Below, piece by piece: positions 1-64,000 of a stretch of 64,000 nucleotides of DNA; the stretch's first letter is position 1, and each line of letters starts with the position of its first letter. This stretch comes from Patescibacteria group bacterium (lineage in GTDB: Bacteria > Patescibacteriota > Minisyncoccia > UBA6257 > 2-01-FULL-56-20). The translations under genes were made by a program, and so were the position numbers. The notes beneath the pieces were generated by a model. The model was given only the letters and a program-made list of their open reading frames with translations. It was not told where the DNA came from and ran no database searches. Where the stretch lies: the NCBI GenBank assembly GCA_018971305.1, contig JAGXBC010000003.1, positions 156,325 to 220,324 of the forward strand, read 5' to 3'.

Positions 1-95
1 AATGTGGAATCGACAGGTTTCTCAAAGTGGAAAGCCATAGTTCCCTCGGCTATTTCCTCGCGGAGTTTAAGTTTTATATTATAGCTATTAGCCAT
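1..95 (-). CDS. partial CDS (N-terminus only, continues past left edge); weak resemblance to FAD-binding oxidoreductase N-termini
   Basis: ATG at 95 on minus strand; translation MANSYNIKLKLREEIAEGTMAFHFEKPVDST.. runs off the window edge. Confidence 0.3.
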   Translation of the reverse strand, partial: MANSYNIKLKLREEIAEGTMAFHFEKPVDST

Positions 96-156
96 CAGAT
101 TTATTATAATACAATAAAATTTTGTTTATTGAAAATAATAGCGATAAGAAAGATTT

Positions 157-174
157 AATCCTACTTGTAGGATT
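157..174. promoter_or_regulatory. perfect 8-2-8 palindrome AATCCTAC-TT-GTAGGATT upstream of ABC transporter operon, followed by TACTATAAT -10-like box
   Basis: Read directly from the sequence; a half-site is repeated again (GTAGGAAT) at 175-182; TATAAT about 10 nt before the ATG at 202. Confidence 0.35.
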
Positions 175-201
175 CGTAGGAATTTACTATAATTACTGAA
201 C

Positions 202-1041
202 ATGTCAACGGAAGATGTAAATAGGCCTAAGGCTGATGGAACAATAATCAACGTTTCTGGTCTAATAAAAAAATTCGGAGAATTTACGGCGGTCGACAAT
301 ATTTCTTTTAGCGTGAAACGCGGGGAGATTTTTGCTTTTCTCGGACCGAATGGCGCGGGAAAATCGACAACTATCAAGATGCTTACAACCCTTTTACATC
401 CTACGAGCGGGGAGATTACTCTTGACGGCCATAATCCAGTCATCGATTCTTCCGCAGTGCGGCGTTCTTTTGGCATCGTTTTTCAGGATCCAAGCTTGGA
501 TGATGAACTTACGGCTTGGGAAAATATGGAATTTCATGGAGTGCTTTATGGTGTGGAAAAATTATTGCGCCGTAAACGCATAGAAGAGCTTATGAAGTTC
601 GTGGAGCTATGGGACAGGCGCGACAGCTTGGTTAAAGAATTTTCCGGAGGTATGAAGCGGAGACTCGAGATTGCCCGCGGCTTATTGCATCATCCGAAAG
701 TTATGTTTTTGGACGAACCGACGCTGGGTCTTGATCCGCAGACGCGTAACCATATGTGGAATTATTTGAAGGAGCTGAACAAAAGCGAAGGTGTTACCGT
801 ATTTTTCACGACACATTACATGGAAGAAGCAGACCGTGTTGCCCAGAGAATCGCGATAATTGATCACGGCAAAATAGTTGCCTCCGGTTCATCCACCGAA
901 CTCAAGGAACGCACGGGTAAGTCTTCTCTGGAAGAGGCGTTTCTTGAACTTACGGGTAAAACAATACGCGAAGAAGAAGCCGGCTCGATTGACCATCTGC
1001 GTTCGATGAGGCGCATGTGGCGCGGCGGCGGTAAAAAATAA
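202..1041 (+). CDS. ABC transporter ATP-binding protein (ABC-2 exporter type)
   Basis: Walker A GPNGAGKST, signature LSGGMKRRL, Walker B FLDEPT. Confidence 0.9.
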   Translation: MSTEDVNRPKADGTIINVSGLIKKFGEFTAVDNISFSVKRGEIFAFLGPNGAGKSTTIKMLTTLLHPTSGEITLDGHNPVIDSSAVRRSFGIVFQDPSLDDELTAWENMEFHGVLYGVEKLLRRKRIEELMKFVELWDRRDSLVKEFSGGMKRRLEIARGLLHHPKVMFLDEPTLGLDPQTRNHMWNYLKELNKSEGVTVFFTTHYMEEADRVAQRIAIIDHGKIVASGSSTELKERTGKSSLEEAFLELTGKTIREEEAGSIDHLRSMRRMWRGGGKK

Positions 1042-1046
1042 ATAAC

Positions 1047-1793
1047 ATGAAAACAATTTATATTTTGTGGCTTCGGCAGATAAAGAGATATCTGCGTTCG
1101 CGTTCGCGTATTGTGGGCTCTTTGGGCCAGCCGCTTTTATTCCTTCTCGCCCTTGGCTATGGACTTGGTTCTACTTTCAAAGCGGCTGGGGAGGGGAATT
1201 ATTTTACATTCCTCGCGCCGGGAGTTATCGGCATGAGTATAATCTTCACTGCGATATTCTCCGGCATTGAACTTATCTGGGACAGGCAATTCGGGTTTCT
1301 GAAAGAAACGATGGTTGCGCCGGTTTCGCGACTGAATATTATGGTAGGTAGAACCCTAGGAGGCGCGACAGTAGCCACCATGCAGGGGTTGATAGTATTT
1401 TTTATCACGCTCTTCTTCGGATTCCGTCCGGAGAATTGGGCGCTATTGCCGGTCCTTATAATTTTTATGCTTCTCGTCGCGCTTCTCTTTACCGCATTAG
1501 GGACCGCTATAGCTTCAGTCCTGGAAGACATGCAAGGATTCCAACTAATTATGAATTTCCTTGTAATGCCGTTATTTTTCCTTTCGGGAGCATTATTCCC
1601 CATAGAAAATCTGCCATCTGTGCTTACCGTCCTTGTGGGAATCGACCCTCTTTCTTACGGCATAGATTCATTCCGCTCTATCTTATCCGGAACGGCTAGC
1701 TTCGGTCTTGGATTGGATCTTTCCGTACTCGTAATAGTAACGCTTTTCTGCCTCGGCCTCGGCAGCTACCTTTTTTCGAGAATCGAGGTTTAA
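1047..1793 (+). CDS. ABC-2 family transporter permease
   Basis: About 6 TM segments; starts 6 nt after the ATPase gene. Confidence 0.8.
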   Translation: MKTIYILWLRQIKRYLRSRSRIVGSLGQPLLFLLALGYGLGSTFKAAGEGNYFTFLAPGVIGMSIIFTAIFSGIELIWDRQFGFLKETMVAPVSRLNIMVGRTLGGATVATMQGLIVFFITLFFGFRPENWALLPVLIIFMLLVALLFTALGTAIASVLEDMQGFQLIMNFLVMPLFFLSGALFPIENLPSVLTVLVGIDPLSYGIDSFRSILSGTASFGLGLDLSVLVIVTLFCLGLGSYLFSRIEV

Positions 1794-1827
1794 TAGATAA
1801 GTAAATTTATTTATAATAGATATATAC

Positions 1828-2577
1828 ATGTCCAAATATTACAACCCTCAGAAAACGAGAAATCTTTTTGACCCGAAGGCGATACAGCAATTCGTAGTCA
1901 GCCGTTCGGGGATAGATCTTTTCGTGCAATGCCAGAGATGTTTTTATCTCGATAAGCGCTTGGGTGTCGCCCGGCCGCCGGGATATCCTTTTAGTTTAAA
2001 CAGCGCGGTGGACGCGCTTTTGAAAAAAGAATTTGACGCCCACCGGGCCAAGGGCTCAACGCATCCTTTGATGAAAAAATACGGCGTTGACGCCATTCCT
2101 TACGCGCACGATCAGCTTGATGCCTGGCGCGATTCCTTGCGCCGCGGAATACAATATTTTTATGAGCCGGCTAATTTAACGATTCGCGGCGGCGTAGACG
2201 ACGTTTGGGTGAACCCGCAAGGAGAACTGCATATCGCGGATTATAAAGCCACGTCCAAGAACGGCGAGGTTTCGCTGGATGCCGAGTGGCAGGACGGTTA
2301 CAAGCGGCAAATGGAAATCTACCAATGGCTTTTTCGTCATAATGGGTTCAAGGTTTCCAATATCGGCTATTTTGTTTATTGCAACGGCAATACGGACAAA
2401 GAAGCGTTCGATGCCAGGCTTGAATTTGATATAAAAGTCATTCCGTACAGCGGGAACGATGACTGGGTTGAGGAAACAGTAAAAAATCTCCATAAATGCC
2501 TTATGTCCGATGAATTACCGGAAAAAAGTATTGATTGCGATTATTGCGCGTATCGTGAAAGTGCTGCTAGGTTTTAA
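1828..2577 (+). CDS. PD-(D/E)XK nuclease, Cas4/RecB-like fold with Cys cluster
   Basis: N-terminal CQRC and C-terminal CDYC cysteines; D..ELHIADYK motif; QMEIYQW (QxxxY) motif. Confidence 0.6.
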   Translation: MSKYYNPQKTRNLFDPKAIQQFVVSRSGIDLFVQCQRCFYLDKRLGVARPPGYPFSLNSAVDALLKKEFDAHRAKGSTHPLMKKYGVDAIPYAHDQLDAWRDSLRRGIQYFYEPANLTIRGGVDDVWVNPQGELHIADYKATSKNGEVSLDAEWQDGYKRQMEIYQWLFRHNGFKVSNIGYFVYCNGNTDKEAFDARLEFDIKVIPYSGNDDWVEETVKNLHKCLMSDELPEKSIDCDYCAYRESAARF

Positions 2578-3425
2578 ACGCTTTTCGGTTTTTCTCCTTC
2601 CAGTTGTGTTTTTTTGAGTACCAAACGGCCGTCTTTCATCTCGGCCTCCAGTAACTTCAGGCGCTTGCCGTTTTGCGTGGTCCAAACACCGGGTTCGGGG
2701 TTAAGTGCCCGGATTTTTCGTTCTATCTCAATAGATATTTCGGAAGAATTTCCGGAAATAGCCGCCGCAAAGTCCTCGGTGGATATAAACGCGTCTTCGG
2801 TTTTGAATTTTTTTGTATATGTCGCATCGGTCTCGTTTTGCGTATGCGGCTTGATATCACAGTGCAAAAATTTTGGCAGGGTTTCCACGAGCATATCTCC
2901 GCCGAGTTCTGCGAGTTTCTGCAATAGTTTTGGAAATTGTAGGCCGGAAATTACTAATCCCAGTTCTTGTTTAACGAGAACTGGTCCGTGGTCCATTTTT
3001 TCGTCCAGCATATAGAGCGTGACGCCCGTCACCGTTTCGCCATTCAATATCGCTGTTTGGATTGGCGACGAACCGCGATATTTGGGCAGTAGCGACGGGT
3101 GAACACCGATAATGCCGCGCGGAAATAGTTCAATAACGGATTTGGGAATTATTTTGGCATAAGAGGCGACAATCGCGAAATCCGTCTTAAGATCCGAGAT
3201 CTGCGACCTGAAACCCTCATCCAATTTTTCTGGCTGTAAAATTTTAATGTTCTGTGTTCTATGTTCTATGGCCAATGTCTTTACCGGCGGGGGAGTTACA
3301 ATCTTTTTTCTGCCTACGGGCCTATCGCGATTGCAGACCACCGCGAGCGGCGACACATCTGCGCTAATTAATTTCCGCAGAATAATCCCGGAAAATTCCG
3401 GCGTTCCGAAAAAAACGTATTTCAT
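2574..3425 (-). CDS. fmt: methionyl-tRNA formyltransferase
   Basis: FGTPEF N-terminus; HPSLLPKYRG motif. Confidence 0.9.
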   Translation of the reverse strand: MKYVFFGTPEFSGIILRKLISADVSPLAVVCNRDRPVGRKKIVTPPPVKTLAIEHRTQNIKILQPEKLDEGFRSQISDLKTDFAIVASYAKIIPKSVIELFPRGIIGVHPSLLPKYRGSSPIQTAILNGETVTGVTLYMLDEKMDHGPVLVKQELGLVISGLQFPKLLQKLAELGGDMLVETLPKFLHCDIKPHTQNETDATYTKKFKTEDAFISTEDFAAAISGNSSEISIEIERKIRALNPEPGVWTTQNGKRLKLLEAEMKDGRLVLKKTQLEGEKPKSV

Positions 3426-3438
3426 CGGTTAGAATATT

Positions 3439-3987
3439 TTATTTATCGCTTTCTTCCTGCGTTTCCCAACGCTTAGAAGCATGCACGCGTTTTTCCGGAG
3501 ATATCTTGTTTATTTTTTTTGTTCTGTCTATGAATAGTTTTCCCTCCAAATGGTCCATCTCATGCTGGAAAACCCGCGCCAAAAGCCCCCAGGCCTTTAT
3601 TTTAACCGGCTTACCTTTTTTATCGTAGCCGCTAAGAGTGAGCTTTGATGGCCGCTCAACCTCGCCGTAAGTAAGGGGAACACTAAGACAGCCCTCTTCA
3701 AAACCGATCTTTTCTTCGCCGAATTTTTCTATCTTAGGATTAAAAACGGCGTAGAATTTGTTCCCGCCCTTGGGATTGGGAACCTCGGCAACAAAAACCT
3801 TATGGGTCAGCCCTATTTGATTGGCGGACAAGCCGATACCGTTCGCCTCGCGCATGGCCTTCCGCATATCGGCAACCAGATCGTTTATCTCCTTAGAGCT
3901 GAATTTTTTGAAATCAAAATCCTGGGTTTTATGCCGCAAGAATTTCTCGTCTTTTTTGTTTTCTATCGTAACAATTTTGTATTCCAT
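3439..3987 (-). CDS. def: peptide deformylase
   Basis: GIGLSANQIG, EGCLSVP and HEMDHLEG motifs. The ATG at 3987 (MEYKIV..) is preferred over the longer ORF start at 4056. Confidence 0.9.
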   Translation of the reverse strand: MEYKIVTIENKKDEKFLRHKTQDFDFKKFSSKEINDLVADMRKAMREANGIGLSANQIGLTHKVFVAEVPNPKGGNKFYAVFNPKIEKFGEEKIGFEEGCLSVPLTYGEVERPSKLTLSGYDKKGKPVKIKAWGLLARVFQHEMDHLEGKLFIDRTKKINKISPEKRVHASKRWETQEESDK

Positions 3988-3994
3988 GGATGGT

Positions 3995-4240
3995 TTATTT
4001 TTTATAAATTGACATAAAGTAAGCCCCTTTGTTTTTAACATTTTTCTTCTCGGCAACTTCTTTTGCCAGTCGTAGAAGCTTTTCGGTGTCGCCGTTTTTG
4101 GCCAATTTTATGTATAAAGATTTATGTTTGTCGTCGTTCAATATCTCCGCAATACTCAAGCCAACCAGCTGATATTTTTTGTAGACTTTCGATTCCTTGC
4201 CGCGCTTCTTCAGCTCGGTAAGGTATTTGGCAGTTTGCAT
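3995..4240 (-). CDS. hypothetical small basic protein
   Basis: 81-aa ORF immediately upstream of def on the same strand; Lys-rich. Confidence 0.4.
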   Translation of the reverse strand: MQTAKYLTELKKRGKESKVYKKYQLVGLSIAEILNDDKHKSLYIKLAKNGDTEKLLRLAKEVAEKKNVKNKGAYFMSIYKK

Positions 4241-4315
4241 TAGTGGTATTCTACCTCTTTCTACTCACATTTTCCAGCGGCTTGGTAGTGTTATAATTAT
4301 TGAGAATCAACAAAA

Positions 4316-5845
4316 ATGACACTCCTAATCAAGAACGTTAAAATTTTGGGTTCAGCGGAAAAATTCTCCGGCGCTAAAGATGTTTTCGTGAGCGGAGATA
4401 AAATTTCCGCTATCGGCAATTTTTCCAATAAAACCGCCGATGATGTGTTTGAAGGCAAGGGTGCCTATCTAAGCCCGGGATTTATTGATGTGAACACCGA
4501 CTCCGATCATTATTTGAGTATTCTAAACTATCCCGAGCAGTCGGATTTTCTTGAACAAGGCGTTACCACTATCATTGGGGGCATGTGCGGATCATCTTTG
4601 GCCCCTCTTATTTACGGAAGCCTGGAATCGGTGCGAAAATGGGGAGACATTCGTAAAGTTAACGTCAATTGGCATACTATGGGGGAATTTCTTGATGTAC
4701 TGCAGCGTAAAAAATTGGCTGTTAATTTCGCTACTCTTATAGGCCACGCTACCATCCGACGAGCCATTGTCGGTGAGTCGCTCCGCGATCTTACAAAAAA
4801 CGAACTAAAAATTTTTGGAGAAACTTTAAAACGCGGCTTAAGCGACGGGGGATTCGGATTCTCTACCGGCCTCGGATATGTTCACGGCGCAAAAGTGCCT
4901 TACGCCGAAATAAAATTTTTGGCAGAAATAACAAAAAGCTTCAACGGTGTTTATGCCACTCATTTGCGTGGTGGCGAGTCCAATATATATGAAGCAACGG
5001 AAGAAGCGATAAAAATCGCGGAGGGAACCGGCGTGAAGACGCTTATCAGCCACTTCATGCCGTTCCAAGGCACGAAATCTTTTTATGAAAAATCCCTTAA
5101 AAGAATAGAAGGTTTGCCGAATAAATTAGATTTGCATTTTGATGTCTACCCTTACGACACGAGCCTTCTCGCGCTTTACACTTTTCTACCGCAATGGGCG
5201 CAAAACGGCGGCAATGAAAAAATGCTTAGGAATATAAACGATGAGTGGTTGGGGCCAAAAATAAAAAATGATTTTCCGGAGCTGGATGCGGAAAACTTTA
5301 TTGTGGCCCGAGCTCCGGGAAATAGCTCGCTTGTGGGCAAAACACTTGAAGATATTTCCGAAATATACGGCGTATCCGATCAAGCGTCAGCGCTTATGCA
5401 GTTAATGCTCACCACGAAACTTAAAGCAGTCGTGCTCTATAAAAATATTAATAACAAACTCATAAGGCGGGCAATTGGCAGCTCTAGATCTTTTATTGCT
5501 TCTAATTCTCCCAGCTTATCGGAAACGGAATCGGTAGGCACCTTGAAACCGGAACGGACGAGGTCAACATTCACGAAATTTATAGGGCTGGCTTTATCGG
5601 AAAAACTTCTATCTTTAGATAAGATTATTCAAAAGATAACCTCCGAACCGGCGGCCAAATTTAACTTGCGTAATAGAGGCGTAGTCAAAGAAGGTAATTT
5701 CGCCGACCTCGCTGTCTGGAGTTATTCACAGGGCGATGAGAAGGCCGAGCTAAAACTTACGGTTGTAAATGGCGATATTGCCTTTAAGAAAGGGGAGGCT
5801 GTCAAAAAATTTTCTGGTCAACCACTCAGACACATGTCCAGCTAA
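4316..5845 (+). CDS. amidohydrolase-family protein (D-aminoacylase-like fold)
   Basis: N-terminal pattern typical of N-acyl-D-amino-acid deacylases (…SPGFIDVNTDSDHY), but the canonical HxH metal motif is not evident. Confidence 0.55.
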   Translation: MTLLIKNVKILGSAEKFSGAKDVFVSGDKISAIGNFSNKTADDVFEGKGAYLSPGFIDVNTDSDHYLSILNYPEQSDFLEQGVTTIIGGMCGSSLAPLIYGSLESVRKWGDIRKVNVNWHTMGEFLDVLQRKKLAVNFATLIGHATIRRAIVGESLRDLTKNELKIFGETLKRGLSDGGFGFSTGLGYVHGAKVPYAEIKFLAEITKSFNGVYATHLRGGESNIYEATEEAIKIAEGTGVKTLISHFMPFQGTKSFYEKSLKRIEGLPNKLDLHFDVYPYDTSLLALYTFLPQWAQNGGNEKMLRNINDEWLGPKIKNDFPELDAENFIVARAPGNSSLVGKTLEDISEIYGVSDQASALMQLMLTTKLKAVVLYKNINNKLIRRAIGSSRSFIASNSPSLSETESVGTLKPERTRSTFTKFIGLALSEKLLSLDKIIQKITSEPAAKFNLRNRGVVKEGNFADLAVWSYSQGDEKAELKLTVVNGDIAFKKGEAVKKFSGQPLRHMSS

Positions 5846-5846
5846 A

Positions 5847-6953
5847 ATGTTCCGTTCAAAAAAAACAGGGCATCGCCCAGATTATTTCCTTTTTGCGCTG
5901 ATAATAATTTTTGTTGTTTTCGGGTTAGTAATGCTTGCGAGCGCTTCTTCTAATCTTGGCCAGACAAAATTCAACGACTCTTATTATTATCTTAAACACC
6001 AAATTTATTTCGGACTTTCGTTGGGGTTAATCGGTTTTTGTTTAGGATATTTTATATATTATCAGCGGCTTAAAAAAATCGCCCTTCCGCTGTTGCTTAT
6101 AAGTATTGCCGCTTTGGCTTTGGTGTTTACTAAATTAGGTCTGGAGGTAAATAACACCAATCGTTGGTTGCGTTTGGGTCCATTGAGTTTTCAGCCTGCA
6201 GAATTGGTAAAACTTACGTTTATACTTTACCTTGCTGCTTGGCTTAGCAATACAAAAATGAACCGCTCCAAAGATATCGGTGAGGGTTTTCTGCCATTCC
6301 TTTTGATGTCCGGCTTTATCGCAACCCTGCTTGTGTTGCAGCCGGCAACAAGCACGGTTGCGATCCTCTTGGTCACCGCCCTTATTGTATATCTTTTAAG
6401 CGGAGCTAAAATAAAATATGTAGTGGCAGTGATCCTTTTGGGTGCGATAGGGTTCGGGGTGGTAACCTACATCACTCCTTACCGCAGGGCAAGAATTTTG
6501 GGATTTTTGAATATGGGTCAGGATACGCAGGGCCAAAATTATCATATTAACCAAGCCCTGATTGCCATAGGCTCCGGAGGATTATGGGGTGTCGGTTACG
6601 GTCAGTCAGCTACAAAAACGAGCTATCTTCCGGCTCCGATAGACGATTCTATATTCGCGGTAATCGGAGAGGAGCTTGGTTTCGTGGGCGCCGGAAGTCT
6701 CGCCGCTGCATTCGGTATTTTCGCTTTCAGGATGTTTTGGCTGGCAAAAGGATTGCGCGATCAATTCGGAAAATTCCTGCTTATAGGGTTCGGGGCGATT
6801 ATTGCCCTGCAGGCGTTCGTGAATATGGGAGCGATTTCCGGTTTGATACCGCTTACGGGTGTGCCGCTGCCTTTCATTAGTTATGGAGGCACGGCGCTCG
6901 CAGTCTTTTTGACGATGGCCGGAATATCGCTTAATGTTTCCAAATACGCTTAA
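5847..6953 (+). CDS. ftsW: SEDS-family peptidoglycan glycosyltransferase FtsW/RodA
   Basis: About 10 TM helices; conserved SEDS C-terminal motifs (GGLWGVGYGQS, PLPFISYGG). Start ATG at 5847, right after the upstream stop. Confidence 0.85.
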   Translation: MFRSKKTGHRPDYFLFALIIIFVVFGLVMLASASSNLGQTKFNDSYYYLKHQIYFGLSLGLIGFCLGYFIYYQRLKKIALPLLLISIAALALVFTKLGLEVNNTNRWLRLGPLSFQPAELVKLTFILYLAAWLSNTKMNRSKDIGEGFLPFLLMSGFIATLLVLQPATSTVAILLVTALIVYLLSGAKIKYVVAVILLGAIGFGVVTYITPYRRARILGFLNMGQDTQGQNYHINQALIAIGSGGLWGVGYGQSATKTSYLPAPIDDSIFAVIGEELGFVGAGSLAAAFGIFAFRMFWLAKGLRDQFGKFLLIGFGAIIALQAFVNMGAISGLIPLTGVPLPFISYGGTALAVFLTMAGISLNVSKYA

Positions 6954-6959
6954 AATATT

Positions 6960-8105
6960 ATGGAATACACAAGAAAAATTTTATTTACCGGCGGGGGAAG
7001 CGGGGGACACGTCTATCCTCTTTTGGCGGTCTCGCAAAAATTGAAAGTACTAATAGAAAACGAACACAGAAGCGCCGAATTTTTTTATATGGGTCCGAAG
7101 GACGAATACGCCGAGATCCTCCGAACGGCAGATTTTAAAATCACCCCAATTTTTTCCGGAAAATTACGGCGCTATTCTTCCCTGGACAACATAACGGACA
7201 TTCCAAAATTCGGCATAGGGCTGATACAATCATTCGTTAAAATATTTTCCATAATGCCCGACGTCGTTTTTTCCAAAGGCGGAACCGGTGCCCTGCCGGT
7301 TGTTATAGCGGCCTGGTTTTATGGGATACCGGTAATTATCCATGAATCTGACGCTGCTCCCGGGCTTACCAATCTTTTATCCGCCCCTTTCGCCGTGAGA
7401 ATAGCAGTAAGCTTTCAATGCGTAATGCCTTATTTTAATCGCCGTAAGGTCGCCTGGATAGGAACTCCCATCAGAGAAGAACTGCTTAGTGAAAACCCCT
7501 CAGCCTCTTTTGCTAAAAAAGATTTGGGTTTTGATATGCAGGAACCATTAACTTTAATTATCGGCGGCTCGCAGGGTTCGGCGAGGATCAACGAATTTAT
7601 TGTGGAGAATTTGGCAGGCCTTCTGGCCGAAACTCAAATTTTACACCAAACTGGCCAGGCTAATTATGCGGATGTGGCGAACTTGTCGCGCGCCGTGCTT
7701 ACGGAGGTTGCCAAAACAGCAGGCGGGAAAGAACGATATCGTGCTATTCCTTATTTAGATGTAACAACAGAGAGATCTGCATTTTCCGCAGCCGACCTTG
7801 TTGTAGCCCGCGCCGGCAGCGGCACTATCGCGGACATCTCCGCTTTCTCAAAGCCATCTATCCTTATTCCACTCAGAGAATCGGCGAACGACCATCAGCG
7901 GATCAATGCTTATGAGTTTGCTAAAACCGGCGCGGCGATAGTTATTGAGGAGAGCAATCTTTTGCCGGGAATATTTTTGAATCAGTTGAAATCACTTATC
8001 CATAAGCAAGATACTCTTGTTAAAATGGCAACAGCTTCGGGTGCTATGTTTAAGAAGGATGCGGCGGAAACTATCGCGCAAGAGATATTAAAGCTTTCGG
8101 CCTGA
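6960..8105 (+). CDS. murG: undecaprenyldiphospho-muramoylpentapeptide beta-N-acetylglucosaminyltransferase
   Basis: TGGGSGGHVYP N-terminal motif; GT28 architecture; follows ftsW. Confidence 0.9.
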   Translation: MEYTRKILFTGGGSGGHVYPLLAVSQKLKVLIENEHRSAEFFYMGPKDEYAEILRTADFKITPIFSGKLRRYSSLDNITDIPKFGIGLIQSFVKIFSIMPDVVFSKGGTGALPVVIAAWFYGIPVIIHESDAAPGLTNLLSAPFAVRIAVSFQCVMPYFNRRKVAWIGTPIREELLSENPSASFAKKDLGFDMQEPLTLIIGGSQGSARINEFIVENLAGLLAETQILHQTGQANYADVANLSRAVLTEVAKTAGGKERYRAIPYLDVTTERSAFSAADLVVARAGSGTIADISAFSKPSILIPLRESANDHQRINAYEFAKTGAAIVIEESNLLPGIFLNQLKSLIHKQDTLVKMATASGAMFKKDAAETIAQEILKLSA

Positions 8106-8164
8106 GAGGCAAATATTTTTAAAAGTAATAGAAATTTGGCATTTTTAGTGATAAACTGTAAAGG

Positions 8165-9640
8165 ATGCCAAAAGTTAAAGAATTGATTCGCGTACGTTTG
8201 GCGCCAAGCCCAACCGGACGCCTGCATATAGGCACGGCGAGAATCGCGCTAGTCAACTGGCTTTTTGCGCGCCAACATAACGGCACGTTCGTTTTGCGCA
8301 TTGAGGACACCGACAAAGAACGCTCCAAAAAAGAATATGAAGAAGATCTTTTCTTGGGATTGCGATGGTTGGGCCTTGAGTGGGACGAAGGTCCGGCTTT
8401 GGCAACGAACGATAAGAAGAGATCGGCCGTCGAGTCGACATGCGGTCCTTATCGGCAGAGTGAACGAACAGAAATTTATGAAAAATATTTAAACCGGCTT
8501 TTAGACGAAGGTAAGGCCTATTACTGTTATTGCACGAAAGAAGATTTGGAAGCGGAGAAGCAGGCCATGCTTGCTCAGGGCTTACCCCCGAAATACGGCG
8601 GTCATTGCCGTAACATTAATCAACAGCCTGCCGGAAAGGAGCCGCAAGTTATCAGATTTAAAACACCAGAAGGGAAAATAGAATTCAAGGATCTTATTAG
8701 GGGCAATATGGCTTTTGATGGCTCGCTTTTCGGAGATATTGTTATTGCCAAGGATCTAAAAACCTCTCTATATAATTTCGCAGCTACGGTTGATGACGAA
8801 GAAATGCATATAAGCCATGTCATCAGAGGTGAAGACCATTTATCCAATACTCCGAAGCAAATACTTATCCAGAAAGCTTTGGGGTTTAAGGAGCCCGAAT
8901 ATGGCCATCTGCCGCTCATCTTAAACCCGGACCGAAGCAAGATGTCTAAGAGATTTGCCGACACCGCGCTTTCAGAATATATATCTCGGGGTTATCTGCC
9001 GGAGGCAATCGTAAACTTTCTTGCGCTTCTAGGCTGGCACCCGAAAGACGAACGTGAAATATTTTCCCTAAAAGACCTTGTTAAGGAATTTGATTTCAAG
9101 AGAATCCAAAAGGCCGGAGCTGTTTTCAACCAGGACAAGCTGGATTGGCTGCAAAAAGAATACATGAAAAATTTGAGTACCGAGGAAATAACAGACCAGC
9201 TTATGGAAATTCTAAAAAATAAAAATGTTTCAACCGATAAAGATTTTCTAAAAAAAATAATCGAGATAGAACGTCCACGCCTCACAACCCTGAACGAGTT
9301 TTATAGTGTGGCCGGATTTTTCTTCCGTTTGCCGGAATATGATGCGAAGCTTCTTGTTTGGAGGGAAACAGAGAATATAGAAAAAATAAAAAATATTCTT
9401 AATCTGTCTACGGCAATAATAAAATCTTCAAAAAATATAGACCGCGCGACCCTAGCCGCTTCTTTTGCCGAACTTATAAATAAAGAAGGCAGGGGATCGG
9501 TACTTTGGCCCTTGAGAGTGGCGCTTTCTGGGCAAGCGGCTTCGCCCGATCCATTAGAGATAATTGAAGCTTTGGGGAAAGAAGAATCCGAAAGAAGAAT
9601 AAAAATGGCCATAACAAAACTTGAGGGGAACCTCCTTTAG
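8165..9640 (+). CDS. gltX: glutamyl-tRNA synthetase
   Basis: RLAPSPTGRLHIGTAR (HIGH) and KMSKR motifs. Confidence 0.95.
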   Translation: MPKVKELIRVRLAPSPTGRLHIGTARIALVNWLFARQHNGTFVLRIEDTDKERSKKEYEEDLFLGLRWLGLEWDEGPALATNDKKRSAVESTCGPYRQSERTEIYEKYLNRLLDEGKAYYCYCTKEDLEAEKQAMLAQGLPPKYGGHCRNINQQPAGKEPQVIRFKTPEGKIEFKDLIRGNMAFDGSLFGDIVIAKDLKTSLYNFAATVDDEEMHISHVIRGEDHLSNTPKQILIQKALGFKEPEYGHLPLILNPDRSKMSKRFADTALSEYISRGYLPEAIVNFLALLGWHPKDEREIFSLKDLVKEFDFKRIQKAGAVFNQDKLDWLQKEYMKNLSTEEITDQLMEILKNKNVSTDKDFLKKIIEIERPRLTTLNEFYSVAGFFFRLPEYDAKLLVWRETENIEKIKNILNLSTAIIKSSKNIDRATLAASFAELINKEGRGSVLWPLRVALSGQAASPDPLEIIEALGKEESERRIKMAITKLEGNLL

Positions 9641-9644
9641 TTTA

Positions 9645-10946
9645 ATGAGGAAATATTTTTACCTGATAGCAATTTTTTCTTTAATAGCTCAATATTGGGC
9701 GATTAATTCTGTTTTAGCACAAGAGGCCATAGCCACCTCATCGATAACTTCTTCCAGTACCGTGGTAACTCGTGACGATTTAGCCGCTCAGATTCAGGAA
9801 AAAGCGAAGCAACTGGACGACATAGATAAACAATTGGCCGCTAGCAAGGCCAGCTTACAGGATGTGAAGAAACAGAGGGTAACTCTGCAAGGACAGCTTA
9901 ACAATCTGCAAAACAACATTAGCCATCTCAATCTTAGTATCCAATCCGATCAGATAAATGTGGAAAAATTGAACCTGGAGATAGAATCTTTGGGTTACAA
10001 TATAGGCGACATAGAATCTTCTATAACAGATAAAAAGAGTGCCATAGAAAAACTCCTCTTGGAGCTTCAGAAAAATGACCGATTGAACTCAGATTTTTTT
10101 GTTTTATTTCTGAGAAGCGACAGCTTGGCCGATTCGGTAATGGAGGCACAAAATTTAAGCAATCTACAAAATCAATTAACCAACGACATAACGAATCTCG
10201 GTAATCTGCACGACGAATACAATAACACCATAGCGGAAGCGAAAACCAAGAAAGACAGCATAGCTTTTCATCAGCAAAGCGAACAAAATAAAAGGCTTAT
10301 TATCCAAGACCAAAAAAATGAACAGCAAATCCTTTTAGTCCAAACTAAAAACAAAGAAAGCGTTTACCAGCAACAAGTCAGCGATTTGGAAAAATTGCAA
10401 CAACAGGTAGCCGACGAGGTTGAAACTCTGGATGCAGTTCTGCGGACCAAAATAGATCCTTCCACTCTGCCGCCTCTAGGCCAAGGAGTTTTGGAAATAC
10501 CTGTTTATAATGACACCCTTTCTAACATCACCCAGGGATATGGGAGCACTGCTTTTGCGGAGACCGGATATAAAAGTCATTGGCACAACGGTGTTGATTT
10601 CGCGGCTTCCATCGGTACGCCAATTCTTGCGGCCGAAGACGGACAAATTTTAGCTACCGGAAATCAAGATGCTTATTGCCCTCACGGTGCTTACGGAAAA
10701 TTTATTGCTATTAAAAATACGGACAACCTCGTTACACTTTACGCGCACCTTTCACGCCAGATAGTGAGCAAGGGCGATGCCGTAAAGAGGGGACAGGTAA
10801 TAGGTTATTCGGGAAACACTGGTTATGTAACAGGTCCGCACTTACACTTCGGCGTTTATGCCGCTCCGACTTTTTACATGGGCCCAAGTAAAGTTTGTGG
10901 ACCGATGCCTTTCGGCGGTGACCTTAACCCTATTGGTTACTTGTAA
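9645..10946 (+). CDS. M23 family metallopeptidase with long N-terminal coiled-coil (EnvC/murein hydrolase activator-like)
   Basis: Signal/TM at N-terminus, Q/L-rich coiled coil, C-terminal HWHNGVDF … HLHFGVY M23 motifs. Confidence 0.85.
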   Translation: MRKYFYLIAIFSLIAQYWAINSVLAQEAIATSSITSSSTVVTRDDLAAQIQEKAKQLDDIDKQLAASKASLQDVKKQRVTLQGQLNNLQNNISHLNLSIQSDQINVEKLNLEIESLGYNIGDIESSITDKKSAIEKLLLELQKNDRLNSDFFVLFLRSDSLADSVMEAQNLSNLQNQLTNDITNLGNLHDEYNNTIAEAKTKKDSIAFHQQSEQNKRLIIQDQKNEQQILLVQTKNKESVYQQQVSDLEKLQQQVADEVETLDAVLRTKIDPSTLPPLGQGVLEIPVYNDTLSNITQGYGSTAFAETGYKSHWHNGVDFAASIGTPILAAEDGQILATGNQDAYCPHGAYGKFIAIKNTDNLVTLYAHLSRQIVSKGDAVKRGQVIGYSGNTGYVTGPHLHFGVYAAPTFYMGPSKVCGPMPFGGDLNPIGYL

Positions 10947-10974
10947 AAAACATAAAATATGGTATAATAATTTA

Positions 10975-11358
10975 ATGAATAAAATAACAATCGGTGTTTT
11001 TGTTTTCACTATATGTCTTTTAATCGCTGCCGGACCGTCCGTATTGGAGCGCGTATATGCCCAAACCAATATAACTTTCCCGGACATGAACCAAATAAGC
11101 GATAAATTGCCTCAACCGCTTCAGGATTTCATAAACAGTGCCAAACAGATTACTACAAGCGTATATGATAAGGGCTCTAGTTTAAGCCTTAATTCGGTCA
11201 GCTCAAGCGACTGGCCCCAATCTTTGAATAATTGGTTTACCAATACAACCGGCGGTGTGAGCCTCGTTAGCATCCTAAAAACAGTAGGGAATCTTTTCAT
11301 TTGGGTTCTGGACTCCGTATCAGGACTAATCAAATGGGGCTTGTCGTTTATCCAATAG
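10975..11358 (+). CDS. hypothetical small secreted protein
   Basis: N-terminal signal peptide (MNKITIGVFVFTICLLIAAG); no recognisable domains. Confidence 0.5.
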   Translation: MNKITIGVFVFTICLLIAAGPSVLERVYAQTNITFPDMNQISDKLPQPLQDFINSAKQITTSVYDKGSSLSLNSVSSSDWPQSLNNWFTNTTGGVSLVSILKTVGNLFIWVLDSVSGLIKWGLSFIQ

Positions 11359-11545
11359 ACCCCAGCATTAAGGCAGCGATAATAAATCAGGCCTTTTTGA
11401 TATTACTATATGTCACAAAAGGTATATTGTGCGACAGGAGAGATATTGGAAAACAGGGGTGTTTAAATGCTCCCCCCGTAATAAATGGTCTCCAACTTCT
11501 AATATATGTGGGGTGAATAAGGAAGAATTATTTTTGAATAAAAAT

Positions 11546-11575
11546 TCCGCCAAATTTCTGGCGGATAGTTTTTTG
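11546..11575 (+). terminator. rho-independent terminator-like hairpin plus T-run
   Basis: TCCGCCAAATTTCTGGCGGA followed by TAGTTTTTTG. Confidence 0.5.
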
Positions 11576-11600
11576 AATACAAGAAACCAATTTAAGAGAT

Positions 11601-12035
11601 TTAGCTGCCGACCCCCTCCACTCCTTCACTATTCGGCACCGGCAATTCATGATCAGGACATTTGGTTGTAGCCGTACCTATATGAGTTCCAAGATGTAAA
11701 ACATATAAGACAAGAGCCATTCTGCAGACTCCGTTCGGACTTATATGCATGCTCTCTTCCCTGATAAGCGGACCGAATGCCTCAATCGCCTCTTCTTTTA
11801 GTTTGTCCTGAACCAACATTTCAACATGCCTCTCGTCAAGAAGTGGATTCTTATGCTTAAAAAATTTCCTCAAGGCATCTTCGTATAACAAGTTCTTAAT
11901 AAGGTGTTTGCATGCTGGCTCATATTGGCCGGTTTCCTTATTTATGCAGAGACATCCGCGCACCCTACCTGCTTCCGCTTCGGCGCTTACCACAACTTCC
12001 GTACCGCTAGGGTCAATTTCTCTACGAAGTTGCAT
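11601..12035 (-). CDS. hypothetical protein (several Cys, no recognised motif)
   Basis: 144-aa ORF with coding-like composition. Confidence 0.45.
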   Translation of the reverse strand: MQLRREIDPSGTEVVVSAEAEAGRVRGCLCINKETGQYEPACKHLIKNLLYEDALRKFFKHKNPLLDERHVEMLVQDKLKEEAIEAFGPLIREESMHISPNGVCRMALVLYVLHLGTHIGTATTKCPDHELPVPNSEGVEGVGS

Positions 12036-12129
12036 GTTTTATTTCTCCTGTGTACACGTTAAACAACTAAGGTGTACTTTAATCGATCGTTCAGAAAAAA
12101 TCAACCCCAACTTGCCCATGAGGCACTTA

Positions 12130-12162
12130 ATAAAATAAAAACTGCGGGAAACTAATTCCCGC
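12130..12162 (-). terminator. rho-independent terminator (minus strand)
   Basis: GCGGGAA-ACTAA-TTCCCGC hairpin followed on the minus strand by a U-tract; lies just downstream of the 12172 gene. Confidence 0.6.
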
Positions 12163-12171
12163 AATAAGGAC

Positions 12172-12441
12172 TTATATTCGCACACTGGATTGTGAGAAAA
12201 ATTTTGTTACGATCTCTTGGGGCTTGAACACATTCGGCTCTTCAATTGTATAACCCGCCTCCAGCGTTTCGGAGCCATCCAAAATAGACCCGCCGCTATT
12301 GATAAAATCGGCACGCTTCTCAATGGCAATTTTTATAGCCTCAACCAGGCCGCCTTTGACTTCTTTAAAGATAAATTCTTTATAGTTGGCCATGCTATCG
12401 TGGCTATCCCCTGTTTCAAACGTATATCTATAAGCCGGCAT
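12172..12441 (-). CDS. hypothetical protein
   Basis: The ATG at 12441 (MPAYRY..) is preferred; no recognised motifs. Confidence 0.4.
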   Translation of the reverse strand: MPAYRYTFETGDSHDSMANYKEFIFKEVKGGLVEAIKIAIEKRADFINSGGSILDGSETLEAGYTIEEPNVFKPQEIVTKFFSQSSVRI

Positions 12442-12501
12442 TTTTAACCCCCGTAATGTTCGTAATGTTAATGATCGCAAAACTATTTTATAATCTAAAT
12501 C

Positions 12502-13887
12502 ATGGATGTATCGGCGTCAATCCCATTCCAGTACAAAGATAAAAAATCCGTCTATTTTATAGGCATTGGCGGCATTGGTATGAGCGCTTTGGCTCGCTGG
12601 TTTAAGGCTCAAAATTGGGCTGTTTACGGGTCGGATTTAGTGAAAAGCGCCATTACTCAAGAACTTGTCAAAGAGGGCTTAAAAGTCAAAATAGGGCATA
12701 AAAATAGCCATATTAACTCCAGAATAGGTCTTATTATATATAACCGGGCTATTAAGACCGATAATCCGGAGCTTGCGGCTGCCAGACGGCTTAAAATACC
12801 GACGCTTCCCTACTCCAAAGTTATCGGAAAGTTAACCGATTTTTACACAACGGTTGCTATCACCGGCTCACATGGAAAGAGCACATCCACCGCACTCGCC
12901 GGTCTCATTCTCATCGCGGGCGGGTTAGACCCCACAGTTTTCGTGGGAACAATATTAAAAGAATTCGGCCGCCGCCACGGCGGGGCAAGCGGGAAAAATA
13001 TTCGCATCGGGAAAAGCAAATATTTGGTATTGGAGGCCGACGACTTTGGGGCGGCATTTTTGGATTACTCCCCTGCTATCTCTGTTGTCACGAATATTGA
13101 CCGGGAACATTTGGATACCTATAAAACCCTCGGCAACGCGAAAAAAGCATTTTTAAAATTTATCGCGCGCACAAAAAATAACGGGGCCTTAATTTTAAAC
13201 AACGACGATAAAAATCTCCACTCGCTTCACCGAGATATCGCTAAAATAGCGAAAAGAAAAAAACTCAGGGTTATCTGGCACGCTCTCCGCGGCAAGACGG
13301 CAAAAAAAGTCCGCCGAGTTATAAAAATCCCCGGTGAGCATAATGTTTCAAACGCCGTCGCGGCTTACAAGGTTGGCAGAGTTCTTGGGATTCCGCACGG
13401 CAAAATCTTGAAAGCTATTTCCCGCTATAACGGCGCTTGGCGGCGAATGGAATATAAAGGTAAATTTGACGGCGCGCTTGTTTACGACGATTATGCTCAC
13501 CACCCAACGGAGATTAGGGCGTCGCTTAAAGGCTTTAGAGAACAATATCCGAAGAAAAAAATTGTTTGCGTCTATCAGCCGCATCAGGGCAGACGGCTCA
13601 AGGCGCTTTTTAAAGAATTTCAGTCGGCCTTTGACGATGCCGATGAAACGCTTATTCTCCCCGTCTACGAAGTTGCCGGCCGCGATCTCAGAAAGAACGC
13701 CTACGATTCGGAAAAACTTGCCAGAACAATTCAGTCCCAACAGCCGAAAAAGAAACTATTCTACCTCAAGGAACCGAAAAACCTCGTGAACGCCCTGAAA
13801 ACGCTGGGGAATAATTCTTCCAAGGTGATAATAATGATGGGTGCCGGCGATATCGTGAATTATACGAAGAACTTGATTGAAAAATAG
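12502..13887 (+). CDS. murC: UDP-N-acetylmuramate--L-alanine ligase
   Basis: GIGGIGMSALA N-terminus; Mur ligase central and C-terminal domains. Confidence 0.9.
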   Translation: MDVSASIPFQYKDKKSVYFIGIGGIGMSALARWFKAQNWAVYGSDLVKSAITQELVKEGLKVKIGHKNSHINSRIGLIIYNRAIKTDNPELAAARRLKIPTLPYSKVIGKLTDFYTTVAITGSHGKSTSTALAGLILIAGGLDPTVFVGTILKEFGRRHGGASGKNIRIGKSKYLVLEADDFGAAFLDYSPAISVVTNIDREHLDTYKTLGNAKKAFLKFIARTKNNGALILNNDDKNLHSLHRDIAKIAKRKKLRVIWHALRGKTAKKVRRVIKIPGEHNVSNAVAAYKVGRVLGIPHGKILKAISRYNGAWRRMEYKGKFDGALVYDDYAHHPTEIRASLKGFREQYPKKKIVCVYQPHQGRRLKALFKEFQSAFDDADETLILPVYEVAGRDLRKNAYDSEKLARTIQSQQPKKKLFYLKEPKNLVNALKTLGNNSSKVIIMMGAGDIVNYTKNLIEK

Positions 13888-13940
13888 TTAAGAAGTAATA
13901 TTGGGAATAGCGATATTCTAAAAATGTTTGGAGGTTCGGA

Positions 13941-14378
13941 ATGAAGAACAGACAGTACGTAGTTATCTATTCCGAAAGCGAGGATTTTTCCGAGAGGTGG
14001 GGCAGAAAACTATCGGAGCTCGGCTTCAGACCTGCGGTTTTTCAAGCTTCTCAATCTACGACGCAGGTGCCCTACAGATCGGCAACGGAGAATGATGTAG
14101 CACTGGTATTTTACTGGAACTCTGATGCCCGGTTTCTTGATTTCATTTATTGCCCTATAGTCCTCGTTGTGCCTTCGCCAATCGGAAATTTTAAAGGATT
14201 AAGAATTCTCGGGGCTCTCTCCGAGGAATGCACCGATCAGGAACTACGCGACGCAGTCAAGGCCGCGATGAAACTAAATAAAAATCCTCAATCGAAAAAA
14301 CAGAAACGACAATTATCAAAGCACGACAGGCCGAACGAATTATTTCGCACACTTGCCGAAATTCACAGGAGAGCGTAA
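13941..14378 (+). CDS. hypothetical protein (possible degenerate receiver-like fold)
   Basis: 145-aa ORF with a GGAGG-like ribosome-binding site (GGAGGTTCGGAATG). Confidence 0.45.
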   Translation: MKNRQYVVIYSESEDFSERWGRKLSELGFRPAVFQASQSTTQVPYRSATENDVALVFYWNSDARFLDFIYCPIVLVVPSPIGNFKGLRILGALSEECTDQELRDAVKAAMKLNKNPQSKKQKRQLSKHDRPNELFRTLAEIHRRA

Positions 14379-14386
14379 GGGTTTAC

Positions 14387-14413
14387 GAGCTGCCACTTGG
14401 CGGCTCTTTTTAT
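14387..14413 (+). terminator. rho-independent terminator
   Basis: GAGCTGCC-ACTT-GGCGGCTC hairpin followed by TTTTTAT. Confidence 0.6.
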
Positions 14414-14443
14414 GTGCGTTATCCTAAACCCACCAATTTAATA

Positions 14444-15058
14444 ATGGATAAACTAAAATTTTACTTCTTCGCGTTTTTTGTGATTATTGTTCTCGGCTGG
14501 TGGTTTTTGAATTTTGCCGAAGGATTTCTGGGAAATTATTATTCCGGTCCGGTAGAACACGCCCTGAATACGGTTGACCTTGCCTCGCTTACAACGGCCC
14601 AGCTCAAAAGCTATATCACCCAGGGCTACGGTACAACGCTTTTTTCTTCTCTCTCGGCCGGCTACATCCAGCCCTGGCACAATGGCGTTGATATCATAGC
14701 CAACTATGGCGCGGCAATCCTCTCTCCCGACTCTGGGATGGTTTTTATGACAGGCAATCAGGATAATTACTGCAACGGCAAGGGTTACGGAAAATTTGTC
14801 GTGGTAAACGACGCGAGCGACGGCCACGCCCTGCTCTACGCCCATTTAAGCAGAATAAGCGTGGCGGTGGGCGAAAAAATAAAAACCAGAGACACCATTG
14901 GCCTTGTCGGCAAAACAGGATTCGCCACCGGAACGCATTTGCACTTTACGGTTTTTGAACCGGGCTCGGTTTACATCGGCAGCAATAACGGCTGCGGCCC
15001 CGATCCGAAAGGAAAAGATATGAATCCCCTCACCTACCTTGATTCAATAAAAAAATAG
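14444..15058 (+). CDS. M23 family metallopeptidase (paralog of the 9645-10946 catalytic domain)
   Basis: PWHNGVDI … HLHFTVF motifs. Shares a Cys-containing tail motif with the other M23 (CGP.P.G.D.NP..YL). ATG at 14444 preferred over the GTG at 14414. Confidence 0.8.
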   Translation: MDKLKFYFFAFFVIIVLGWWFLNFAEGFLGNYYSGPVEHALNTVDLASLTTAQLKSYITQGYGTTLFSSLSAGYIQPWHNGVDIIANYGAAILSPDSGMVFMTGNQDNYCNGKGYGKFVVVNDASDGHALLYAHLSRISVAVGEKIKTRDTIGLVGKTGFATGTHLHFTVFEPGSVYIGSNNGCGPDPKGKDMNPLTYLDSIKK

Positions 15059-15110
15059 CACCCGCGCCGTTGAATTTTCCAAAAATTTCTGCGATACTTA
15101 ACGAACCAAC

Positions 15111-15875
15111 ATGTTTGATTACTACAAAACTCCGGAGGATTTCAAAGAAGCGAGCGGTTATACGATAGACGGTGTCTGGTATCCGCGCGTCACGAAAATC
15201 GTTTCCATCAAGGCCAAACCGGCCCTTTTATATTTCTATGCCGAAGCTCCCAGCCTTAAGGCGGCGCAAGCGATAACGCAAAAATCGGCCGAGGAAGGCA
15301 CGCTCATCCACGAAACGGTTGAGGGGTTACTGCTCGGGAAAAATCCGGAGATTCCCCCGTCCGTCGCTCCGGCCATCAAAGCATTTAGAGAATTTTGGGA
15401 CAAGAACAATATCCAGGTGACTCCCGAGCTTGTTGAGCGGCGTGTTATAAGCTACGACAACCGCTACGCGGGAACCGTGGACGCGCTTGCGCTTATCGGC
15501 GGAAAGTTTGGAGTCTTGGACATCAAAACATCGCAATCCATTTACCGCGACTATAATTTGCAGACCTCTGCCTATATGGACGCCCTCAAAGACCAGTTCC
15601 AGAACTTGCAGACGCGCTGGATTTTAAAAATTGACCAGACACAGACCTGCAATCTCTGCGGAGCCATCCGTCGCGTCAAGGGCGGGAGAGAAAAAATCCG
15701 TGCGGGCGCGAATCGCGGCATTTCCCGCCACGAACACGAATGGAGCGAACTCCACGGCGATATAGAACTAAAGGAATTCCCCTACTGGCAAGACGACTTC
15801 CAGGCATTTTTGGGAGCGAAAAAATTATGGGAGTGGGAAAACGATTATTGGTTGAAGAGGGTGGGGTATTTATAA
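15111..15875 (+). CDS. PD-(D/E)XK nuclease (RecB/Cas4-like core) with Cys/His insert
   Basis: Core motifs HETVE, GTVDALAL, LDIKTS and QTSAY; C-terminal CNLCG…HEHEW segment. Confidence 0.55.
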   Translation: MFDYYKTPEDFKEASGYTIDGVWYPRVTKIVSIKAKPALLYFYAEAPSLKAAQAITQKSAEEGTLIHETVEGLLLGKNPEIPPSVAPAIKAFREFWDKNNIQVTPELVERRVISYDNRYAGTVDALALIGGKFGVLDIKTSQSIYRDYNLQTSAYMDALKDQFQNLQTRWILKIDQTQTCNLCGAIRRVKGGREKIRAGANRGISRHEHEWSELHGDIELKEFPYWQDDFQAFLGAKKLWEWENDYWLKRVGYL

Positions 15876-15892
15876 AAAATAAAATAGTAAAA

Positions 15893-16222
15893 ATGGACCA
15901 ACAGAGCCCAAGCAAAAAAGAAATAGCAAAAGCCTTTTTTGATTATAGAAAAGGCGTGTCTAATATGCGAAATCAAATGAATAAGGCTTATAGTGGGTAT
16001 ATCACCGACAACATATTACAAAGACGAGATCTATTTAAATATATAAGCACTGTGTCCTTAGCAATTCTAGGTCTGTCGCCTTTTATAATAGAAAAATCTC
16101 AGCACTTAAACTATACAATTATCGCGCTTCTACTACACATAATAATAATTTTTTTAATTATTTTATACCTGAGAGAGCTTCTAGATCTTGAGGGGAACGA
16201 ATTAAAAAAAACAGCAAGATAG
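15893..16222 (+). CDS. hypothetical membrane protein, N-terminal part of an apparently frameshifted gene
   Basis: Ends within an A8 run at 16204-16211; a stop-free, coding-like frame continues to 16625. Confidence 0.45.
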   Translation: MDQQSPSKKEIAKAFFDYRKGVSNMRNQMNKAYSGYITDNILQRRDLFKYISTVSLAILGLSPFIIEKSQHLNYTIIALLLHIIIIFLIILYLRELLDLEGNELKKTAR

Positions 16223-16625
16223 ATATAACGAATATTCTGACGAAGCAATAAAAATTGCTGATTCATATATAGAAAAAGATCTATATACCAAAGAAATCTA
16301 TGTTAGATTTTGGCAAGAGATCAATGGTTCTGATGGTGCAAAAAAACTTAAGCAAGAAAATGAAGACCTTAGAGCAACTAGGGACCAGCGCGGCAACAAC
16401 CTAGACTACTTTGGAGAATTTATAGCATTCCTCCTAATTACAGCGACCCTTTTTATGATTATGGGTGCAATAGGAACAATGTTGCCCATATATCAAATAA
16501 CTATACTCGTCCTAATAATTCTTATTCTTAGTTTCTCTGATATCGCTCTTAAGATATCAAAATATGTATCTATTATTTCTACACATTTAAAAAATATCGC
16601 AAAATCGAGGTCCAAAAATTTGTAA
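16206..16625 (+). pseudogene. C-terminal continuation (no start codon) of the 15893 gene in another frame; possible frameshift or sequencing error
   Basis: Translated by hand: KKQQDRYNEYSDEAIKIADS…TM segment…KNIAKSRSKNL*. A7 instead of A8 would fuse it with the upstream ORF. Confidence 0.4.
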
Positions 16626-16651
16626 CCCCATCCTAACACGCAGCCACTCCA

Positions 16652-17236
16652 ATGAAAAAAATTGCGTATATAATTCCCGGGTACGGTGAATCCCATCTAA
16701 GACAGCGCGGCTATAACAAGATAGCAAAGTTTTTTGAGATGCGTGGTATTATACCCATCCAAGTAGATATAAATTGGAGAGTCAAGAAATTTGGAAAAAT
16801 GTTGACCGATTACACCAAGCAATTCTTGAAAGCGTATAAGAAACAAGAGGGGGTTGATGTATATATTCTTGGGTTTTCCCTCGGAGCAACAACTGCTTTT
16901 TTAACAGCGGCACGAACCAAGCCCCGGGCGCTTATTCTTTGCTCTCTTCCTCCACGCTTCAAGGAAGACTCAAAAAACGTGAAACCCGCCTGGATTCAAT
17001 GGAGGAGAAAGAATTTTAGCGACAGGGATTATTCTTTCGCAAAGATTGCTCCGAAAATCAAATCGAAAATTTACCTTTTGGTTGGAGAAAACGAGGATAG
17101 GTCTTATCTGATAAGGGCTAAGGATGCAAAGAAAAAATTAAAGAACGCCAATTTAACTATTGTTAAGAAAGCCAGGCATAATATTAGTCAAAAAGAATAT
17201 CTGGCCGCTGTTAATAAGGTAATTTCCAAAATCTGA
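16652..17236 (+). CDS. alpha/beta hydrolase (esterase/lipase-like)
   Basis: GFSLGA nucleophile elbow (GxSxG). Confidence 0.6.
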   Translation: MKKIAYIIPGYGESHLRQRGYNKIAKFFEMRGIIPIQVDINWRVKKFGKMLTDYTKQFLKAYKKQEGVDVYILGFSLGATTAFLTAARTKPRALILCSLPPRFKEDSKNVKPAWIQWRRKNFSDRDYSFAKIAPKIKSKIYLLVGENEDRSYLIRAKDAKKKLKNANLTIVKKARHNISQKEYLAAVNKVISKI

Positions 17237-17253
17237 GTCCAGGGAGTCCAAAT

Positions 17254-17850
17254 ATGAAAACCGAAATTGAAGCAAAATTTTTAGATATCAATCCAGCTGC
17301 TATTCGTGGCGAACTTCAAAAACTTGGGGCTTCTTTGATCCGTCCGGAGAGCGCAACAAGGCAGAAAGTTTTTGATTATCCTGATTTTAGGCTTGATAAA
17401 GATATTTCTTGGCTAAGACTGCGCGATGAGAGTGGAATCGTCACATTAACTCTTAAGAAATGGGAAAAGGAAGGAGTTCACGGCATGAAAGAGATAGAAG
17501 TCGAGGTAACGTCATTCGAAGAAACCGAGCGATTATTGCTGGCAATCGGATTGCTCGTGAAATCCAGTCAAACCAAAAAAAGAGAGCTTTGGAAATTTGG
17601 AAATACCGAATTTATGATCGATACGTGGCCGTGGATACCAACGTTTCTGGAGATAGAGGGAGAATCAGAAGATGATGTTCGGGCGGCAGCAACTCGCCTC
17701 AACTTGAACTGGCAGACCGCCCTGTTCGGCGGAGTGGCAATAGCCTATAAACAATATTTCAATATTAAATATGAAGAGATTGACCGTTGTCCCGAAATAG
17801 AATTTTCACCCATCCCCGAATGGCTCGAGAAGAAAAGGATTTCCAAATAA
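17254..17850 (+). CDS. CYTH-domain protein (class IV adenylate cyclase / triphosphate tunnel metalloenzyme family)
   Basis: N-terminal EIEAKF (ExExK) signature; about 195 aa, typical of stand-alone CYTH proteins. Confidence 0.65.
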   Translation: MKTEIEAKFLDINPAAIRGELQKLGASLIRPESATRQKVFDYPDFRLDKDISWLRLRDESGIVTLTLKKWEKEGVHGMKEIEVEVTSFEETERLLLAIGLLVKSSQTKKRELWKFGNTEFMIDTWPWIPTFLEIEGESEDDVRAAATRLNLNWQTALFGGVAIAYKQYFNIKYEEIDRCPEIEFSPIPEWLEKKRISK

Positions 17851-17852
17851 TA

Positions 17853-18320
17853 ATGAACGAATTAGATACAAAATTTATAAATATAGCTCTAGAAGAGGCC
17901 AAGAAAGCATCCTGGCCGTTTGGCGCTGTTGTTGTTCGCAATGGCGAGATAATCGCGCAAGCTGGTTCCGGAGACGGGAAAGATATGGAAATTGACCCTA
18001 CCGCTCACGCAGAAGTAAATGCTATTCGTAGAGCGTGTGCCAAATTAAACACCGGCGACTTGACTGGCGCAACGCTGTACGCCTCATGCGAACCGTGCAC
18101 GCTCTGCTTCGGGGCGGCGTGGTACGCAAACATCAAAGAAATAGTTTATGGAACTAGCATTGATGACATAAAAGAAATTAGCAAGCCATGGGACGGCGAT
18201 CTCGCTTTCCCTCATGACCATATCGCCGAAACAGGAATTCATATGCGAGGAGGAATATTAAAAGACGAAATTATGAAAATGTACGCCGAACATCCGAGAG
18301 TTATTAACAACCGAACATAG
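17853..18320 (+). CDS. CMP/dCMP-type zinc deaminase (TadA/GuaD-like nucleoside/nucleotide deaminase)
   Basis: HAEVNAI and CEPCTLC zinc-binding motifs; starts 3 nt after the CYTH gene stop. Confidence 0.8.
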   Translation: MNELDTKFINIALEEAKKASWPFGAVVVRNGEIIAQAGSGDGKDMEIDPTAHAEVNAIRRACAKLNTGDLTGATLYASCEPCTLCFGAAWYANIKEIVYGTSIDDIKEISKPWDGDLAFPHDHIAETGIHMRGGILKDEIMKMYAEHPRVINNRT

Positions 18321-18370
18321 CCCACAACTACCGGCCAACATTTTCCAAATTAATCTGCTAATATTTAATT

Positions 18371-18760
18371 ATGAGTTACTATCGTGGAAACTATTATAAG
18401 GACCGAGAACAGGACCTGCCTAAATATAAAGGGTGGCTTGTCGGCCAATTCGTTAAAGAAAATGTAAGTGCAGTGAGAGGAACTAAAGATGTGGCAATAA
18501 AATTCTGGCAATTTAAGAAGGGTCAACCGACAAATCATGAATCTAAATACCAAACAATAGTAACAGAATGTACTTTTATGCTAAAAGGAGCGCTGAAGGC
18601 AAAAATAGAATCAGAAGAATTTATCTTCGCGGCCGGAGAATACGTGGTTATACAACCAAATACCACCAGTAACTTAGCCATTGAAGCGTTGGAGGATTCC
18701 GAAGGTATAACGATCAAGGCACCGAGCACTTCTCCGGATGATACGGTTAAACTTCCATAA
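18371..18760 (+). CDS. cupin-domain protein
   Basis: Small beta-barrel-type sequence, assigned to the cupin fold without a named motif. Confidence 0.45.
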   Translation: MSYYRGNYYKDREQDLPKYKGWLVGQFVKENVSAVRGTKDVAIKFWQFKKGQPTNHESKYQTIVTECTFMLKGALKAKIESEEFIFAAGEYVVIQPNTTSNLAIEALEDSEGITIKAPSTSPDDTVKLP

Positions 18761-18812
18761 ATAGGAGTTTGAACTTTGTGCACGAAGACTGAATAATTTA
18801 AGATAGAATCGA

Positions 18813-18860
18813 TTAATAAATAAAAATCCCCAAACGACGATTGTTGCCGTAAGGGATTTG
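18813..18860 (-). terminator. terminator-like hairpin with U-tract on the minus strand
   Basis: AAATCCC(C)…GGGGATTT stem with a long loop; A-run on the plus strand upstream (18815-18826). Confidence 0.4.
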
Positions 18861-18892
18861 TGGAAATTGTGCCAAAGAAGCGGTTATTTCGC

Positions 18893-19249
18893 TTAGAAAC
18901 TTGCGACAGCCGCCGCCTCGTCGTCATAGGTATCGAGAACAGAGAATAATTTAGTAATTTGCAGAAGGTCGTGGATATTTTTTCGGGCATGTATCAGCTT
19001 CAATCTGCCGCCTTTATTGATAAACATTCTCTGGGCGTTGACCAAATATCCAACTCCGGTGCTGTCTATATAATTCACGTCAGCCAAGTTGACGACAAGG
19101 TTTTTTATACCCTTCCTCAAGAGATTCTTAAATGTCTGATCGAACATCCAAGCACTATTCTCCGCAATGTTTTTCCCCATAGAAATAGTTCCTGAACAAT
19201 CCAGAATAGTTATTGAATCCATCTTACGAATATTTGTGCGGAAATCCAT
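18893..19249 (-). CDS. STAS-domain anti-sigma factor antagonist (SpoIIAA-like)
   Basis: STAS-like sequence; the conserved phosphorylatable serine was not located. ATG at 19249 (MDFRTNIR..) preferred. Confidence 0.7.
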   Translation of the reverse strand: MDFRTNIRKMDSITILDCSGTISMGKNIAENSAWMFDQTFKNLLRKGIKNLVVNLADVNYIDSTGVGYLVNAQRMFINKGGRLKLIHARKNIHDLLQITKLFSVLDTYDDEAAAVASF

Positions 19250-19368
19250 TATACCCTCCCCTCCTCTTAAAATTTCTACCAATACTGTCCAGATTATAGT
19301 GGCGTAAATACCATATGTCAATAGTATTTTATTCTGTTACAATCTTAAAAAGAGCTGCTGATTATTTA

Positions 19369-20409
19369 ATGTCCATAAAAATATTTACCAAACTTTTTTC
19401 ATGTCTGGCGATAATTGCCCTGCTCGGCAATATCGTTCCGGCGAACGTCCGGGCCGCAACGACAGCCGCACCTTTTAAATACACGCGCATTTTTTATTTT
19501 CGGGATAATGCCTTGGCCCGGCAATCTCTATATTCCTATTATAAATTCATAGATGTGCTTGCGCCGCAGTCTTATTCTTTTGACAGCACCGGGAAGCTCG
19601 TTGACGATATGAATCCAACCGTCTTGGATTTTGCCAAACAGCACAACATAAAAGTGATGCCGCTCGTAACGAACGGTAAGTTCAGCCAAGACGGATATCA
19701 TTCAATACTTGACGATAAGCCCGCGGAAGACGCGGCTATCGCTTCGCTCGTTACCGAGGCGCAAAAAGAAGGTTACTGGGGTTGGCAGATAGATTTTGAA
19801 CAGATGGATGCGTCGTATCGCGATAAGTTTTCGGCATTCGTGAAGAATGCAGCGGATGCAATGAAGCAGAACGGGCTTGTTCTCAGTGTTGCGGTCGTGG
19901 CGAAAGTTTCCGACAACCCGGCAGACTACCCGAATAATCTCTGGCAAAATTTGATCGGTGTCTACGATTATGCGTCTCTCGCTACCAGCACCGACTTCAT
20001 AAGCTTAATGTCTTACGACGATCCGAACTCCAAGGGTCCGGTAGTGCAATATTCCTGGCTGAAACAAGTTTTGGATTACGCTTTGAAATTCATTCCAAAC
20101 GACAAGTTGTCGCTAGGCATCCCTCTCTATTATTGGCAGTGGAATGATGTGACGGGAAAGCGCATCGGTATCGGCGGCCGGGACGGCATTTACTCCGCTT
20201 TCAAAAAACATTACATTACCGTCCATTACAGCGCCAAACACGAGGCGCCATATCTCACCTACTGGAGTTATTCAAAGTCGTACACCATCTGGTACGAGAA
20301 CGCCCAGAGCGTTAAAGCGAAAGTAGCTCTTATAAAAAAATATAAGCTCTACGGTTTCTCGGCTTGGGCGCTAGGACTCGAGCTTCCGAGTATTTACAAT
20401 TCTATTTAA
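19369..20409 (+). CDS. secreted glycoside hydrolase family 18-like protein
   Basis: Signal peptide; GWQIDFEQ segment resembling the GH18 DxDxE catalytic motif. Confidence 0.5.
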   Translation: MSIKIFTKLFSCLAIIALLGNIVPANVRAATTAAPFKYTRIFYFRDNALARQSLYSYYKFIDVLAPQSYSFDSTGKLVDDMNPTVLDFAKQHNIKVMPLVTNGKFSQDGYHSILDDKPAEDAAIASLVTEAQKEGYWGWQIDFEQMDASYRDKFSAFVKNAADAMKQNGLVLSVAVVAKVSDNPADYPNNLWQNLIGVYDYASLATSTDFISLMSYDDPNSKGPVVQYSWLKQVLDYALKFIPNDKLSLGIPLYYWQWNDVTGKRIGIGGRDGIYSAFKKHYITVHYSAKHEAPYLTYWSYSKSYTIWYENAQSVKAKVALIKKYKLYGFSAWALGLELPSIYNSI

Positions 20410-20522
20410 ATACATGGAAAAAGCCGTAGCCGCACTCAAATTTTACTACCTTGCCTTTGTCCAGAATATAGGCGCGGTCAACTATCTCTAAAAGCGACTT
20501 GAACGCGCCAGTTAAAAATTAA

Positions 20523-20558
20523 AACCCGACCAAGAAAAAAAATTGGCCGGGCTTTTTT
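20523..20558 (+). terminator. rho-independent terminator
   Basis: CCCGACCAA…TTGGCCGGG hairpin followed by CTTTTTTAT. Confidence 0.65.
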
Positions 20559-20616
20559 ATATTCAATTTTATAAATAGTGGTTTTATCCTCTTCCATAGT
20601 ATAGTATTAGAGACCA

Positions 20617-21579
20617 ATGCTTATTGATGATATAAAAATTAAAGTCGTGGCGGGCAAGGGCGGAAAAGGAGCCGTGGCTTTTAATAAGAATCTTAACAGC
20701 CTCGGGCCGGCTGGAGCTTCTGGCGGCAAGGGCGGGAGCATATATGGCGTGGGAACGTCGGACATAAGCGCGCTTAACCAGTTCCGCTTTAAAAAAGAGT
20801 TCCTGGCCGAGAATGGTGGAGAAGGCCGAAGCCAGTTCCGCGACGGCAAAGACGGCAAGGACTTGATACTTTTATTGCCTGTAGGGACCGTTATCCATAA
20901 TCTCACGACCAAGAGCGACGTTTCGGTTGAAAAAATCGGAGAACGTATTCTTATCGCCCTCGGCGGCATCGGCGGTAGAGGCAATTTCCATTTCCGTTCT
21001 TCAACAAATACAACGCCAAAGCAATTTCAGGGCGGCCGTCCAGGCGAAGCATTCGAACTGCGGTTAGAACTGAAGCTCATCGCCGATGTCGGTTTTGTTG
21101 GTTTTCCTAATGCCGGGAAATCCAGCATGTTAAATTGCCTTACGAACGCGAACAGTAAGGTGGCGAACTACCCCTTTACGACCCTTGAGCCTAATCTCGG
21201 AGTTTATTACGAACTTATTCTTGCCGATATTCCGGGATTGATCGAGGGCTCGTCTTCCGGCAAGGGTTTGGGAATAAAATTTTTGCGCCACGTGGAACGG
21301 ACAAAAATTCTCTTTCACTTCGTTTCTTCCGAATCGCTTGATCCGGAAAAGGATTATAAAACTATTCGCAAAGAATTAGGCGTATACAATAAAGAGCTTT
21401 TGGAGAAACCGGAATATCTTTTTCTTTCCAAGAGCGACTTGGCTGAGAAGACCGAACTCAAAGAAAAATCGGAAATATTGCGGCATCTAAACCCAAAAAT
21501 GACCGTGGTATCCATAAAAGATGCGGAGAGTATTAAAAAGGTGGAGAGGTTACTGAATAAAATTAAAGCGGAAAAATAA
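20617..21579 (+). CDS. obg: GTPase Obg (short form lacking C-terminal extension)
   Basis: N-terminal Gly-rich Obg fold (GGKGG repeats) followed by G1-G4 GTPase motifs (GFPNAGKSS, DIPG). Confidence 0.9.
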   Translation: MLIDDIKIKVVAGKGGKGAVAFNKNLNSLGPAGASGGKGGSIYGVGTSDISALNQFRFKKEFLAENGGEGRSQFRDGKDGKDLILLLPVGTVIHNLTTKSDVSVEKIGERILIALGGIGGRGNFHFRSSTNTTPKQFQGGRPGEAFELRLELKLIADVGFVGFPNAGKSSMLNCLTNANSKVANYPFTTLEPNLGVYYELILADIPGLIEGSSSGKGLGIKFLRHVERTKILFHFVSSESLDPEKDYKTIRKELGVYNKELLEKPEYLFLSKSDLAEKTELKEKSEILRHLNPKMTVVSIKDAESIKKVERLLNKIKAEK

Positions 21580-21580
21580 C

Positions 21581-23026
21581 ATGGGCGAAGTAATTCTTAG
21601 ATTCAACAAGGTTTCTTTTGAGTATGACCGCAAGCCGATTCTTCTTGAGGCGGATTTTTCCGTGCGCGAGGGTTCAAAGATAACTCTTATGGGCCAAAAC
21701 GGAGCCGGGAAAACGACCATCTTCCAATTAATAATGAACACCATAAAACCGGAGGCCGGAGCGATCAACATCTCCGAGAAAGCAACAATAGCGACCGCTA
21801 GGCAGGTAATCCCCCGCGAACAGATGACGCTCACCGTAAAAGAATTCTTTGAGACCGCCTTCAAACAGAAAATATATGATATTGAACCGCGCATCAAAAA
21901 GATTCTGGACGTTGTGCATCTCTCTGTTCCTATTACGAGGACGCTGAAAACGCTTTCCGGCGGCCAACAGGCGCGCCTACTTCTCGCCCAGGCCTTAATA
22001 CAAAACCCCGACATACTTCTATTGGACGAACCGACCAACAATCTAGACAAGCAGGGCATCGCACACTTAAAACAATTCCTCATTGACTACCCCAAAACTT
22101 GCATCGTTATTTCCCACGACGCCGAGTTCCTTAACTCTTTTACGCACGGAGTGCTCTACCTGGATGTTTTTACCCACAAAGTTGAACAGTACACCGGCGA
22201 CTATTTTGACGTGGTAAAAGAAATCCAGGCCCGTCTTGAGCGCGAAAGAATGAAAAATGTCCGGTTAGAAAAAGATATAGAACATCGCAAAGAACAAGCC
22301 GGATTTTTCGCGCAAAAAGGCGGCCACATGCGCGACGTCGCCCGCAAAATGAAAGAGAAAATAGAGGAACTTGAGGGCGATGTTGTGGAAGTGCGCCGCG
22401 AGGATAAAACCATCAGAAATTTCACTATCCCCTGCCAGGAAGATATAAGCGGAAAAATTCTGGAATTAAAATCGGTTTCAATAATGAATTTACATAAACC
22501 CGTTGTAAAAAATGTTAACGTAATCCTCAAGAAAAAAGAGCGCCTGCTTCTCGCCGGTCCGAACGGCATAGGCAAGACCACGCTCTTGGAAAAACTCGCA
22601 ACTGGCCACGCGCAGGGTGAAAATATCACTCCCGGCGTGCGTATCGGCTACTATCGGCAGGATTTTTCCATCTTGAATTTTGAGGAAACTGTTTATAGGG
22701 CTCTCGCGGACGTCGTGCGCGACGGAACAGAACAGGAACTCCGCTCTTGCGCCGCCGGATTTCTTTTGGACTCGGATATTTTAAAAACAAAGATCGGTTC
22801 GCTTTCGGAGGGTCAGAAAGGGCTCGTTGCCTTCGCGCGGCTCGTACTCTTAAAACCCGGTCTTTTGATCTTGGACGAACCGACGAACCACATAAACTTC
22901 CGTCATATTCCGGTTATCGCGAAAGCATTGGACCATTACGAAGGCGCAATGATATTAGTGAGCCACGTTCCCGACTTCGTTAAACAGATAAAAATAAATT
23001 ACACGCTGGACTTGGAGACTTTATAA
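21581..23026 (+). CDS. ABC-F family ATPase (two tandem nucleotide-binding domains, no TM domain)
   Basis: Two Walker A motifs (GQNGAGKTT, GPNGIGKTT), two signature motifs (LSGGQQ, LSEGQK) and two Walker B motifs, joined by a charged linker. Confidence 0.8.
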   Translation: MGEVILRFNKVSFEYDRKPILLEADFSVREGSKITLMGQNGAGKTTIFQLIMNTIKPEAGAINISEKATIATARQVIPREQMTLTVKEFFETAFKQKIYDIEPRIKKILDVVHLSVPITRTLKTLSGGQQARLLLAQALIQNPDILLLDEPTNNLDKQGIAHLKQFLIDYPKTCIVISHDAEFLNSFTHGVLYLDVFTHKVEQYTGDYFDVVKEIQARLERERMKNVRLEKDIEHRKEQAGFFAQKGGHMRDVARKMKEKIEELEGDVVEVRREDKTIRNFTIPCQEDISGKILELKSVSIMNLHKPVVKNVNVILKKKERLLLAGPNGIGKTTLLEKLATGHAQGENITPGVRIGYYRQDFSILNFEETVYRALADVVRDGTEQELRSCAAGFLLDSDILKTKIGSLSEGQKGLVAFARLVLLKPGLLILDEPTNHINFRHIPVIAKALDHYEGAMILVSHVPDFVKQIKINYTLDLETL

Positions 23027-23132
23027 ATATAAGATAATAGAATATTGCCGTTTAAATCCTATCTATTGCTTGCGTTATATTTTGCCATTTGTTAGATTAT
23101 TTACAGGATAAATTTAACTATTGGAGGTAATT

Positions 23133-23345
23133 ATGGCTGCTAATGGTTGGAAAACAACACGACCGCCAAAAAGGAAGGTAAGGCCAGTAAAGTTGCGCTA
23201 TCGAAATATCCAAATGGGTGTTGGGGTTTCCAGGGGAGACTTTGTTTGGAGCGACAGAGAAAATGCATTCCTTGAGGTCATTGAAGGACCGGACGGAATT
23301 GGTCTATATAAAGATGATGGCTGGGAAATCTTGGGGTGGAGGTAG
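23133..23345 (+). CDS. hypothetical small protein
   Basis: GGAGG 7 nt upstream of the ATG at 23133; 70 aa; followed by a terminator. Confidence 0.5.
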   Translation: MAANGWKTTRPPKRKVRPVKLRYRNIQMGVGVSRGDFVWSDRENAFLEVIEGPDGIGLYKDDGWEILGWR

Positions 23346-23362
23346 TAATACTGAAACATCGT

Positions 23363-23393
23363 AGCGGAGAGATAACATCAATCCGCTTTTTTA
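23363..23393 (+). terminator. rho-independent terminator
   Basis: AGCGGA…TCCGCT hairpin followed by TTTTTTAT. Confidence 0.65.
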
Positions 23394-23446
23394 TTTAACG
23401 GTAGCTTGCCCCCGTTCGCGGTCTTCGGAGTTTTGGCTTGGTAACC

Positions 23447-24703
23447 TCAATATCTCTTCCCCTGCGGCGGCCTTCGTCCATAACCTTGGCGCGGAGGCCT
23501 GTTCCCAAAACTGCTTGAACGTCTGCCTTGGCGAGGACCGCCAAAACGGGAATGAAACGGTGTCCTCTCTAACGGACCCGTTGTACGCGCCGGAGGCATA
23601 TCCGCGGGCAGTGCCGAGAGCGGGAGCGTTGCCTTGATGAGGCGCTCAATGTCGCGTATATCCCCTTTTTGGTCCGGTGTCGCGAAAGAGATCGCGTGGC
23701 CCGCGCCGCCGATACGGCCTGTGCGGCCGATGCGGTGAACGTAATCTTCCGGGCTTGTCGGCAAATCGTAATTCAAGACAAGCTCAATGCCTTTTACGTC
23801 TATGCCGCGAGCGGCAATATCTGTCGCCACAAGCACGCGATATTTGCCGTTGCGGAATCCCTCTAGTGCCTCTTTACGCTGACTCAAAGACCTGTTGGAA
23901 TGAATCTCGGCAGCAGTGTGGCCGATATCTCTGATATGAGCAGCGATACGTTTTGCACCAAATTTCATACGTGTGAAGATTAAAACCGAACCGCGATATT
24001 CTCCCAGAACTTTTTCCAAAAGACGCGGCTTGTCCTGCTTCTGTACGAAGAAAAGCTCTTGAATGACTTTCTCGGCGGTCGTGCCGGACGGAGCGATTTC
24101 CACGCGCGTAGGCAGCTTCATGTACTGCTGGGCTATCGCAACTATATTCTGAGGCATGGTTGCGGAAAATAACATAGTTTGCCGTTCGTGAGGAACGACG
24201 GCGAGAATCCGTTTTAATTGCGGAGCGAAACCCATATCGAGCATTCGGTCGGCTTCATCAAGCACAAGCACGCCTACCGATTTCAAAGAAACCGTTTTTT
24301 GCTCCAGATGGTCTATTATTCTTCCCGGTGTTCCGATTACTATTTGCGGTCCTCTGCGTAGGGCCTGTATCTGGCGTCCGATAGGTTCGCCGCCAATAAG
24401 AACTGCGGCGCGAACGCCGAGAGATGCGCCTATGTCGTGGAACACGCCGCTTATCTGCAGAGCTAGTTCTCTGGTTGGAGCTACAACAAGACCCTGCTTG
24501 CCCCTAAGTACCGCCTGAAGCATCGGTACGCAAAAAGCAATGGTTTTACCAGTACCAGTTTGCGCAATACCGATAAGATCCTTCCCTTCAATCGCTCCAG
24601 GAATAGATTTTTCCTGAATAGGCGTGGGGGTTTTGAAACCCAGCTTATCAAGAACGGCTAGAATATTCGGCGCAATGCCGAGGTTGTAAAAATCAGAGTT
24701 CAC
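23447..24703 (-). CDS. DEAD-box ATP-dependent RNA helicase with RG-rich C-terminal tail
   Basis: Q-motif, AQTGTGKT, DEAD, SAT and HRIGRTGR motifs; Arg/Gly-rich tail. Confidence 0.9.
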   Translation of the reverse strand: MNSDFYNLGIAPNILAVLDKLGFKTPTPIQEKSIPGAIEGKDLIGIAQTGTGKTIAFCVPMLQAVLRGKQGLVVAPTRELALQISGVFHDIGASLGVRAAVLIGGEPIGRQIQALRRGPQIVIGTPGRIIDHLEQKTVSLKSVGVLVLDEADRMLDMGFAPQLKRILAVVPHERQTMLFSATMPQNIVAIAQQYMKLPTRVEIAPSGTTAEKVIQELFFVQKQDKPRLLEKVLGEYRGSVLIFTRMKFGAKRIAAHIRDIGHTAAEIHSNRSLSQRKEALEGFRNGKYRVLVATDIAARGIDVKGIELVLNYDLPTSPEDYVHRIGRTGRIGGAGHAISFATPDQKGDIRDIERLIKATLPLSALPADMPPARTTGPLERTPFHSRFGGPRQGRRSSSFGNRPPRQGYGRRPPQGKRY

Positions 24704-24719
24704 TTTTTTATTAAATTAT

Positions 24720-25253
24720 TTAGGCGACAGAAGTTTGCGTTCTTAACCTATCGTAAATTACCTGAGCTAATTTTCTTGACGCCTCCCTTTTTTTCCAAAA
24801 AGAATTACTGTCGGAAACGTCGTTGCTCTGTATCCGATTCAGATCTCTAATAACCGAATAGCGCGCGTGGCCCAAGTCGGCGTTAGAGGCCCCGTTTATA
24901 TCTTCCAGTCCTTGATAGATTTGCTTCAAATAATCATACTTGATTGGAATGCCAAGTTCTTGATTTATTTTTAAGCGATAAGAGAGCAGATTGGAAAGTG
25001 ATTGGTTTAATTCGATATACTCAACGAAATCGTGGATAGCGACAAAAAGACCAAAACTGGCCGGCGTTTGCAGGACTTTCTTGAACTTTTTATCCAAATC
25101 TGATTGAGTTTTTGTGAGTGACTTCATGTAATTGCAGTCTAACATGGTTACGTTAAAATAGCCATTTTTAGCTAATAAAAATCCCGCTTCTCGTGAAAGC
25201 GGGTTGTTAGTCGGGTTTTTTAAAAAATCTGCCCTTGATAATTTTTTCTGCAA
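24720..25253 (-). CDS. hypothetical protein; probably the C-terminal part of one gene split from 25207-25530 by a frameshift in a T6/A6 run
   Basis: Removing one base from the 25242-25247 run joins the two ORFs in frame. Confidence 0.4.
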   Translation of the reverse strand: MQKKLSRADFLKNPTNNPLSREAGFLLAKNGYFNVTMLDCNYMKSLTKTQSDLDKKFKKVLQTPASFGLFVAIHDFVEYIELNQSLSNLLSYRLKINQELGIPIKYDYLKQIYQGLEDINGASNADLGHARYSVIRDLNRIQSNDVSDSNSFWKKREASRKLAQVIYDRLRTQTSVA

Positions 25254-25530
25254 TAGAGGCGGTTGGATCAGCGGACTCGCAACTCATTACTGTTTTTGCG
25301 AAACCATAAATTAATTTATTTTCCCTGTTCCCCGGACAATTGCATTTGCTATGGCTTACCATTAAGTTATTCTTCGCTTCTTCCACGAGTATTGCAACTG
25401 ATTTCTTTGTAGGCCGATTATCCGGCTTACCCCCCTTTTTTCTTACGAGGTCAATCTCTTCCGAACTTTCGAAACAGCAGCAAAAACACTGACCGGTTAC
25501 AAAAATACCAGTGCGAAATTCTCCAGCCAT
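25207..25530 (-). CDS. hypothetical Cys-rich protein (CFCCC … CNCPG … C); probably the N-terminal part of the split gene
   Basis: 107-aa ORF overlapping the downstream ORF by 47 nt in a different frame. Confidence 0.4.
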   Translation of the reverse strand: MAGEFRTGIFVTGQCFCCCFESSEEIDLVRKKGGKPDNRPTKKSVAILVEEAKNNLMVSHSKCNCPGNRENKLIYGFAKTVMSCESADPTASIAEKIIKGRFFKKPD

Positions 25531-25675
25531 AAATGTGACCCCTCCTATAACAATCTACTGTAATAAAATTACTCTTGGCGCAAGAATCGGTCAAGGAAAA
25601 ATCGAATATGATTCCTCGCATAGTGCCTTATTCCGGGTTATTTATTTTTAAGCTTCTAGGGCCTATAATGATTAA

Positions 25676-26833
25676 ATGTTTAATCTTTTAAATGCTTTGC
25701 ACATTGCGGCAGCGAGCGTCACTTCACTTCTTGCTCTCATGGGTAGTGTTTTTGTCCAAAAGAGCGCAACGGTAGTTATGCCTACGCCCCAACCGCAGCT
25801 TGCGGTTATTCAGATAGAATCCTCAACATCAACCGACAATCTATCCTTCGGACAATTGGTTTTGCCGGAGATAAAACCAGGTTTGTTGCCCAAAGTTAAT
25901 AAGCTATCTTTTGTTGCAACTGCAACTTCATCGGTTATTAAAAAAACAACAACTGTCACCCCGCCCGTTCTTACGCAAAAGTCACCAGTGCCAGTCGTCA
26001 TAACGCCACAATGGTTCCTGGATAATACCGTTACGTCTCTAAATCAAAACCTGGATAGCTCTTACCAGTTATCGCTTATAACCACTGTCGGCTCAAAAAA
26101 AATAAATTGGGATTTATATAAAACTTCTGTCGGTGGAGAGAACGGCATACCCGAATTTACGGTTGTTCATTCCTGCGATCCCTTGCCTCTGCCGCCGGAA
26201 TCTCCGGCTGACACGGAAATAAGATTTGATACAAGGTCTCCATATTCCTGCGACATCACTCTTACCGACCAGACTGGACACGTTGTAAGCAAGAGGTTTT
26301 CTTTTACAACTGGTGCGGGGAGATTAGTGGTCTCAACTGCAACTGGTATGGATATCATTCTCAGGGACGATAAAGACGACAACGGCTTCGTTTTTAAAAA
26401 CGACGACAGCAAGGCTATTGCTTTGACCGGCATTACTTTTGACGTTTCTTTCACTGCGCTTACTACTTCAACCCAAGTATCCATCCGCTTTATTGACCCT
26501 AAGAGTGGATATATTCTTGCTGAATATCCCATAAACAATTTGCCGACGAATCCCCTGCTTCCCTACACATATGCCACAATCAACGCCAATGTTGGTCTTA
26601 ATTTTAATATTGACGCCCGCACGCAAAAGATGCTTTTGGTTGAGGCCATAGGAGTTCACAAAACAACCTTTCTCGAAGCAAACCCGGATATTAAAGTAAC
26701 TCTTAAAAAAATAACCACTACAAGCGATGCCAAGCAGTTCTTCGGGAATGCGGTTATTGATTGGTTTTGTCAGGTGGATAAAACTCCCTACGATCAAAGC
26801 GCTCAGAAGCCGAGCAACGTTTGCACCCAATAA
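25676..26833 (+). CDS. hypothetical secreted protein (385 aa; signal peptide; Thr/Val-rich)
   Basis: N-terminal hydrophobic signal; TATAAT box about 12 nt upstream. Confidence 0.55.
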   Translation: MFNLLNALHIAAASVTSLLALMGSVFVQKSATVVMPTPQPQLAVIQIESSTSTDNLSFGQLVLPEIKPGLLPKVNKLSFVATATSSVIKKTTTVTPPVLTQKSPVPVVITPQWFLDNTVTSLNQNLDSSYQLSLITTVGSKKINWDLYKTSVGGENGIPEFTVVHSCDPLPLPPESPADTEIRFDTRSPYSCDITLTDQTGHVVSKRFSFTTGAGRLVVSTATGMDIILRDDKDDNGFVFKNDDSKAIALTGITFDVSFTALTTSTQVSIRFIDPKSGYILAEYPINNLPTNPLLPYTYATINANVGLNFNIDARTQKMLLVEAIGVHKTTFLEANPDIKVTLKKITTTSDAKQFFGNAVIDWFCQVDKTPYDQSAQKPSNVCTQ

Positions 26834-26838
26834 AATTT

Positions 26839-27309
26839 CTATAGAGCAGCGAGGTCGGGGCTTTCCAAGATAACTATTTTTGCACGGGTTATTCCGAATC
26901 TTAACGCCTGCGCCCTGCTCGGCATCCATATATCAACGTTATCTGTTTTTCTCCTGTTCATCCTATCCTCCACGGTAAAAATCTTATCTCCGAAAATATC
27001 GGGGATTTTTATTTCCGTTCCGAAGGGCAGAAGATTCGTGGCGATAACGCCATCATGCACCCTGCTTCCGGAAGCAGTTATGAAGGGCGTATCGTCGGTC
27101 TGATCCGGACTGGAAGAATAGGCCGTAACCCACACCTCCTTTTCCGGCAATTGCGGTAAGTTTAAGCTCGTAATTAGATCTTTAATATCCCCCCGGATCG
27201 TAGAAGTATTGTCTGTAGGCGAATAGGATATTGCAGGGGCAATGACCCTTATTTGGGCGTTATTAACCCCCGAAATCAGGGTGATAGCTAATATAAGACT
27301 TATAGGCAT
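26839..27309 (-). CDS. 3D-domain cell-wall protein (MltA/YuiC-like double-psi beta-barrel)
   Basis: Conserved Asp-containing segments (WVTAYSSSPDQTDDTP…, DRMNRRKTDNVDIWM). ATG at 27309 preferred over the GTG at 27336. Confidence 0.65.
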   Translation of the reverse strand: MPISLILAITLISGVNNAQIRVIAPAISYSPTDNTSTIRGDIKDLITSLNLPQLPEKEVWVTAYSSSPDQTDDTPFITASGSRVHDGVIATNLLPFGTEIKIPDIFGDKIFTVEDRMNRRKTDNVDIWMPSRAQALRFGITRAKIVILESPDLAAL

Positions 27310-27464
27310 GGTTTTTGCAATAAAAAAGCCCCTCACGGGGTATCATTTTTATTTGGGTATATACTATACCATCTCGATAAATTTGTCAAATGCCAAAAAC
27401 TTGAAGTTTTGGAGCCTATTTGCTAGGATAGCGACAGCTATTCATCAAGTTTTAAGGGGTAAAA

Positions 27465-27812
27465 ATGCCCAACAAGTCAGAGGTTATTCTAAGGCATGAA
27501 AAAATCTGGTCTATCGGAAAAATTTACCGATTGCTTATCGGATTCGGAATGAAAGGGATGAAATTCGAAAAAAATGATAACAACGGCAGTTTCTTCGGCA
27601 GATTCAAATACGAAGAAGGAGACGTTGAGATAGTTGTTGCCAGATCAATGAGGCGGACCGACCCCGGCATTGAAAAAGGCACCCTCGTTAGAATTTCCGG
27701 AGAGTTTTCCCAAACCAACAGACTGGCACGAAAATTCCTTGACGAACCACACCCTGTAAAATGGTTGGTTGTGGTAAGGTCCTTCACTAAAACAAATTCG
27801 CTGAGCTATTAG
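27465..27812 (+). CDS. hypothetical protein
   Basis: 115-aa ORF; no motifs recognised. Confidence 0.4.
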   Translation: MPNKSEVILRHEKIWSIGKIYRLLIGFGMKGMKFEKNDNNGSFFGRFKYEEGDVEIVVARSMRRTDPGIEKGTLVRISGEFSQTNRLARKFLDEPHPVKWLVVVRSFTKTNSLSY

Positions 27813-27844
27813 GCTCGAGCGAATTTTTATTTTTTCCGATTATA

Positions 27845-28564
27845 TTAAAAGTTCAAATATGTCTGCCATTTTTCGTACAAATCTTTAGTGGCACGCAAGT
27901 CGCCAACGTTATACTTGGCAATATCTAAAAATCTTTTCTCTTTAAAAAGGCGGCTGACGTCATCTCCTGTAACTCCGCTGGCCTTGGGGCTTTCTATGCC
28001 GAAAGCTCGGCTCCAGAGATGCAGTCCCCCTTTGCGGCGGACGGCTCCATAGAAAGTAAGCTGGTCAAAGAGGTCAATATGTAGGGCGTCAAAATTTTGT
28101 TGAGATAAATATCTGCCGCGCATCAAGTCTTTTGTGGGTCTAATGCCGTGAATTGCGGAACGGATCATCAAAAATGGCATATCGAACCCCCGGCCGTTGA
28201 AGGTTATGAATTGCTGATATTTTTGCGCCCCATCCCAGAATTTTTGGAGCATTTCTTTCTCCGGCATCGCCTTGAACGTTATTCCGTCTTCCGAGGATTC
28301 GTTTATTTTTTCTCCTGGTGCTTGGTAATAGACCACGCCCTCGTTCTTATGATAATCTAAAACGCCTATGGCCACGATTTCTCCGGTGAGCGGGGAAAAA
28401 CCCAGACCCTGCTTCAAATCATCCAGTGCCGCCTTATAATCTTCTTCATCGGCAGATTCTTTTTTAATCCAGCGGGTCAGGACCTCCTGGGTCGCTTCGT
28501 CCAGGGAGTTGAAGTCTTCGCCTACGGTTTCAATGTCTATTATGAGTTTATTGGCATTTGACAT
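27845..28564 (-). CDS. RNase H-like 3'-5' exonuclease (PolB-exonuclease-like family)
   Basis: Acidic exonuclease motifs IDIETVG, FNGRGFDMPFL and HIDLFD. Confidence 0.65.
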   Translation of the reverse strand: MSNANKLIIDIETVGEDFNSLDEATQEVLTRWIKKESADEEDYKAALDDLKQGLGFSPLTGEIVAIGVLDYHKNEGVVYYQAPGEKINESSEDGITFKAMPEKEMLQKFWDGAQKYQQFITFNGRGFDMPFLMIRSAIHGIRPTKDLMRGRYLSQQNFDALHIDLFDQLTFYGAVRRKGGLHLWSRAFGIESPKASGVTGDDVSRLFKEKRFLDIAKYNVGDLRATKDLYEKWQTYLNF

Positions 28565-28611
28565 TAGGTATATTTTAGCATAAACTTATACAAATTATTA
28601 AGTAATCAACT

Positions 28612-28884
28612 ATGGCGCATACAAAAGCAATAGGTTCAACAAAACTCGGACGCGATTCCATATCTAAGCGTCTTGGGGTTAAGATTCAAAATGGCCAGAA
28701 GGCAGGAGCCGGGCAAATTATAATCCGCCAGCGGGGAACTAAATATCTCCCGGGCGTGAACGTTATCCGCGCAGGCGACGACACGCTTTACGCAAAAACT
28801 GACGGCGTAGTTAAGTTTTTCTCCAAAACAAAAACTCGCTTTGACGGCAACAAACGCAAAGCTACGGTTGTGGCAGTACAATAA
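28612..28884 (+). CDS. rpmA: 50S ribosomal protein L27
   Basis: [11 protein letters not shown]…IIRQRGTK… matches the L27 consensus. Confidence 0.95.
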
Positions 28885-28906
28885 CGAATCTTCTTTAATA
28901 AAATAT

Positions 28907-28933
28907 CCCCGTAGAATTACGGGGTTATTTTAT
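28907..28933 (+). terminator. rho-independent terminator
   Basis: CCCCGTAGAATTACGGGG followed by TTATTTTAT. Confidence 0.75.
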
Positions 28934-28958
28934 CCTGCACGAAATATATTTACTCACT

Positions 28959-29408
28959 TTATTCCTCTGAACGAATCAGAATTTTTATGTATCCCTCGGC
29001 GCCATTTTTGAAACGAATAATTATTTTGTGTTCACCAAGTTCTTTGAGGGGGTGAGCAAGCTCTATATCCACGCGTTCATTTGTTGTTATGCCAGTGTTT
29101 CTCAAAGCTTTGAGAATGGCATCCTTATTTACCGAACCAAAGACGGACCCGTCGGCACCTGTTTTAAGATGAAATTCCAAGGATCTTTCTTTTAGTTCGC
29201 GGATAATGGCATCAACGTGCTTGGCAAATCCCTTTTCGTTTTTATCGGCTTCTTTTTTTAGAGTTTTTATTTTTTGCAGGGATGTTTCCGTTGCTGGTTC
29301 GGCGAATTTATTCACGAATAAAAAATTACGCGCGTAACCATCGGCTACTTCTTTTACATCGTAACGCCTGCCAATCCCTTTGACGTCTTGTAGAAAAATA
29401 ACCTTCAT
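28959..29408 (-). CDS. rplI: 50S ribosomal protein L9
   Basis: MKVIFLQDVKGIG… N-terminus; 149 aa. Confidence 0.9.
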   Translation of the reverse strand: MKVIFLQDVKGIGRRYDVKEVADGYARNFLFVNKFAEPATETSLQKIKTLKKEADKNEKGFAKHVDAIIRELKERSLEFHLKTGADGSVFGSVNKDAILKALRNTGITTNERVDIELAHPLKELGEHKIIIRFKNGAEGYIKILIRSEE

Positions 29409-29411
29409 AAT

Positions 29412-30671
29412 TTATTTGGAAATTTCCGAATGCAAAATTTCTATAGCCTTATCGAGCTGCGGATCTTTCCCGGCCGTAGTGTCGCTCGCGTTAAGCGGAA
29501 CTTCGTAATCTGGCTTTAACCCCCCGTTTTCTAAAATGTGTCCGGATGGCAATACCCAGTGAGCAACCGTAAGTTTTATGGAGGAACCATCGCTTAACGG
29601 CATAAGCTGCTGAACCGTCCCTTTGCCGAAACTGGTTTCACCGATAAGCTTGATGTTCCTTTGATCGCGCAAAGCACCTGCCAGAATTTCTGAAGCCGAA
29701 GCCGAACCCCCGTCGATAAGCACCACGGTCGGGAAATCAGCGAGGGCGGCGTTGCCGCTGGCTCTAAATTCCTGATTGGTGCCGCTTCTGCCGGCCTCAC
29801 TCACGACTAATTTGCCGCGCGGTAAAAACCATCCTGCAAGATCAACCGCAACTTCTAAATAACCGCCGGGGTTCCCGCGAAGGTCCAAGATTAATCCTTT
29901 ACTGCCATTCGTAACCGCTTTGAACATAGCTTGATAAAATAGTGAATCGGCGTTGGCGTTAAAGCCGTAAAGCTGGATTTGAGTCAAATCGCCACCGACT
30001 GTTTTTGTATCCAGAGTTGGGATTGCAATATTGCCTCGTGTTATCGAAAAATCTTTAGGTTTATCCCACCCGTCGCGCATAATAGTAAGTTTGACACTGC
30101 TCCCCTCCAGCCCGCGAATGGAATTAACGGCATCGTCAATAGAGATACCGTCGGTGGACGAGGCATCTATCGCCAAGATTGCGTCTCCGGCCATAAGCCC
30201 GGCTTTCATCGCAGGCGTGTCTTTCAGTGGAGCGATAACCACTAATTGGTCGTTCTTTATGCCAAGTTCGGCGCCAATACCTCCAAAATTTCCATCAACA
30301 TTTTCCTGAAATTGCTGATTATCTTTGGGGTTGAAAAATTCCGAATACCTATCGCCCAAAGAATTTACCAAGCCGTTAACCGCTCCGTGAACTTTATCTT
30401 GCGCGCTCGTGCTCGCGTTCCTCAAATAAGAATCATTTATGATCTGCCAGGCCTGCCAGAAAGTATTAAAATTTACGTCCGCGGGTTGCCCCTGGTTAAT
30501 ATTGCTTACCCCTTTTACGAGGATAGTATTTGGAACCTTCTTCCCCTCAGAGAAGCCAAAATAAAAACTGGCGCCCATAGACGCTGCCACAACAACTACA
30601 GCTAAAACAGCCGTGAGAATACGTTTTCTGATCATTGTTATATATTTTAACAGATTTTCAATAGTAATCAA
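29412..30671 (-). CDS. ctpA: carboxyl-terminal processing protease (S41, PDZ domain)
   Basis: PDZ segment (…AGLMAGDAILAID) and S41 catalytic region. An alternative start at 30635 is possible. Confidence 0.85.
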   Translation of the reverse strand: MITIENLLKYITMIRKRILTAVLAVVVVAASMGASFYFGFSEGKKVPNTILVKGVSNINQGQPADVNFNTFWQAWQIINDSYLRNASTSAQDKVHGAVNGLVNSLGDRYSEFFNPKDNQQFQENVDGNFGGIGAELGIKNDQLVVIAPLKDTPAMKAGLMAGDAILAIDASSTDGISIDDAVNSIRGLEGSSVKLTIMRDGWDKPKDFSITRGNIAIPTLDTKTVGGDLTQIQLYGFNANADSLFYQAMFKAVTNGSKGLILDLRGNPGGYLEVAVDLAGWFLPRGKLVVSEAGRSGTNQEFRASGNAALADFPTVVLIDGGSASASEILAGALRDQRNIKLIGETSFGKGTVQQLMPLSDGSSIKLTVAHWVLPSGHILENGGLKPDYEVPLNASDTTAGKDPQLDKAIEILHSEISK

Positions 30672-30700
30672 AACTAAACTAGAATCTACGAATGTGGATT

Positions 30701-30734
30701 ATAAAAAAATCCGGGCAGGAACAAGTCCTGCCCG
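30701..30734 (-). terminator. rho-independent terminator (minus strand)
   Basis: GGGCAGGA-CUUGU-UCCUGCCC hairpin followed by a U7 tract on the minus strand. Confidence 0.8.
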
Positions 30735-30742
30735 TTAGAGGT

Positions 30743-31609
30743 CTAAATAACAGTCTGGAGGCGATCTTCTTTTGTAAATAATCGTCTGACCGTAATAAAT
30801 TCATTACGGCCATTAAGAAGATGCGGTATCGAACAGTTCTGAATGACAAACGATCGGATTTCCTCGGATAAGCGGAATCGCTTGGGATCTTCCACATACT
30901 CCTTCATTTCAGGAGAGATTTTCCGTGGTTTGTCGTCAACCTGGCCAGCGCGTACCAAGTAAAAATCCGAGCACGGTATGTTCCAGTCCGCTGCACCATT
31001 CCTGTAATCTGTGCAAGATTCTCGGAATCCACCAGCGGAAGTAACATCAAAATTTTGGCTTAAAAACCACACCAAAGCCTTGATATTGCCCGCAACCGAA
31101 TATCCACGAACGGAATCGTCGCGCACGAAGAATGCCATCGTATCCCGAAGCGATTTGAATTCTCCTCGGGATTCAATCCGTACGGTGTATTCATTACTGC
31201 CCCGAGCATTATAGATTGTGCACACAGCGCGCACTCTACGCTCTGCTCTATCCAGATAGCGATAGTTCAAACGCACCTGTACTGGACGGAAGGCGTGTTT
31301 ATCAGAAGTGAAAAAGCTTTCAATTTGATCAATCAGCGTTGGCTCCACTGCATACGGCTGATAGAGAAACCATTTAAAAAATGGCGCCTCTCGCACGTAT
31401 TTCGGAAATCTATAGCCATCTTTCCTTCTTTCGCGTAACAGCTCTGCACGAAAGTCGCTTGTGCGCTGGAGCTCTATAACGTTATCCGCTCGCCTAACGT
31501 ACACAGTTATACGACGAGGATCTTTTTCATCATAGCTCCTGAAAATCAATGTTGCTCTGGAAAGATTCTGCTCTTTCAAAGAACGTGCAAGATTGTCGTA
31601 TGGTTGCAC
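30743..31609 (-). CDS. hypothetical Arg-rich protein (288 aa), no recognised domain
   Basis: Long ORF with its own strong terminator; GC content looks slightly higher than in neighbouring genes. Confidence 0.5.
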   Translation of the reverse strand: MQPYDNLARSLKEQNLSRATLIFRSYDEKDPRRITVYVRRADNVIELQRTSDFRAELLRERRKDGYRFPKYVREAPFFKWFLYQPYAVEPTLIDQIESFFTSDKHAFRPVQVRLNYRYLDRAERRVRAVCTIYNARGSNEYTVRIESRGEFKSLRDTMAFFVRDDSVRGYSVAGNIKALVWFLSQNFDVTSAGGFRESCTDYRNGAADWNIPCSDFYLVRAGQVDDKPRKISPEMKEYVEDPKRFRLSEEIRSFVIQNCSIPHLLNGRNEFITVRRLFTKEDRLQTVI

Positions 31610-31715
31610 AAATCCTCCGCAGTATGGCTCCGGCCTTGAAATTTAAGGGGTTTTCCCACCGGAGTAAGTTAAACTACTGTTGTGCATAATAGCACGCTAA
31701 TAAAAATTAGTCAAA

Positions 31716-32291
31716 TTATTTAAATAAAAACTTCTGCAACGATGTATACTCTGCTCCGCCGCGCTTCAGTTCGGACTCCATCAGATCTAAACCATCGGCT
31801 TCAAATTGCATATGGACGTCGCGCCCGATTGTCGGTAAATTATCGGCTGTAAAATCTGTCGTAAGACGCGCAAGAGTTAAATGTCCGGTAAATGGCCTTT
31901 GTTCGCGCTTAAAACGCACGTTCGCCTCCTCCAGGCCGTCTTCCAATACGTTTTTTATTTCTGCCAAATTATGTTCCGTGTAGCTATCGGTTAAAAACCA
32001 GATCATGCGAGGCTTGCGCTCTGAGGGACCGTAGACGGTTTCAGTAAGCGATATATTTTGCGGTGAAAATTGTTTAGCGGCTTTCTGGGCTGCCTCCATT
32101 ATTACGCCTATGTCCTCATCATCCTGATATCCCAGAAATGATAACGTAAGATGCCAATTCTCTGGCGGCGTAAACCTGATGCTTGACGATAATTCCCAGG
32201 GTATCTTGGTTTTAAATTCTTCAACTAATCGACTAATTCCCTCTTTTGTTCTTTTATCTAAATTTATGGCAATGAATAATCTTCGGTTCAT
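31716..32291 (-). CDS. thpR: RNA 2',3'-cyclic phosphodiesterase (2'-5' RNA ligase family, ThpR/LigT)
   Basis: Two H-x-T-x motifs (WHLTLSFLG and GHLTLARL). Confidence 0.85.
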   Translation of the reverse strand: MNRRLFIAINLDKRTKEGISRLVEEFKTKIPWELSSSIRFTPPENWHLTLSFLGYQDDEDIGVIMEAAQKAAKQFSPQNISLTETVYGPSERKPRMIWFLTDSYTEHNLAEIKNVLEDGLEEANVRFKREQRPFTGHLTLARLTTDFTADNLPTIGRDVHMQFEADGLDLMESELKRGGAEYTSLQKFLFK

Positions 32292-32292
32292 T

Positions 32293-32928
32293 TTATATAT
32301 TCCTCCGCCACTCTTCTATTTTTTTATGGTTACCAGAGAGCAAAATTTTAGGAACAAATAAGTTTTTTCTGCCGGCCTTAAAAACTTCTGGCCTGGTATA
32401 AACTGGATAGGACCCTTTAATCTCTTCCAGTGACTCAGTTTTTCCCAAAAATCCGGGTAAATGCCTGCTAACGGCTTCAGTTAAAACTAACGCAGGCAAT
32501 TCTCCGCCGGAGAGCACATAATCCCCCATTGATATTTCTTCGTCGGCCACATATTTAGCTACGCGTTCGTCTACGCCTTCATAGCGACCGCAGATCAATA
32601 TCAAACGTTCATATTTTGCCAGCCGCCGAGCGATTTTAGAATCAAATTTTTTACCGCGCGTCGAGAAGAGAATAATTCTAGTTTTTAGTTTTGAGCTTTT
32701 AGCCGTGAGAAATCGAATAGCCTTATAAACCGGCTCAATTTTAATAACCATTCCCGGTCCGCCGCCGAAAGGCTTGTCGTCAACCTTATTATGCCTGTCA
32801 GCCGTAAAATCTCTTAAGTTATGGATGCGGACGTCAATCAATTTTTTCTCCCGAGCGCGCTTAATAAGAGATTCGTTCAAGTAGGAATCAAAAATTTTAG
32901 GAAAAATTGTGATGATGTCGAAGCGCAT
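32293..32928 (-). CDS. trmD: tRNA (guanine37-N1)-methyltransferase
   Basis: MRFDIITIFP… N-terminus; trefoil-knot SPOUT motifs. Confidence 0.9.
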   Translation of the reverse strand: MRFDIITIFPKIFDSYLNESLIKRAREKKLIDVRIHNLRDFTADRHNKVDDKPFGGGPGMVIKIEPVYKAIRFLTAKSSKLKTRIILFSTRGKKFDSKIARRLAKYERLILICGRYEGVDERVAKYVADEEISMGDYVLSGGELPALVLTEAVSRHLPGFLGKTESLEEIKGSYPVYTRPEVFKAGRKNLFVPKILLSGNHKKIEEWRRNI

Positions 32929-35568
32929 TTATTCATTGCTTCCATCTGTCGATGAATCTTCGCCGCTCAAGTCGCTGCTCCCGCCATCACCCTCTTCTTT
33001 TTCGGCCAATTCTTCCAGAGACTCTTCTTCAACGAAATCGTCGCGGTCTTCATCTGTGCCGTATAGAGCGGATTTTTCTTGGTCGTCTTCCAAAGATATC
33101 TTCTTTTTCTCGGGCAATATAGTTCCATTCGCATGCGTTACCGTGTCTATTTCTAATTCGTTAGCTCGGAATTCTGTATCGCCGATAGTATGGGGTAAGT
33201 TAGGTGACCGACTATATGTTTCAGGCATAATTTTTTCTTCGGAAAATTTTGTTTTACTATTTTCTTTTTCCGTATCCATATCTCTCCCGTCAACAGCATC
33301 ATAGTAGGACGTAGTCTTTGTCCGATTATTTTCTTCGGATAGGTTTTTTGGGGAGAACCCGTTAGATTCGTGCCTTATATAAGACCCACTATGTTCGGCA
33401 AAAGACCCTGTTTTATCATTTTGAATTGACGGGCGTGCTTCTTCAGTAGGTGGTCTATTACTACCTATGTTTTGTGGTGATATTCTAGCCCGAAAATCTT
33501 TTACGGACACTATTTTTTCTTCAGTTGATTTGGTTTCGTTCACATGGATAACCTTATTTATGGCTTCAACGGCAGGCGTTTTGTTTTCCCTATCATAGTC
33601 GTGAGACCGAGATTCTTTTTGCTCGCCATTGGTATGGGGAACAGAACTTTCCCTTGAATTTTTTTCTTCTTGATTCGACATTACGATGACCACGTTGCCG
33701 ATTTGCGGTTCTTTCTTCTCTATAACTAAAGATTGTTTGATGGCCTCGCGTAACCCAGCAATGTCTATATCCGGTTTTTTAGGAACCTTCGGCTTGAACT
33801 CCTGAGGGTGGGGTCTGCCGAGAACATTTGGATCTTCTCTTGCGGCCGGTACGCTTGGCGGATGTATTGACGTGCCTTTTTCTTTAAATGATTGGGTCGG
33901 CGATTGATCAGTATTTAGAGGGCGCTCCGGAATTCTTGGTACAGAGGGTACAGGCTGAGTAGGATGTGGTGTGGGCGACATCTGCGGTCTGTATTGCGGA
34001 GTACTGCTATTGTTATAGCCGTACTGTTGCTGCTGCTGGGGACGATAATCCCGTTGATCATAAGGCGATCGTCTGTCGCGATCACGATTATCAAAACCAT
34101 CACGCCTGCCAGGATTGTTTCCCATATCGCCCGTTCGCTCATACCTGGCAGAGTCGGACGGACGCCGATCCGGCCGTGGTCTGAAGGATTGGTTATTGCC
34201 ATCTTGCAATGTTTGCCTGAGGGGTCGTTCCCCTTGTCTATCAATTTTTCCGCCAACTATTGTTTCGCTCGCCGCCTGCCACTCCTCGGCAATTTTTTCA
34301 TCAACGATTTTTCTCGGCGTGCTATAACGGGTTCTGGAATTCTGAATAATAACGTCTTTGTGGCTGATAAGCGGGATTTTTTGCGGAGGCAATGTTTCCG
34401 CGGAAAACGGCCTTGAAGCCACGCCGTCTATCATCAGTTTTATATAGATGGTGGCTTTGGCGAGGTTAACGAGATCATTTTGTATAAATTCCGGCATAAA
34501 TTCTTTTTCCAGGAATTCGGCGTCGGCTCCTCCAGTGCGGAAACAGATAAGCGTACCGACGTTTCCAAAAACCGCGTCACGTACTTTTGTGTTTTGTTCG
34601 TTAACCAGCTGGCCTATATATTGATGGGCCAAGGTTAAACTTAACCGATATTTTCTTGCCTCGGACAAAATATTGGCGAACGACTCTGTGGCGAAATTTT
34701 GGAATTCATCCACGTACAGAAAAAAGTCGTTGCGTTGTTCTTCCGGCAAATCAACCCGGGACATCGCGGCGAGTTGTAAACGCGTTATGACCATAGCGCC
34801 CAAAAGCGCGGAATTATCTTCGCCGATCTTACCCTTGGATAGGTTAACGATGAATATTTTTTTATTGTCCATGATCTCGCGCATATTAAGCGTGGAATGC
34901 GCCTGACCAAGAATATTTCTGATCAAAGGATTGGAAACGAATTGTCCGACTTTATTCTGAATGGCAGCAACGGCTTCCGTTTCCAGCCTTTGGGTATATC
35001 TGGCAAATTCATTTACCCAAAAAGCTTTTATTACCGGGTCCTTTAAATTATCAACGATTTTTTTACGATAAGCAGGCTCGGAAAGCATTCTTATTACTCC
35101 TAAGAGCGTGGAGCTCGGATATTCCAAAAGCGCAAGAAGCGTGTTGTTCAGAATATATTCCATCCTCGCCGACCAAACGTCCGGCCAGATTTTTTTGAAA
35201 ACACCCATAATACCCGAAGCAACAAGGTGTCTGAATTCAGTCCCCACTTGTTCTATGGGATTGAAGGCGATGGGGTAATCCATATCAGCAGGATTGAAAT
35301 AAATCACGTCATCCAAGCGCTCTTCCGGCACGAATTCTACTATCTTCTCGGCCAATTCTCCGTGAGGATCAACAACGCCGACTCCGCGGCCGGCTCGAAT
35401 ATCGGCGACGATCATATTCTCCATCATTGTAGTTTTGCCAACGCCGGTTTTTCCGACAACATAAATATGCCGGCGGCGGTCGTCTGTTTTTATTCCAAAT
35501 CTTGTTTTTTGATTCCTGAAATTACAAAAACCGAGCGGTGTTAATTCGGTATTTTTTTTGTCGTTCAT
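32929..35568 (-). CDS. TraD/TraG/VirD4-like P-loop ATPase (coupling-protein-type) with ~440-aa low-complexity acidic/Pro/Arg-rich C-terminal tail
   Basis: Walker A GKTGVGKTT, Walker B LYVDEFQNF, and an LTLAHQYIGQL-type motif. The stop abuts the trmD start. Confidence 0.6.
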   Translation of the reverse strand: MNDKKNTELTPLGFCNFRNQKTRFGIKTDDRRRHIYVVGKTGVGKTTMMENMIVADIRAGRGVGVVDPHGELAEKIVEFVPEERLDDVIYFNPADMDYPIAFNPIEQVGTEFRHLVASGIMGVFKKIWPDVWSARMEYILNNTLLALLEYPSSTLLGVIRMLSEPAYRKKIVDNLKDPVIKAFWVNEFARYTQRLETEAVAAIQNKVGQFVSNPLIRNILGQAHSTLNMREIMDNKKIFIVNLSKGKIGEDNSALLGAMVITRLQLAAMSRVDLPEEQRNDFFLYVDEFQNFATESFANILSEARKYRLSLTLAHQYIGQLVNEQNTKVRDAVFGNVGTLICFRTGGADAEFLEKEFMPEFIQNDLVNLAKATIYIKLMIDGVASRPFSAETLPPQKIPLISHKDVIIQNSRTRYSTPRKIVDEKIAEEWQAASETIVGGKIDRQGERPLRQTLQDGNNQSFRPRPDRRPSDSARYERTGDMGNNPGRRDGFDNRDRDRRSPYDQRDYRPQQQQQYGYNNSSTPQYRPQMSPTPHPTQPVPSVPRIPERPLNTDQSPTQSFKEKGTSIHPPSVPAAREDPNVLGRPHPQEFKPKVPKKPDIDIAGLREAIKQSLVIEKKEPQIGNVVIVMSNQEEKNSRESSVPHTNGEQKESRSHDYDRENKTPAVEAINKVIHVNETKSTEEKIVSVKDFRARISPQNIGSNRPPTEEARPSIQNDKTGSFAEHSGSYIRHESNGFSPKNLSEENNRTKTTSYYDAVDGRDMDTEKENSKTKFSEEKIMPETYSRSPNLPHTIGDTEFRANELEIDTVTHANGTILPEKKKISLEDDQEKSALYGTDEDRDDFVEEESLEELAEKEEGDGGSSDLSGEDSSTDGSNE

Positions 35569-35579
35569 AAAAGTTAGAG

Positions 35580-36851
35580 TTATTCCATGGTCGGCAACGC
35601 CGGGGGCGGTCCGCCTTTACGCGATTCAACCTTTTCCAATTGCGTGGATCCAACTCCCATTATCGGGAAGTGGTAAATGGTAGCTAACTCCTCAATATTA
35701 AGAATAGGTTTGTGGTGATTAAAAACCTGATCACGATATTTTTCGAAAATCACCCTTTTGCGCCAATTAAGCCGTAATTTAACAAACATCCCATGTACGG
35801 CGCGGCACATTGTATTTTTGTCCGGTTTCAGAAGATTAAGATTCTGCGTATTGAATTGCCGGAAAAATCCGGAGATAGAGGCCACGTTGTCACGGCTGAA
35901 TGAATCGCGTTTATCAATGTATAAAAATCTAATCGTTGTCTCAAAGCCAAGTTTCGCAATTTTTTTCTCAATACCTTCAACGACTTCGCGCTGCCCGGGG
36001 GTGAGAAGCAGCATTCTGAAGTTAATTTCATCTCTTTTTTTCTCGGCTTCGGTTGCGGGATGCTCAAAGGGTGAGCGCAAAACTTCTCCGAGGGTTACTC
36101 CTAAGCCCAAAAACCCCGATTTTTTCTTCTTTTGTTCTTCCAGGCCTGTCATTTTTCTTACAAACGCTTCACCAGCTAATCGCCAGTCGTCCCCGGTGGG
36201 CCGAACCATCATTTGTATCCAAATCTGTTCGTCCTCCTTAAGCTTGGATGTGGCTTCCGTTATGGCGGAAATAGTATCAATGCGTCTTTCTTCAACCGCC
36301 TCTTCAAACATAGGATAAGTTCTTATAGGGAAACAATCCGGATTGCGCAAAATCTGTTCCTCGCCGTAAACCTCAATGCTTTTAGTCGGCATGACATGCG
36401 GCATTTGCTTTACGTAATCTTCAACTTCCTTTATTTCCGCTTCGGGATATTGGGCGTAGATTGCCGATTCCATCAAGTTGCGGAATTGTTTTGGCAGGCG
36501 CAGATAAAAATGAGTTTCTCCCGCCGAACCAACTATTTCAAATGACATCCAATATTCAACCTTCCCCTCCCAATATTTCTCCAAGAATCTCAGACCGTAA
36601 GAATAGGGTACGTGCGCTGCGGCGAATATCTGCTCCATGGCCTTCGGAGTTTTCAGGACGTTCTTTGGAACCTTTATTTCCAAAAGCTGCCACCTAATGG
36701 CAACGATAAATTTATATTGGATATAAAGCATCCAAAAATCCCAGAACAAAAAGAAAGCCATCAATGGCAGGGCAAACCACCAAACTTGGCTCCATACGTC
36801 TTTAACGCTTTGAATTAATCCGCTGGTTAATCCGGAAATTACCTGAGGCAT
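35580..36851 (-). CDS. hypothetical membrane-anchored protein (one N-terminal TM helix), upstream partner of the TraD-like ATPase
   Basis: Hydrophobic segment near residues 20-50; 11-nt gap to the ATPase gene. Confidence 0.5.
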   Translation of the reverse strand: MPQVISGLTSGLIQSVKDVWSQVWWFALPLMAFFLFWDFWMLYIQYKFIVAIRWQLLEIKVPKNVLKTPKAMEQIFAAAHVPYSYGLRFLEKYWEGKVEYWMSFEIVGSAGETHFYLRLPKQFRNLMESAIYAQYPEAEIKEVEDYVKQMPHVMPTKSIEVYGEEQILRNPDCFPIRTYPMFEEAVEERRIDTISAITEATSKLKEDEQIWIQMMVRPTGDDWRLAGEAFVRKMTGLEEQKKKKSGFLGLGVTLGEVLRSPFEHPATEAEKKRDEINFRMLLLTPGQREVVEGIEKKIAKLGFETTIRFLYIDKRDSFSRDNVASISGFFRQFNTQNLNLLKPDKNTMCRAVHGMFVKLRLNWRKRVIFEKYRDQVFNHHKPILNIEELATIYHFPIMGVGSTQLEKVESRKGGPPPALPTME

Positions 36852-36913
36852 TATTCTATTATAGAATGTTTTCTAAGAACTGCGTACACCCACCCATCGA
36901 AAGCGATATCTGC

Positions 36914-37942
36914 TTAAGATTCCCTAACTCTGTATCTACCGTCTGATAAACGCTCAAAGTAGTCCTTATTCTGCAAGTTGATGATTACGGTATTAGGCTT
37001 AAAGAACCTTTGTTTATTTACATGTTGAACAACATCATTCGGATGCAGTGGCCCGTTCTTTTTTAGAACCTTTTGGATTACTTCCCGCGCCACTCCTGGT
37101 TCATAACCATGCTCGCGCAGGCCGTACATTCCCCTACCGACAAGAACAAACCTCTCGTCTTTAATAAGTTCGTTGTGAACGGTCGGAGCCAGGGCTTCCT
37201 GCGAACCAAAGGACGTTTCGTTTATAACCTTGGCAATAGATTGAAAATGGAGCGGCTGCCCCGTTTTTCTTAAAACCAAATATATGCGGTCGCGGGTTGT
37301 GGTCGGATTGATTTCCGCCCAATCGCGCAAACCAACATCACCATAGGGATTAGCCCCGATCTTTTTTGTTATATTCAAATAGTTTTCAGCGTGATTTTTA
37401 TTTGCCTTTTCGGTCTTAATAAAATTTGTAAGCAGCGTCTTGTAATCTCCAGACAAAACTTTATTTTTATTGCTCTTAAGATTATCCGCCCAGCCATCTA
37501 TAAAACCGACAGCCGTACGCAGATCGTCTTTGGTTAAATAATAAAATGGGTGGTAGTTTTCATCTTCGGGATAGAAATAAAAAGCCCCGGACGCTTCCAA
37601 AAGAAGCGCTAAATAATTCTTATTAAGTCCTTCGGCAAAATCCGCTCCATACTGGAGCAAGACGTCCTGCCTCATAACACCGCCAGCGTTTTTAAGCTGC
37701 TTCTTGCTTTGATTTAAGATGTGAACGCAAACGGAATTTTTAAGGACCTCTTTATTCAAAAGTCCTAATGCCGATTTTTCTATTTGCCTTACGCGTTCCC
37801 TCGTTATTCCCATCGTGTCGCCGATGGCAGCCAAAGTCTCCCCCTCTCCGGACTTCAAACCAAAGCGGCCGACAATTACTTCTTTTTGCCGGTCGGCGAG
37901 AGAATTGAACAGAGCGTTAATTATTTTGGGGGCTGATAACAT
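36914..37942 (-). CDS. sigma-70 region-4-type HTH protein with a large uncharacterised C-terminal domain
   Basis: N-terminal LADRQKEVIVGRFGL…LAAIGDTMGITRERVRQIEKSAL matches the sigma-70 region 4 HTH; the remaining ~270 aa have no recognised motif. Confidence 0.55.
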   Translation of the reverse strand: MLSAPKIINALFNSLADRQKEVIVGRFGLKSGEGETLAAIGDTMGITRERVRQIEKSALGLLNKEVLKNSVCVHILNQSKKQLKNAGGVMRQDVLLQYGADFAEGLNKNYLALLLEASGAFYFYPEDENYHPFYYLTKDDLRTAVGFIDGWADNLKSNKNKVLSGDYKTLLTNFIKTEKANKNHAENYLNITKKIGANPYGDVGLRDWAEINPTTTRDRIYLVLRKTGQPLHFQSIAKVINETSFGSQEALAPTVHNELIKDERFVLVGRGMYGLREHGYEPGVAREVIQKVLKKNGPLHPNDVVQHVNKQRFFKPNTVIINLQNKDYFERLSDGRYRVRES

Positions 37943-38016
37943 TGTTTATATTATACACCATTATATAAATTAATCAACAATAAGTCAAGTGAGGTCGCTG
38001 GCAGGTTTTGTTTGCT

Positions 38017-38919
38017 TCAATTTCTACTGTTTTTGCCGCTAATTACGATAAGCGCGGGACTGGCTATAAATATAGATGAATAGATGCCCGTTGTTACTCC
38101 GACGAGAAGAGTTAAGACAAAATAACGCAAGTTTATCGGTCCAACAAAATACATAGCGAGCAAGACCAGGATAAGGGTTAAAGAAGTGTTTATGGATCTG
38201 GCTAATGTTTGATTGACGCTCGCATTTATCGTTGCAGAAAAGTCTTCTTTGCCCCGGCCTAACAACAAATTCTCTCTAATTCTGTCAAAAACAACGATAG
38301 TGTCGTGGACCGAGAATCCCATAACTACGAGAAGCGCGACGACGAAATTACTATCAATTTCAATATGTAGAAAATGTCCAAGAATCGCCAAGAGTCCGGC
38401 CGGTATGGCAACGTCGTGAAATAAAGTGATAAGCGTGATGATGCCGTACTTCCAAGAACTTATCGGCCGCTGAACTTTTCTGAAGGCGAAGGCGATGTAG
38501 AAAGAAATTCCCACGAGCACAAGAATAATGGCGATAAGAGCGTTGCGCTTCAATTCCGCACCCACGGATGGTCCAATGGACTGAAAACTCAACTCTTCAA
38601 ACGAAGGAGTTTTATCTTTAACGTTCTGCAAAAATTTCTGATGGTCTGCTTCGCTGATGGCATTCAGACGGGCAAGGAAGGTGCCGTTCGTCAGATCATA
38701 ATTAACCCGAACATCTGAAATTCCCGGAAGAGAAGTGAAAACATTTTCCATATCAATCGCCGTGGGGTTTCCCTGAGAAACCTTGAACTGCCAAAGAGTG
38801 CCGCCGGCAAAATCAATCCCCTCTTTGAATCCAAAAAATAACATCGTGAAAACAGCGGCACCAACGAAGACTCCGGAAATTATAAAGAATATTTTCTTGT
38901 GTCCTACGATATTCAGCAT
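38017..38919 (-). CDS. secF: protein translocase subunit SecF
   Basis: Six-TM SecF topology with the conserved C-terminal TM bundle; follows secD. Confidence 0.9.
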   Translation of the reverse strand: MLNIVGHKKIFFIISGVFVGAAVFTMLFFGFKEGIDFAGGTLWQFKVSQGNPTAIDMENVFTSLPGISDVRVNYDLTNGTFLARLNAISEADHQKFLQNVKDKTPSFEELSFQSIGPSVGAELKRNALIAIILVLVGISFYIAFAFRKVQRPISSWKYGIITLITLFHDVAIPAGLLAILGHFLHIEIDSNFVVALLVVMGFSVHDTIVVFDRIRENLLLGRGKEDFSATINASVNQTLARSINTSLTLILVLLAMYFVGPINLRYFVLTLLVGVTTGIYSSIFIASPALIVISGKNSRN

Positions 38920-38923
38920 GTTT

Positions 38924-40183
38924 TTATTTATTGATTGCTGCGGGTTTGGCGGCAGATTTTTTATCTTTCATAAACACTCTTAGGAATAATCTGGTAGTCG
39001 TGATTGCGCTGAACAAGCTTATTAATACTCCCAGAAACAGAGTTAAGGCAAATCCCTTAACGAAACTGGAGGTAAAGTAGTAAAGAATGATGGCTGTTAT
39101 TATCGTTGAGCTATTTGAATCGCGGATGGAAGGCCATGCGTGTTTGAATCCTTCCTCAAGCGCCGAGGCCTTGGAGAGCCCTTTTTTTAACTCCTCTTTT
39201 ACCCTTTCAAATATAAGAATATTGGCGTCAACTGCCATGCCTATCGTCAAAATGAACCCCGCCAGCCCTGCCAAGCTCATCGTTATGGGTATGATTTTAA
39301 ACACACCGAGGGTAAGCAATATGTAGATAATCAGAGCTAGAGCCGCGAAAACTCCGAGTAAACCGTAATATAAAATCATAAAGAGCATGACGAGCGCGGT
39401 TCCTATAATTCCGGCAATAATAATCTTTCGCAATGAATCTGCCCCGAGGTTCGGACTAATTGTCTGCTGGTTGACCAAAGTCACTGGCGCGGGCAGCGCA
39501 CCGGCATTAAAACGTTCAACGAGTTGTTGCGCCTCGGAAATAGTAAAGTGTCCGGTTATTACGGCTTGGCCGCCAGTTATCTGCTGTTGGACCGTCGGAG
39601 CCTCGATTAAGTTATTGTCCAAAAAAATTGCCAGCGGCTTACCAATGTTTCTTCCCGTAGCTTCAGAAAAAATTTGTGCGCCCTCACTATTGAAAGAAAT
39701 GGAAACTTGCGGGGCATGAGTTGTATTGTCAAAAGTAAGCTGAGCTCCTGTTACGTAGCGGCCCGTTAAATTTGTCGGAATAAAACTTGTGCTGGAGCCG
39801 TTCTGTTCTACTTCGCGGAAATCCAAAAGAGGGGTTTCTCCTATCTGCTTGATGGCATCGCTTATGTTTTTAACTCCGGCAAGCTCTACTATTAATTCGG
39901 CTTTATCGCCGTTGGTCGCAGTGTATACCTGCGGCTCACTAACGCCAAAAAGATTAACACGCTTCTCGATCACATCGCGAAGTCCGTTCACAACGGAATC
40001 TCTATCCCCCTCTGCGACCTGCGCGAGGTCAATCTGGTAAACAAGATGGCTGCCACCGACAAGGTCAAGACCAAGCCGCCACGGCTGCCACTTAGTACCC
40101 AACCATTTCGGGTAAATAAAAACACCGGCTAAGACGGATAGTAAAATAATAATCGTTAAAAATAGGCCAGGATTACGGCGCAT
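38924..40183 (-). CDS. secD: protein translocase subunit SecD
   Basis: Large periplasmic loop plus C-terminal TM bundle motifs. Confidence 0.9.
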   Translation of the reverse strand: MRRNPGLFLTIIILLSVLAGVFIYPKWLGTKWQPWRLGLDLVGGSHLVYQIDLAQVAEGDRDSVVNGLRDVIEKRVNLFGVSEPQVYTATNGDKAELIVELAGVKNISDAIKQIGETPLLDFREVEQNGSSTSFIPTNLTGRYVTGAQLTFDNTTHAPQVSISFNSEGAQIFSEATGRNIGKPLAIFLDNNLIEAPTVQQQITGGQAVITGHFTISEAQQLVERFNAGALPAPVTLVNQQTISPNLGADSLRKIIIAGIIGTALVMLFMILYYGLLGVFAALALIIYILLTLGVFKIIPITMSLAGLAGFILTIGMAVDANILIFERVKEELKKGLSKASALEEGFKHAWPSIRDSNSSTIITAIILYYFTSSFVKGFALTLFLGVLISLFSAITTTRLFLRVFMKDKKSAAKPAAINK

Positions 40184-40279
40184 ATTGGATATTATTTTAA
40201 CATATTATCAATTTGATTACAAATCGGAATCGGACCATAATTATCGTAGATATATTTGTATTTTATTCGGAGGCTAAAG

Positions 40280-40576
40280 ATGGCTGAAAACCCCTACATC
40301 TGGTACGAGGACCTCCTGTTTCTCGCGGCTAAAATAGAAAAACTGATGCTTATAATAATGGCCGGCAATTCTAATTCGGGAACGCGGGCGGTATATCGTG
40401 AATATAAGAAGCAACTGAAATTGCATTGGATATGCGCAAGCAATGAAGAATTAATGGCCGCAATAGAAAGAGGCCATAAAGATTTTCCCGCCGACCGGGA
40501 ATTTTATAAACTGGAGAATCTTCAGCGCGCAAGGGCCTACCATCAACAACATTTGCCGAAATCTATGATTCAATAA
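40280..40576 (+). CDS. hypothetical protein
   Basis: GGAGG 6 nt upstream of the ATG at 40280; 98 aa. Confidence 0.45.
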   Translation: MAENPYIWYEDLLFLAAKIEKLMLIIMAGNSNSGTRAVYREYKKQLKLHWICASNEELMAAIERGHKDFPADREFYKLENLQRARAYHQQHLPKSMIQ

Positions 40577-40683
40577 ACAACCCACCAGAAAATGGTGGGG
40601 CTTTTTATATTTTTAGGGAATCAATGTGCGAGGGCTTGCCACGCCTCTGACGGGATTGGACGACCTGCTCGCCAGCCGGCAAG

Positions 40684-40710
40684 TGTTCGAACGGTTTTGT
40701 TGTGTAATAT
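40684..40710. repeat. 27-nt direct repeat copy A (TGTTCGAACGGTTTTGTTGTGTAATAT)
   Basis: 25/27 identical to the copy at 41152-41178. Confidence 0.7.
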
Positions 40711-40726
40711 ATAAAAACGGCGCCCG

Positions 40727-41065
40727 TTATAGGTGCGCCGCGTATCTTTTAATATCTTCTGATAAATAGACAACTTCTTGAAGACTTATTGATTCTGCCT
40801 CCTTGCCTGTATTTTTTCCAAGTATTAAATCATCAATTGCGCAAAGAAATGCTGGTTTACTCTCAGCCGAGACGCATTTCTCGTAAATATGCAATAGACC
40901 ATCGGACACGGATTCGGAGTTGACGATTATTGTATATACAGCAGTCGACGTCCCTCTTCCACGAGAAATACAAAACGCTTGAACCACGGTCCATATCCAT
41001 TCGGCGAAACCATTACGATCGAGATTGTTTAATTCTTGCGCAGCTTTCTTATCGGCCCAAGACAA
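40727..41065 (-). CDS. hypothetical protein flanked by the 27-nt repeats
   Basis: TTG start preceded by an AAGGAG ribosome-binding site; 112 aa. Confidence 0.45.
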   Translation of the reverse strand: MSWADKKAAQELNNLDRNGFAEWIWTVVQAFCISRGRGTSTAVYTIIVNSESVSDGLLHIYEKCVSAESKPAFLCAIDDLILGKNTGKEAESISLQEVVYLSEDIKRYAAHL

Positions 41066-41103
41066 AGTAATCTCCTTTTATACCAGATTATTCTTTCGAA
41101 ATC

Positions 41104-41118
41104 ATATATTACACACAA
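41104..41118. repeat. inverted partial copy (ATATATTACACACAA) of the repeat 3' half
   Basis: Reverse complement matches TTGTGTGTAATATAT; forms an inverted repeat with copy B across a 33-nt spacer. Confidence 0.55.
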
Positions 41119-41151
41119 TCACAGTGTCAACTTGTGTGCAGGAGAGGACGA

Positions 41152-41178
41152 TGTTCGAACGATTTTGTGGTGTAATAT
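41152..41178. repeat. 27-nt direct repeat copy B (TGTTCGAACGATTTTGTGGTGTAATAT)
   Basis: 25/27 identical to copy A. Confidence 0.7.
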
Positions 41179-41185
41179 GGAACAA

Positions 41186-41833
41186 TCAAGCATCCACAAA
41201 TAGGTATTTACCCTCTGTAATAACTTTGATTTTGTCGTTTATCACCTCTAATGCAGAATTATCATCAAGCGCATACATCGGCCCCCTCAGCTTTTTAGCA
41301 AGCCTGGTCAGGTATTTAGTTCTTGCTTTCGGAAAATGTGGGGAGCTGAAGTGGGGTCGGAAGTGGAGACTAACCAATCTAAGGGCTTTTTCTCTTCTGG
41401 GCTCTTCGCCATAATACATCTTGAGCAACGATAAATCAGGACCCGCAACGATGCTCCCCGCACTGATACCAACATAGACCCTCATTTTCAAGAGCCTAGG
41501 CAATGCTTTATCGATTCCTGATTTTCTGATCCAATGCAGTAGGTAAGATGTGTCTCCGCCCCCAAAGAGAATGACATCTGCTTCTTCTAAACGAGGACGC
41601 CAGATTCTTGATTGCGGTGTGGCATCAATATTTAAGATATTTATCTTTCCGAAACCGAGCTTGGCGCAATTATTAAGATCATTAATTAGCCATTTCTTAT
41701 CTCGTGAAGAAATATTTGCGGCCGTAGGAATAAAAACAAGCTTCGCTTTAGAAAATGGTTTTCTCAATAATTTCCTCAGCGACTTCGCTATGGTCTTATT
41801 ACTGATTCCGTTCGAAGTCAAAAGCAATCTCAT
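41186..41833 (-). CDS. pepE: peptidase E-like S51 family dipeptidase
   Basis: LLTSNG, FGGGDT and GISAGS motifs. Confidence 0.75.
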   Translation of the reverse strand: MRLLLTSNGISNKTIAKSLRKLLRKPFSKAKLVFIPTAANISSRDKKWLINDLNNCAKLGFGKINILNIDATPQSRIWRPRLEEADVILFGGGDTSYLLHWIRKSGIDKALPRLLKMRVYVGISAGSIVAGPDLSLLKMYYGEEPRREKALRLVSLHFRPHFSSPHFPKARTKYLTRLAKKLRGPMYALDDNSALEVINDKIKVITEGKYLFVDA

Positions 41834-41856
41834 AAGTTAAGTTTAACAAAAAACCT

Positions 41857-41944
41857 TGGTGCGCAGGGCAGGATTCGAACCTGCGTAGCCCAAAAGGGCG
41901 ACAGATTTACAGTCTGTTGCGATTGGCCGCTCCGCCACCTGCGC
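41857..41944 (-). tRNA. tRNA-Tyr (anticodon GTA), type II with long variable arm, CCA encoded
   Basis: Reverse complement GCGCAGGTGGCGGAGCGGCCAA…CAGACTGTAAATCTG…GGTTCGAATCCTGCCCTGCGCACCA. A 7-bp acceptor stem can be drawn by hand; the anticodon loop is CTGTAAA. Confidence 0.9.
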
Positions 41945-41949
41945 ATAAC

Positions 41950-42303
41950 CTACAAATCGATAACGGAATTTCCGTCTTCCTTATTCTTACCGCTTATTTC
42001 CTTAAAATCAATAGCTGGCTTCTGAGCGTTCGCGCCCGTGTTCTCTGGGCGAATCTTACGTAAGTGTCCGCTCAGTGAATTATCAACTTTTAATAACAAG
42101 ATTTTTAGTTTTCTGAGAAACTTTACCAAAAATCCATTCATAGCAACATCTACCTTCTCCGGTAATTCCGACGCCAGCCAGCGTTCCATAATCCCCTTTT
42201 TGTCCTCGCCGCTCATCTCAATTCTCGGCAGAGTTCTCACTGCGACATACAAAATCGTGCCGAGAGAAATCATAAATATGTTCGTGAAAATAAATTGTGC
42301 CAT
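41950..42303 (-). CDS. hypothetical membrane protein
   Basis: N-terminal TM helix; 117 aa. Confidence 0.4.
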   Translation of the reverse strand: MAQFIFTNIFMISLGTILYVAVRTLPRIEMSGEDKKGIMERWLASELPEKVDVAMNGFLVKFLRKLKILLLKVDNSLSGHLRKIRPENTGANAQKPAIDFKEISGKNKEDGNSVIDL

Positions 42304-42350
42304 ATCTTTAAATCGATAACATTACGAAATCTTATTTTTCAAGCATCGCA

Positions 42351-42719
42351 CTACTTACCATCGTAAGAGTCCAGATCAGGAGGCCTCCTCCTTTTTGCCG
42401 GGGTTGGTACTTTGTTTTCAAGTTCGCTTCCTGTTCCCCTAGGCAATGCAAAGAATTGTTCTTCGGTTACCGATTTTAGAGCTCGCAACATATTTTTAGC
42501 GGATGGTTTGAAACGATTAAAAGCTTCCTTATTCGCTTTAGAAATTTCTCCGTTGACATATTCTTTTATCAAAGATAAATCTTCCGGAGAAAACTCTTCT
42601 CCATAAACGCGTTCTAGTCCGCTTAAATTATTAAACACACGTCTAAGCGTGTCCATCTCGCCCTCGGAAAAACTCTCAGCTTTATTTACTTCTTGTACCG
42701 GCTCCCCCTCGCTTTTCAT
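42351..42719 (-). CDS. hypothetical protein
   Basis: 122-aa acidic ORF. Confidence 0.4.
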   Translation of the reverse strand: MKSEGEPVQEVNKAESFSEGEMDTLRRVFNNLSGLERVYGEEFSPEDLSLIKEYVNGEISKANKEAFNRFKPSAKNMLRALKSVTEEQFFALPRGTGSELENKVPTPAKRRRPPDLDSYDGK

Positions 42720-42733
42720 AGATAAGTAGGCAA

Positions 42734-43183
42734 TTAAACTTCAATCCTGCTGAACTTATTTATTTTAACATTCTCGCCAACTTTAGCTATGACTTCGTTA
42801 ACGATATCGGCAACTGTGCGCGACTCATCTTTGATGTAGGGCTGTTTCAGAAGTTCTTCCACATTTTCCGGTGCGACAGCGGCAATCTGCATAGCAAGTT
42901 CATGGACCAAGTTTTGGAAAGGGTCTGAACGGACAACAAAATCCGTTTCCGCGCGTAAATCCACAAGAACACCGATGCGTTCGTTATGAACATATGAATG
43001 AACCAAGCCAGCCCCAGCTTCCCGTCCGGCCCTTTTTTCAACTTTCTCCAGGCCGCGTTCGCGAATGATGCTCATAGCTTTATCTAGATTTCCTTCGGAA
43101 TCTTTGAGTGCTTTCTGGCAATCCATAACTCCGGCACCGGTTATCTCACGCAATTTTTGAATGTCGCTCGGATTAATTTTCAT
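42734..43183 (-). CDS. tsf: elongation factor Ts (short form)
   Basis: N-terminal UBA-like ITGAGVMDCQKAL motif; follows rpsB. Confidence 0.85.
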   Translation of the reverse strand: MKINPSDIQKLREITGAGVMDCQKALKDSEGNLDKAMSIIRERGLEKVEKRAGREAGAGLVHSYVHNERIGVLVDLRAETDFVVRSDPFQNLVHELAMQIAAVAPENVEELLKQPYIKDESRTVADIVNEVIAKVGENVKINKFSRIEV

Positions 43184-44018
43184 CTGCCTTTTTTACGTGC
43201 TTTATACCTTCCTTGCCATCCTTTGCCGCATTTTTTTCCGAGGCCTTTTCTGCCTCAATACGAGCTGCTTCCAAAGCGGCTTTAGCGCGCAGAGCTAATC
43301 CATCTTTCAACGCTCCGTCAATCTTTCCTAAAAACCAATTTATGCTCTTCACCGCCCTGTCGTTTCCCGGGACAAGATAGTCAATAACGTCCGGGTTACT
43401 ATCAACGTTAGCAAGAGCAATAACAGGAATCTTGGCACGTTGTGCCTCGCGTACGGCGGTATCGTGTAATTTAGGATCTATCACCACAAGCACGTCTGGT
43501 TCCTTCGTTAAAAGTTCTAAGCCGCCGAAAAGTTCCAGAAGCCGCTCTAAATCCTTTTCTAAGTCTAAGCGCTCTTTCTTTGTATATTTGTTTATGAGCG
43601 CGCCGGAAGACAGATCGCTGCGCAATTTTTTGAAGTATTCAATTCTTTTAGATAGAACTTTGAAATTTGTTATCGTTCCTCCAGCCCAGCGGTCGGTGAC
43701 ATAAGGCATATTGTATTTTTTGGACAACTCTTTTATTCCAGCTTCTGCGGATGGTTCTGTGCCGACAAAAAGTGCGAAACCGCCATTCCTGACCTTCTCT
43801 TTAAGAAAGGCGATTGCTTTTTCCATGGCTTCGGCGGTTTGAGCCAGGTTAATTATCTCTATTCCGGCGCGCTGCGTTAGGACATACTGCCTCATCTTAG
43901 GATTGGTCTTGCTCTTTTGGCGGCCGTAAAAAACGCCGGCTTCTATCATTTCGCGTGAAGCGGCTTCGGGATATACATTAGCTGCACTATCTACTGGTAT
44001 TGTATTGGTTTCTGACAT
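43173..44018 (-). CDS. rpsB: 30S ribosomal protein S2 (with Lys/Ala-rich C-terminal extension)
   Basis: VFYGRQKSKTNPKM…TDRWAGGTITNF S2 motifs. ATG at 44018 preferred over the TTG at 44054. Confidence 0.9.
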   Translation of the reverse strand: MSETNTIPVDSAANVYPEAASREMIEAGVFYGRQKSKTNPKMRQYVLTQRAGIEIINLAQTAEAMEKAIAFLKEKVRNGGFALFVGTEPSAEAGIKELSKKYNMPYVTDRWAGGTITNFKVLSKRIEYFKKLRSDLSSGALINKYTKKERLDLEKDLERLLELFGGLELLTKEPDVLVVIDPKLHDTAVREAQRAKIPVIALANVDSNPDVIDYLVPGNDRAVKSINWFLGKIDGALKDGLALRAKAALEAARIEAEKASEKNAAKDGKEGIKHVKKADEN

Positions 44019-44073
44019 CTGAAAAATTATATACGATTGAAAATTTTGAGTCAAATTTTTTATCAGAGCTATT

Positions 44074-44110
44074 TTATCATAAAAACAGCCTCCCTTTCAA
44101 TAAGGGAAGC
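44074..44110 (-). terminator. rho-independent terminator (minus strand)
   Basis: GCUUCCCUU-AUUGA-AAGGGAGGC hairpin followed by UGUUUUUAU on the minus strand. Confidence 0.65.
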
Positions 44111-44258
44111 CGGTAGGATCGATAAGAGCCGGGGGTTCTGGCTCTTCTCCGGGTTCGTGGTTCGGGAAACCATCCGGGCCGCTTTCGGCGTAAGGAGGCT
44201 CAATGCTGACATTTGTCCGATCTTCTGATTTGGGATTGCTCACATTTGGTATTTCCAC
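44097..44258 (-). CDS. possible small acidic Pro/Glu-rich protein (53 aa) in a GC-rich island
   Basis: GGAGG plus an 8-nt spacer plus a GTG start; the ORF ends in the terminator hairpin. An ncRNA is an alternative explanation. Confidence 0.3.
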   Translation of the reverse strand: MEIPNVSNPKSEDRTNVSIEPPYAESGPDGFPNHEPGEEPEPPALIDPTGFPY

Positions 44259-44334
44259 TTATGTAACCTCCAAAAAAGTGATAACTATTAACATCTTAAC
44301 AAAAATGACAGAAAATACAAGGCGGTTCGTATAA

Positions 44335-44991
44335 CTATTTTCCGAATTTATAAAGTGGACATACGTTATGGTTATGCGGCCGCGCGGGGCAGTATTTCCT
44401 TCCATAATCAATCAATAAATAAGTTATATTAAACCAATCATTTTTCGGAATTATTTGCATCAGGTCCCGCTCTATTTTTTCCGGTTCGGTGTGTTTTGTA
44501 AGGCCAAGCTTTTTTGACAGGCGAATAACGTGCGTATCAACCGCTATCCCCTCCACCACTCCGTAAGCATTGCCCAAAATAACATTCGCCGACTTTCTGC
44601 CGATGCCGGGAATCGTGAGCATTTCGGCCATCGTCTTCGGCAACTTGCCGCCGAATTTTTCCTTAACGACTTTCGCCGCTCCCAGAACATTTTTTGCTTT
44701 GGAGCGGTAAAAACCGGTGGACTTAATGTCTTTCTCGAATTCCCGTACTCCACGGACGCTTTTGCCCATTCTTACATAATCTTCAAGTTTGCGGTATTTC
44801 TTAAATAGTTGCGCGGTCACTTCGTTTACCTTTTTATCCGTACATTGTGCGGAGAGTTCTACCGCAACCAAAAGCTCCCAATTATTGGAATAATTAAGGG
44901 CTATTCTCGGATTAGGAAAAAATTTCTTAAGAATCTTGGTAATTTTTTGCGCACGTTTTTTGAGATGCGGCAATTCTTTCGGTAAGGTCAT
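44335..44991 (-). CDS. nth: endonuclease III (HhH-GPD DNA glycosylase)
   Basis: HhH motif LTIPGIGRKSANVIL and a catalytic Lys/Asp region. Confidence 0.85.
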   Translation of the reverse strand: MTLPKELPHLKKRAQKITKILKKFFPNPRIALNYSNNWELLVAVELSAQCTDKKVNEVTAQLFKKYRKLEDYVRMGKSVRGVREFEKDIKSTGFYRSKAKNVLGAAKVVKEKFGGKLPKTMAEMLTIPGIGRKSANVILGNAYGVVEGIAVDTHVIRLSKKLGLTKHTEPEKIERDLMQIIPKNDWFNITYLLIDYGRKYCPARPHNHNVCPLYKFGK

Positions 44992-45016
44992 ATATCAATA
45001 TTGTATATTATAAGCA

Positions 45017-45547
45017 ATGGTTAAAATACTATCAAAAGATTTTTTTAATAAGCCTACTATCACGGTAGCTAAGAAATTATTGGGTAAATTTTTAGTCAGG
45101 CGCTATCGCGGAAAACGCATCGTGCTCATGATAACCGAAGTTGAGGTCTATGACGGTCCGCAAGACAAGGCATCGCATGCAAGCCGTGGCAAAACGGCGC
45201 GCAACGAACCGATGTTCGGGGAGGCCGGCAGATTTTACGTTTATTTCACCTATGGCATCCACTGGCTTGTGAATGTAGTAACTGGTCCGAAAGGATATCC
45301 GGCAGCCATTCTTTTTCGCGCCGGGCGAACACTCGAAGGAAAAGATATAATCGGTCCTGCGCGCCTAACAAAATATTTAAAAATTGACGGGAAGTTAACC
45401 GGAAAATTAGCCGGTCGACGGACTGGCCTTTGGTTTGAAGACCATGGAATAAAAATAAGACCCTCGCATATCAAGCGAGGGCCGAGAGTAGGCGTTGACT
45501 ACGCCGGGAGTTGGGCAAAAAAACCGTACAATCTAAAACTACTCTAA
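45017..45547 (+). CDS. mpg: DNA-3-methyladenine glycosylase (Mpg/AAG family)
   Basis: ITEVEVYDGPQDKASHA and FYVYFTYGIHWLVNVV motifs. Confidence 0.85.
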   Translation: MVKILSKDFFNKPTITVAKKLLGKFLVRRYRGKRIVLMITEVEVYDGPQDKASHASRGKTARNEPMFGEAGRFYVYFTYGIHWLVNVVTGPKGYPAAILFRAGRTLEGKDIIGPARLTKYLKIDGKLTGKLAGRRTGLWFEDHGIKIRPSHIKRGPRVGVDYAGSWAKKPYNLKLL

Positions 45548-45964
45548 GCGGCGATAACCGTTGAAGCCGGAAACCCATTTCTCGTACTTCATAGTGTCTG
45601 GAAAGAATCCTCTAAGGTATTCTTCGGCAGCATCAAGCTCTTTCTTGTAATCTGGCTCTGTGCCGCCGTAGGCGCCGCAGTTCTCGTGTAAGACGAGAAT
45701 AATGGTGTCCGAGTGATGAAGGGCTACCGATGTTTGGATGGCCCAAAGCATAGTTTTCCTGTGGGCTTCGTCCGCGGGAGAAGAAAGTGATTTCGCTCCT
45801 CCGGGCAAGATAATTGCGTCTTTACGATCAAGACCCTTAACCTCAATAAATTCAAAGAACGCAGGCAAAAATCCGTCATCAAAGCAACCCACAACAGTCG
45901 CCTTCGCCTTATAGTGCTCACCAGGTTTTCGCCATGGCCGAATATTTGGGAACGATTCTGACAT
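45539..45964 (-). CDS. hypothetical protein with CxDxG … HxxCG motifs (weak beta-carbonic-anhydrase-like signature)
   Basis: GCFDDGF and HENCGAYGG segments; 141 aa; directly downstream of atpC. Confidence 0.35.
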   Translation of the reverse strand: MSESFPNIRPWRKPGEHYKAKATVVGCFDDGFLPAFFEFIEVKGLDRKDAIILPGGAKSLSSPADEAHRKTMLWAIQTSVALHHSDTIILVLHENCGAYGGTEPDYKKELDAAEEYLRGFFPDTMKYEKWVSGFNGYRRLE

Positions 45965-46209
45965 TACTGTTTTTCCTCCACGATTAGTTTTGTATCGTTC
46001 AAACGGGTTTCTAAGAACCCGGAGCTTATAGGAATATAATATTCTTTTCCATTTTTGTCAAGGATGGTCATTGTGCCTTTGTCCAAAATGGAAATCATGG
46101 CTTCGTGATTATCCAAAATCGTAACCTCGCCATTCAATGTATTGCAATTAACCGATGTCGCCTCACCCCTGAATAAAACTTTTTTTAAAGAATAAACTCC
46201 GAGTTTCAT
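45964..46209 (-). CDS. atpC: F1 ATP synthase epsilon subunit (beta-sandwich domain only)
   Basis: Position after atpD; short epsilon-like sequence. Confidence 0.75.
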   Translation of the reverse strand: MKLGVYSLKKVLFRGEATSVNCNTLNGEVTILDNHEAMISILDKGTMTILDKNGKEYYIPISSGFLETRLNDTKLIVEEKQ

Positions 46210-46212
46210 TAT

Positions 46213-48141
<1,929 letters not shown>

Positions 48142-48151
48142 GGTTTTATAT

Positions 48152-49087
48152 TTATTTTAAGGACTGTGCTCCGGAGGTGACCTCTATAATTTCCCTCGTA
48201 ATGGACGCCTGGCGCGATTTATTATAGACGACATTAAGATTCTCAGAAAGGTCACGGGCATTGTCCGAGGCGTTTTTCATCGCCATACGCCGCGCGGAGT
48301 GTTCGGAAGCATTTGCCTCCAGAATCATATGGTAGATGCGGGTTTTGAGTAGCGCCGGCGCGAGTTTTTCTAATACTTCTTTCGGCGACGGTTCAATAAT
48401 GTACTCACGCTCTTTTTCTTCAAAGAACGATTCGGACTTCGCGTAATCGGAATATCGTCCAGCGCGCGGTATAGTTTCCTCTACGGATTGCTTGATCGCT
48501 TCGTAACTTATCGGAAGAAATTCGCGAGCGACCGCATCCTGGCGAAGCGCAGTCACAAAAGTAGTAAAGAATACGACGACGCTGTCAAAATTCTGCTTGA
48601 GATAACCCTGGACCAAAAAATCGGCTACGGGCTCCGCCTCTTCTGGTTTTGTGAAATCTCCGACTCGCGTAAAACTTCCTATAACCGGCAATTTACGACG
48701 GTCAAAATAAATTTTTGCTTTCTGACCGATTGCAACAAATGAATATTTCGGATTTGCAAGATCAATGTTCTCGGATTTCACGTATTGTTCAAATTTGCGG
48801 ATGACCGCGCCGTTAAAAGAACCGGCCAGACCCTTATCGGAAGCCACGATTAAGAAAACTGTTTTCTTGACGGGCCGGGGCAAAAGAATTTTAGGAAGCG
48901 GCACGTCTTTAAGGTTGGAGAGGATTCCCAGAAGCTCAAGGGCAGTATAGGAATACGGGCGCGAAGTTAGGGCTAATTCCTGGCTGCGGCGCATCTTTGT
49001 GGCGGCCACAAGTTCCATCGCTTTCGTGATGGTTCCGATGTTTTGGACGCTCTTCATGCGCCGTTTAAGACTTTGTCCAGATTCCAT
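48152..49087 (-). CDS. atpG: F1 ATP synthase gamma subunit
   Basis: Conserved N- and C-terminal gamma helices. Confidence 0.9.
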   Translation of the reverse strand: MESGQSLKRRMKSVQNIGTITKAMELVAATKMRRSQELALTSRPYSYTALELLGILSNLKDVPLPKILLPRPVKKTVFLIVASDKGLAGSFNGAVIRKFEQYVKSENIDLANPKYSFVAIGQKAKIYFDRRKLPVIGSFTRVGDFTKPEEAEPVADFLVQGYLKQNFDSVVVFFTTFVTALRQDAVAREFLPISYEAIKQSVEETIPRAGRYSDYAKSESFFEEKEREYIIEPSPKEVLEKLAPALLKTRIYHMILEANASEHSARRMAMKNASDNARDLSENLNVVYNKSRQASITREIIEVTSGAQSLK

Positions 49088-49088
49088 A

Positions 49089-50615
49089 TTATCTTTCCAT
49101 GAAGCGCGTTATCGCTTCTTTTAATTTTTGTTCCGTCGCTTCGGAAAAATCGCCGGTATCCCGAATCGGCTTTAAGATATCGCTTTCGTGGAGTTTCTCC
49201 AGATACTCCAAAAGTTCTCCCTCGGTTTTTTTAACGTCTTCTACGGCAACCTTCTCAAAATAATTATTAAGGACGGCGTAGAACACGCACACCTGTTTTT
49301 CAAAAGGTACCGGTGCCAGGTCTTCCTGTTTTAATATTTCATTTATTTTTTGCCCTTGAAGGATTTTTTTTCTGGTTCCCTCGTCGACATCCGTGGCAAA
49401 TTGAGCGAATGCTTGAAGTTCATGGAATTGCGCATGGGCAAGCCTCAATTTACCGGCCACTTTCTTCATAGCTTTTGTTTGCGCAGCGGATCCCACGCGC
49501 GATACGGAAATTCCCACGTTCAAAGCCGGGCGAAGGCCTTGGTAAAATAAATCGCTCTCCAAATAAATTTGCCCGTCCGTTATGGAAATTATGTTTGTTG
49601 GAATATAGGCAGTGACATCACCAAGCTGGGTTTCCACTATAGGAAGCGCTGTAAGCGACCCGCCGCCTTTTTCCTTGGAAAGCTTAGCGGCGCGTTCCAA
49701 AAGCCTGGAATGCAAGTAGAAGATATCTCCAGGGTACGCTTCGCGGCCAGGCGGTCTGCGCAATAAGAGCGAAATCTGCCGATAGGCCCAAGCGTGTTTG
49801 GAAAGGTCGTCATAAATAACGAGTGCGTCTTCACCCTTATCTCTGAAATATTCTCCGATAGCGCAGCCGGCGTAGGGCGCAAGATACCAAGAGGCCGCCG
49901 GTGATGAAGCTGACGCAGAAATAATAATACTGTATTTCAAGGCGTTGAATTTTTTGAGAGTTTCCGCAATCTTTACGATTTTTGATTCTTTTTGGCCGAT
50001 AGCGACATAAATACATATAGGCGGCTTATGGTTCTTGTCGTGCGATTGGTTAAGAATGGTATCCAGTACGAGAGCGGTTTTGCCCACCTGCCGGTCGCCG
50101 ATCACTAGTTCGCGCTGTCCGCGGCCGATAGGAATCATGGAATCAATGGCTTTGAGGCCGGTGTGAAGCGGCGTGTTCACCGATTCACGCTCCAAGACCG
50201 ACGGCGCTCGCGCTTCCATTGGATTGCGTTGGGGCTTGGTTCCTGCTTTAAAAATATCCCCCTTGCCGTCCTGAGGTTTTCCTAATGGGTCTATAACGCG
50301 GCCGATCAATTCTTCCCCTACTTCAATAGAAAGAACCTGGCCCGTCCTTTTAACGATATTACCGACCTCTATGGATAAAAAATCATCCAGAACTAAGGCG
50401 CCGATGGATTCTTCTTCAAGGTTCAGGGCAAGAGCGCTTCTTGGACCCTTGGGGGTTTCTATGGTCAAAATTTCCTGGCTTACAGCGCTGCGAAGACCAA
50501 GGATCTTTATAATGCCATCGCCGACTTCAAGAACGCGGCCAACTTCATCCCATTCGGCTTTCTCTTTATATCCCTCTATCTCGCGTTTTAATTTTTCTAT
50601 GATTTCGTATGACAC
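49089..50615 (-). CDS. atpA: F1 ATP synthase alpha subunit
   Basis: GDRQVGKT P-loop. Confidence 0.95.
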   Translation of the reverse strand: MSYEIIEKLKREIEGYKEKAEWDEVGRVLEVGDGIIKILGLRSAVSQEILTIETPKGPRSALALNLEEESIGALVLDDFLSIEVGNIVKRTGQVLSIEVGEELIGRVIDPLGKPQDGKGDIFKAGTKPQRNPMEARAPSVLERESVNTPLHTGLKAIDSMIPIGRGQRELVIGDRQVGKTALVLDTILNQSHDKNHKPPICIYVAIGQKESKIVKIAETLKKFNALKYSIIISASASSPAASWYLAPYAGCAIGEYFRDKGEDALVIYDDLSKHAWAYRQISLLLRRPPGREAYPGDIFYLHSRLLERAAKLSKEKGGGSLTALPIVETQLGDVTAYIPTNIISITDGQIYLESDLFYQGLRPALNVGISVSRVGSAAQTKAMKKVAGKLRLAHAQFHELQAFAQFATDVDEGTRKKILQGQKINEILKQEDLAPVPFEKQVCVFYAVLNNYFEKVAVEDVKKTEGELLEYLEKLHESDILKPIRDTGDFSEATEQKLKEAITRFMER

Positions 50616-50619
50616 GGTT

Positions 50620-50997
50620 TTATATTGTAAAAACTGAATCTAATTTACCCTTAAGAGAGCCGTCGAAAATCTTCTCGTCGTTTATAAACACCCGGATTCC
50701 CGCAACCAGCTCCGGAACAATCTTTTCCTGCACAACGTCACCCTCTTTTATAAAACTGGCTGTTTCTTTTTTTTGTTTTGAAGTGAGCGTCCGCGCTGAT
50801 TCGATTATAACCTTGCGGATGCCTGCTTTACCACGGGCGAAACGGGCAGCTTCTTCAACTATCTTCTGTGCATGCACCTCGTCGCCGTTCTTCCGTAAAA
50901 GCGCAGAAAAATTTTTTACGATAACTTCTGCATCCACGCCCGGGGTTGTTATCACTTCTGCTAAAGCTTTCGCATAAATGTGAGCGGGATATTTCAT
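50620..50997 (-). CDS. atpH: F1 ATP synthase delta (OSCP) subunit, short
   Basis: Position between atpF and atpA; OSCP-like sequence. Confidence 0.7.
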   Translation of the reverse strand: MKYPAHIYAKALAEVITTPGVDAEVIVKNFSALLRKNGDEVHAQKIVEEAARFARGKAGIRKVIIESARTLTSKQKKETASFIKEGDVVQEKIVPELVAGIRVFINDEKIFDGSLKGKLDSVFTI

Positions 50998-51497
50998 ACG
51001 ATATGTTTCATTTCTTTTACCGATTTTTCTATCAGAGCATCGTCGATTTTTTCGGGCGATAACTCAACCGTCCGCACAATCGCCCTCTTAATAAGCAATG
51101 CTGCCTCTTTTTCTATCGCCAAATGGGCAGCTTGTTCCCTGGCGTGGAGAATTGCCTCTAAATTTTTAAACTCTTCGGCACCCTTGCGTTTTGCCTCTGC
51201 AAACATTTCCGCCTCCAGTTTCCTCGCGTCAACTTCTGTTTTTTTAAGGATGTTCAGGGCTTGAGATTCGGCATCCTTAATTTTACCTTTGCCGATGATA
51301 TCTACTTCGGCAAGACGCTTATCAGCTTCGTCCGCTTTCATCAGGCCTTCTTCAATCCTCGCACGCCTATCATGCAAAAGCTTTAACAGCGGCTTATAGA
51401 TAAAGACGCGCAGAACGACGAGTAGTATGAAAAAATTGACCGCCTGGCTCAAAAGCAGGTGCCAATCAATTCCTAACTGGTCAAAAAGCTGTTGCAT
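50994..51497 (-). CDS. atpF: Fo ATP synthase subunit b
   Basis: N-terminal TM helix plus a long charged helix. Confidence 0.85.
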   Translation of the reverse strand: MQQLFDQLGIDWHLLLSQAVNFFILLVVLRVFIYKPLLKLLHDRRARIEEGLMKADEADKRLAEVDIIGKGKIKDAESQALNILKKTEVDARKLEAEMFAEAKRKGAEEFKNLEAILHAREQAAHLAIEKEAALLIKRAIVRTVELSPEKIDDALIEKSVKEMKHIV

Positions 51498-51506
51498 GAA
51501 ACTTTC

Positions 51507-51758
<252 letters not shown>

Positions 51759-51782
51759 TTATGCGACCTTTCTCGTTTTAAT

Positions 51783-52523
51783 TTAATGTTCATCTCCGTG
51801 AGTAACAACCGCCATAGCCACGAAAACCAGGGTTAACATTCCGAAAATGAATGCCTGAATAAATCCAACGAATATCTCCAGGAACATAAACGGTAGTGGC
51901 ACTAGGTATGGTACTAAAAAGGCCATGATGGCCAATAATACTTCGCCCGCGAATACATTCCCAAAGAGACGGAAGGAGAACGAAATAATTTTAGCAAATT
52001 CTGAGATAAGTTCAAGGATGCCCACAAAAAAATCTATCGGGCCTTTAAAATTAAAGAATACCGAGAGGCGGGATTTCAACCCGACTGCCGCAATCCCGAA
52101 TATATTCACGAACGTGACTACGATAAGCGCAAGAGCCAAAGTAAAGTTAAGGTCGCTCGCAGGAGAACGCAAAAGCGGCACCACTTCTCCGCCGACCCCT
52201 TTAACAACGATAGAACCGACTCCGGGCAGAAGTCCCAGCCAGTTGGAACAAAGCACGAAAAGGAAAACTGTAAAGACCAAGGGGAGATATTTCTCCGAAC
52301 TTTTACGGTTGCCGAGAACTGAATCCATGAGCGTAAGTGCGCCGCCGACGACGAGTTCCATAATATTCTGTCCGGCGTTTGGGACAAACGCGAGTTTGCT
52401 ACGCAAGGTTATCGCGAGAACAGCAAGAAGCACCAAGGCAACTCCGGACAAAAGCACGGCATTTGTGACCGGAAAGCTACCGATATGAAAAATTTGTTCA
52501 GCGCGAAGTGAGATTTGAAGCAT
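51783..52523 (-). CDS. atpB: Fo ATP synthase subunit a
   Basis: Polytopic protein with the conserved Arg-containing helix (…SFSFRLFGNVFAGE…). Confidence 0.9.
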   Translation of the reverse strand: MLQISLRAEQIFHIGSFPVTNAVLLSGVALVLLAVLAITLRSKLAFVPNAGQNIMELVVGGALTLMDSVLGNRKSSEKYLPLVFTVFLFVLCSNWLGLLPGVGSIVVKGVGGEVVPLLRSPASDLNFTLALALIVVTFVNIFGIAAVGLKSRLSVFFNFKGPIDFFVGILELISEFAKIISFSFRLFGNVFAGEVLLAIMAFLVPYLVPLPFMFLEIFVGFIQAFIFGMLTLVFVAMAVVTHGDEH

Positions 52524-52552
52524 TTTAAATAAAGTTCATTAAAAAAATAGTC

Positions 52553-52981
52553 TTAAACGATCGCCGCCAAATTACCGTTCAAACAAATCGGGTCCATAGC
52601 TTCTATCTCATCCATATAAGGAAGCCCCGCAGGCATTCCGTTAAGGAAAAATATCTTTTTGTGGTTCACGTAGGCCTGTCCCATTTCCATAAGAACGTTG
52701 CCGCCGATATAATTTTTTACCCCGTTTTTGTCCAAGTTAACGCAAATCACGGCATCGCTCGCCAAGATATTGGCGTAATGCTCCCGTAAATAATTATTCT
52801 CGCGCTTGATGGCGGCCCGCTCTCCCCTGCGCCATTTTTCTACGATGTCTTGTTTTTCACCGCGTACGAACGCTTCATAGTCCGGATGAATCCAGCCGTC
52901 ATATCCAAAGCTGCATAATTTATTTTTGCAATCAACCATTTCTTTATAAAAATGGCTGCTGCCGAGAACGTAAATCTTCAT
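52553..52981 (-). CDS. nucleoside 2-deoxyribosyltransferase-like (Rossmann-like) protein
   Basis: MKIYVLGS … GGNVLMEMGQAY pattern. Confidence 0.45.
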   Translation of the reverse strand: MKIYVLGSSHFYKEMVDCKNKLCSFGYDGWIHPDYEAFVRGEKQDIVEKWRRGERAAIKRENNYLREHYANILASDAVICVNLDKNGVKNYIGGNVLMEMGQAYVNHKKIFFLNGMPAGLPYMDEIEAMDPICLNGNLAAIV

Positions 52982-53052
52982 GAATTATATTTTAAAGTAT
53001 TTCCCGACAAATAAAAAGGACCATTAAATGGTCCCAATAATTTTCTAAATCT

Positions 53053-53393
53053 TTACGCGCCGACCGTATTAAGTTCGTGACAGGCTTTTCCGCCATCGGC
53101 CGGAACATATTTTTTGCCGCAGGGACATTCTTTTGGAATCAAGCCGCAAACCTCGGCTACGTGTTCCACCCAATCAGTCCAAGCAGCCCCTACCATATCC
53201 CAATAACTGTCGCTTTTCCAGCCGCAGGAACATTCTATCCGATCGCTTATTCCTTTTCCATATCTTTCCCAATATGCTCAGGCGCCGCAGCATGTTTCAC
53301 AACGTTAAACGCCTCATTATATTTTTCGGCATTGGAGAAAAGACCTCCTTTTTTAAGAGCCTCTCTGGCCATTCGAAAAACATTCTTGTACAT
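53053..53393 (-). pseudogene. small SEC-C-motif (YchJ-like) Cys-rich protein, apparently split by a 1-nt frameshift near a T4/A4 run (53254-53257)
   Basis: GGAGG 8 nt upstream of the ATG at 53393. A 48-aa ORF plus a second frame ending …KECPCGKKYVPADGGKACHE… at 53053. Neither piece is in the supplied ORF track; both were translated by hand. Confidence 0.4.
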
Positions 53394-53461
53394 TGGCCAA
53401 CCTCCACTCTATTTTTATTAACTAAAACGATATTAGCATATCTAATTCGCTGGTTGCAAGA

Positions 53462-53905
53462 TTATCTTCTTTTCCGCAAAAATTCGCTGACCAATTTACG
53501 CCCGACGGGATTTATCGTATTCGGCGGTTCGCCGGATAAATATTGTTCAATGGTAAACCATTTCCATCCGGAAAATTTTTCCGGTTCCATAAGCTTCGGC
53601 TCCCGCTCAGTTGTGCAAAAAAATATCGGTACGACGTAGCCCTCTTTCGCTCCCGGAATTTCTCCGATAAAATCCTCTATTCTAAAATCGGTCACGCCAA
53701 TCTCTTCTTTAACCTCCCGCCTTAATGTTTCTTCTATTGTCTCGCCGGCATCGCACCTGCCGCCCGGTGTTGTCCAAACAGAAATATCTTTCCATTTTTC
53801 CTTCGTGTAATTTCTTAATCCGAGCAAAATATTGTTGCCCTTAACAATTATCGCCGACGGGCAAATTGAAGTATTCCCGATTTTTGCAAGTTGGTCTTTT
53901 AACAT
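53462..53905 (-). CDS. NUDIX hydrolase
   Basis: Nudix box GGRCDAGETIEETLRREVKEEIG. Confidence 0.85.
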   Translation of the reverse strand: MLKDQLAKIGNTSICPSAIIVKGNNILLGLRNYTKEKWKDISVWTTPGGRCDAGETIEETLRREVKEEIGVTDFRIEDFIGEIPGAKEGYVVPIFFCTTEREPKLMEPEKFSGWKWFTIEQYLSGEPPNTINPVGRKLVSEFLRKRR

Positions 53906-53931
53906 TTACCTGATTCTTTATAACCTACTTC

Positions 53932-54576
53932 CTATTGAGTCGGTTCAAAAGCTGTAAGGCCGTGAACCAGATTATCCACTTCTTCCCATCCTATACGGGA
54001 ATCGTAATTATATCTGGCAGGAAGTGCTAAAACATATTTTGAGTTTTGCCCAAGAACCGAAGGAGGGATAGGCGCGGCACTCACCGCCAGTTTTTCCTGG
54101 AACACAAGATTCCACTCATCCGGAGTAAACACCATAATCGGCATATCTTCGCGCGGAGTGGAATCCGTCCAATCTGGATGCCGAAGTATAATCAACGGAC
54201 CGTGGGTTGTAGGAGTATTATCTCCTGCGCCATCCGTCGACCATCCATCCCAATTTTTCTCTAAAATAGAATAGCCTTTCCAGGAATCGGCAAGCGGAAT
54301 GGAAAATCCATACTGGCTGTTAACATATTGCACGTTTGAATCTTTAACACAGGTGCCACCGACATCTCCAAAAGGCAAATGCGAACCTGGTTCCGGAGCG
54401 CAGTGAAAGCCGCTCGCGCAAACAGGAGCAGTCGTCATGTTGCCGCCGCAACGCTCTCCCTCACCTGCAACATGCGCGAAGGTATTCGTGTTCGCATTCT
54501 TATTTACGAAAATCATATATCCCCCGATGAACACAACAACCGCAACCGATATAACAATTTGTATTTTTTTATTCAT
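53932..54576 (-). CDS. hypothetical secreted protein
   Basis: N-terminal signal/TM; several Cys. Confidence 0.5.
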   Translation of the reverse strand: MNKKIQIVISVAVVVFIGGYMIFVNKNANTNTFAHVAGEGERCGGNMTTAPVCASGFHCAPEPGSHLPFGDVGGTCVKDSNVQYVNSQYGFSIPLADSWKGYSILEKNWDGWSTDGAGDNTPTTHGPLIILRHPDWTDSTPREDMPIMVFTPDEWNLVFQEKLAVSAAPIPPSVLGQNSKYVLALPARYNYDSRIGWEEVDNLVHGLTAFEPTQ

Positions 54577-54622
54577 GTTTCATCATGATAACACGGATTA
54601 AAACTAATTTCAGCACCTTTTC

Positions 54623-55711
54623 CTAATTTTTGATAGTAAAATCCAACTGCTTTCCAGGGATACCTTTGGATTTACCGTATTCGATGGCATCTTTCCAGGT
54701 AGTCTTATCGGAATACCTAATATTGAAATTTTTATCTTTAAAAACAACAATCACTTCATCTTTGCCTGGCTGCCAAAAATGCATGTACCATGGGCCATCG
54801 TTCAGGTATTCCCCCAGTTTTTCTATTTGTTTTTCATTTACCGATACGTCGTTAAGAAACCAATCTTCCATCATATACTTCTTTATAATTTTTAATTTAT
54901 CCAGGATAGCTTTGTCGTTCAAACTGTTCTCAATAATAGTTCCTTGGTAAGAGGCCTCGCCGTTTTCCGGCAACGACAGCGTGCAGAGATCATATCTTTT
55001 CTGGAGCATTTCTACGGTCTCATGAAGTTTGTCGTACTTATCCTTCATATCCTCCGAAAACTCTACGATCTTGTTGATGTTCTCATTTTCCTTCAACCCT
55101 TCCAAAATTTTATCCGTTGCCATTTCTTGTGCCTTATCTCTCGGCAAATTGCGAACCATCTCTTGCAGCTCTTTCTTTTTTTGGTCAAGTAATGTCTTTA
55201 TGTCATCGCACTTCTGCGAATCGTTTTTATCTGTATTCTTATTTTTGTTTTTTAGTTTTAGTCCCAGCCCTCCGGCAACCAAGGCCACGAACGCGACAAT
55301 TCCGGCAATAAGAAAATTTGAATTTCCGGATGCCTGCGTGTTTGTGAGCAGGCCAGGCATAGCCGTTACGCTTGTCGTTGATTCAACTGTGTCAGTGGAG
55401 GACTGCAAAGAAGTTGGGCGGGGAGGAGTGGATGAAACGGAGCGTGGTAAGACCTGTACCGGAGCAGCAATACCCGTAGCCGTAGTATTCTGTGGCAGTT
55501 GAGCGGTCGGATTAACTGAGGAGCTCACACCGGCTGGAGCTGGCGCGCTTGAAAGCATGCTACTTGTAGCTTCTGCTGGTAAACCGGTACTTGTTTGTGC
55601 CTGCGCCAAAAGAACTGGGGCGATTACAAAAGTTGCGACGGATAAGCAAATAGTTTGGTATGGTCTATATTTCACTATAATCAATTCGTGGATACTGAAC
55701 TTTATACTCAC
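54623..55711 (-). CDS. hypothetical single-pass membrane protein with Ser/Thr/Pro-rich extracellular linker and charged cytoplasmic coiled-coil
   Basis: Signal-like N-terminus, central TM segment (FLIAGIVAFVALVAGGLGL), K/E-rich C-terminus. Confidence 0.5.
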   Translation of the reverse strand: MSIKFSIHELIIVKYRPYQTICLSVATFVIAPVLLAQAQTSTGLPAEATSSMLSSAPAPAGVSSSVNPTAQLPQNTTATGIAAPVQVLPRSVSSTPPRPTSLQSSTDTVESTTSVTAMPGLLTNTQASGNSNFLIAGIVAFVALVAGGLGLKLKNKNKNTDKNDSQKCDDIKTLLDQKKKELQEMVRNLPRDKAQEMATDKILEGLKENENINKIVEFSEDMKDKYDKLHETVEMLQKRYDLCTLSLPENGEASYQGTIIENSLNDKAILDKLKIIKKYMMEDWFLNDVSVNEKQIEKLGEYLNDGPWYMHFWQPGKDEVIVVFKDKNFNIRYSDKTTWKDAIEYGKSKGIPGKQLDFTIKN

Positions 55712-56195
55712 AGACCTTTACGCCATCAACCCCTGGTGGATTATTGATAGGAACTAAAACAAATCCATCTTTATCAAAATCAAAAGGCCTGATGCCTTCA
55801 CCGATAGCCGCCGGAACTTCGTGTAAAATAATATTCTTTACGAAACCGTTCTTTAATAAATAATTATTAAGCGTTGGGCCGCTGGACACGAGCGCATCCG
55901 GCTCCAGTGCAAATGCTTCTTCTGGGGAATGTACAACGATATAATCTTTCTTCGGATGGAAATCCCTATCGCCGCTTACTACTATCTTTTTAATTGGCAA
56001 TTTTCCGAACGAACCCAACAATTCTTTGCTATACGCCTGAATAGTATCATATGTTTTCCTGCCGACTATTAATGTTCCGTGCTCCCGGCAGATATCAAGA
56101 AAATTCTGCCACAGATTATCTGGGATAAAATCTTCCCCACCATTTTTTCTGGCGATAAATCCGTCAGATGAAATTACGTTATATAGAGTTAGCAT
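55665..56195 (-). CDS. dihydrofolate reductase-like protein (RibD C-terminal domain family)
   Basis: MLTLYNVISSDGFIA… pattern of the DHFR-like fold. Confidence 0.65.
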   Translation of the reverse strand: MLTLYNVISSDGFIARKNGGEDFIPDNLWQNFLDICREHGTLIVGRKTYDTIQAYSKELLGSFGKLPIKKIVVSGDRDFHPKKDYIVVHSPEEAFALEPDALVSSGPTLNNYLLKNGFVKNIILHEVPAAIGEGIRPFDFDKDGFVLVPINNPPGVDGVKVCEYKVQYPRIDYSEI

Positions 56196-56206
56196 TTCTC
56201 GGATCT

Positions 56207-57031
56207 CTACGGCTGCAAAACACCCTCCGTTTTGCCGTTTATGGAAATTACAACGTTCTGGACAGCGGAAAACTGCTTCAGAGTATTCTCTATCTCATTT
56301 CTGATAGCCGTAACACGGCAGGAGCCGGCGACGGATTGCTGGAGTGCTTGGTTAAAATCAACTTTCGCCGTGCCATTAGCAATCGTTAAGCTCTGAATTT
56401 TTACGCCGGGATTAATACTGGTTAAATATCCCAAATTATCTTCTTCTGCCGTCGGACCACTCAATAATTCCTCAAGCGCGGCTCGCGCCGGCGCCTGAGT
56501 TTTTGGAATCATCCTGTAAGCCGGATACATAACATCACACTCGCTCCCCTGTTCGGCGTACTTGCTGCCGAAAAATACTTTAACTACTTGCGAATCGCTG
56601 GAAGTCGCGGCGAAGCTAATTGGAACTATCACAAAATTTTCGTTCTCCGGCAAACCAGAGGGATTATCTTTGGCGAGTATTATCGTGCCATTCGCGGAAT
56701 CGGGCTGAGCAAAACCAACCACTGCCTCAAACGGAACCGTGCCAGTAGTCATCCAGGCGCCGATAGCCGTCGCGGGCGACGCCCCCAAAACCGTTCCATC
56801 TTGGTCAACTATTTTTACCGGGAACGACCCTTCAAAAAACCAGCTGCCTTTCGCCTGCCCCTTAACGATAATCGGCGAAGAAATAGTATCTTTGGCCTGA
56901 GGCGAGAAAATCTTGGCATCTTCCCCTGTTGGCAACTGGGAAATGATTGGCCTCTTAGGCACCGGCACGAACAAAAGTATTACAAGGAGAACAAAGATTA
57001 CCACCGCAAGAATTATAGCTACTTTTTTCAT
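56207..57031 (-). CDS. GerMN-domain lipoprotein/secreted protein (with Gmad2-like Ig domain)
   Basis: N-terminal TM; a segment typical of GerMN domains. Confidence 0.55.
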   Translation of the reverse strand: MKKVAIILAVVIFVLLVILLFVPVPKRPIISQLPTGEDAKIFSPQAKDTISSPIIVKGQAKGSWFFEGSFPVKIVDQDGTVLGASPATAIGAWMTTGTVPFEAVVGFAQPDSANGTIILAKDNPSGLPENENFVIVPISFAATSSDSQVVKVFFGSKYAEQGSECDVMYPAYRMIPKTQAPARAALEELLSGPTAEEDNLGYLTSINPGVKIQSLTIANGTAKVDFNQALQQSVAGSCRVTAIRNEIENTLKQFSAVQNVVISINGKTEGVLQP

Positions 57032-57042
57032 AAATAATTTTG

Positions 57043-57417
57043 CTATTTTAGCAGGACACCATCTTTTTTAAGTATCTCTATCTTGCGCCGCGCTCCGCGG
57101 TTATAGCCGCCAGCCATTCCATCTGAACGAATCACCCTATGACAGGGAATTTTTGGATCATGATTTTTCTTCAAAATATTCCCGACCGCGCGATAAGCCA
57201 AACGATTGCCAGCCCGGCGCGCGATTTCTTTATACGTTGAAACCTGGCCGCGGGGAATTTTTGCGACAACGGCTAGAACCCTACGTTGAAAATTTGCGCT
57301 TTTGCCCTTCATGCTTATCGGAGATTTTTGTTTTTGATATTTGTAAATACTTGCGATAGCGGAAAGTTGCCTACGTCCGATATGCCGGGGAATCTTGACG
57401 ACCGCCAACCTTCGCAT
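57043..57417 (-). CDS. ogt: methylated-DNA--protein-cysteine methyltransferase (DNA-binding/active-site domain)
   Basis: PCHRVIRSDG active-site motif. Confidence 0.85.
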   Translation of the reverse strand: MRRLAVVKIPRHIGRRQLSAIASIYKYQKQKSPISMKGKSANFQRRVLAVVAKIPRGQVSTYKEIARRAGNRLAYRAVGNILKKNHDPKIPCHRVIRSDGMAGGYNRGARRKIEILKKDGVLLK

Positions 57418-57438
57418 AGTTCTTCATTTTTCACCACC

Positions 57439-57666
57439 TCAAGAACTGAAGGCCTTATCAAGCAAACCCTTTCTTTTACTAACGAAAAAAATATAAACGA
57501 TTTCCAAAACGGCCGCGGTGTTTAATATCAGCATCACTATAAACCACCATTTGTCCCGCAAACGCGCCGCTTTCCACAAAGCTACTCCCTTCCAGGGCAG
57601 GGTCCAGGCTATCATTAGAAATATGAACCAATTATTTTGTACCAAGGGTAGAAATGATTGAAACAT
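57439..57666 (-). CDS. small two-TM membrane protein (PLD-N-like LWKAAR…KWWF motif)
   Basis: 75 aa with two hydrophobic helices. Confidence 0.45.
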   Translation of the reverse strand: MFQSFLPLVQNNWFIFLMIAWTLPWKGVALWKAARLRDKWWFIVMLILNTAAVLEIVYIFFVSKRKGLLDKAFSS

Positions 57667-57752
57667 TTTTATGGATAAATTTCGGCGACCTTTAACCTAA
57701 GATTCTGTTATGTAAATTATAGTTCCGCGCTTTCCTGCGGGCAAACTTGATT

Positions 57753-58649
57753 TTACCCCGAGACACACTGATTAAAAGCCGAAACCTCAGTGTTATATTG
57801 AGAAATCATCTGCTTGGTCTGAGCAACTAAATCGTTATACTGTGCGACAAGTGCGTTGTACTCGTCCACCGTGGCGTTGTAAGCCCGCCTGTCGCTTTTA
57901 TCCATCGTGTCCAATTGAGATTTAAGAATGGAAATTTGTGATTCCATGGATGTAAGCTGGCTTTCGCTGGCGGTTATTCTATCTTTAAGCGGCGAATCAA
58001 TCGCTGGGCAGGCCGAAACCGGTTTACCGAAAATCTGGACGGCTATCCAAGTTGATTCGCCTTCGTAAACCCCTTTGCGTACGGCCACGCCGATTTCACG
58101 ATAATTGACGTTCAAAATATTGGCGCGATGTCCGGGACTATTCATCCAGGCAATCACAACTTTTTCATCTCCGCCAAAATTTCCGAGCGCAAGATTCTCT
58201 CCGAGTTCAAGATAATCATAGCCCACGCTCGCCGCTACTGTTGTTACGCTATCGCCGCTCGGAGACACGTGCGCGAAATATTGTTTTTGGAACATATCGG
58301 CGAGGCGTTCTTCGGCAATCGTATCCAGTTGGGAATTTTCCGCAAGCGCGGGAAGCGCGCCGTTCTCCTGCCTTTGAATATTCGTCCAACTTATGACACC
58401 AGCAACAGTAAGAGAGTCAGAGGCGGACGTTTTTGCCGGAGAAACTGATGGCTCCGAAGAAGTCGGGGCTCTTAATGGTTCCGGTGTTGCTACCGTTTTT
58501 TTAATATTCTCAACCGCTGCCTTTATCGCAACTTGCTCGATATTGCCAAGCTTCGGGGAGAAATATTCGCTTATCGTTCCGCGAAAAATAAAAGCGCCGA
58601 CTAAAGCCGCTAAAATCGTTGAATAGAATATAAGCCTGGGCTTGTTCAT
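57753..58649 (-). CDS. CAP/SCP (PR-1-like) domain secreted protein with C-terminal coiled coil
   Basis: YFAHVSPSG … WMNSPGHRANIL CAP motifs. Confidence 0.75.
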   Translation of the reverse strand: MNKPRLIFYSTILAALVGAFIFRGTISEYFSPKLGNIEQVAIKAAVENIKKTVATPEPLRAPTSSEPSVSPAKTSASDSLTVAGVISWTNIQRQENGALPALAENSQLDTIAEERLADMFQKQYFAHVSPSGDSVTTVAASVGYDYLELGENLALGNFGGDEKVVIAWMNSPGHRANILNVNYREIGVAVRKGVYEGESTWIAVQIFGKPVSACPAIDSPLKDRITASESQLTSMESQISILKSQLDTMDKSDRRAYNATVDEYNALVAQYNDLVAQTKQMISQYNTEVSAFNQCVSG

Positions 58650-58762
58650 CTATTGAATTATAACAATTATGAAAACTTAACCTTGCGCGCATAGATTGAC
58701 AAATTTGTTCGGAATTGCAAGTATGGTTGCAGAGTTATTTATCAAAAATCAAGGAGTTAAAT

Positions 58763-59053
58763 ATGCCATTGGAACGACATGGTGGCGTTACCTTAGGGAC
58801 ACACATCTCCTTCCATAATCGTGGTAATTATTGGAATCGTAAAGAACATAAAACAAACGAGTACGACGTAGTCGAGAAGCATAATTGTAGAAATATCCTT
58901 GGATACATCTACTGGTTTGCTCGTTGGCAAAAATACGTTTTTGAACCAAATTCTCGTACCGTCTACGAAGAAACATGTATGCGGGAAATAAGCCTGTTCA
59001 TTGAAGAAGAAACCAAAGCTCATAAAACGGCATCAAAGAACAAGCGGCAGTGA
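58763..59053 (+). CDS. hypothetical protein
   Basis: AAGGAG ribosome-binding site before the ATG at 58763; followed by a terminator. Confidence 0.45.
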   Translation: MPLERHGGVTLGTHISFHNRGNYWNRKEHKTNEYDVVEKHNCRNILGYIYWFARWQKYVFEPNSRTVYEETCMREISLFIEEETKAHKTASKNKRQ

Positions 59054-59057
59054 TCTG

Positions 59058-59087
59058 GCGGCGCGATAATATCAAGCCGCTTTTTTG
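59058..59087 (+). terminator. rho-independent terminator
   Basis: GCGGC…GCCGC stem followed by T6. Confidence 0.55.
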
Positions 59088-59323
59088 TTTGTTAAAATAT
59101 TCGACCATTTATTTTATTGGCTTAAAATGATCGTCCATTCTATATATAAAAAAGCAAAGCCCCTGCCGTTTCCGGAGGGACTAATGCCTTTGGATACTTA
59201 TTCCCTTTTTGCCTTTCCTCCTCACAAGGAAAAACCCAAAGGATAAAATTTCGTATCTTCGTGTTTAATTGTAACAAAATTGCCGAAATAAAAATAGAGC
59301 GGTTGTGGATATCCTTGAAACAC

Positions 59324-59818
59324 TTATTTAACGCTTAAAAGTTCTACCGTGAAATGCAATGTTGAATTCGCCGGTATTGAGCCAACCGCCTGACCACCAT
59401 AACCAAGCTCAGGGGGAATAACGAGGGTGCGCTTGCCGCCAACTTTCATTCCGGCAACACCCAAATCCCAACCCTGGATGACCTGCCCCTGCCCCAGCGT
59501 AAAACTAAACGGCTGCACATGCTGGAACTTCGCATTGGTATTGCTGTCAAAAATCGTGCCGTCATCAAGAGTACCGGTATAATTTACCGTAACCGTGTTG
59601 CCATTCTTAGCCTCTGAGCCAGTACCAACCGTTACGTCCGTAACTTTAAATTTAGACAAAATATCCGCCTGAGCCTGTGCTTGCGCCTGTGCTGCCGCTG
59701 CCTGATCCGCTGATTCTTGTTGTTGAGCTTTGTTGTCCAAGTTATGATTGTACCAAATTCCGCCAAAAACCAAAGCTACCGCAACCGCTACAAATATTGC
59801 AATTTTAAATGTTTTCAT
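59324..59818 (-). CDS. FKBP-type peptidyl-prolyl cis-trans isomerase (secreted)
   Basis: FKBP core (…GQVIQGWDLGVAGMKVGGKRTLVIPPELGYG…). Confidence 0.9.
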   Translation of the reverse strand: MKTFKIAIFVAVAVALVFGGIWYNHNLDNKAQQQESADQAAAAQAQAQAQADILSKFKVTDVTVGTGSEAKNGNTVTVNYTGTLDDGTIFDSNTNAKFQHVQPFSFTLGQGQVIQGWDLGVAGMKVGGKRTLVIPPELGYGGQAVGSIPANSTLHFTVELLSVK

Positions 59819-59835
59819 AAGATTATTTAATTATT

Positions 59836-60180
59836 CTAACTTATTTTCGATCCCGGTGGCGCCTCCTTGTCCACCGTTAGAATTATTGGCTCGCCATTCT
59901 CGTCGTGAGCCGCAAGGAGCATCCCCTGGCTCTCCAGCCCCATCAGCTTGCGCGGATCGAGATTGACGACTATCACAATTTCTCTTTGCAATAAACTTTC
60001 CGGCTCATATTTTTTTCCGATACCAGCCACGATTTGCCTCTTTCCAAGCCCCGAGCCGTCCGCTGAGTCGCCGCCAAGGTCAACTTCCAATTTAATTAAT
60101 TTCTCTGAATCCGGCACGCGTTCAGCAGCAAGCACGCGACCTACGCGCAAATCAATATTTTTAAATTCATCGAATGTCAC
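59836..60180 (-). CDS. tRNA-binding protein (CsaA/Trbp111-like OB fold)
   Basis: DLRVGRVLAAERVPDSEKLIKLEVDLG pattern. Confidence 0.8.
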   Translation of the reverse strand: MTFDEFKNIDLRVGRVLAAERVPDSEKLIKLEVDLGGDSADGSGLGKRQIVAGIGKKYEPESLLQREIVIVVNLDPRKLMGLESQGMLLAAHDENGEPIILTVDKEAPPGSKIS

Positions 60181-60248
60181 TAAAATATTTTAGCACGGAA
60201 ATTAATACAAATCAAAAAGGGGCGCCAAGCACCCCTATACCGAATAAA

Positions 60249-60476
60249 TTATCTTTTGCAGAAAACTTTATTCAATAATCTTTTAAAAAGTGCCGGCTTT
60301 TTCTTCGCCACCGGAAATAGATCTCTGCAAGCTTCAACCGTTATTTCTACCAAATCAGCTGATGGTTCTACGTCGAACAATCCCTTTTTTTCCATATTAA
60401 GCGCTGCCTGGATTAAATCCTCCGAAAACCCAAGATTACGAAGCTCTAGAGTATTTACATATCTCTTCTTGGCCAT
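60249..60476 (-). CDS. hypothetical small protein
   Basis: 75-aa ORF. Confidence 0.4.
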   Translation of the reverse strand: MAKKRYVNTLELRNLGFSEDLIQAALNMEKKGLFDVEPSADLVEITVEACRDLFPVAKKKPALFKRLLNKVFCKR

Positions 60477-60539
60477 ACTACCCCTCCTTTATATATCTAT
60501 TATATATCTATTAACTAGATGAATTATATTATTTATCTC

Positions 60540-60577
60540 TTATAAGCACAAACGATCCCGCTAAAAGCGGGATCGTT
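60540..60577 (-). terminator. perfect 11-bp hairpin terminator-like element
   Basis: AACGATCCCGC-TAAAA-GCGGGATCGTT. Confidence 0.55.
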
Positions 60578-60603
60578 GTTTAGATAAGGTTATCAGGAAA
60601 ATT

Positions 60604-61455
60604 TTAACCGTGGTTATTTATCTTATCTTGAAGACCCTTAATCTGGTCCAAAATCTGCTGAATTCTGTCTCTGAGACTCTGGGAATTGCTGTTCTGATTT
60701 CCGTTGCCGTTGTTGCCTTTGTTCTCTGATTGCGTTTCGTTCTCTCCGTTTTTTCCATTATTGGTATTCGTATCGTTTGAACTACGGGCCTTAAGCAAGC
60801 TGTAATCTCTTACAACCTGAGCATATACGACACCAGCATTATTCGGATCAACGCGTCCAGAGACACCAACCTCATCACCAACCTTTATTTGGCTAAAAGT
60901 CACATTGCCGGTAATATGTCCCCCTTCGTTACCTCCGCGGAACAACAGCTGGGGAGCGCTAGACAAATTTACCGTCCAGGTCGTACCCCAAACGCTGCCG
61001 ACAAAAGAATTTGTACCGACACTTACGACTTTCATGCCATGGGTAATAAACTGACCAGCCGGGTTAATGCTCAATTCCGGATTCTTGAAAAGTTGCGGCA
61101 CCGGAGGAGTAGTTGTAGTTTGCGGCAAAGAAGTTATCACGGCCGAACAAGTAGCATTCACCGTGCTTGTCGTAGTGTCACCAACCTGAACACCAGCCTG
61201 ATAAGTACCAGTGGCATTATACGTAGCGGAAACAACACTTGATGTGCTGCCACCGATATTGGTTCCCGTCCAAATGTATGAATATGCTGGAGCACCACCG
61301 CTTGCCGTTGCTGTCCAGGTTATGACGTTTTGTGCCACAGTACCCGAACAAGTTGCGGCTAAATCGGCAGTTTGCGCTCCAGCTAATCCTGCGACAGCAA
61401 GAGCGAGTCCGCCAGCCAAGCTAATAGCCAGCACCAATTTTTTATTTTTAATCAT
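60604..61455 (-). CDS. hypothetical secreted protein (Ig-like Thr/Ser/Gly-rich domain; Asn/Gly-rich C-terminal region)
   Basis: Signal peptide from MIKNKKLVLAISLAGGLALAVA. Confidence 0.5.
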   Translation of the reverse strand: MIKNKKLVLAISLAGGLALAVAGLAGAQTADLAATCSGTVAQNVITWTATASGGAPAYSYIWTGTNIGGSTSSVVSATYNATGTYQAGVQVGDTTTSTVNATCSAVITSLPQTTTTPPVPQLFKNPELSINPAGQFITHGMKVVSVGTNSFVGSVWGTTWTVNLSSAPQLLFRGGNEGGHITGNVTFSQIKVGDEVGVSGRVDPNNAGVVYAQVVRDYSLLKARSSNDTNTNNGKNGENETQSENKGNNGNGNQNSNSQSLRDRIQQILDQIKGLQDKINNHG

Positions 61456-62290
61456 CGTTATTATTTTTATTGTTTTCTGTTTCGACCTTTGTGTTTTCGG
61501 AATTATGATTACCATTTATCAACTGAGGGTTTTCTGTCCCAGAAGATTCTTCGTTGCCTTTAATGTTATACGTGGTTGTGGCATTTGTGTTACCGCTATC
61601 GTTCAAGGAATTAATATAGTTATTGGTGCTACTCGCAATGCCATCACACTTATCTCCGAACTTCTGTAATATCTTCGGGTTCTTACCCAAAATTCCCCTC
61701 AAATGCGATGAAGTTGAATTTATGAATAATTTATTCAGCGGATTGCAGAACGCCGGTACGCCGCTTTCGCTGCTCGTCGCTTCGTCTTTTTCGGCGCCCA
61801 GCAAAGAATCTTCGGCGTCATTCTCAAGTTTTGCCACCGCGATATTTACCTTGTAGTGCTGATCTTCCCGATTTGTCCCGCCCACATTACCCTCGCCGTT
61901 ATTCTTGTTATTGCTTTGCCCATTAACGGCTTCTATCTCGTTCAATCTCTCTTCTGCCATTTGAATCTGCAGTTGCGGCTTATCATTACTGCTCGCAAAA
62001 GCCAGAACCAACGACTCATGATATCTTTTCAGCGGATAAAGCGGACTTGTAGGATTAACACTTTGATTATCCGCATAAGCCGCCAGAATATTGGTGAATC
62101 CTATAATGGCGACAACAGCCAAAATCGTCCGAAAGGCAAAAGAAAATCTGTTCCGCGGAACGGTTTTCATAAACTTATTTTCAAATAGCGCCAAGAAGAC
62201 ACCGCGCGATTTCTTGGCGAATTCTTTTCCTGGCGCAAGCGTATTTCTTAACCTGCTCGGCAATTTATCTTGTTCAAAAAAATCTTTCAT
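61448..62290 (-). CDS. putative anti-sigma factor-like single-pass membrane protein
   Basis: Immediately downstream of the ECF sigma gene (1-nt gap); central TM segment; low-complexity Asn-rich extracytoplasmic tail. Confidence 0.45.
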   Translation of the reverse strand: MKDFFEQDKLPSRLRNTLAPGKEFAKKSRGVFLALFENKFMKTVPRNRFSFAFRTILAVVAIIGFTNILAAYADNQSVNPTSPLYPLKRYHESLVLAFASSNDKPQLQIQMAEERLNEIEAVNGQSNNKNNGEGNVGGTNREDQHYKVNIAVAKLENDAEDSLLGAEKDEATSSESGVPAFCNPLNKLFINSTSSHLRGILGKNPKILQKFGDKCDGIASSTNNYINSLNDSGNTNATTTYNIKGNEESSGTENPQLINGNHNSENTKVETENNKNNNDD

Positions 62291-62845
62291 TTATTTTTGG
62301 AAATGGTCGCGTATTTTTTGCTTGAGGCGGCTAGCGGAAACCCTAAGCGCACCTTCGGACTTTGCGGCAATCTCGGCTATTTCGCTATAAGACAGTTCGG
62401 CTATATAGCGGAGCTCAAATATTTCTTTTTCGTCGCTGGTCAAAGTATTCACGAACTTTTTTAAAATTTCTGCCTCAAATTTTACGTCTAGATCGATCCT
62501 ACCACCCTCGTCTTCCATTGAGTCCAAGAACATCTCGCTTAAATCAGAGAAGGTCTGGCTTTTTTTTGCACGGAAATAATCAATTATGGTGTTGTGCGCC
62601 AACCGCCAGAACCAGACAACAAAATTTCCTTTTTCTTTATCAAAACCGTCCAAATTATCTAAGGTCTTTAGAAATATATCCTGAGTCAGGTCTTCGGCAA
62701 GTTCGCGATTGCGTAATCTGTTCATGCAGAATCCGAACGTTTTGGAGAAAAGATTATCGTATAGTCCTTCGGCAGCTCCCTTGTCACCGTTTTTAGCGCG
62801 CAGAGCGAGCCGAGTCAGGTTGTCTTGTCCGATATTCAATTTCAT
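62291..62845 (-). CDS. ECF-type RNA polymerase sigma factor (sigma-70 family)
   Basis: Region 2 (…DLTQDIFLKTL…VVWFWRLAHNTIIDYFR) and region 4 (…ELRYIAELSYSEIAEI…). Confidence 0.8.
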   Translation of the reverse strand: MKLNIGQDNLTRLALRAKNGDKGAAEGLYDNLFSKTFGFCMNRLRNRELAEDLTQDIFLKTLDNLDGFDKEKGNFVVWFWRLAHNTIIDYFRAKKSQTFSDLSEMFLDSMEDEGGRIDLDVKFEAEILKKFVNTLTSDEKEIFELRYIAELSYSEIAEIAAKSEGALRVSASRLKQKIRDHFQK

Positions 62846-62932
62846 AGATAAATACGTTTTAAAAGATTTACTGTTACAAAGCAATGTATCATCTTTCAAC
62901 GAACATTGGAGTAACACCCTATTGGCTAACAG

Positions 62933-63499
62933 TTAGATTTCTTCCGATTCACGCCTTCTTGCCAAGATGCCAAGAAGGAGCAATAAAACAAATCCCGTGA
63001 GAGCCATAGTGGGAATCGTGACATAGCCATACTCCATAAAGTAAACGTGCGCGCAATCAGATGAGCCGTTTGCCGCGCAAGGAACAAGAGAGCTACCGCC
63101 AAACTGTAAATAAGAATTATATATTGAAATTGCACCGCCTATCACCGAAAGCGGAATAGTGTATTGCCACCATTTCTTTGATTTATTGGAGAGGGCAACA
63201 CCCAATATTACTACTTGAGGATAAAGGAAAATTCTCTGCCACCAGCATAAAACACAAGGGACAAATCCTACGATATCGGAATAAAACAAACTGACGATCA
63301 TTGCAATAAGAGCTATCAAAAAAGAGAATATGAGCGCCCTATCTTTAAAGAAACCTAACAATTTCCAGACCGCGTCGGCATCAGAGTTCTCCGCTGGTTT
63401 CTCTTTGAATGCGGCAAATAATAGAAACAAGGCCAACGCACCGCCAAAGACAGTGGCCAAAGAAAGTATATGAGTTACAGATTCTACTAGCGGAGACAT
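62933..63499 (-). CDS. disulfide bond formation protein B family (DsbB/BdbC-like)
   Basis: CVLCWWQRIFLYP motif; 4 TM segments; second Cys pair. Confidence 0.75.
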   Translation of the reverse strand: MSPLVESVTHILSLATVFGGALALFLLFAAFKEKPAENSDADAVWKLLGFFKDRALIFSFLIALIAMIVSLFYSDIVGFVPCVLCWWQRIFLYPQVVILGVALSNKSKKWWQYTIPLSVIGGAISIYNSYLQFGGSSLVPCAANGSSDCAHVYFMEYGYVTIPTMALTGFVLLLLLGILARRRESEEI

Positions 63500-63502
63500 T
63501 CT

Positions 63503-63886
63503 TTATTGAGCCGGCAATGTACAACCGGATTTATCGGCAAGCGTCTGCAATGAGGTTTCACCGGTGTTCCGCGAGCCGTCCGGAAAAACCCATGTAGGAT
63601 AACTTTGAATTCCCTTGTCTATACAGATCTGCGTCTGGCTTTCGTCTGGATTAGAACACTCAACGTAAGGTAAGAGATCAACGGCATTGCCGAATAACTT
63701 CTTTTGAGCCGCGCAATGCGGACACCAAAATGCTCCATAAAAAGCGACCCCTTTGTCCTTAAGACAGGAAGCGAAAGGACCTAAATTAGTTGGTCCCGGT
63801 TTAACTGATGGATAGATCAGGAACCCAAGACCCAAGACCACTAATATAGCCAAGATTATATAAAAACCCGTATTTTTTTTCTTCAT
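63503..63886 (-). CDS. thioredoxin-fold thiol-disulfide oxidoreductase (DsbA/BdbD-like)
   Basis: WCPHC active site; N-terminal TM anchor. Confidence 0.7.
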   Translation of the reverse strand: MKKKNTGFYIILAILVVLGLGFLIYPSVKPGPTNLGPFASCLKDKGVAFYGAFWCPHCAAQKKLFGNAVDLLPYVECSNPDESQTQICIDKGIQSYPTWVFPDGSRNTGETSLQTLADKSGCTLPAQ

Positions 63887-64000
63887 ATAATTATCAAACA
63901 ATAATAACAAATTATAGAAGAAAACGGTAGACGGCGATATTTTCAGGAATGAATTAAACGATGATAGGGTTTCCAAAAGTGATAAACAAAATAGCATCGT

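Follow-up and report, generated by a model that had tools for sequence, protein, structure and literature searches.

A chromosomal operon of Patescibacteria that links a coupling-protein-type ATPase to a DUF8128 membrane protein and a multi-HTH protein

The window, a 64,000-nucleotide stretch of a Patescibacteria contig (JAGXBC010000003.1), contains three tightly spaced genes on the minus strand, the third of which, an ATPase gene, is the only ORF of >520 aa in the window (Table 1). An ORF check reproduced the co-directional arrangement and the intergenic gaps of 62, 11 and 0 nt (gene 1 to gene 2 to ATPase to trmD) described in an earlier note on this DNA, and the ATG of trmD directly follows the TAA of the ATPase gene, as was also claimed there. 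The housekeeping surroundings were recovered by Pfam as well, with secD and secF upstream of the triad and trmD and a thpR-like (LigT) gene downstream. GC content is uniform across the locus, no flanking repeats are present at the locus, and the nearest and only tRNA lies ~4 kb away. A promoter-like site in the spacer upstream of gene 1 matches 11 of the 12 consensus positions and is the top-scoring site in a scan of 8.9 kb; such sites are no more numerous in this region than expected from shuffled sequence, and the site is only suggestive as a candidate promoter.

Table 1. Features of the three-gene locus and its flanks (positions in the window)
Feature	Position	Strand	Remarks
Promoter-like site TTGACT-17-TATAAT	37960..37988	-	secF to gene 1 spacer
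secD-secF	38017..40183	-	Pfam; upstream context, frequent neighbour; functional link to triad only putative
Gene 1	36914..37942	-	342-aa multi-HTH protein
Sigma-70 region 4 HTH, aa 12-60	37763..37909	-	Pfam PF04545, 57.5 bits (cut-off 24.1)
HARE-HTH winged helix, aa 215-277	37112..37300	-	Pfam PF05066, 39 bits (cut-off 25.9)
Gene 2	35580..36851	-	423-aa DUF8128 (PF26449) single-pass membrane protein
Predicted TM helix, ~aa 24-46	36714..36782	-	Kyte-Doolittle segment 26-44
Cytoplasmic alpha/beta domain, aa ~52-395	35667..36698	-	predicted VirB4 N-terminal-domain-like fold
Gene 3	32929..35568	-	879-aa T4CP-type ATPase without TMD
Nucleotide-binding domain and all-alpha-domain region, aa 1-430	34279..35568	-	aligned to TrwB 117-392
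Walker A GKTGVGKTT, aa 39-47	35428..35454	-	G39, G42, K45 invariant in 32 orthologs
Walker B LYVDEFQNF, aa 284-292	34693..34719	-	D287, E288, F289, Q290 invariant; aligns to TrwB LFIDEL
LTLAHQYIGQL, aa 311-321	34606..34638	-	preceded by ARKYR; Q316, Y317, I318, Q320 invariant
Disordered low-complexity C-terminal tail, aa 441-879	32932..34248	-	acidic at end
Conserved short linear motif IDIAGLREAIKQSL, aa 601-614	33727..33768	-	
trmD	32293..32928	-	Pfam tRNA_m1G_MT 6.6e-50; adjoins ATPase stop; linkage not conserved

By its sequence profile, the product of gene 3 is an ATPase of the coupling-protein (T4CP; VirD4/TrwB) type. Its earlier description as TraD/TraG/VirD4-like is supported by Pfam matches above the cut-offs to T4SS-DNA_transf (2.4e-14, 53.5 bits), TrwB_AAD_bind (7.8e-12, 45.2 bits) and TraG-D_C (2.5e-7, 31.1 bits); DUF87 scored 27.5, and FtsK_SpoIIIE gave no Pfam match. 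TrwB (1.4e-7) and DotL (1.4e-6) were the sole significant matches of the ATPase family profile in PDB, where HerA appeared at 0.04 and no VirB4 or FtsK chains were retrieved. The hhalign alignment to TrwB (95.8%, 268 columns) covers TrwB 117-392, including the all-alpha-domain (AAD) region, whereas in the comparison with TrwK/VirB4 the P-loop alone aligns, and in that with TrsE only the core from Walker B to the C-terminus. HerA, FtsK and VirB4 identities of the ATPase were rejected on these grounds. The protein scores far under the NCBIfam equivalog cut-offs.

The three motifs quoted in the earlier note (Table 1) are all present, and the Walker A, Walker B and RK...Q motifs are invariant in 32 orthologs, LTLAHQYIGQL being aligned by hhalign to TrwB RKAGLRVVAGLQSTSQL. 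No TM segment was found in the ATPase by hydrophobicity. Judged from these features, the ATPase is catalytically intact, and the N-terminal transmembrane domain of T4CPs has been lost or was never present. The 439-aa disordered tail, which is rich in E/S/P/R/D and carries a net charge of -15 in its last 39 aa, contains no Pfam domains in the window's ATPase and is longer than those of the near-full-length orthologs (~60 to 345 aa). Most of 68 ortholog tails contain the motif (V/I)D(I/V)xxLRkAIeeSL near the C-terminus, and a third of the orthologs have a treble-clef zinc finger in the tail. Across 40 genomes, the median identity of the ATPase core is 68%, compared with 57% for SecD and 51% for SecF.

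The 423-aa protein, which had gone unrecognised, belongs to a described family, as its homologs carry precomputed PF26449/DUF8128 annotations. These homologs number >2000 at 90% clustering (2764 representatives at 50% clustering), and each of the top 150 is a stand-alone protein of ~270-550 aa. The single N-terminal TM helix noted earlier corresponds to the only hydrophobic segment, and ~5 net positive charges occur just after it and none before, for which an N-out/C-in topology is predicted. In the AF2 model, which is of medium confidence (pTM 0.69, pLDDT 72.5), residues 2-51 form a continuous helix, and all 13 significant Foldseek matches of the model are to TrwK. The large domain is thus predicted to fold like the VirB4 N-terminal domain (NTD), which in T4SSs serves as a platform close to the membrane, forms oligomers and binds VirB3 as well as the VirB8 tails (PMC9259494). 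The proposed link to VirB4 is at the level of fold only: hhalign gave no sequence signal against TrwK or TrsD, a Pfam scan of 104 diverse DUF8128 members gave no match to VirB4 NTD families, and PDB searches with DUF8128 profiles gave no VirB4 signal. Of the membrane-anchor role proposed in the earlier note, the TM helix stands, but a mere anchor does not agree with the predicted VirB4-NTD-like cytoplasmic platform.

Sigma-70 region 4 had been considered the sole recognisable part of the gene 1 product, but a HARE-HTH also exceeds the Pfam cut-off (E 1.1e-9). The NCBIfam profile of the RNAP delta N-domain (TIGR04567) matches at 1.2e-6 and 28.6 bits, under its 42-bit cut-off. The protein contains at least three HTH-type modules, arranged as sigma-70 region 4, a helical/winged-helix middle, the HARE-HTH and a C-terminal winged helix, and neither sigma region 2 nor region 3 was detected by Pfam. 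Because region 4 is joined to HARE-HTH and further winged helices, we rejected the identification of this protein as a sigma factor.

Gene order was compared in a sample of 80 species-level loci. The DUF8128 gene is immediately preceded by the HTH gene in 71 of 75 loci and immediately followed by the ATPase gene in 67 of 71, showing that the triad is strongly co-conserved; the adjacent ATPase gene is missing in two loci (L041 and L058) and the HTH gene in three (L076, L080 and L083). The median gap between the HTH and DUF8128 genes is 48 nt (up to 533), and that between the DUF8128 and ATPase genes is 24 nt. The conserved upstream partner of the triad is secDF (secF/secDF in 39 of 57 loci), not trmD, which is found downstream in only 7 of 52 loci; its coupling to the module in this window is therefore a local accident. 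Other neighbours in relatives include genes for EF-P, MnmA, DnaK/J, SecA, FtsA, aminoacyl-tRNA synthetases, NDK and ComEC. The operon is present in at least 586 species genomes, and its relatives, with identities down to 33%, span at least two CPR classes. Together with the uniform composition and the housekeeping nature of all neighbours, this distribution bears out the claim that the module is chromosomally fixed. The reported absence of relaxase, VirB4 and VirB6 from the window was also upheld: neither phmmer searches with R388 and pGO1 references nor Pfam scans of the larger unidentified ORFs found VirB4, VirB6, VirB11, relaxase or TrsD homologs in the window. No T4SS, relaxase, integrase or repeat hallmarks of a surrounding conjugative element were found near the operon, T4SS genes never adjoin it in the 80 loci, and no channel-forming component is encoded in it.

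Like T4CPs (VirD4/TrwB/TraD/TraG/DotL), the ATPase has a core with Walker A, Walker B and RK...Q motifs, an alignment to TrwB that extends over the all-alpha-domain region, a variable C-terminal tail, the part by which known T4CPs bind adaptors or relaxosome proteins, and an upstream DNA-binding accessory gene. Unlike T4CPs, it lacks the N-terminal transmembrane domain, is very highly conserved, is encoded within housekeeping operons, never together with relaxase or mating-pair-formation genes, and has as its obligate partner a separate membrane protein of predicted VirB4-NTD-like fold. A TMD-less T4CP recruited by a separate membrane partner is known from pIP501 (TraJ and TraI), and the idea of a soluble coupling ATPase that depends on another protein for its membrane location is common to it and the pair proposed here. 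However, TMD-less T4CPs such as TraJ belong to plasmid conjugation systems with a relaxase and a full T4SS, and their partners are not known to be VirB4-NTD-like. In VirB4 proteins (TrwK, TraB, TrsE), the two halves form one chain, whereas here they are separate polypeptides and the ATPase half is VirD4-type; the TM helix of DUF8128 is reminiscent of VirB3-VirB4 fusions, although VirB4 NTD families show no sequence similarity to DUF8128. TrsD-like proteins are, like DUF8128, free-standing, VirB4-N-terminal-like and abundant in Patescibacteria (PMC12102498). However, TrsD homologs adjoin virB4 and pGO1 TrsD is ~227 aa, whereas DUF8128 proteins are ~425 aa, have a TM helix and adjoin a T4CP gene. 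An hhalign comparison of DUF8128 profiles with pGO1 TrsD yielded nothing, and the part of Table S3 of PMC12102498 available to us lists no TrsD call adjacent to a T4CP. FtsK/SpoIIIE is a membrane-tethered hexameric DNA pump of the same ATPase superfamily, and its long P/Q-rich disordered region and winged-helix DNA recognition (here in a separate protein) are loosely reminiscent of the triad, but the ATPase has no FtsK_SpoIIIE match or gamma domain. Replacement of FtsK/SpoIIIE by this ATPase is also unlikely because FtsK/SpoIIIE is reportedly still present in the majority of Patescibacteria bins (PMC10469934). As for EccE-EccC of ESX/type VII systems, the fold match of DUF8128 is much weaker than that to VirB4, the ATPase does not resemble EccC, and there are no other T7SS genes.

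Taken together, the triad looks like conjugation machinery that these ultra-small bacteria have put to use in a core function of the cell. With middling confidence, we interpret it as a chromosomal operon that Paceibacteria-type Patescibacteria inherit vertically and that encodes a two-piece, membrane-tethered translocation ATPase of T4CP kind, exapted for a core, non-conjugative function outside any mobile element. In this putative translocation module, DUF8128 (N-out/C-in) would recruit the ATPase and organise its ring beneath the membrane, and the two polypeptides would therefore reproduce the VirB4 layout of N-domain platform and RecA-like motor, but with a VirD4-type motor. By analogy with T4CPs, ATP hydrolysis would drive a polymer, most likely DNA, to a conduit in the membrane whose genes lie elsewhere. 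Partners or cargo may be recruited by the variable disordered tail, which bears a conserved amphipathic motif and, in one ortholog out of three, a zinc finger. The sigma-4/HARE multi-winged-helix protein, a dedicated regulator in the earlier note, may provide DNA recognition or autoregulation. Orphan T4CPs have previously been reported in Patescibacteria, but a VirB4-NTD-like partner and a conserved operon have not. T4CP homologs occur in 2918 of 3035 Patescibacteria genomes and VirB4 in 2417, counts drawn from incomplete MAGs, virB4 is close by for only 148 of 5713 T4CP genes, and exaptation was raised by the authors (PMC12102498); in the available part of their Table S3, no T4SS component adjoins these T4CPs.

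It is rather doubtful, but conceivable, that the pair is instead the coupling-protein sub-assembly of the chromosomal virB4-type T4SS that is found at another site, near oriC, in most Patescibacteria. DUF8128 would then dock the TMD-less T4CP onto a VirB4/VirB3/TrsD inner-membrane complex, e.g. through contacts that imitate the NTD-NTD pairing of 'outer' VirB4 subunits, and protein or DNA substrates would be handed to the secretion channel. A VirB4-based channel is the usual partner of T4CPs, VirB4 is found in 80% of the genomes of Patescibacteria, t4cp and virB4 genes often lie apart in a genome (PMC12102498), and the operon itself provides no channel. Since VirB4 of R388 dimerises and binds VirB3 and VirB8 through its NTD (PMC9259494), docking by an NTD-like adaptor is plausible. 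However, T4CP homologs are commoner than VirB4, the operon lies beside secDF and housekeeping genes, and the ATPase core is conserved above SecD and SecF, which is unusual for T4SS accessory parts. In S. epibionticum (Saccharimonadia), moreover, the T4SS is essential and its cluster has no recognisable coupling protein, whereas a distant t4cp homolog, not necessarily the ortholog of this ATPase, is reported to be non-essential. Our argument that the module is separate from a virB4 T4SS draws only on published counts from incomplete MAGs and on this non-essentiality. Somewhat more weight, though still short of what we would call probable, is due to the reading that DUF8128 and the ATPase form the machine and the HTH gene is merely syntenic. 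Since sigma region 4 and the delta-type HARE are RNAP/promoter-interacting modules, its product may be a transcription factor of general use that associates with RNA polymerase in these bacteria. SecDF, too, often adjoins the triad with no evident functional connection, suggesting conservative gene order in the clade; the spacer on the HTH side is the wider one, the HTH gene is missing beside the pair in three loci, mirror-tree co-variation, with a partial r of 0.22-0.34, does not exceed that of the SecD controls, and the HTH proteins form a very large family of constant length (~343 aa). Against this, HTH adjacency is more consistent than that of secF or trmD, no second copy of the HTH gene was seen elsewhere in the loci, and a DNA-binding accessory gene directly 5' of the T4CP gene is the classical order in conjugative systems. 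In R388, the gene preceding trwB encodes a small accessory protein, which we take to be TrwA.

The motor might alternatively move proteins, either as an export or membrane-insertion helper tied to SecDF or as a T7SS-like combination of an EccE-type scaffold with an FtsK/HerA-superfamily ATPase. The frequent secDF genes immediately upstream, SecA nearby in 9 loci and the variable tail with a conserved linear motif are in line with this, given that DotL, effector-system VirD4 and many T4CPs recruit protein substrates by C-terminal tails. We consider it improbable, however, given that FtsK_SpoIIIE/EccC-type domains are absent, no WXG or other T7SS genes occur near the operon, the DNA-binding AAD family of TrwB is among the best ATPase matches, the tightly linked gene encodes a DNA-binding multi-HTH protein and the ATPase tails carry treble-clef zinc fingers. 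It is far less credible still that the operon, instead of serving a core function, was left behind by an integrated conjugative or mobilisable element or acts in phage defence. Conjugative elements typically carry ATPases of this family, and PADLOC gave weak matches to mad8 (1.4e-16, ATPase) and MzaA (1.1e-6, sigma-4 region), but these are single-domain resemblances without partner components, and no defence system was matched. Relaxase, integrase and VirB4 genes were not found at the locus, nor were att-like repeats or an anomalous composition, the same operon recurs in the same housekeeping context across the species genomes counted above, and the identity of the ATPase core points to very strong purifying selection.

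The three minus-strand genes of the triad, which encode an HTH protein, a DUF8128 membrane protein and an ATPase, lie where the earlier note had placed them, with gaps of 62 and 11 nt, and the TAA of the ATPase gene directly abuts the ATG of trmD. The housekeeping flanks that it described were also found, with secD and secF upstream and trmD and a gene for a LigT/ThpR-like phosphoesterase downstream. Coupling to trmD, which the note had also proposed, exists in the window as this junction but is incidental: among the related loci whose contigs allow the neighbour to be counted (a restriction that also applies to the secF, HTH-gene and ATPase-gene counts), trmD is downstream of the triad in 7 of 52, and secF is upstream in 39 of 57. 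The 74-nt spacer between secF and the HTH gene (37943-38016) contains, at 37950-37988 on the minus strand, a pair of overlapping sigma-70 promoter-like sequences close to the consensus, TTGACT-17-TATAAT and TTGATT-16-TATAAT, which suggests that the triad is transcribed from a promoter of its own with a very short leader. In the promoter/terminator scan, the counts did not exceed those of shuffles, and the TTGACT-17-TATAAT site upstream of the first gene was the sole standout.

Features of the triad, of ortholog tails in related loci and of other parts of the window
Feature	Position	Strand	Remark
HTH protein gene	36914-37942	-	342 aa
DUF8128 membrane protein gene	35580-36851	-	423 aa
ATPase gene	32929-35568	-	879 aa
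Low-complexity ATPase tail	32932-34248	-	aa 441-879; E/S/P/R/D-rich, end very acidic
Tail motif IDIAGLREAIKQSL	33727-33768	-	aa 601-614; window form of (V/I)D(I/V)xxLRkAIeeSL
Tail zinc finger, related locus L073	12841-13437
Tail zinc finger, related locus L068	4718-5167
Tail zinc finger, related locus L078	ATPase C-terminus
CAP/SCP domain protein	57756-58649	-	within the secreted/surface run
Germane/Gmad2 protein	56210-57031	-	within the secreted/surface run
M23 peptidase	9621-10943		elsewhere in the window
GH18 chitinase-like protein	19315-20406		elsewhere in the window

A distribution scan using one genome per species identified a DUF8128 relative in at least 586 species genomes, and the best 80 loci are spread over many Parcubacteria/Paceibacteria lineages and the Magasanik- and Komeilibacteria. 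The three genes are co-conserved in these relatives, as expected of the module that the earlier note had described: the HTH gene is directly upstream of the DUF8128 gene in 71 of 75 loci and the ATPase gene directly downstream in 67 of 71, with the genes separated by a median of 48 and 24 nt, respectively. Further partial ATPases were detected by tblastn at contig ends, and genuine exceptions are few (one locus, L041, has NusA, Tig and ClpP after DUF8128, and three loci have no HTH gene). The linkage of the ATPase to DUF8128, and that of the multi-HTH protein, is near-obligate. Median identities to the window proteins, obtained from 40 genomes, are 68% for the ATPase core, 57% for SecD, 51% for SecF, 42% for DUF8128 and 40% for the HTH protein; the ATPase core is more conserved than SecD and SecF.

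Relaxase and mating-pair-formation genes were absent within 10 kb on either side of the triad in the 80 related loci. The genes that recur there as neighbours are all of the housekeeping kind (in addition to those already named, EF-P, MnmA, DnaK/J, SecA, FtsA, aminoacyl-tRNA synthetases and NDK). ComEC, recognized by its Competence and DUF4131 domains, is encoded in 13 loci (L001:11613-13906 and 12 others) at a distance of 3-5 genes downstream from DUF8128, and in some, including L001, it is followed by a separate metallo-beta-lactamase-like gene; in the window, it is the LigT/ThpR-like gene that comes after trmD. This proximity represents a possible link of the module to DNA uptake. The view that no obvious mobile element is involved was borne out: no relaxase, T4SS or integrase gene is present in the window, the GC content is flat (0.43-0.45 throughout), there are no meaningful flanking repeats around the triad, and the only tRNA gene is located ∼4 kb away, beyond secD. 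These results speak against an ICE or genomic island. PADLOC detected no full defence system in the region, yielding isolated domain-level matches (mad8 and the sigma-4 region of MzaA) and none for DUF8128, so that the region gives no support for a defence system. An origin of the module from a mobile element or a defence system is less likely, and the operon shows vertical inheritance, a housekeeping context and strong constraint.

The Walker A (G39-T47), Walker B (L284-F292) and LTLAHQYIGQL (311-321) motifs quoted for the ATPase are all present and (nearly) invariant in its orthologs. Conserved residues of the ATPase also include FGIKxDDRRRH in the N-terminal part. In Pfam, the protein matched T4SS-DNA_transf, TrwB_AAD_bind and TraG-D_C at 53.5, 45.2 and 31.1 bits (cut-offs 20.1, 20.5 and 22), and DUF87/HerA gave a weaker score of 27.5 bits, below all three T4CP families. 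When a profile of 32 orthologs was searched against all PDB sequences, the only significant matches were TrwB (1.4e-7) and DotL (1.4e-6); HerA appeared at an E-value of 0.04, and no VirB4 chain was among the matches. In hhalign comparisons, the profile aligned with TrwB of R388 over 268 columns (TrwB 117-392; probability 95.8%, E-value 6.9e-9), an alignment that passes with low confidence through the all-alpha domain region (Walker A and Walker B are ∼245 aa apart), whereas in TrwK, the VirB4 of R388, the P-loop alone aligned, at a probability of 4%. Similarly, TrsK, the T4CP of pGO1, aligns with the ATPase end-to-end, whereas with TrsE, the VirB4 of the same plasmid, the alignment is confined to the part from Walker B through the C-terminal core. 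Because the Pfam, PDB profile and R388/pGO1 comparisons together favour T4CPs over HerA, FtsK and VirB4, the ATPase is, as judged from its sequence, of the T4CP type. This agrees with the TraD/VirD4-like identity proposed in the earlier note; the grouping with HerA or FtsK that would have contradicted it was looked for by Pfam and PDB profile search and was not found.

Several related motors can be set aside in more specific terms. A HerA/DUF87 identity is ruled out by the weaker DUF87 score, the marginal HerA match and the absence of a NurA-like neighbour beside the triad in 80 related loci. An FtsK/SpoIIIE identity is ruled out by the absence of any motor-domain or gamma winged-helix match (no match in Pfam at E ≤ 0.1 and no FtsK chain at E ≤ 1 in the PDB profile search), and the idea that the ATPase replaces FtsK is weakened by the same missing signature and by the reported retention of FtsK/SpoIIIE in most Patescibacteria bins (PMC10469934). 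A VirB4 identity is likewise rejected on the P-loop-only TrwK alignment and the PDB search; furthermore, VirB4 combines an N-terminal domain and an ATPase in one polypeptide, whereas here the predicted NTD-like fold is on a separate protein. The ATPase also departs from canonical T4CPs, which have an N-terminal transmembrane domain (TMD), whereas its 879 residues contain no hydrophobic segment at all and Walker A begins as early as residue 39. Although its sequence agrees with the T4CP definition, the TMD and the genetic context of T4CPs are missing, and the NCBIfam equivalog/subfamily models (CD1115 VirD4-like and TraD families) gave at best 57.9 bits against a cut-off of 250. The protein is a catalytically intact, TMD-less ATPase of the T4CP type, for which 'T4CP-derived motor' is a better name than 'conjugative coupling protein'.

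The ATPase core is followed by a C-terminal tail, which ranges from ∼60 to 345 aa in near-full-length orthologs and is longest in the window protein (68 orthologs compared). The short motif (V/I)D(I/V)xxLRkAIeeSL occurs in most of the 68 ortholog tails, usually close to the C-terminus; in the window, ∼260 further residues follow its counterpart, IDIAGLREAIKQSL. Imperfect DNA repeats (33208-33254 and 33490-33536; 70% identity) within the window tail hint that it grew by internal duplication. A CxxC...CxxC element found in 24 of the 68 tails corresponds to the treble-clef zinc finger zf_Tbcl_2 of Pfam, and other tails terminate in PGExIKF; the window tail has neither of these, and no Pfam domain was detected in it.

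The second protein was assigned to DUF8128 through the precomputed PF26449 annotation carried by its homologs (52-100% identity). The family is large (>2000 clusters at 90% identity; 2764 representatives at 50%), its best 150 homologs are all stand-alone proteins of ∼270-550 aa, and no paper mentioning it was found. Conserved residues of DUF8128 include EELATxxHFP and, in the C-terminal part, GxPPxxLP. An apparent natural fusion of DUF8128 with the ATPase in related locus L078 (L078:5242-8292, 1016 aa) is an artefact of an ORF that spans a masked/gap run of N translated as X. The window protein contains a single hydrophobic helix (approximately aa 24-46), and an N-out/C-in topology is predicted because ∼5 net positive charges directly follow the helix and none precede it. 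The cytoplasmic domain expected from this topology is predicted to have the fold of the VirB4 N-domain, as judged by a Foldseek comparison against the PDB. No sequence homology to the VirB4 NTD or TrsD was detected by hhalign (20- and 135-sequence profiles against TrwK and pGO1 TrsD) or by a Pfam scan of 104 diverse DUF8128 members at E ≤ 10; searches of the PDB with DUF8128 profiles likewise gave no link to the VirB4 NTD. In Patescibacteria, TrsD is the known free-standing protein that resembles the VirB4 NTD and occurs together with virB4.

Contrary to the claim that sigma-70 region 4 is the sole recognizable part of the HTH protein, a HARE-HTH domain is also present. Sigma-70 region 2, responsible for core binding and -10 recognition, is lacking, which rules out a sigma-70 family sigma factor; nor does the protein have the N-terminal HARE-HTH and acidic disordered tail of the Firmicutes RNA polymerase delta subunit (RpoE, ∼170 aa). 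Nothing relevant to the combination of sigma-4 and HARE-HTH was found in the literature. In a mirror-tree analysis of co-evolution, partial correlations within the triad were not above those of SecD controls; the HTH gene may be either a genuine partner of the other two or an instance of conserved synteny.

Orphan T4CP homologs of unexplained role have been reported from almost all Patescibacteria, together with a suggestion of exaptation, in a survey published in 2025 (PMC12102498). No T4SS-like partner was detected beside them, and the T4CP rows considered from its Table S3 give no adjacent component. Genomes in this table often have two kinds of T4CP call, a single 't4cp1' match with high profile coverage and paired 't4cp2' matches 1-6 genes apart with ∼62-64% coverage; as far as these entries indicate, the paired type may be another unexplored ATPase module. 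New in the present analysis are the putative match between DUF8128 and the VirB4 N-domain at the level of the fold, the HTH-DUF8128-T4CP operon beside secDF, near-universal in the sampled Paceibacteria-type lineages, and the unusually high conservation of the motor together with its tail motifs.

We infer that the earlier idea of a minimal translocation module survives, in the form of a membrane-tethered, two-chain motor of the T4CP type. DUF8128 would tether and organize the ATPase ring at the membrane, so that the layout of VirB4 would be recreated in two chains with a VirD4-type motor. The motor would translocate a polymer, most probably DNA in view of the relationship to T4CPs and their AAD, the DNA-binding protein linked to the motor and the zinc fingers found in ortholog tails; a partner would be recruited through the tail motif, and the HTH protein would provide DNA recognition or autoregulation. 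We regard this package, including the tail and HTH roles, as having about an even chance of being correct. A protein-export role with the neighbouring SecDF is less likely.

The main alternative, rather unlikely but worth consideration, is that the pair is the coupling unit of the distal virB4 T4SS, on which it would dock by mimicking the VirB4 NTD. Strict dependence on a T4SS is opposed by the distribution of the genes in the incomplete MAGs of the survey, in which, of 3035 genomes, 2918 had T4CP and 2417 had VirB4, and only 148 of 5713 t4cp genes are near virB4 (PMC12102498). Also against such dependence, a t4cp homolog that is possibly orthologous to the window ATPase was reported to be non-essential where the T4SS is essential. 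At the other extreme, the triad might be a free-standing, T4SS-independent DNA pump, a core and possibly essential organelle of Paceibacteria-type CPR bacteria, which we consider distinctly improbable. Its candidate roles would be that of the missing cytoplasmic motor pulling DNA through ComEC for nucleotide scavenging, or a dedicated chromosome or DNA-export device; if it were true, the split into a VirB4 N-domain and a VirD4 motor would represent an intermediate form, preserved or recreated, that links the two ATPase families of T4SSs.

For the membrane-tethered two-chain motor, the significance lies in the large share of bacterial diversity that Patescibacteria represent. Across the Paceibacteria-type lineages that were sampled, which comprise at least 586 species genomes, one such orphan T4CP is not alone but is locked to DUF8128 and a multi-HTH protein. 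DUF8128 gains a testable function as the putative membrane platform of a TMD-less T4CP, and the three proteins offer a concrete complex to reconstitute. The module would exemplify the domestication of conjugation machinery by symbionts with reduced genomes, in the service of a core function, and it has a bearing on the relationship between the VirB4 and VirD4 ATPases.

Several other features of the window were recorded. A 288-aa ORF (30743-31609, minus strand), flanked by the LigT-like gene and a 419-aa ORF (29412-30671), matches no Pfam family and lacks homologs in all 80 related loci; the 419-aa product looks, by eye, like an S41/Ctp-type peptidase. A 34-nt direct repeat (85% identity) occurs in two intergenic regions, at 40684-40717 and 41152-41185. 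Each copy is just downstream of the stop codon of a minus-strand ORF (40727-41065 and 41186-41833, respectively), the second being also upstream of ORF 40727-41065, and the two copies may represent a regulatory or terminator-like element common to both sites. Regarding database labels, two homologs (P0022 and P0276) that are 60-72% identical to window proteins are labelled 'Nanoarchaeota archaeon', and the genome of locus L004 and many other MAGs labelled 'uncultured Candidatus Saccharibacteria bacterium' contain loci of the Paceibacteria type; neither set of labels looks reliable. Finally, proteins predicted to be secreted or located at the surface, with hydrophobic segments at their N-termini, are encoded by a run of genes at 53900-61600 on the minus strand, in which the products of 54626-55711, 53935-54576 and 60607-61515 have no Pfam match. 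This run, the M23 peptidase and the GH18 chitinase-like protein are candidate host-interaction genes.

Follow-up and report, generated by a model that had tools for sequence, protein, structure and literature searches.

The window analysed here is a stretch of 64,000 nucleotides from a Patescibacteria group bacterium (GCA_018971305.1 JAGXBC010000003.1:156325-220324). On its minus strand it contains an intact tRNA-Tyr (GTA) at 41857..41944 (ARAGORN; Rfam 60.4 bits), followed by a unit with a gene for a 215-aa Peptidase_S51 protein (dipeptidase E-like; 41186..41833; Pfam PF03575, E = 7.2e-33), a conserved site that we call site B, a 112-aa gene, a split copy of the same site (site A) and a flank towards secD. 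On the plus strand, an ORF of 98 aa (40280..40599), for which no homologues were found, is convergent with the 112-aa gene and is followed by secD/secF. A terminator scan placed a bidirectional terminator in the region of the 98-aa gene (40581-40599).

The initial annotation of this locus reported two 27-mers on the plus strand, copy A at 40684-40710 and copy B at 41152-41178, and their identity of 25/27 was confirmed. The two copies are the sole matches at ≤3 mismatches within the 64 kb, where shuffled sequences are expected to give 0, and a looser scan of the window gave no third copy above background. The sequences flanking the two copies have no significant alignment with each other, as 326 of 1000 shuffles on the right side and 378 of 1000 on the left side scored equal or better. 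On the coding strand, a stop codon closely precedes each 27-mer, that of the S51 gene by 7 nt and that of the 112-aa gene by 16 nt. The minus-strand ORF at 40727-41065 with its AAGGAG-N7-TTG start was found as claimed, the tRNA-Tyr does lie near the repeats, and the GC-rich CTTGCC...GGCAAG stretch that had been noticed before copy A exists.

The 112-aa gene (40727..41065) has its own candidate expression signals. A consensus scan found a promoter-like TTGACA-18-TATGAT directly 3' of site B (41101..41130, minus strand; 11/12 positions). Folding and a terminator scan both indicated that the gene ends in a terminator-like hairpin, CGGCGC...GCGCCG with a T-run (40706..40740, minus strand), and this T-run extends into the left extension of site A. 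A word-indexed search with the 112-aa protein recovers only the protein itself. Its remote homologues are P0126 and P0128 (pairwise BLASTP E-value 9e-13), with which it forms a real but rare family. It has no match in Pfam or PADLOC and is predicted to be all-helical; confidence in the AF2 model is low (pLDDT 52.9). Hits to giant Big_9/cadherin repeat proteins were judged to be compositional and were rejected. There were no close homologues of the 112-aa and 98-aa proteins, and in the searched collections the only contigs that carry the two genes are identical to the window, so that these contigs gave neither an empty site nor a circular junction for the 112-aa cassette.

The boundary-site family

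The conserved site that contains copy B reads (ATATTACACCA)CAAAATCGTTCGAACATCGTCC-AGNCCNGYGCAC on the minus strand and consists of a left extension ATATTACACCA, a core CAAAATCGTTCGAACATCGTCC and a right arm TCTCCTGCACAC. The conserved unit measures ~34-46 nt, and the 27-mer is its left arm (the extension plus core positions 1-16). Across the family the left arm is nearly invariant (...CAAAATCGTTCGAACATCG) and the right arm follows the pattern TCC-N3-CC-N-G-Y-GCAC. Only GTTCGAAC is palindromic, with no dyad beyond 8 bp in the site.

Metagenome contigs scanned with CAAAATNGTTCGAANATCGTCC contained 54 matching stretches, compared with an estimated ~2 expected by chance, and the flanks of these stretches were unrelated on both sides. 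A further 12 positions outside the search pattern were conserved as well (A-[GC]-[GT]-C-C-N-G-[TC]-G-C-[AG]-C). A sub-family also has the left extension ATATTAC(A/G)CCA, which is present in both window copies. Outside the tRNA-like part of the site (see below), 20/22 core positions are identical across contigs of 38-53% GC. No match beyond chance level was found in IMG/VR, in phage records or in plasmid records.

The initial annotation proposed that its interpretation would be refuted if the 27-mer occurred at many unrelated loci as a generic intergenic repeat. As far as the exact 27-mer is concerned this is not the case: it was absent from the JGI metagenomes and from IMG/VR, and at ≤6 mismatches it was absent from 88 fetched loci. 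The 22-nt core, in contrast, does occur at many loci. There it marks the boundaries of cassettes, a role that speaks for the idea of a cassette and does not refute it. The proposal in the same annotation of an att-like duplication from a small integrated cassette is therefore favoured by the boundary-site family, but the unit had been delimited wrongly, with the left arm taken for the whole.

The best SecD relatives of the window Patescibacterium have 78% identity. A complete MAG of 0.9 Mb (L006; SecD 76% identity) keeps the order tsf, 117-aa gene, tRNA-Tyr ... secD, and its interval between tRNA and secD encodes a 105-aa gene and an IS, with none of the S51, 112-aa and 98-aa genes. As the content of L006 differs there, the interval from tRNA-Tyr to secD is variable. 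This includes the flank between the array and secD, which in the window is made up of the 98-aa gene with its terminator. A low-stringency blastn search against the syntenic interval of L006 nevertheless gave a 20/22 match to CAAAATCGTTCGAACATCGTCC, which lies around copy B on the minus strand.

A family model (R1) was built from 84 site copies, none of them from the window, and was run over the window unfiltered. It places exactly two sites there. Site B is a canonical full site (41131..41177, minus strand; 43.1 bits, E = 1.3e-12), and site A is a split copy (40650..40709, minus strand; 18.9 bits, E = 5.6e-5). Site A is composed of a left arm at 40684-40709, a 20-nt insert CTTGCCGGCTGGCGAGCAGG at 40664-40683 and a right arm TCGTCCAATCCCGT at 40650-40663; in the R1 alignment the insert falls between GAACA and TCGTCC. 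Copy A thus belongs to a split site, and the right arm and insert of that site account for most of what had been described as a GC-rich palindrome.

Split copies homologous to site A were found at the distal array ends in three other loci (L132, L131 and L145). Their inserts measure 20-43 nt and their consensus is CCTTCGGCGAGCTCGGAACAAG. L131 has a further copy with an 8-nt insert at a nearly identical point, so that central inserts of 8, 20 and 43 nt occur in other copies of the family. The extra bases gather only around ACAT|CGTCC, which is therefore the likely junction. A conserved fold of the split variant was considered as well and rejected, as none was found.

Arrays of single-gene intervals

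Under a threshold of ≤5 mismatches in the core, ~100 copies of the site were found in 44 non-redundant metagenome contigs. Within each array the sites lie on the same strand, with up to 6 per contig (6 copies in L132, 5 each in L109 and L138, and 4 each in L101, L122, L141 and L103). The intervals between sites measure 300-700 nt in 37/51 cases, with a full spacing range of 200-2100 nt. An ORF of ≥40 aa was present in 48/51 intervals and usually fills 60-99% of the interval. We refer to these intervals as cassettes. Of their ORFs, 28 have the orientation of the site and 20 the opposite one, and the start codon that follows lies at a variable distance from the site (2-122 nt). An all-against-all BLAST showed that the intervals are mutually unrelated. 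Most cassette products have no Pfam match, and the others include NUDIX, GrpB, HIT, HNH, HD and S51 proteins.

Several arrays share sequence that ends at the sites. A NUDIX cassette is common to L109 and L131 with 92% identity; the homology extends from site to site and the sequences outside are unrelated. L122 and L139, and likewise L141 and L143, have a common left flank as far as the site and diverge from there. Site-bounded homology of this kind is characteristic of units exchanged at the sites. Identical arrays were found in different samples (e.g., L101/L119 and L097/L107), and as arrays recur unchanged across samples, their turnover is not fast. The S51 gene of the window fits this layout. 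It occupies the whole interval from the tRNA to the first site, site B, and is therefore probably 'cassette 0', the occupant of the first slot. Homologues of this gene with ~70% identity occur in unrelated contexts.

From these data we think it rather probable that an att-type recombination site bounds mobile single-gene cassettes, and that the 112-aa gene is one of them. Two known kinds of repeat can be set apart by the layout. In CRISPR arrays, repeats of 23-50 nt alternate with spacers of similar length; the sites described here differ in their spacing of 200-2100 nt and in the ORFs contained in the intervals. MITEs are recognised by terminal inverted repeats, a short duplication of the target site and an internal sequence that is shared by dispersed copies. 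A MITE-like element, which the initial annotation listed as an option, or another IS-derived repeat is contradicted by the direct orientation of the copies, the lack of terminal inverted repeats and of a third copy in the window, and the unrelated intervals.

The repeats could also be read as elements that control the 112-aa gene, through a 5'-UTR hairpin, long-range RNA pairing or operators. An inverted partial copy TTGTGTGTAATATAT of the left-arm extension is indeed present at 41104..41118 (minus strand), as had been noticed initially. It is 12/12 complementary to copy A (at 40701-40712), is separated from copy B by 33 nt and falls within the spacer and the -10 region of the promoter-like site. 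In favour of such control, this inverted 12-15-nt copy overlaps the promoter-like site, and chance is an unlikely reason for its closeness to the site, as by a uniform-composition estimate a 15-mer with ≤2 mismatches is expected only ~0.1 times in the window; at up to 3 mismatches, 1.66 are expected. The 13-14-bp stem that had been drawn in the 5' UTR, however, does not appear in the minimum-energy structure, and shuffled sequences fold equally well (z = -0.64). Moreover, the promoter-like site (41130..41101) overlaps the 3' arm of this stem, so that a transcript begun there would lack the stem.

The family gives no indication of a regulatory RNA. Among 86 site copies checked, the inverted partial copy was not family-wide and stems between the left and right flanks were no more frequent than in shuffles, and Rfam matches at E up to 1-5 were to tRNA only. 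Cassette ORFs occur in both orientations, which does not suit a cis-regulatory RNA, and the reading as a whole is at odds with the unrelated genes that the repeat adjoins in other genomes and with the 112-aa protein itself, which is acidic by residue count and gave no hit to a DNA-binding domain. Control of the 112-aa gene through RNA structure or operators is thus very unlikely as an explanation of the repeats.

Other candidate functions of the repeat sequence were tried and rejected. A hairpin enclosing the site was not found across the family. The 27-mer as a -35/-10 promoter has a misfit in spacing, and the copies would drive antisense transcripts. A small plus-strand ORF (MFERFCGVIW/VFERFCCVIY), preceded at copy B by AGGAG, would have its ATG at core position 15, but this position differs between family members (C 35, A 8, G 6, T 3).

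Similarity to tRNA ends and proposed mode of exchange

Sites were found 300-700 nt downstream of tRNA genes (2.3 kb in L132) and on the same strand as the tRNA. The neighbouring gene was tRNA-Tyr in 5 loci (the window, L006, L132, L134 and L138), tRNA-Gln in 4 loci (L098, L114, L134 and L147) and tRNA-Leu in L146. Where the upstream sequence was long enough, roughly half of the loci had no tRNA. The initial annotation held the repeat to be unlike the tRNA 3' end; for the whole site this does not hold. The 3' end of the window tRNA-Tyr (GGTTCGAATCCTGCCCTGCGCAC) resembles the site in the T-loop heptamer and the right arm. Aligned with each other, the tRNA-Tyr end GGTTCGAA-TCCTGCCCTGCGCAC and the site CGTTCGAA-CATCG-TCCAGGCCTGTGCAC have in common the heptamer GTTCGAA and 10-13/15 positions of the right arm, and the site has 5 extra nt (CATCG).

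Compared with tRNA 3' ends overall, the right arm matches at 10-14/15 positions, and its type follows the neighbouring tRNA. Three of the four sites beside tRNA-Gln end in ...GCCAGC as tRNA-Gln does (the one in L098 ends in ...GCCATT), and the site in L146 matches the adjoining tRNA-Leu at 14/15 positions. Altogether, the arm classes (Tyr/Leu-type and Gln-type) agree with the adjoining tRNA in 10/11 cases. The site adjoining tRNA-Lys in L120 had no match to tRNA-Lys. When R1 was run on tRNA 3' ends it hit 4/5 tRNA-Tyr and 0/9 other tRNAs, with hits that are individually weak (E = 0.26-3.9). On the window tRNA-Tyr, the weak R1 hit lies at 41856-41877. Owing to the 5 extra nt, a crossover in the T-loop would not rebuild a working tRNA, yet the adjoining tRNAs are intact.

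A Xer/dif-type site for dimer resolution that is exploited by cassettes, as in IMEX, was considered as well. The dif site is 28-31 bp long, has two partly inverted arms around a 6-8-bp spacer and occurs once per chromosome at the terminus. IMEX and pdif modules resemble the present units in that a short conserved chromosomal site flanks modules without a recombinase, for which the enzyme is supplied in trans (as we propose here). A length of ~28-34 bp, the strong conservation across species and the direct repeats around small integrase-less units all fit this reading, and the window has a terminus-like switch at ~23 kb, 18 kb from the site. The site, however, has no dyad architecture with inverted 11-bp arms around a 6-8-bp spacer, it occurs in up to 6 direct copies per array and it is linked to tRNA genes. 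The GC skew along the site orientation was positive or zero on both sides and showed no switch at the site in any of the 9 cases with sufficient flank (8 loci and the window). In these cases the G-rich strand carries the site, as would be expected of a site that follows the orientation of the tRNA. The Xer/dif reading is therefore largely refuted, and we consider it extremely improbable.

No recombinase could be linked to the sites. A Pfam summary of 142 flanking ORFs contained none, and motif scans of the window and of ~0.33 Mb of site-bearing loci for tyrosine and serine recombinases gave none; these scans worked on the positive control, in which Xer genes were found in control loci. A Xer-type HMM likewise detected no recombinase in the window or the ~0.33 Mb. 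Also, there was no intact integrase-bearing element beside the ~100 sites (about 50 loci). Inverted-arm symmetry is usual in the core sites of tyrosine recombinases, and the site described here is without it.

The present lack of a recombinase would also be expected if the repeats were functionless scars. Larger integrase-bearing elements (phage-, ICE- or tycheposon-like) could have integrated repeatedly into tRNA genes and left a partial tRNA repeat each time, with later decay of each element to a single gene or a few genes. The position of the site downstream of tRNA genes and on their strand agrees with such an origin, as does the tRNA-like right arm, and tRNA-seeded islands that gather degenerate elements are known in Prochlorococcus (10.1101/2020.12.28.424599). 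Scars should decay, however, and the core positions outside the tRNA-like part are the same across contigs that differ in GC content (20/22, as given above). Furthermore, the units are uniformly compact and carry single genes, where ragged remnants would be expected, one recurring cassette is bounded exactly by sites, and not one intact integrase element was left beside the ~100 sites. We regard decayed elements as an unlikely source of the arrays.

A contig of another, GC-rich organism (L148) contains a true CRISPR array in which one 36-nt spacer equals positions 2 to 38 of the site. As the spacer corresponds to the whole site, DNA carrying the site appears to have been sampled as foreign.

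This spacer also bears on the possibility that the site has another primary role, in the binding of a nucleoid or insulator protein or of a regulator, and that cassettes are exchanged only by homologous recombination between the 34-46-bp repeats after DNA uptake. Repeats of 34-46 bp are near the minimal length for RecA-type exchange. In favour of this possibility, the site often has a terminator hairpin on one side and a TTGAC box on the other, in almost all loci it is intergenic, and no recombinase is linked. TTGAC boxes occur just after the site in other copies too, and near cassette ends in other loci. Against such a role, the orientation of the site is constant per array while the orientation of the genes is mixed (28 with the site, 20 against), its distance to the start codon varies between 2 and 122 nt, and the cassette genes have no common function. 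In addition, the right arm tracks the adjoining tRNA, inserts gather at one central point, and CRISPR spacers would not be expected to target the binding site of a regulator. This explanation, too, seems improbable to us.

For the preferred reading, exchange of cassettes at an att-type site, we propose the following course of events. The pair of 27-mers would represent a minimal two-copy array of a site of ~34-46 bp, the right arm of which imitates the T-stem and the 3' strand of the acceptor of a tRNA gene. Site-specific recombination in the middle of the site, with a crossover around ACAT|CGTCC, would insert units, remove them and exchange them, and it would be this recombination, rather than another process, that moves the cassettes. 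The joining would be carried out in trans by a recombinase encoded elsewhere. The two ends of each cassette would be formed by a right arm and a left arm, and its circular form would contain one full site. Integration beside a tRNA gene or into an existing site could then build up arrays. The cassette of the window would consist of the 112-aa gene together with its own promoter-like and terminator-like signals.

Comparison with known systems and implications

We file the window and the related loci among arrays of cassettes bounded by site-specific recombination sites. Within this group they are most easily compared with integron arrays, including CALINs and sedentary chromosomal integrons, in which same-strand conserved sites likewise part compact cassettes of mostly one ORF. 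Also as in integrons, the cargo is mostly of no known function with some small enzymes (NUDIX, GrpB and HIT-type), one cassette occurs in different arrays, and the sequence of the site is homogeneous per lineage. Integrons have an intI gene for a tyrosine recombinase with attI and Pc beside the array, and here no IntI, attI or Pc platform was found. Clusters of attC without an integrase exist as CALINs, so a missing integrase alone does not exclude kinship with integrons.

The sites themselves differ more clearly. An attC site is an imperfect palindrome of 57-141 bp with R''-L''...L'-R' boxes and a GTTRRRY core. The present site measures 34-46 nt and has neither an imperfect palindrome nor R''/R' cores nor a GTTRRRY/RYYYAAC pair; instead it imitates the 3' end of a tRNA, and the arrays begin at tRNA genes. 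The cassettes differ as well. Integron cassettes are largely promoterless, co-oriented and expressed from Pc, whereas ~40% of the cassette ORFs (20/48) are antisense to the site and the window cassette has promoter-like and terminator-like signals of its own.

A second comparison is with islands that are seeded at tRNA genes. Tandem accretion of att-flanked elements without an integrase is a property of cis-mobilizable elements. The arrays resemble tRNA-seeded islands in that they lie directly downstream of an intact tRNA, have repeats similar to the 3' part of the tRNA, vary in content between relatives and consist of units without their own integrase. They differ in the site, which has a conserved left arm that is not tRNA-like and 5 extra nt and is no plain partial copy of a tRNA. 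No self-encoded integrase was found, unlike in tRNA-targeting integrative elements, and the units are single genes of 0.3-0.9 kb, while elements of the tycheposon type measure multiple kb and have modules for integration and replication. The tycheposon islands of Prochlorococcus are tRNA-seeded and were built by site-specific integrative elements (10.1101/2020.12.28.424599).

In the literature on integrons, attC or Xer in combination with Patescibacteria or CPR, we found no description of such arrays. We therefore put forward, as a tentative proposal that we hold at somewhat less than even confidence, that Patescibacteria have a previously undescribed system analogous to integrons. In this system, single-gene cassettes with their own expression signals would be lined up in tandem downstream of tRNA genes at a tRNA-mimicking site of 34-46 bp, would be joined by a recombinase encoded elsewhere and would move between lineages, with at least one other organism keeping a CRISPR spacer that is directed at the site.

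The genomes of CPR bacteria are tiny. To our knowledge, few mobile elements have been recognised in these bacteria, and the means by which they gain and shuffle accessory genes are largely unknown. A conserved boundary site that can be searched for would give a direct handle on the flexible gene pool of CPR bacteria, and the arrays would define candidate genes for adaptation or defence, most of which are unannotated. The arrays would also raise a concrete and testable question, namely which enzyme acts in trans on a site that looks like the end of a tRNA and recognises it. Transfer of such DNA between cells is hinted at by the CRISPR spacer described above, and beside integrons and tRNA-seeded islands, the arrays would add a third layout for the storage of mobile genes.

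Repeat-associated reading frames and borders of the array

On the plus strand, the repeats that flank the 112-aa gene each open a reading frame (41151-41414 and 40683-40769), with similar N-termini (MFERFCGVIW and VFERFCCVIY, respectively) and, at copy B of the repeat, an AGGAG motif 6 nt upstream of the ATG. The bases at the would-be ATG are variable across the family of cassette-boundary sites, the repeats of about 34-46 nt that part the single-gene cassettes. The frames were therefore rejected as real small genes, and their similarity was judged to follow simply from the repetition of the DNA.

In Logan assemblies made independently for the strain of the window, breaks occur at the borders of the array. 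In two samples the break falls inside the T-arm of tRNA-Tyr (41888-41891), and in the assembly from one sample it is located at 41220, 42 nt past site B, which lies between the S51 peptidase gene and the 112-aa gene. Shared k-mers are one possible cause of these breaks, and variation within the population at the borders is another.

Boundary sites beside an insertion sequence and in a CRISPR array

The relative represented by OY970175.1 (L006) carries a single site copy, and an IS481-like insertion sequence (4955-5953), which encodes a 311-aa rve transposase and has 20-bp terminal inverted repeats (GCACACACATATGGCGGACT), is inserted approximately 25 nt 3' of it. This position may be due to chance, or the site may be targeted by the insertion sequence.

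Contig Ga0326728_10000750 (L148) contains a true CRISPR array (1690-3940) with a 37-nt repeat, GTTGAAGAAGCATCCCCGACGAAGAGGGGACTGAAAC, of which one spacer (1862-1897) equals the cassette-boundary site. The ORFs upstream of this array encode a DUF6602 protein and a protein of 283 aa that matches no Pfam family. The host's DNA seems to be rich in GC, and there is no obvious sign that the host belongs to the Patescibacteria.

Genomic surroundings in the window

A gene for an 879-aa VirD4/TraG-like coupling protein with T4SS-DNA_transf and TrwB_AAD_bind domains is located on the minus strand within 32929-36851, about 5 kb from the cassette array, and is adjoined by a DUF8128 gene. Separately, the window contains a replication-terminus-like switch at about 22000-24000: nearly all ORFs of at least 150 aa lie on the plus strand up to approximately 23.0 kb, and beyond 23.4 kb nearly all lie on the minus strand. 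The GC skew, positive before this switch, becomes negative there.

Relatives of the cassette cargo

A remote homologue of the 112-aa protein (P0126, 344 aa) is encoded in GCA_016931775.1 (L090, 1222-9230) by the second of three genes that form an operon; their products have 325, 344 and 750 aa, and none matches a Pfam family. The operon adjoins HNH_2, DruA and DUF87 genes, in defence-island-like surroundings. Homologues of the S51 peptidase with about 70% identity occur in other Patescibacteria (L085-L088), where the cassette-boundary site was not found in the gene runs that contain them. These are tight runs of small accessory genes, encoding GrpB, PNPOx, cupin, DinB, DUF1801 and glyoxalase proteins, and they resemble the cassette cargo.
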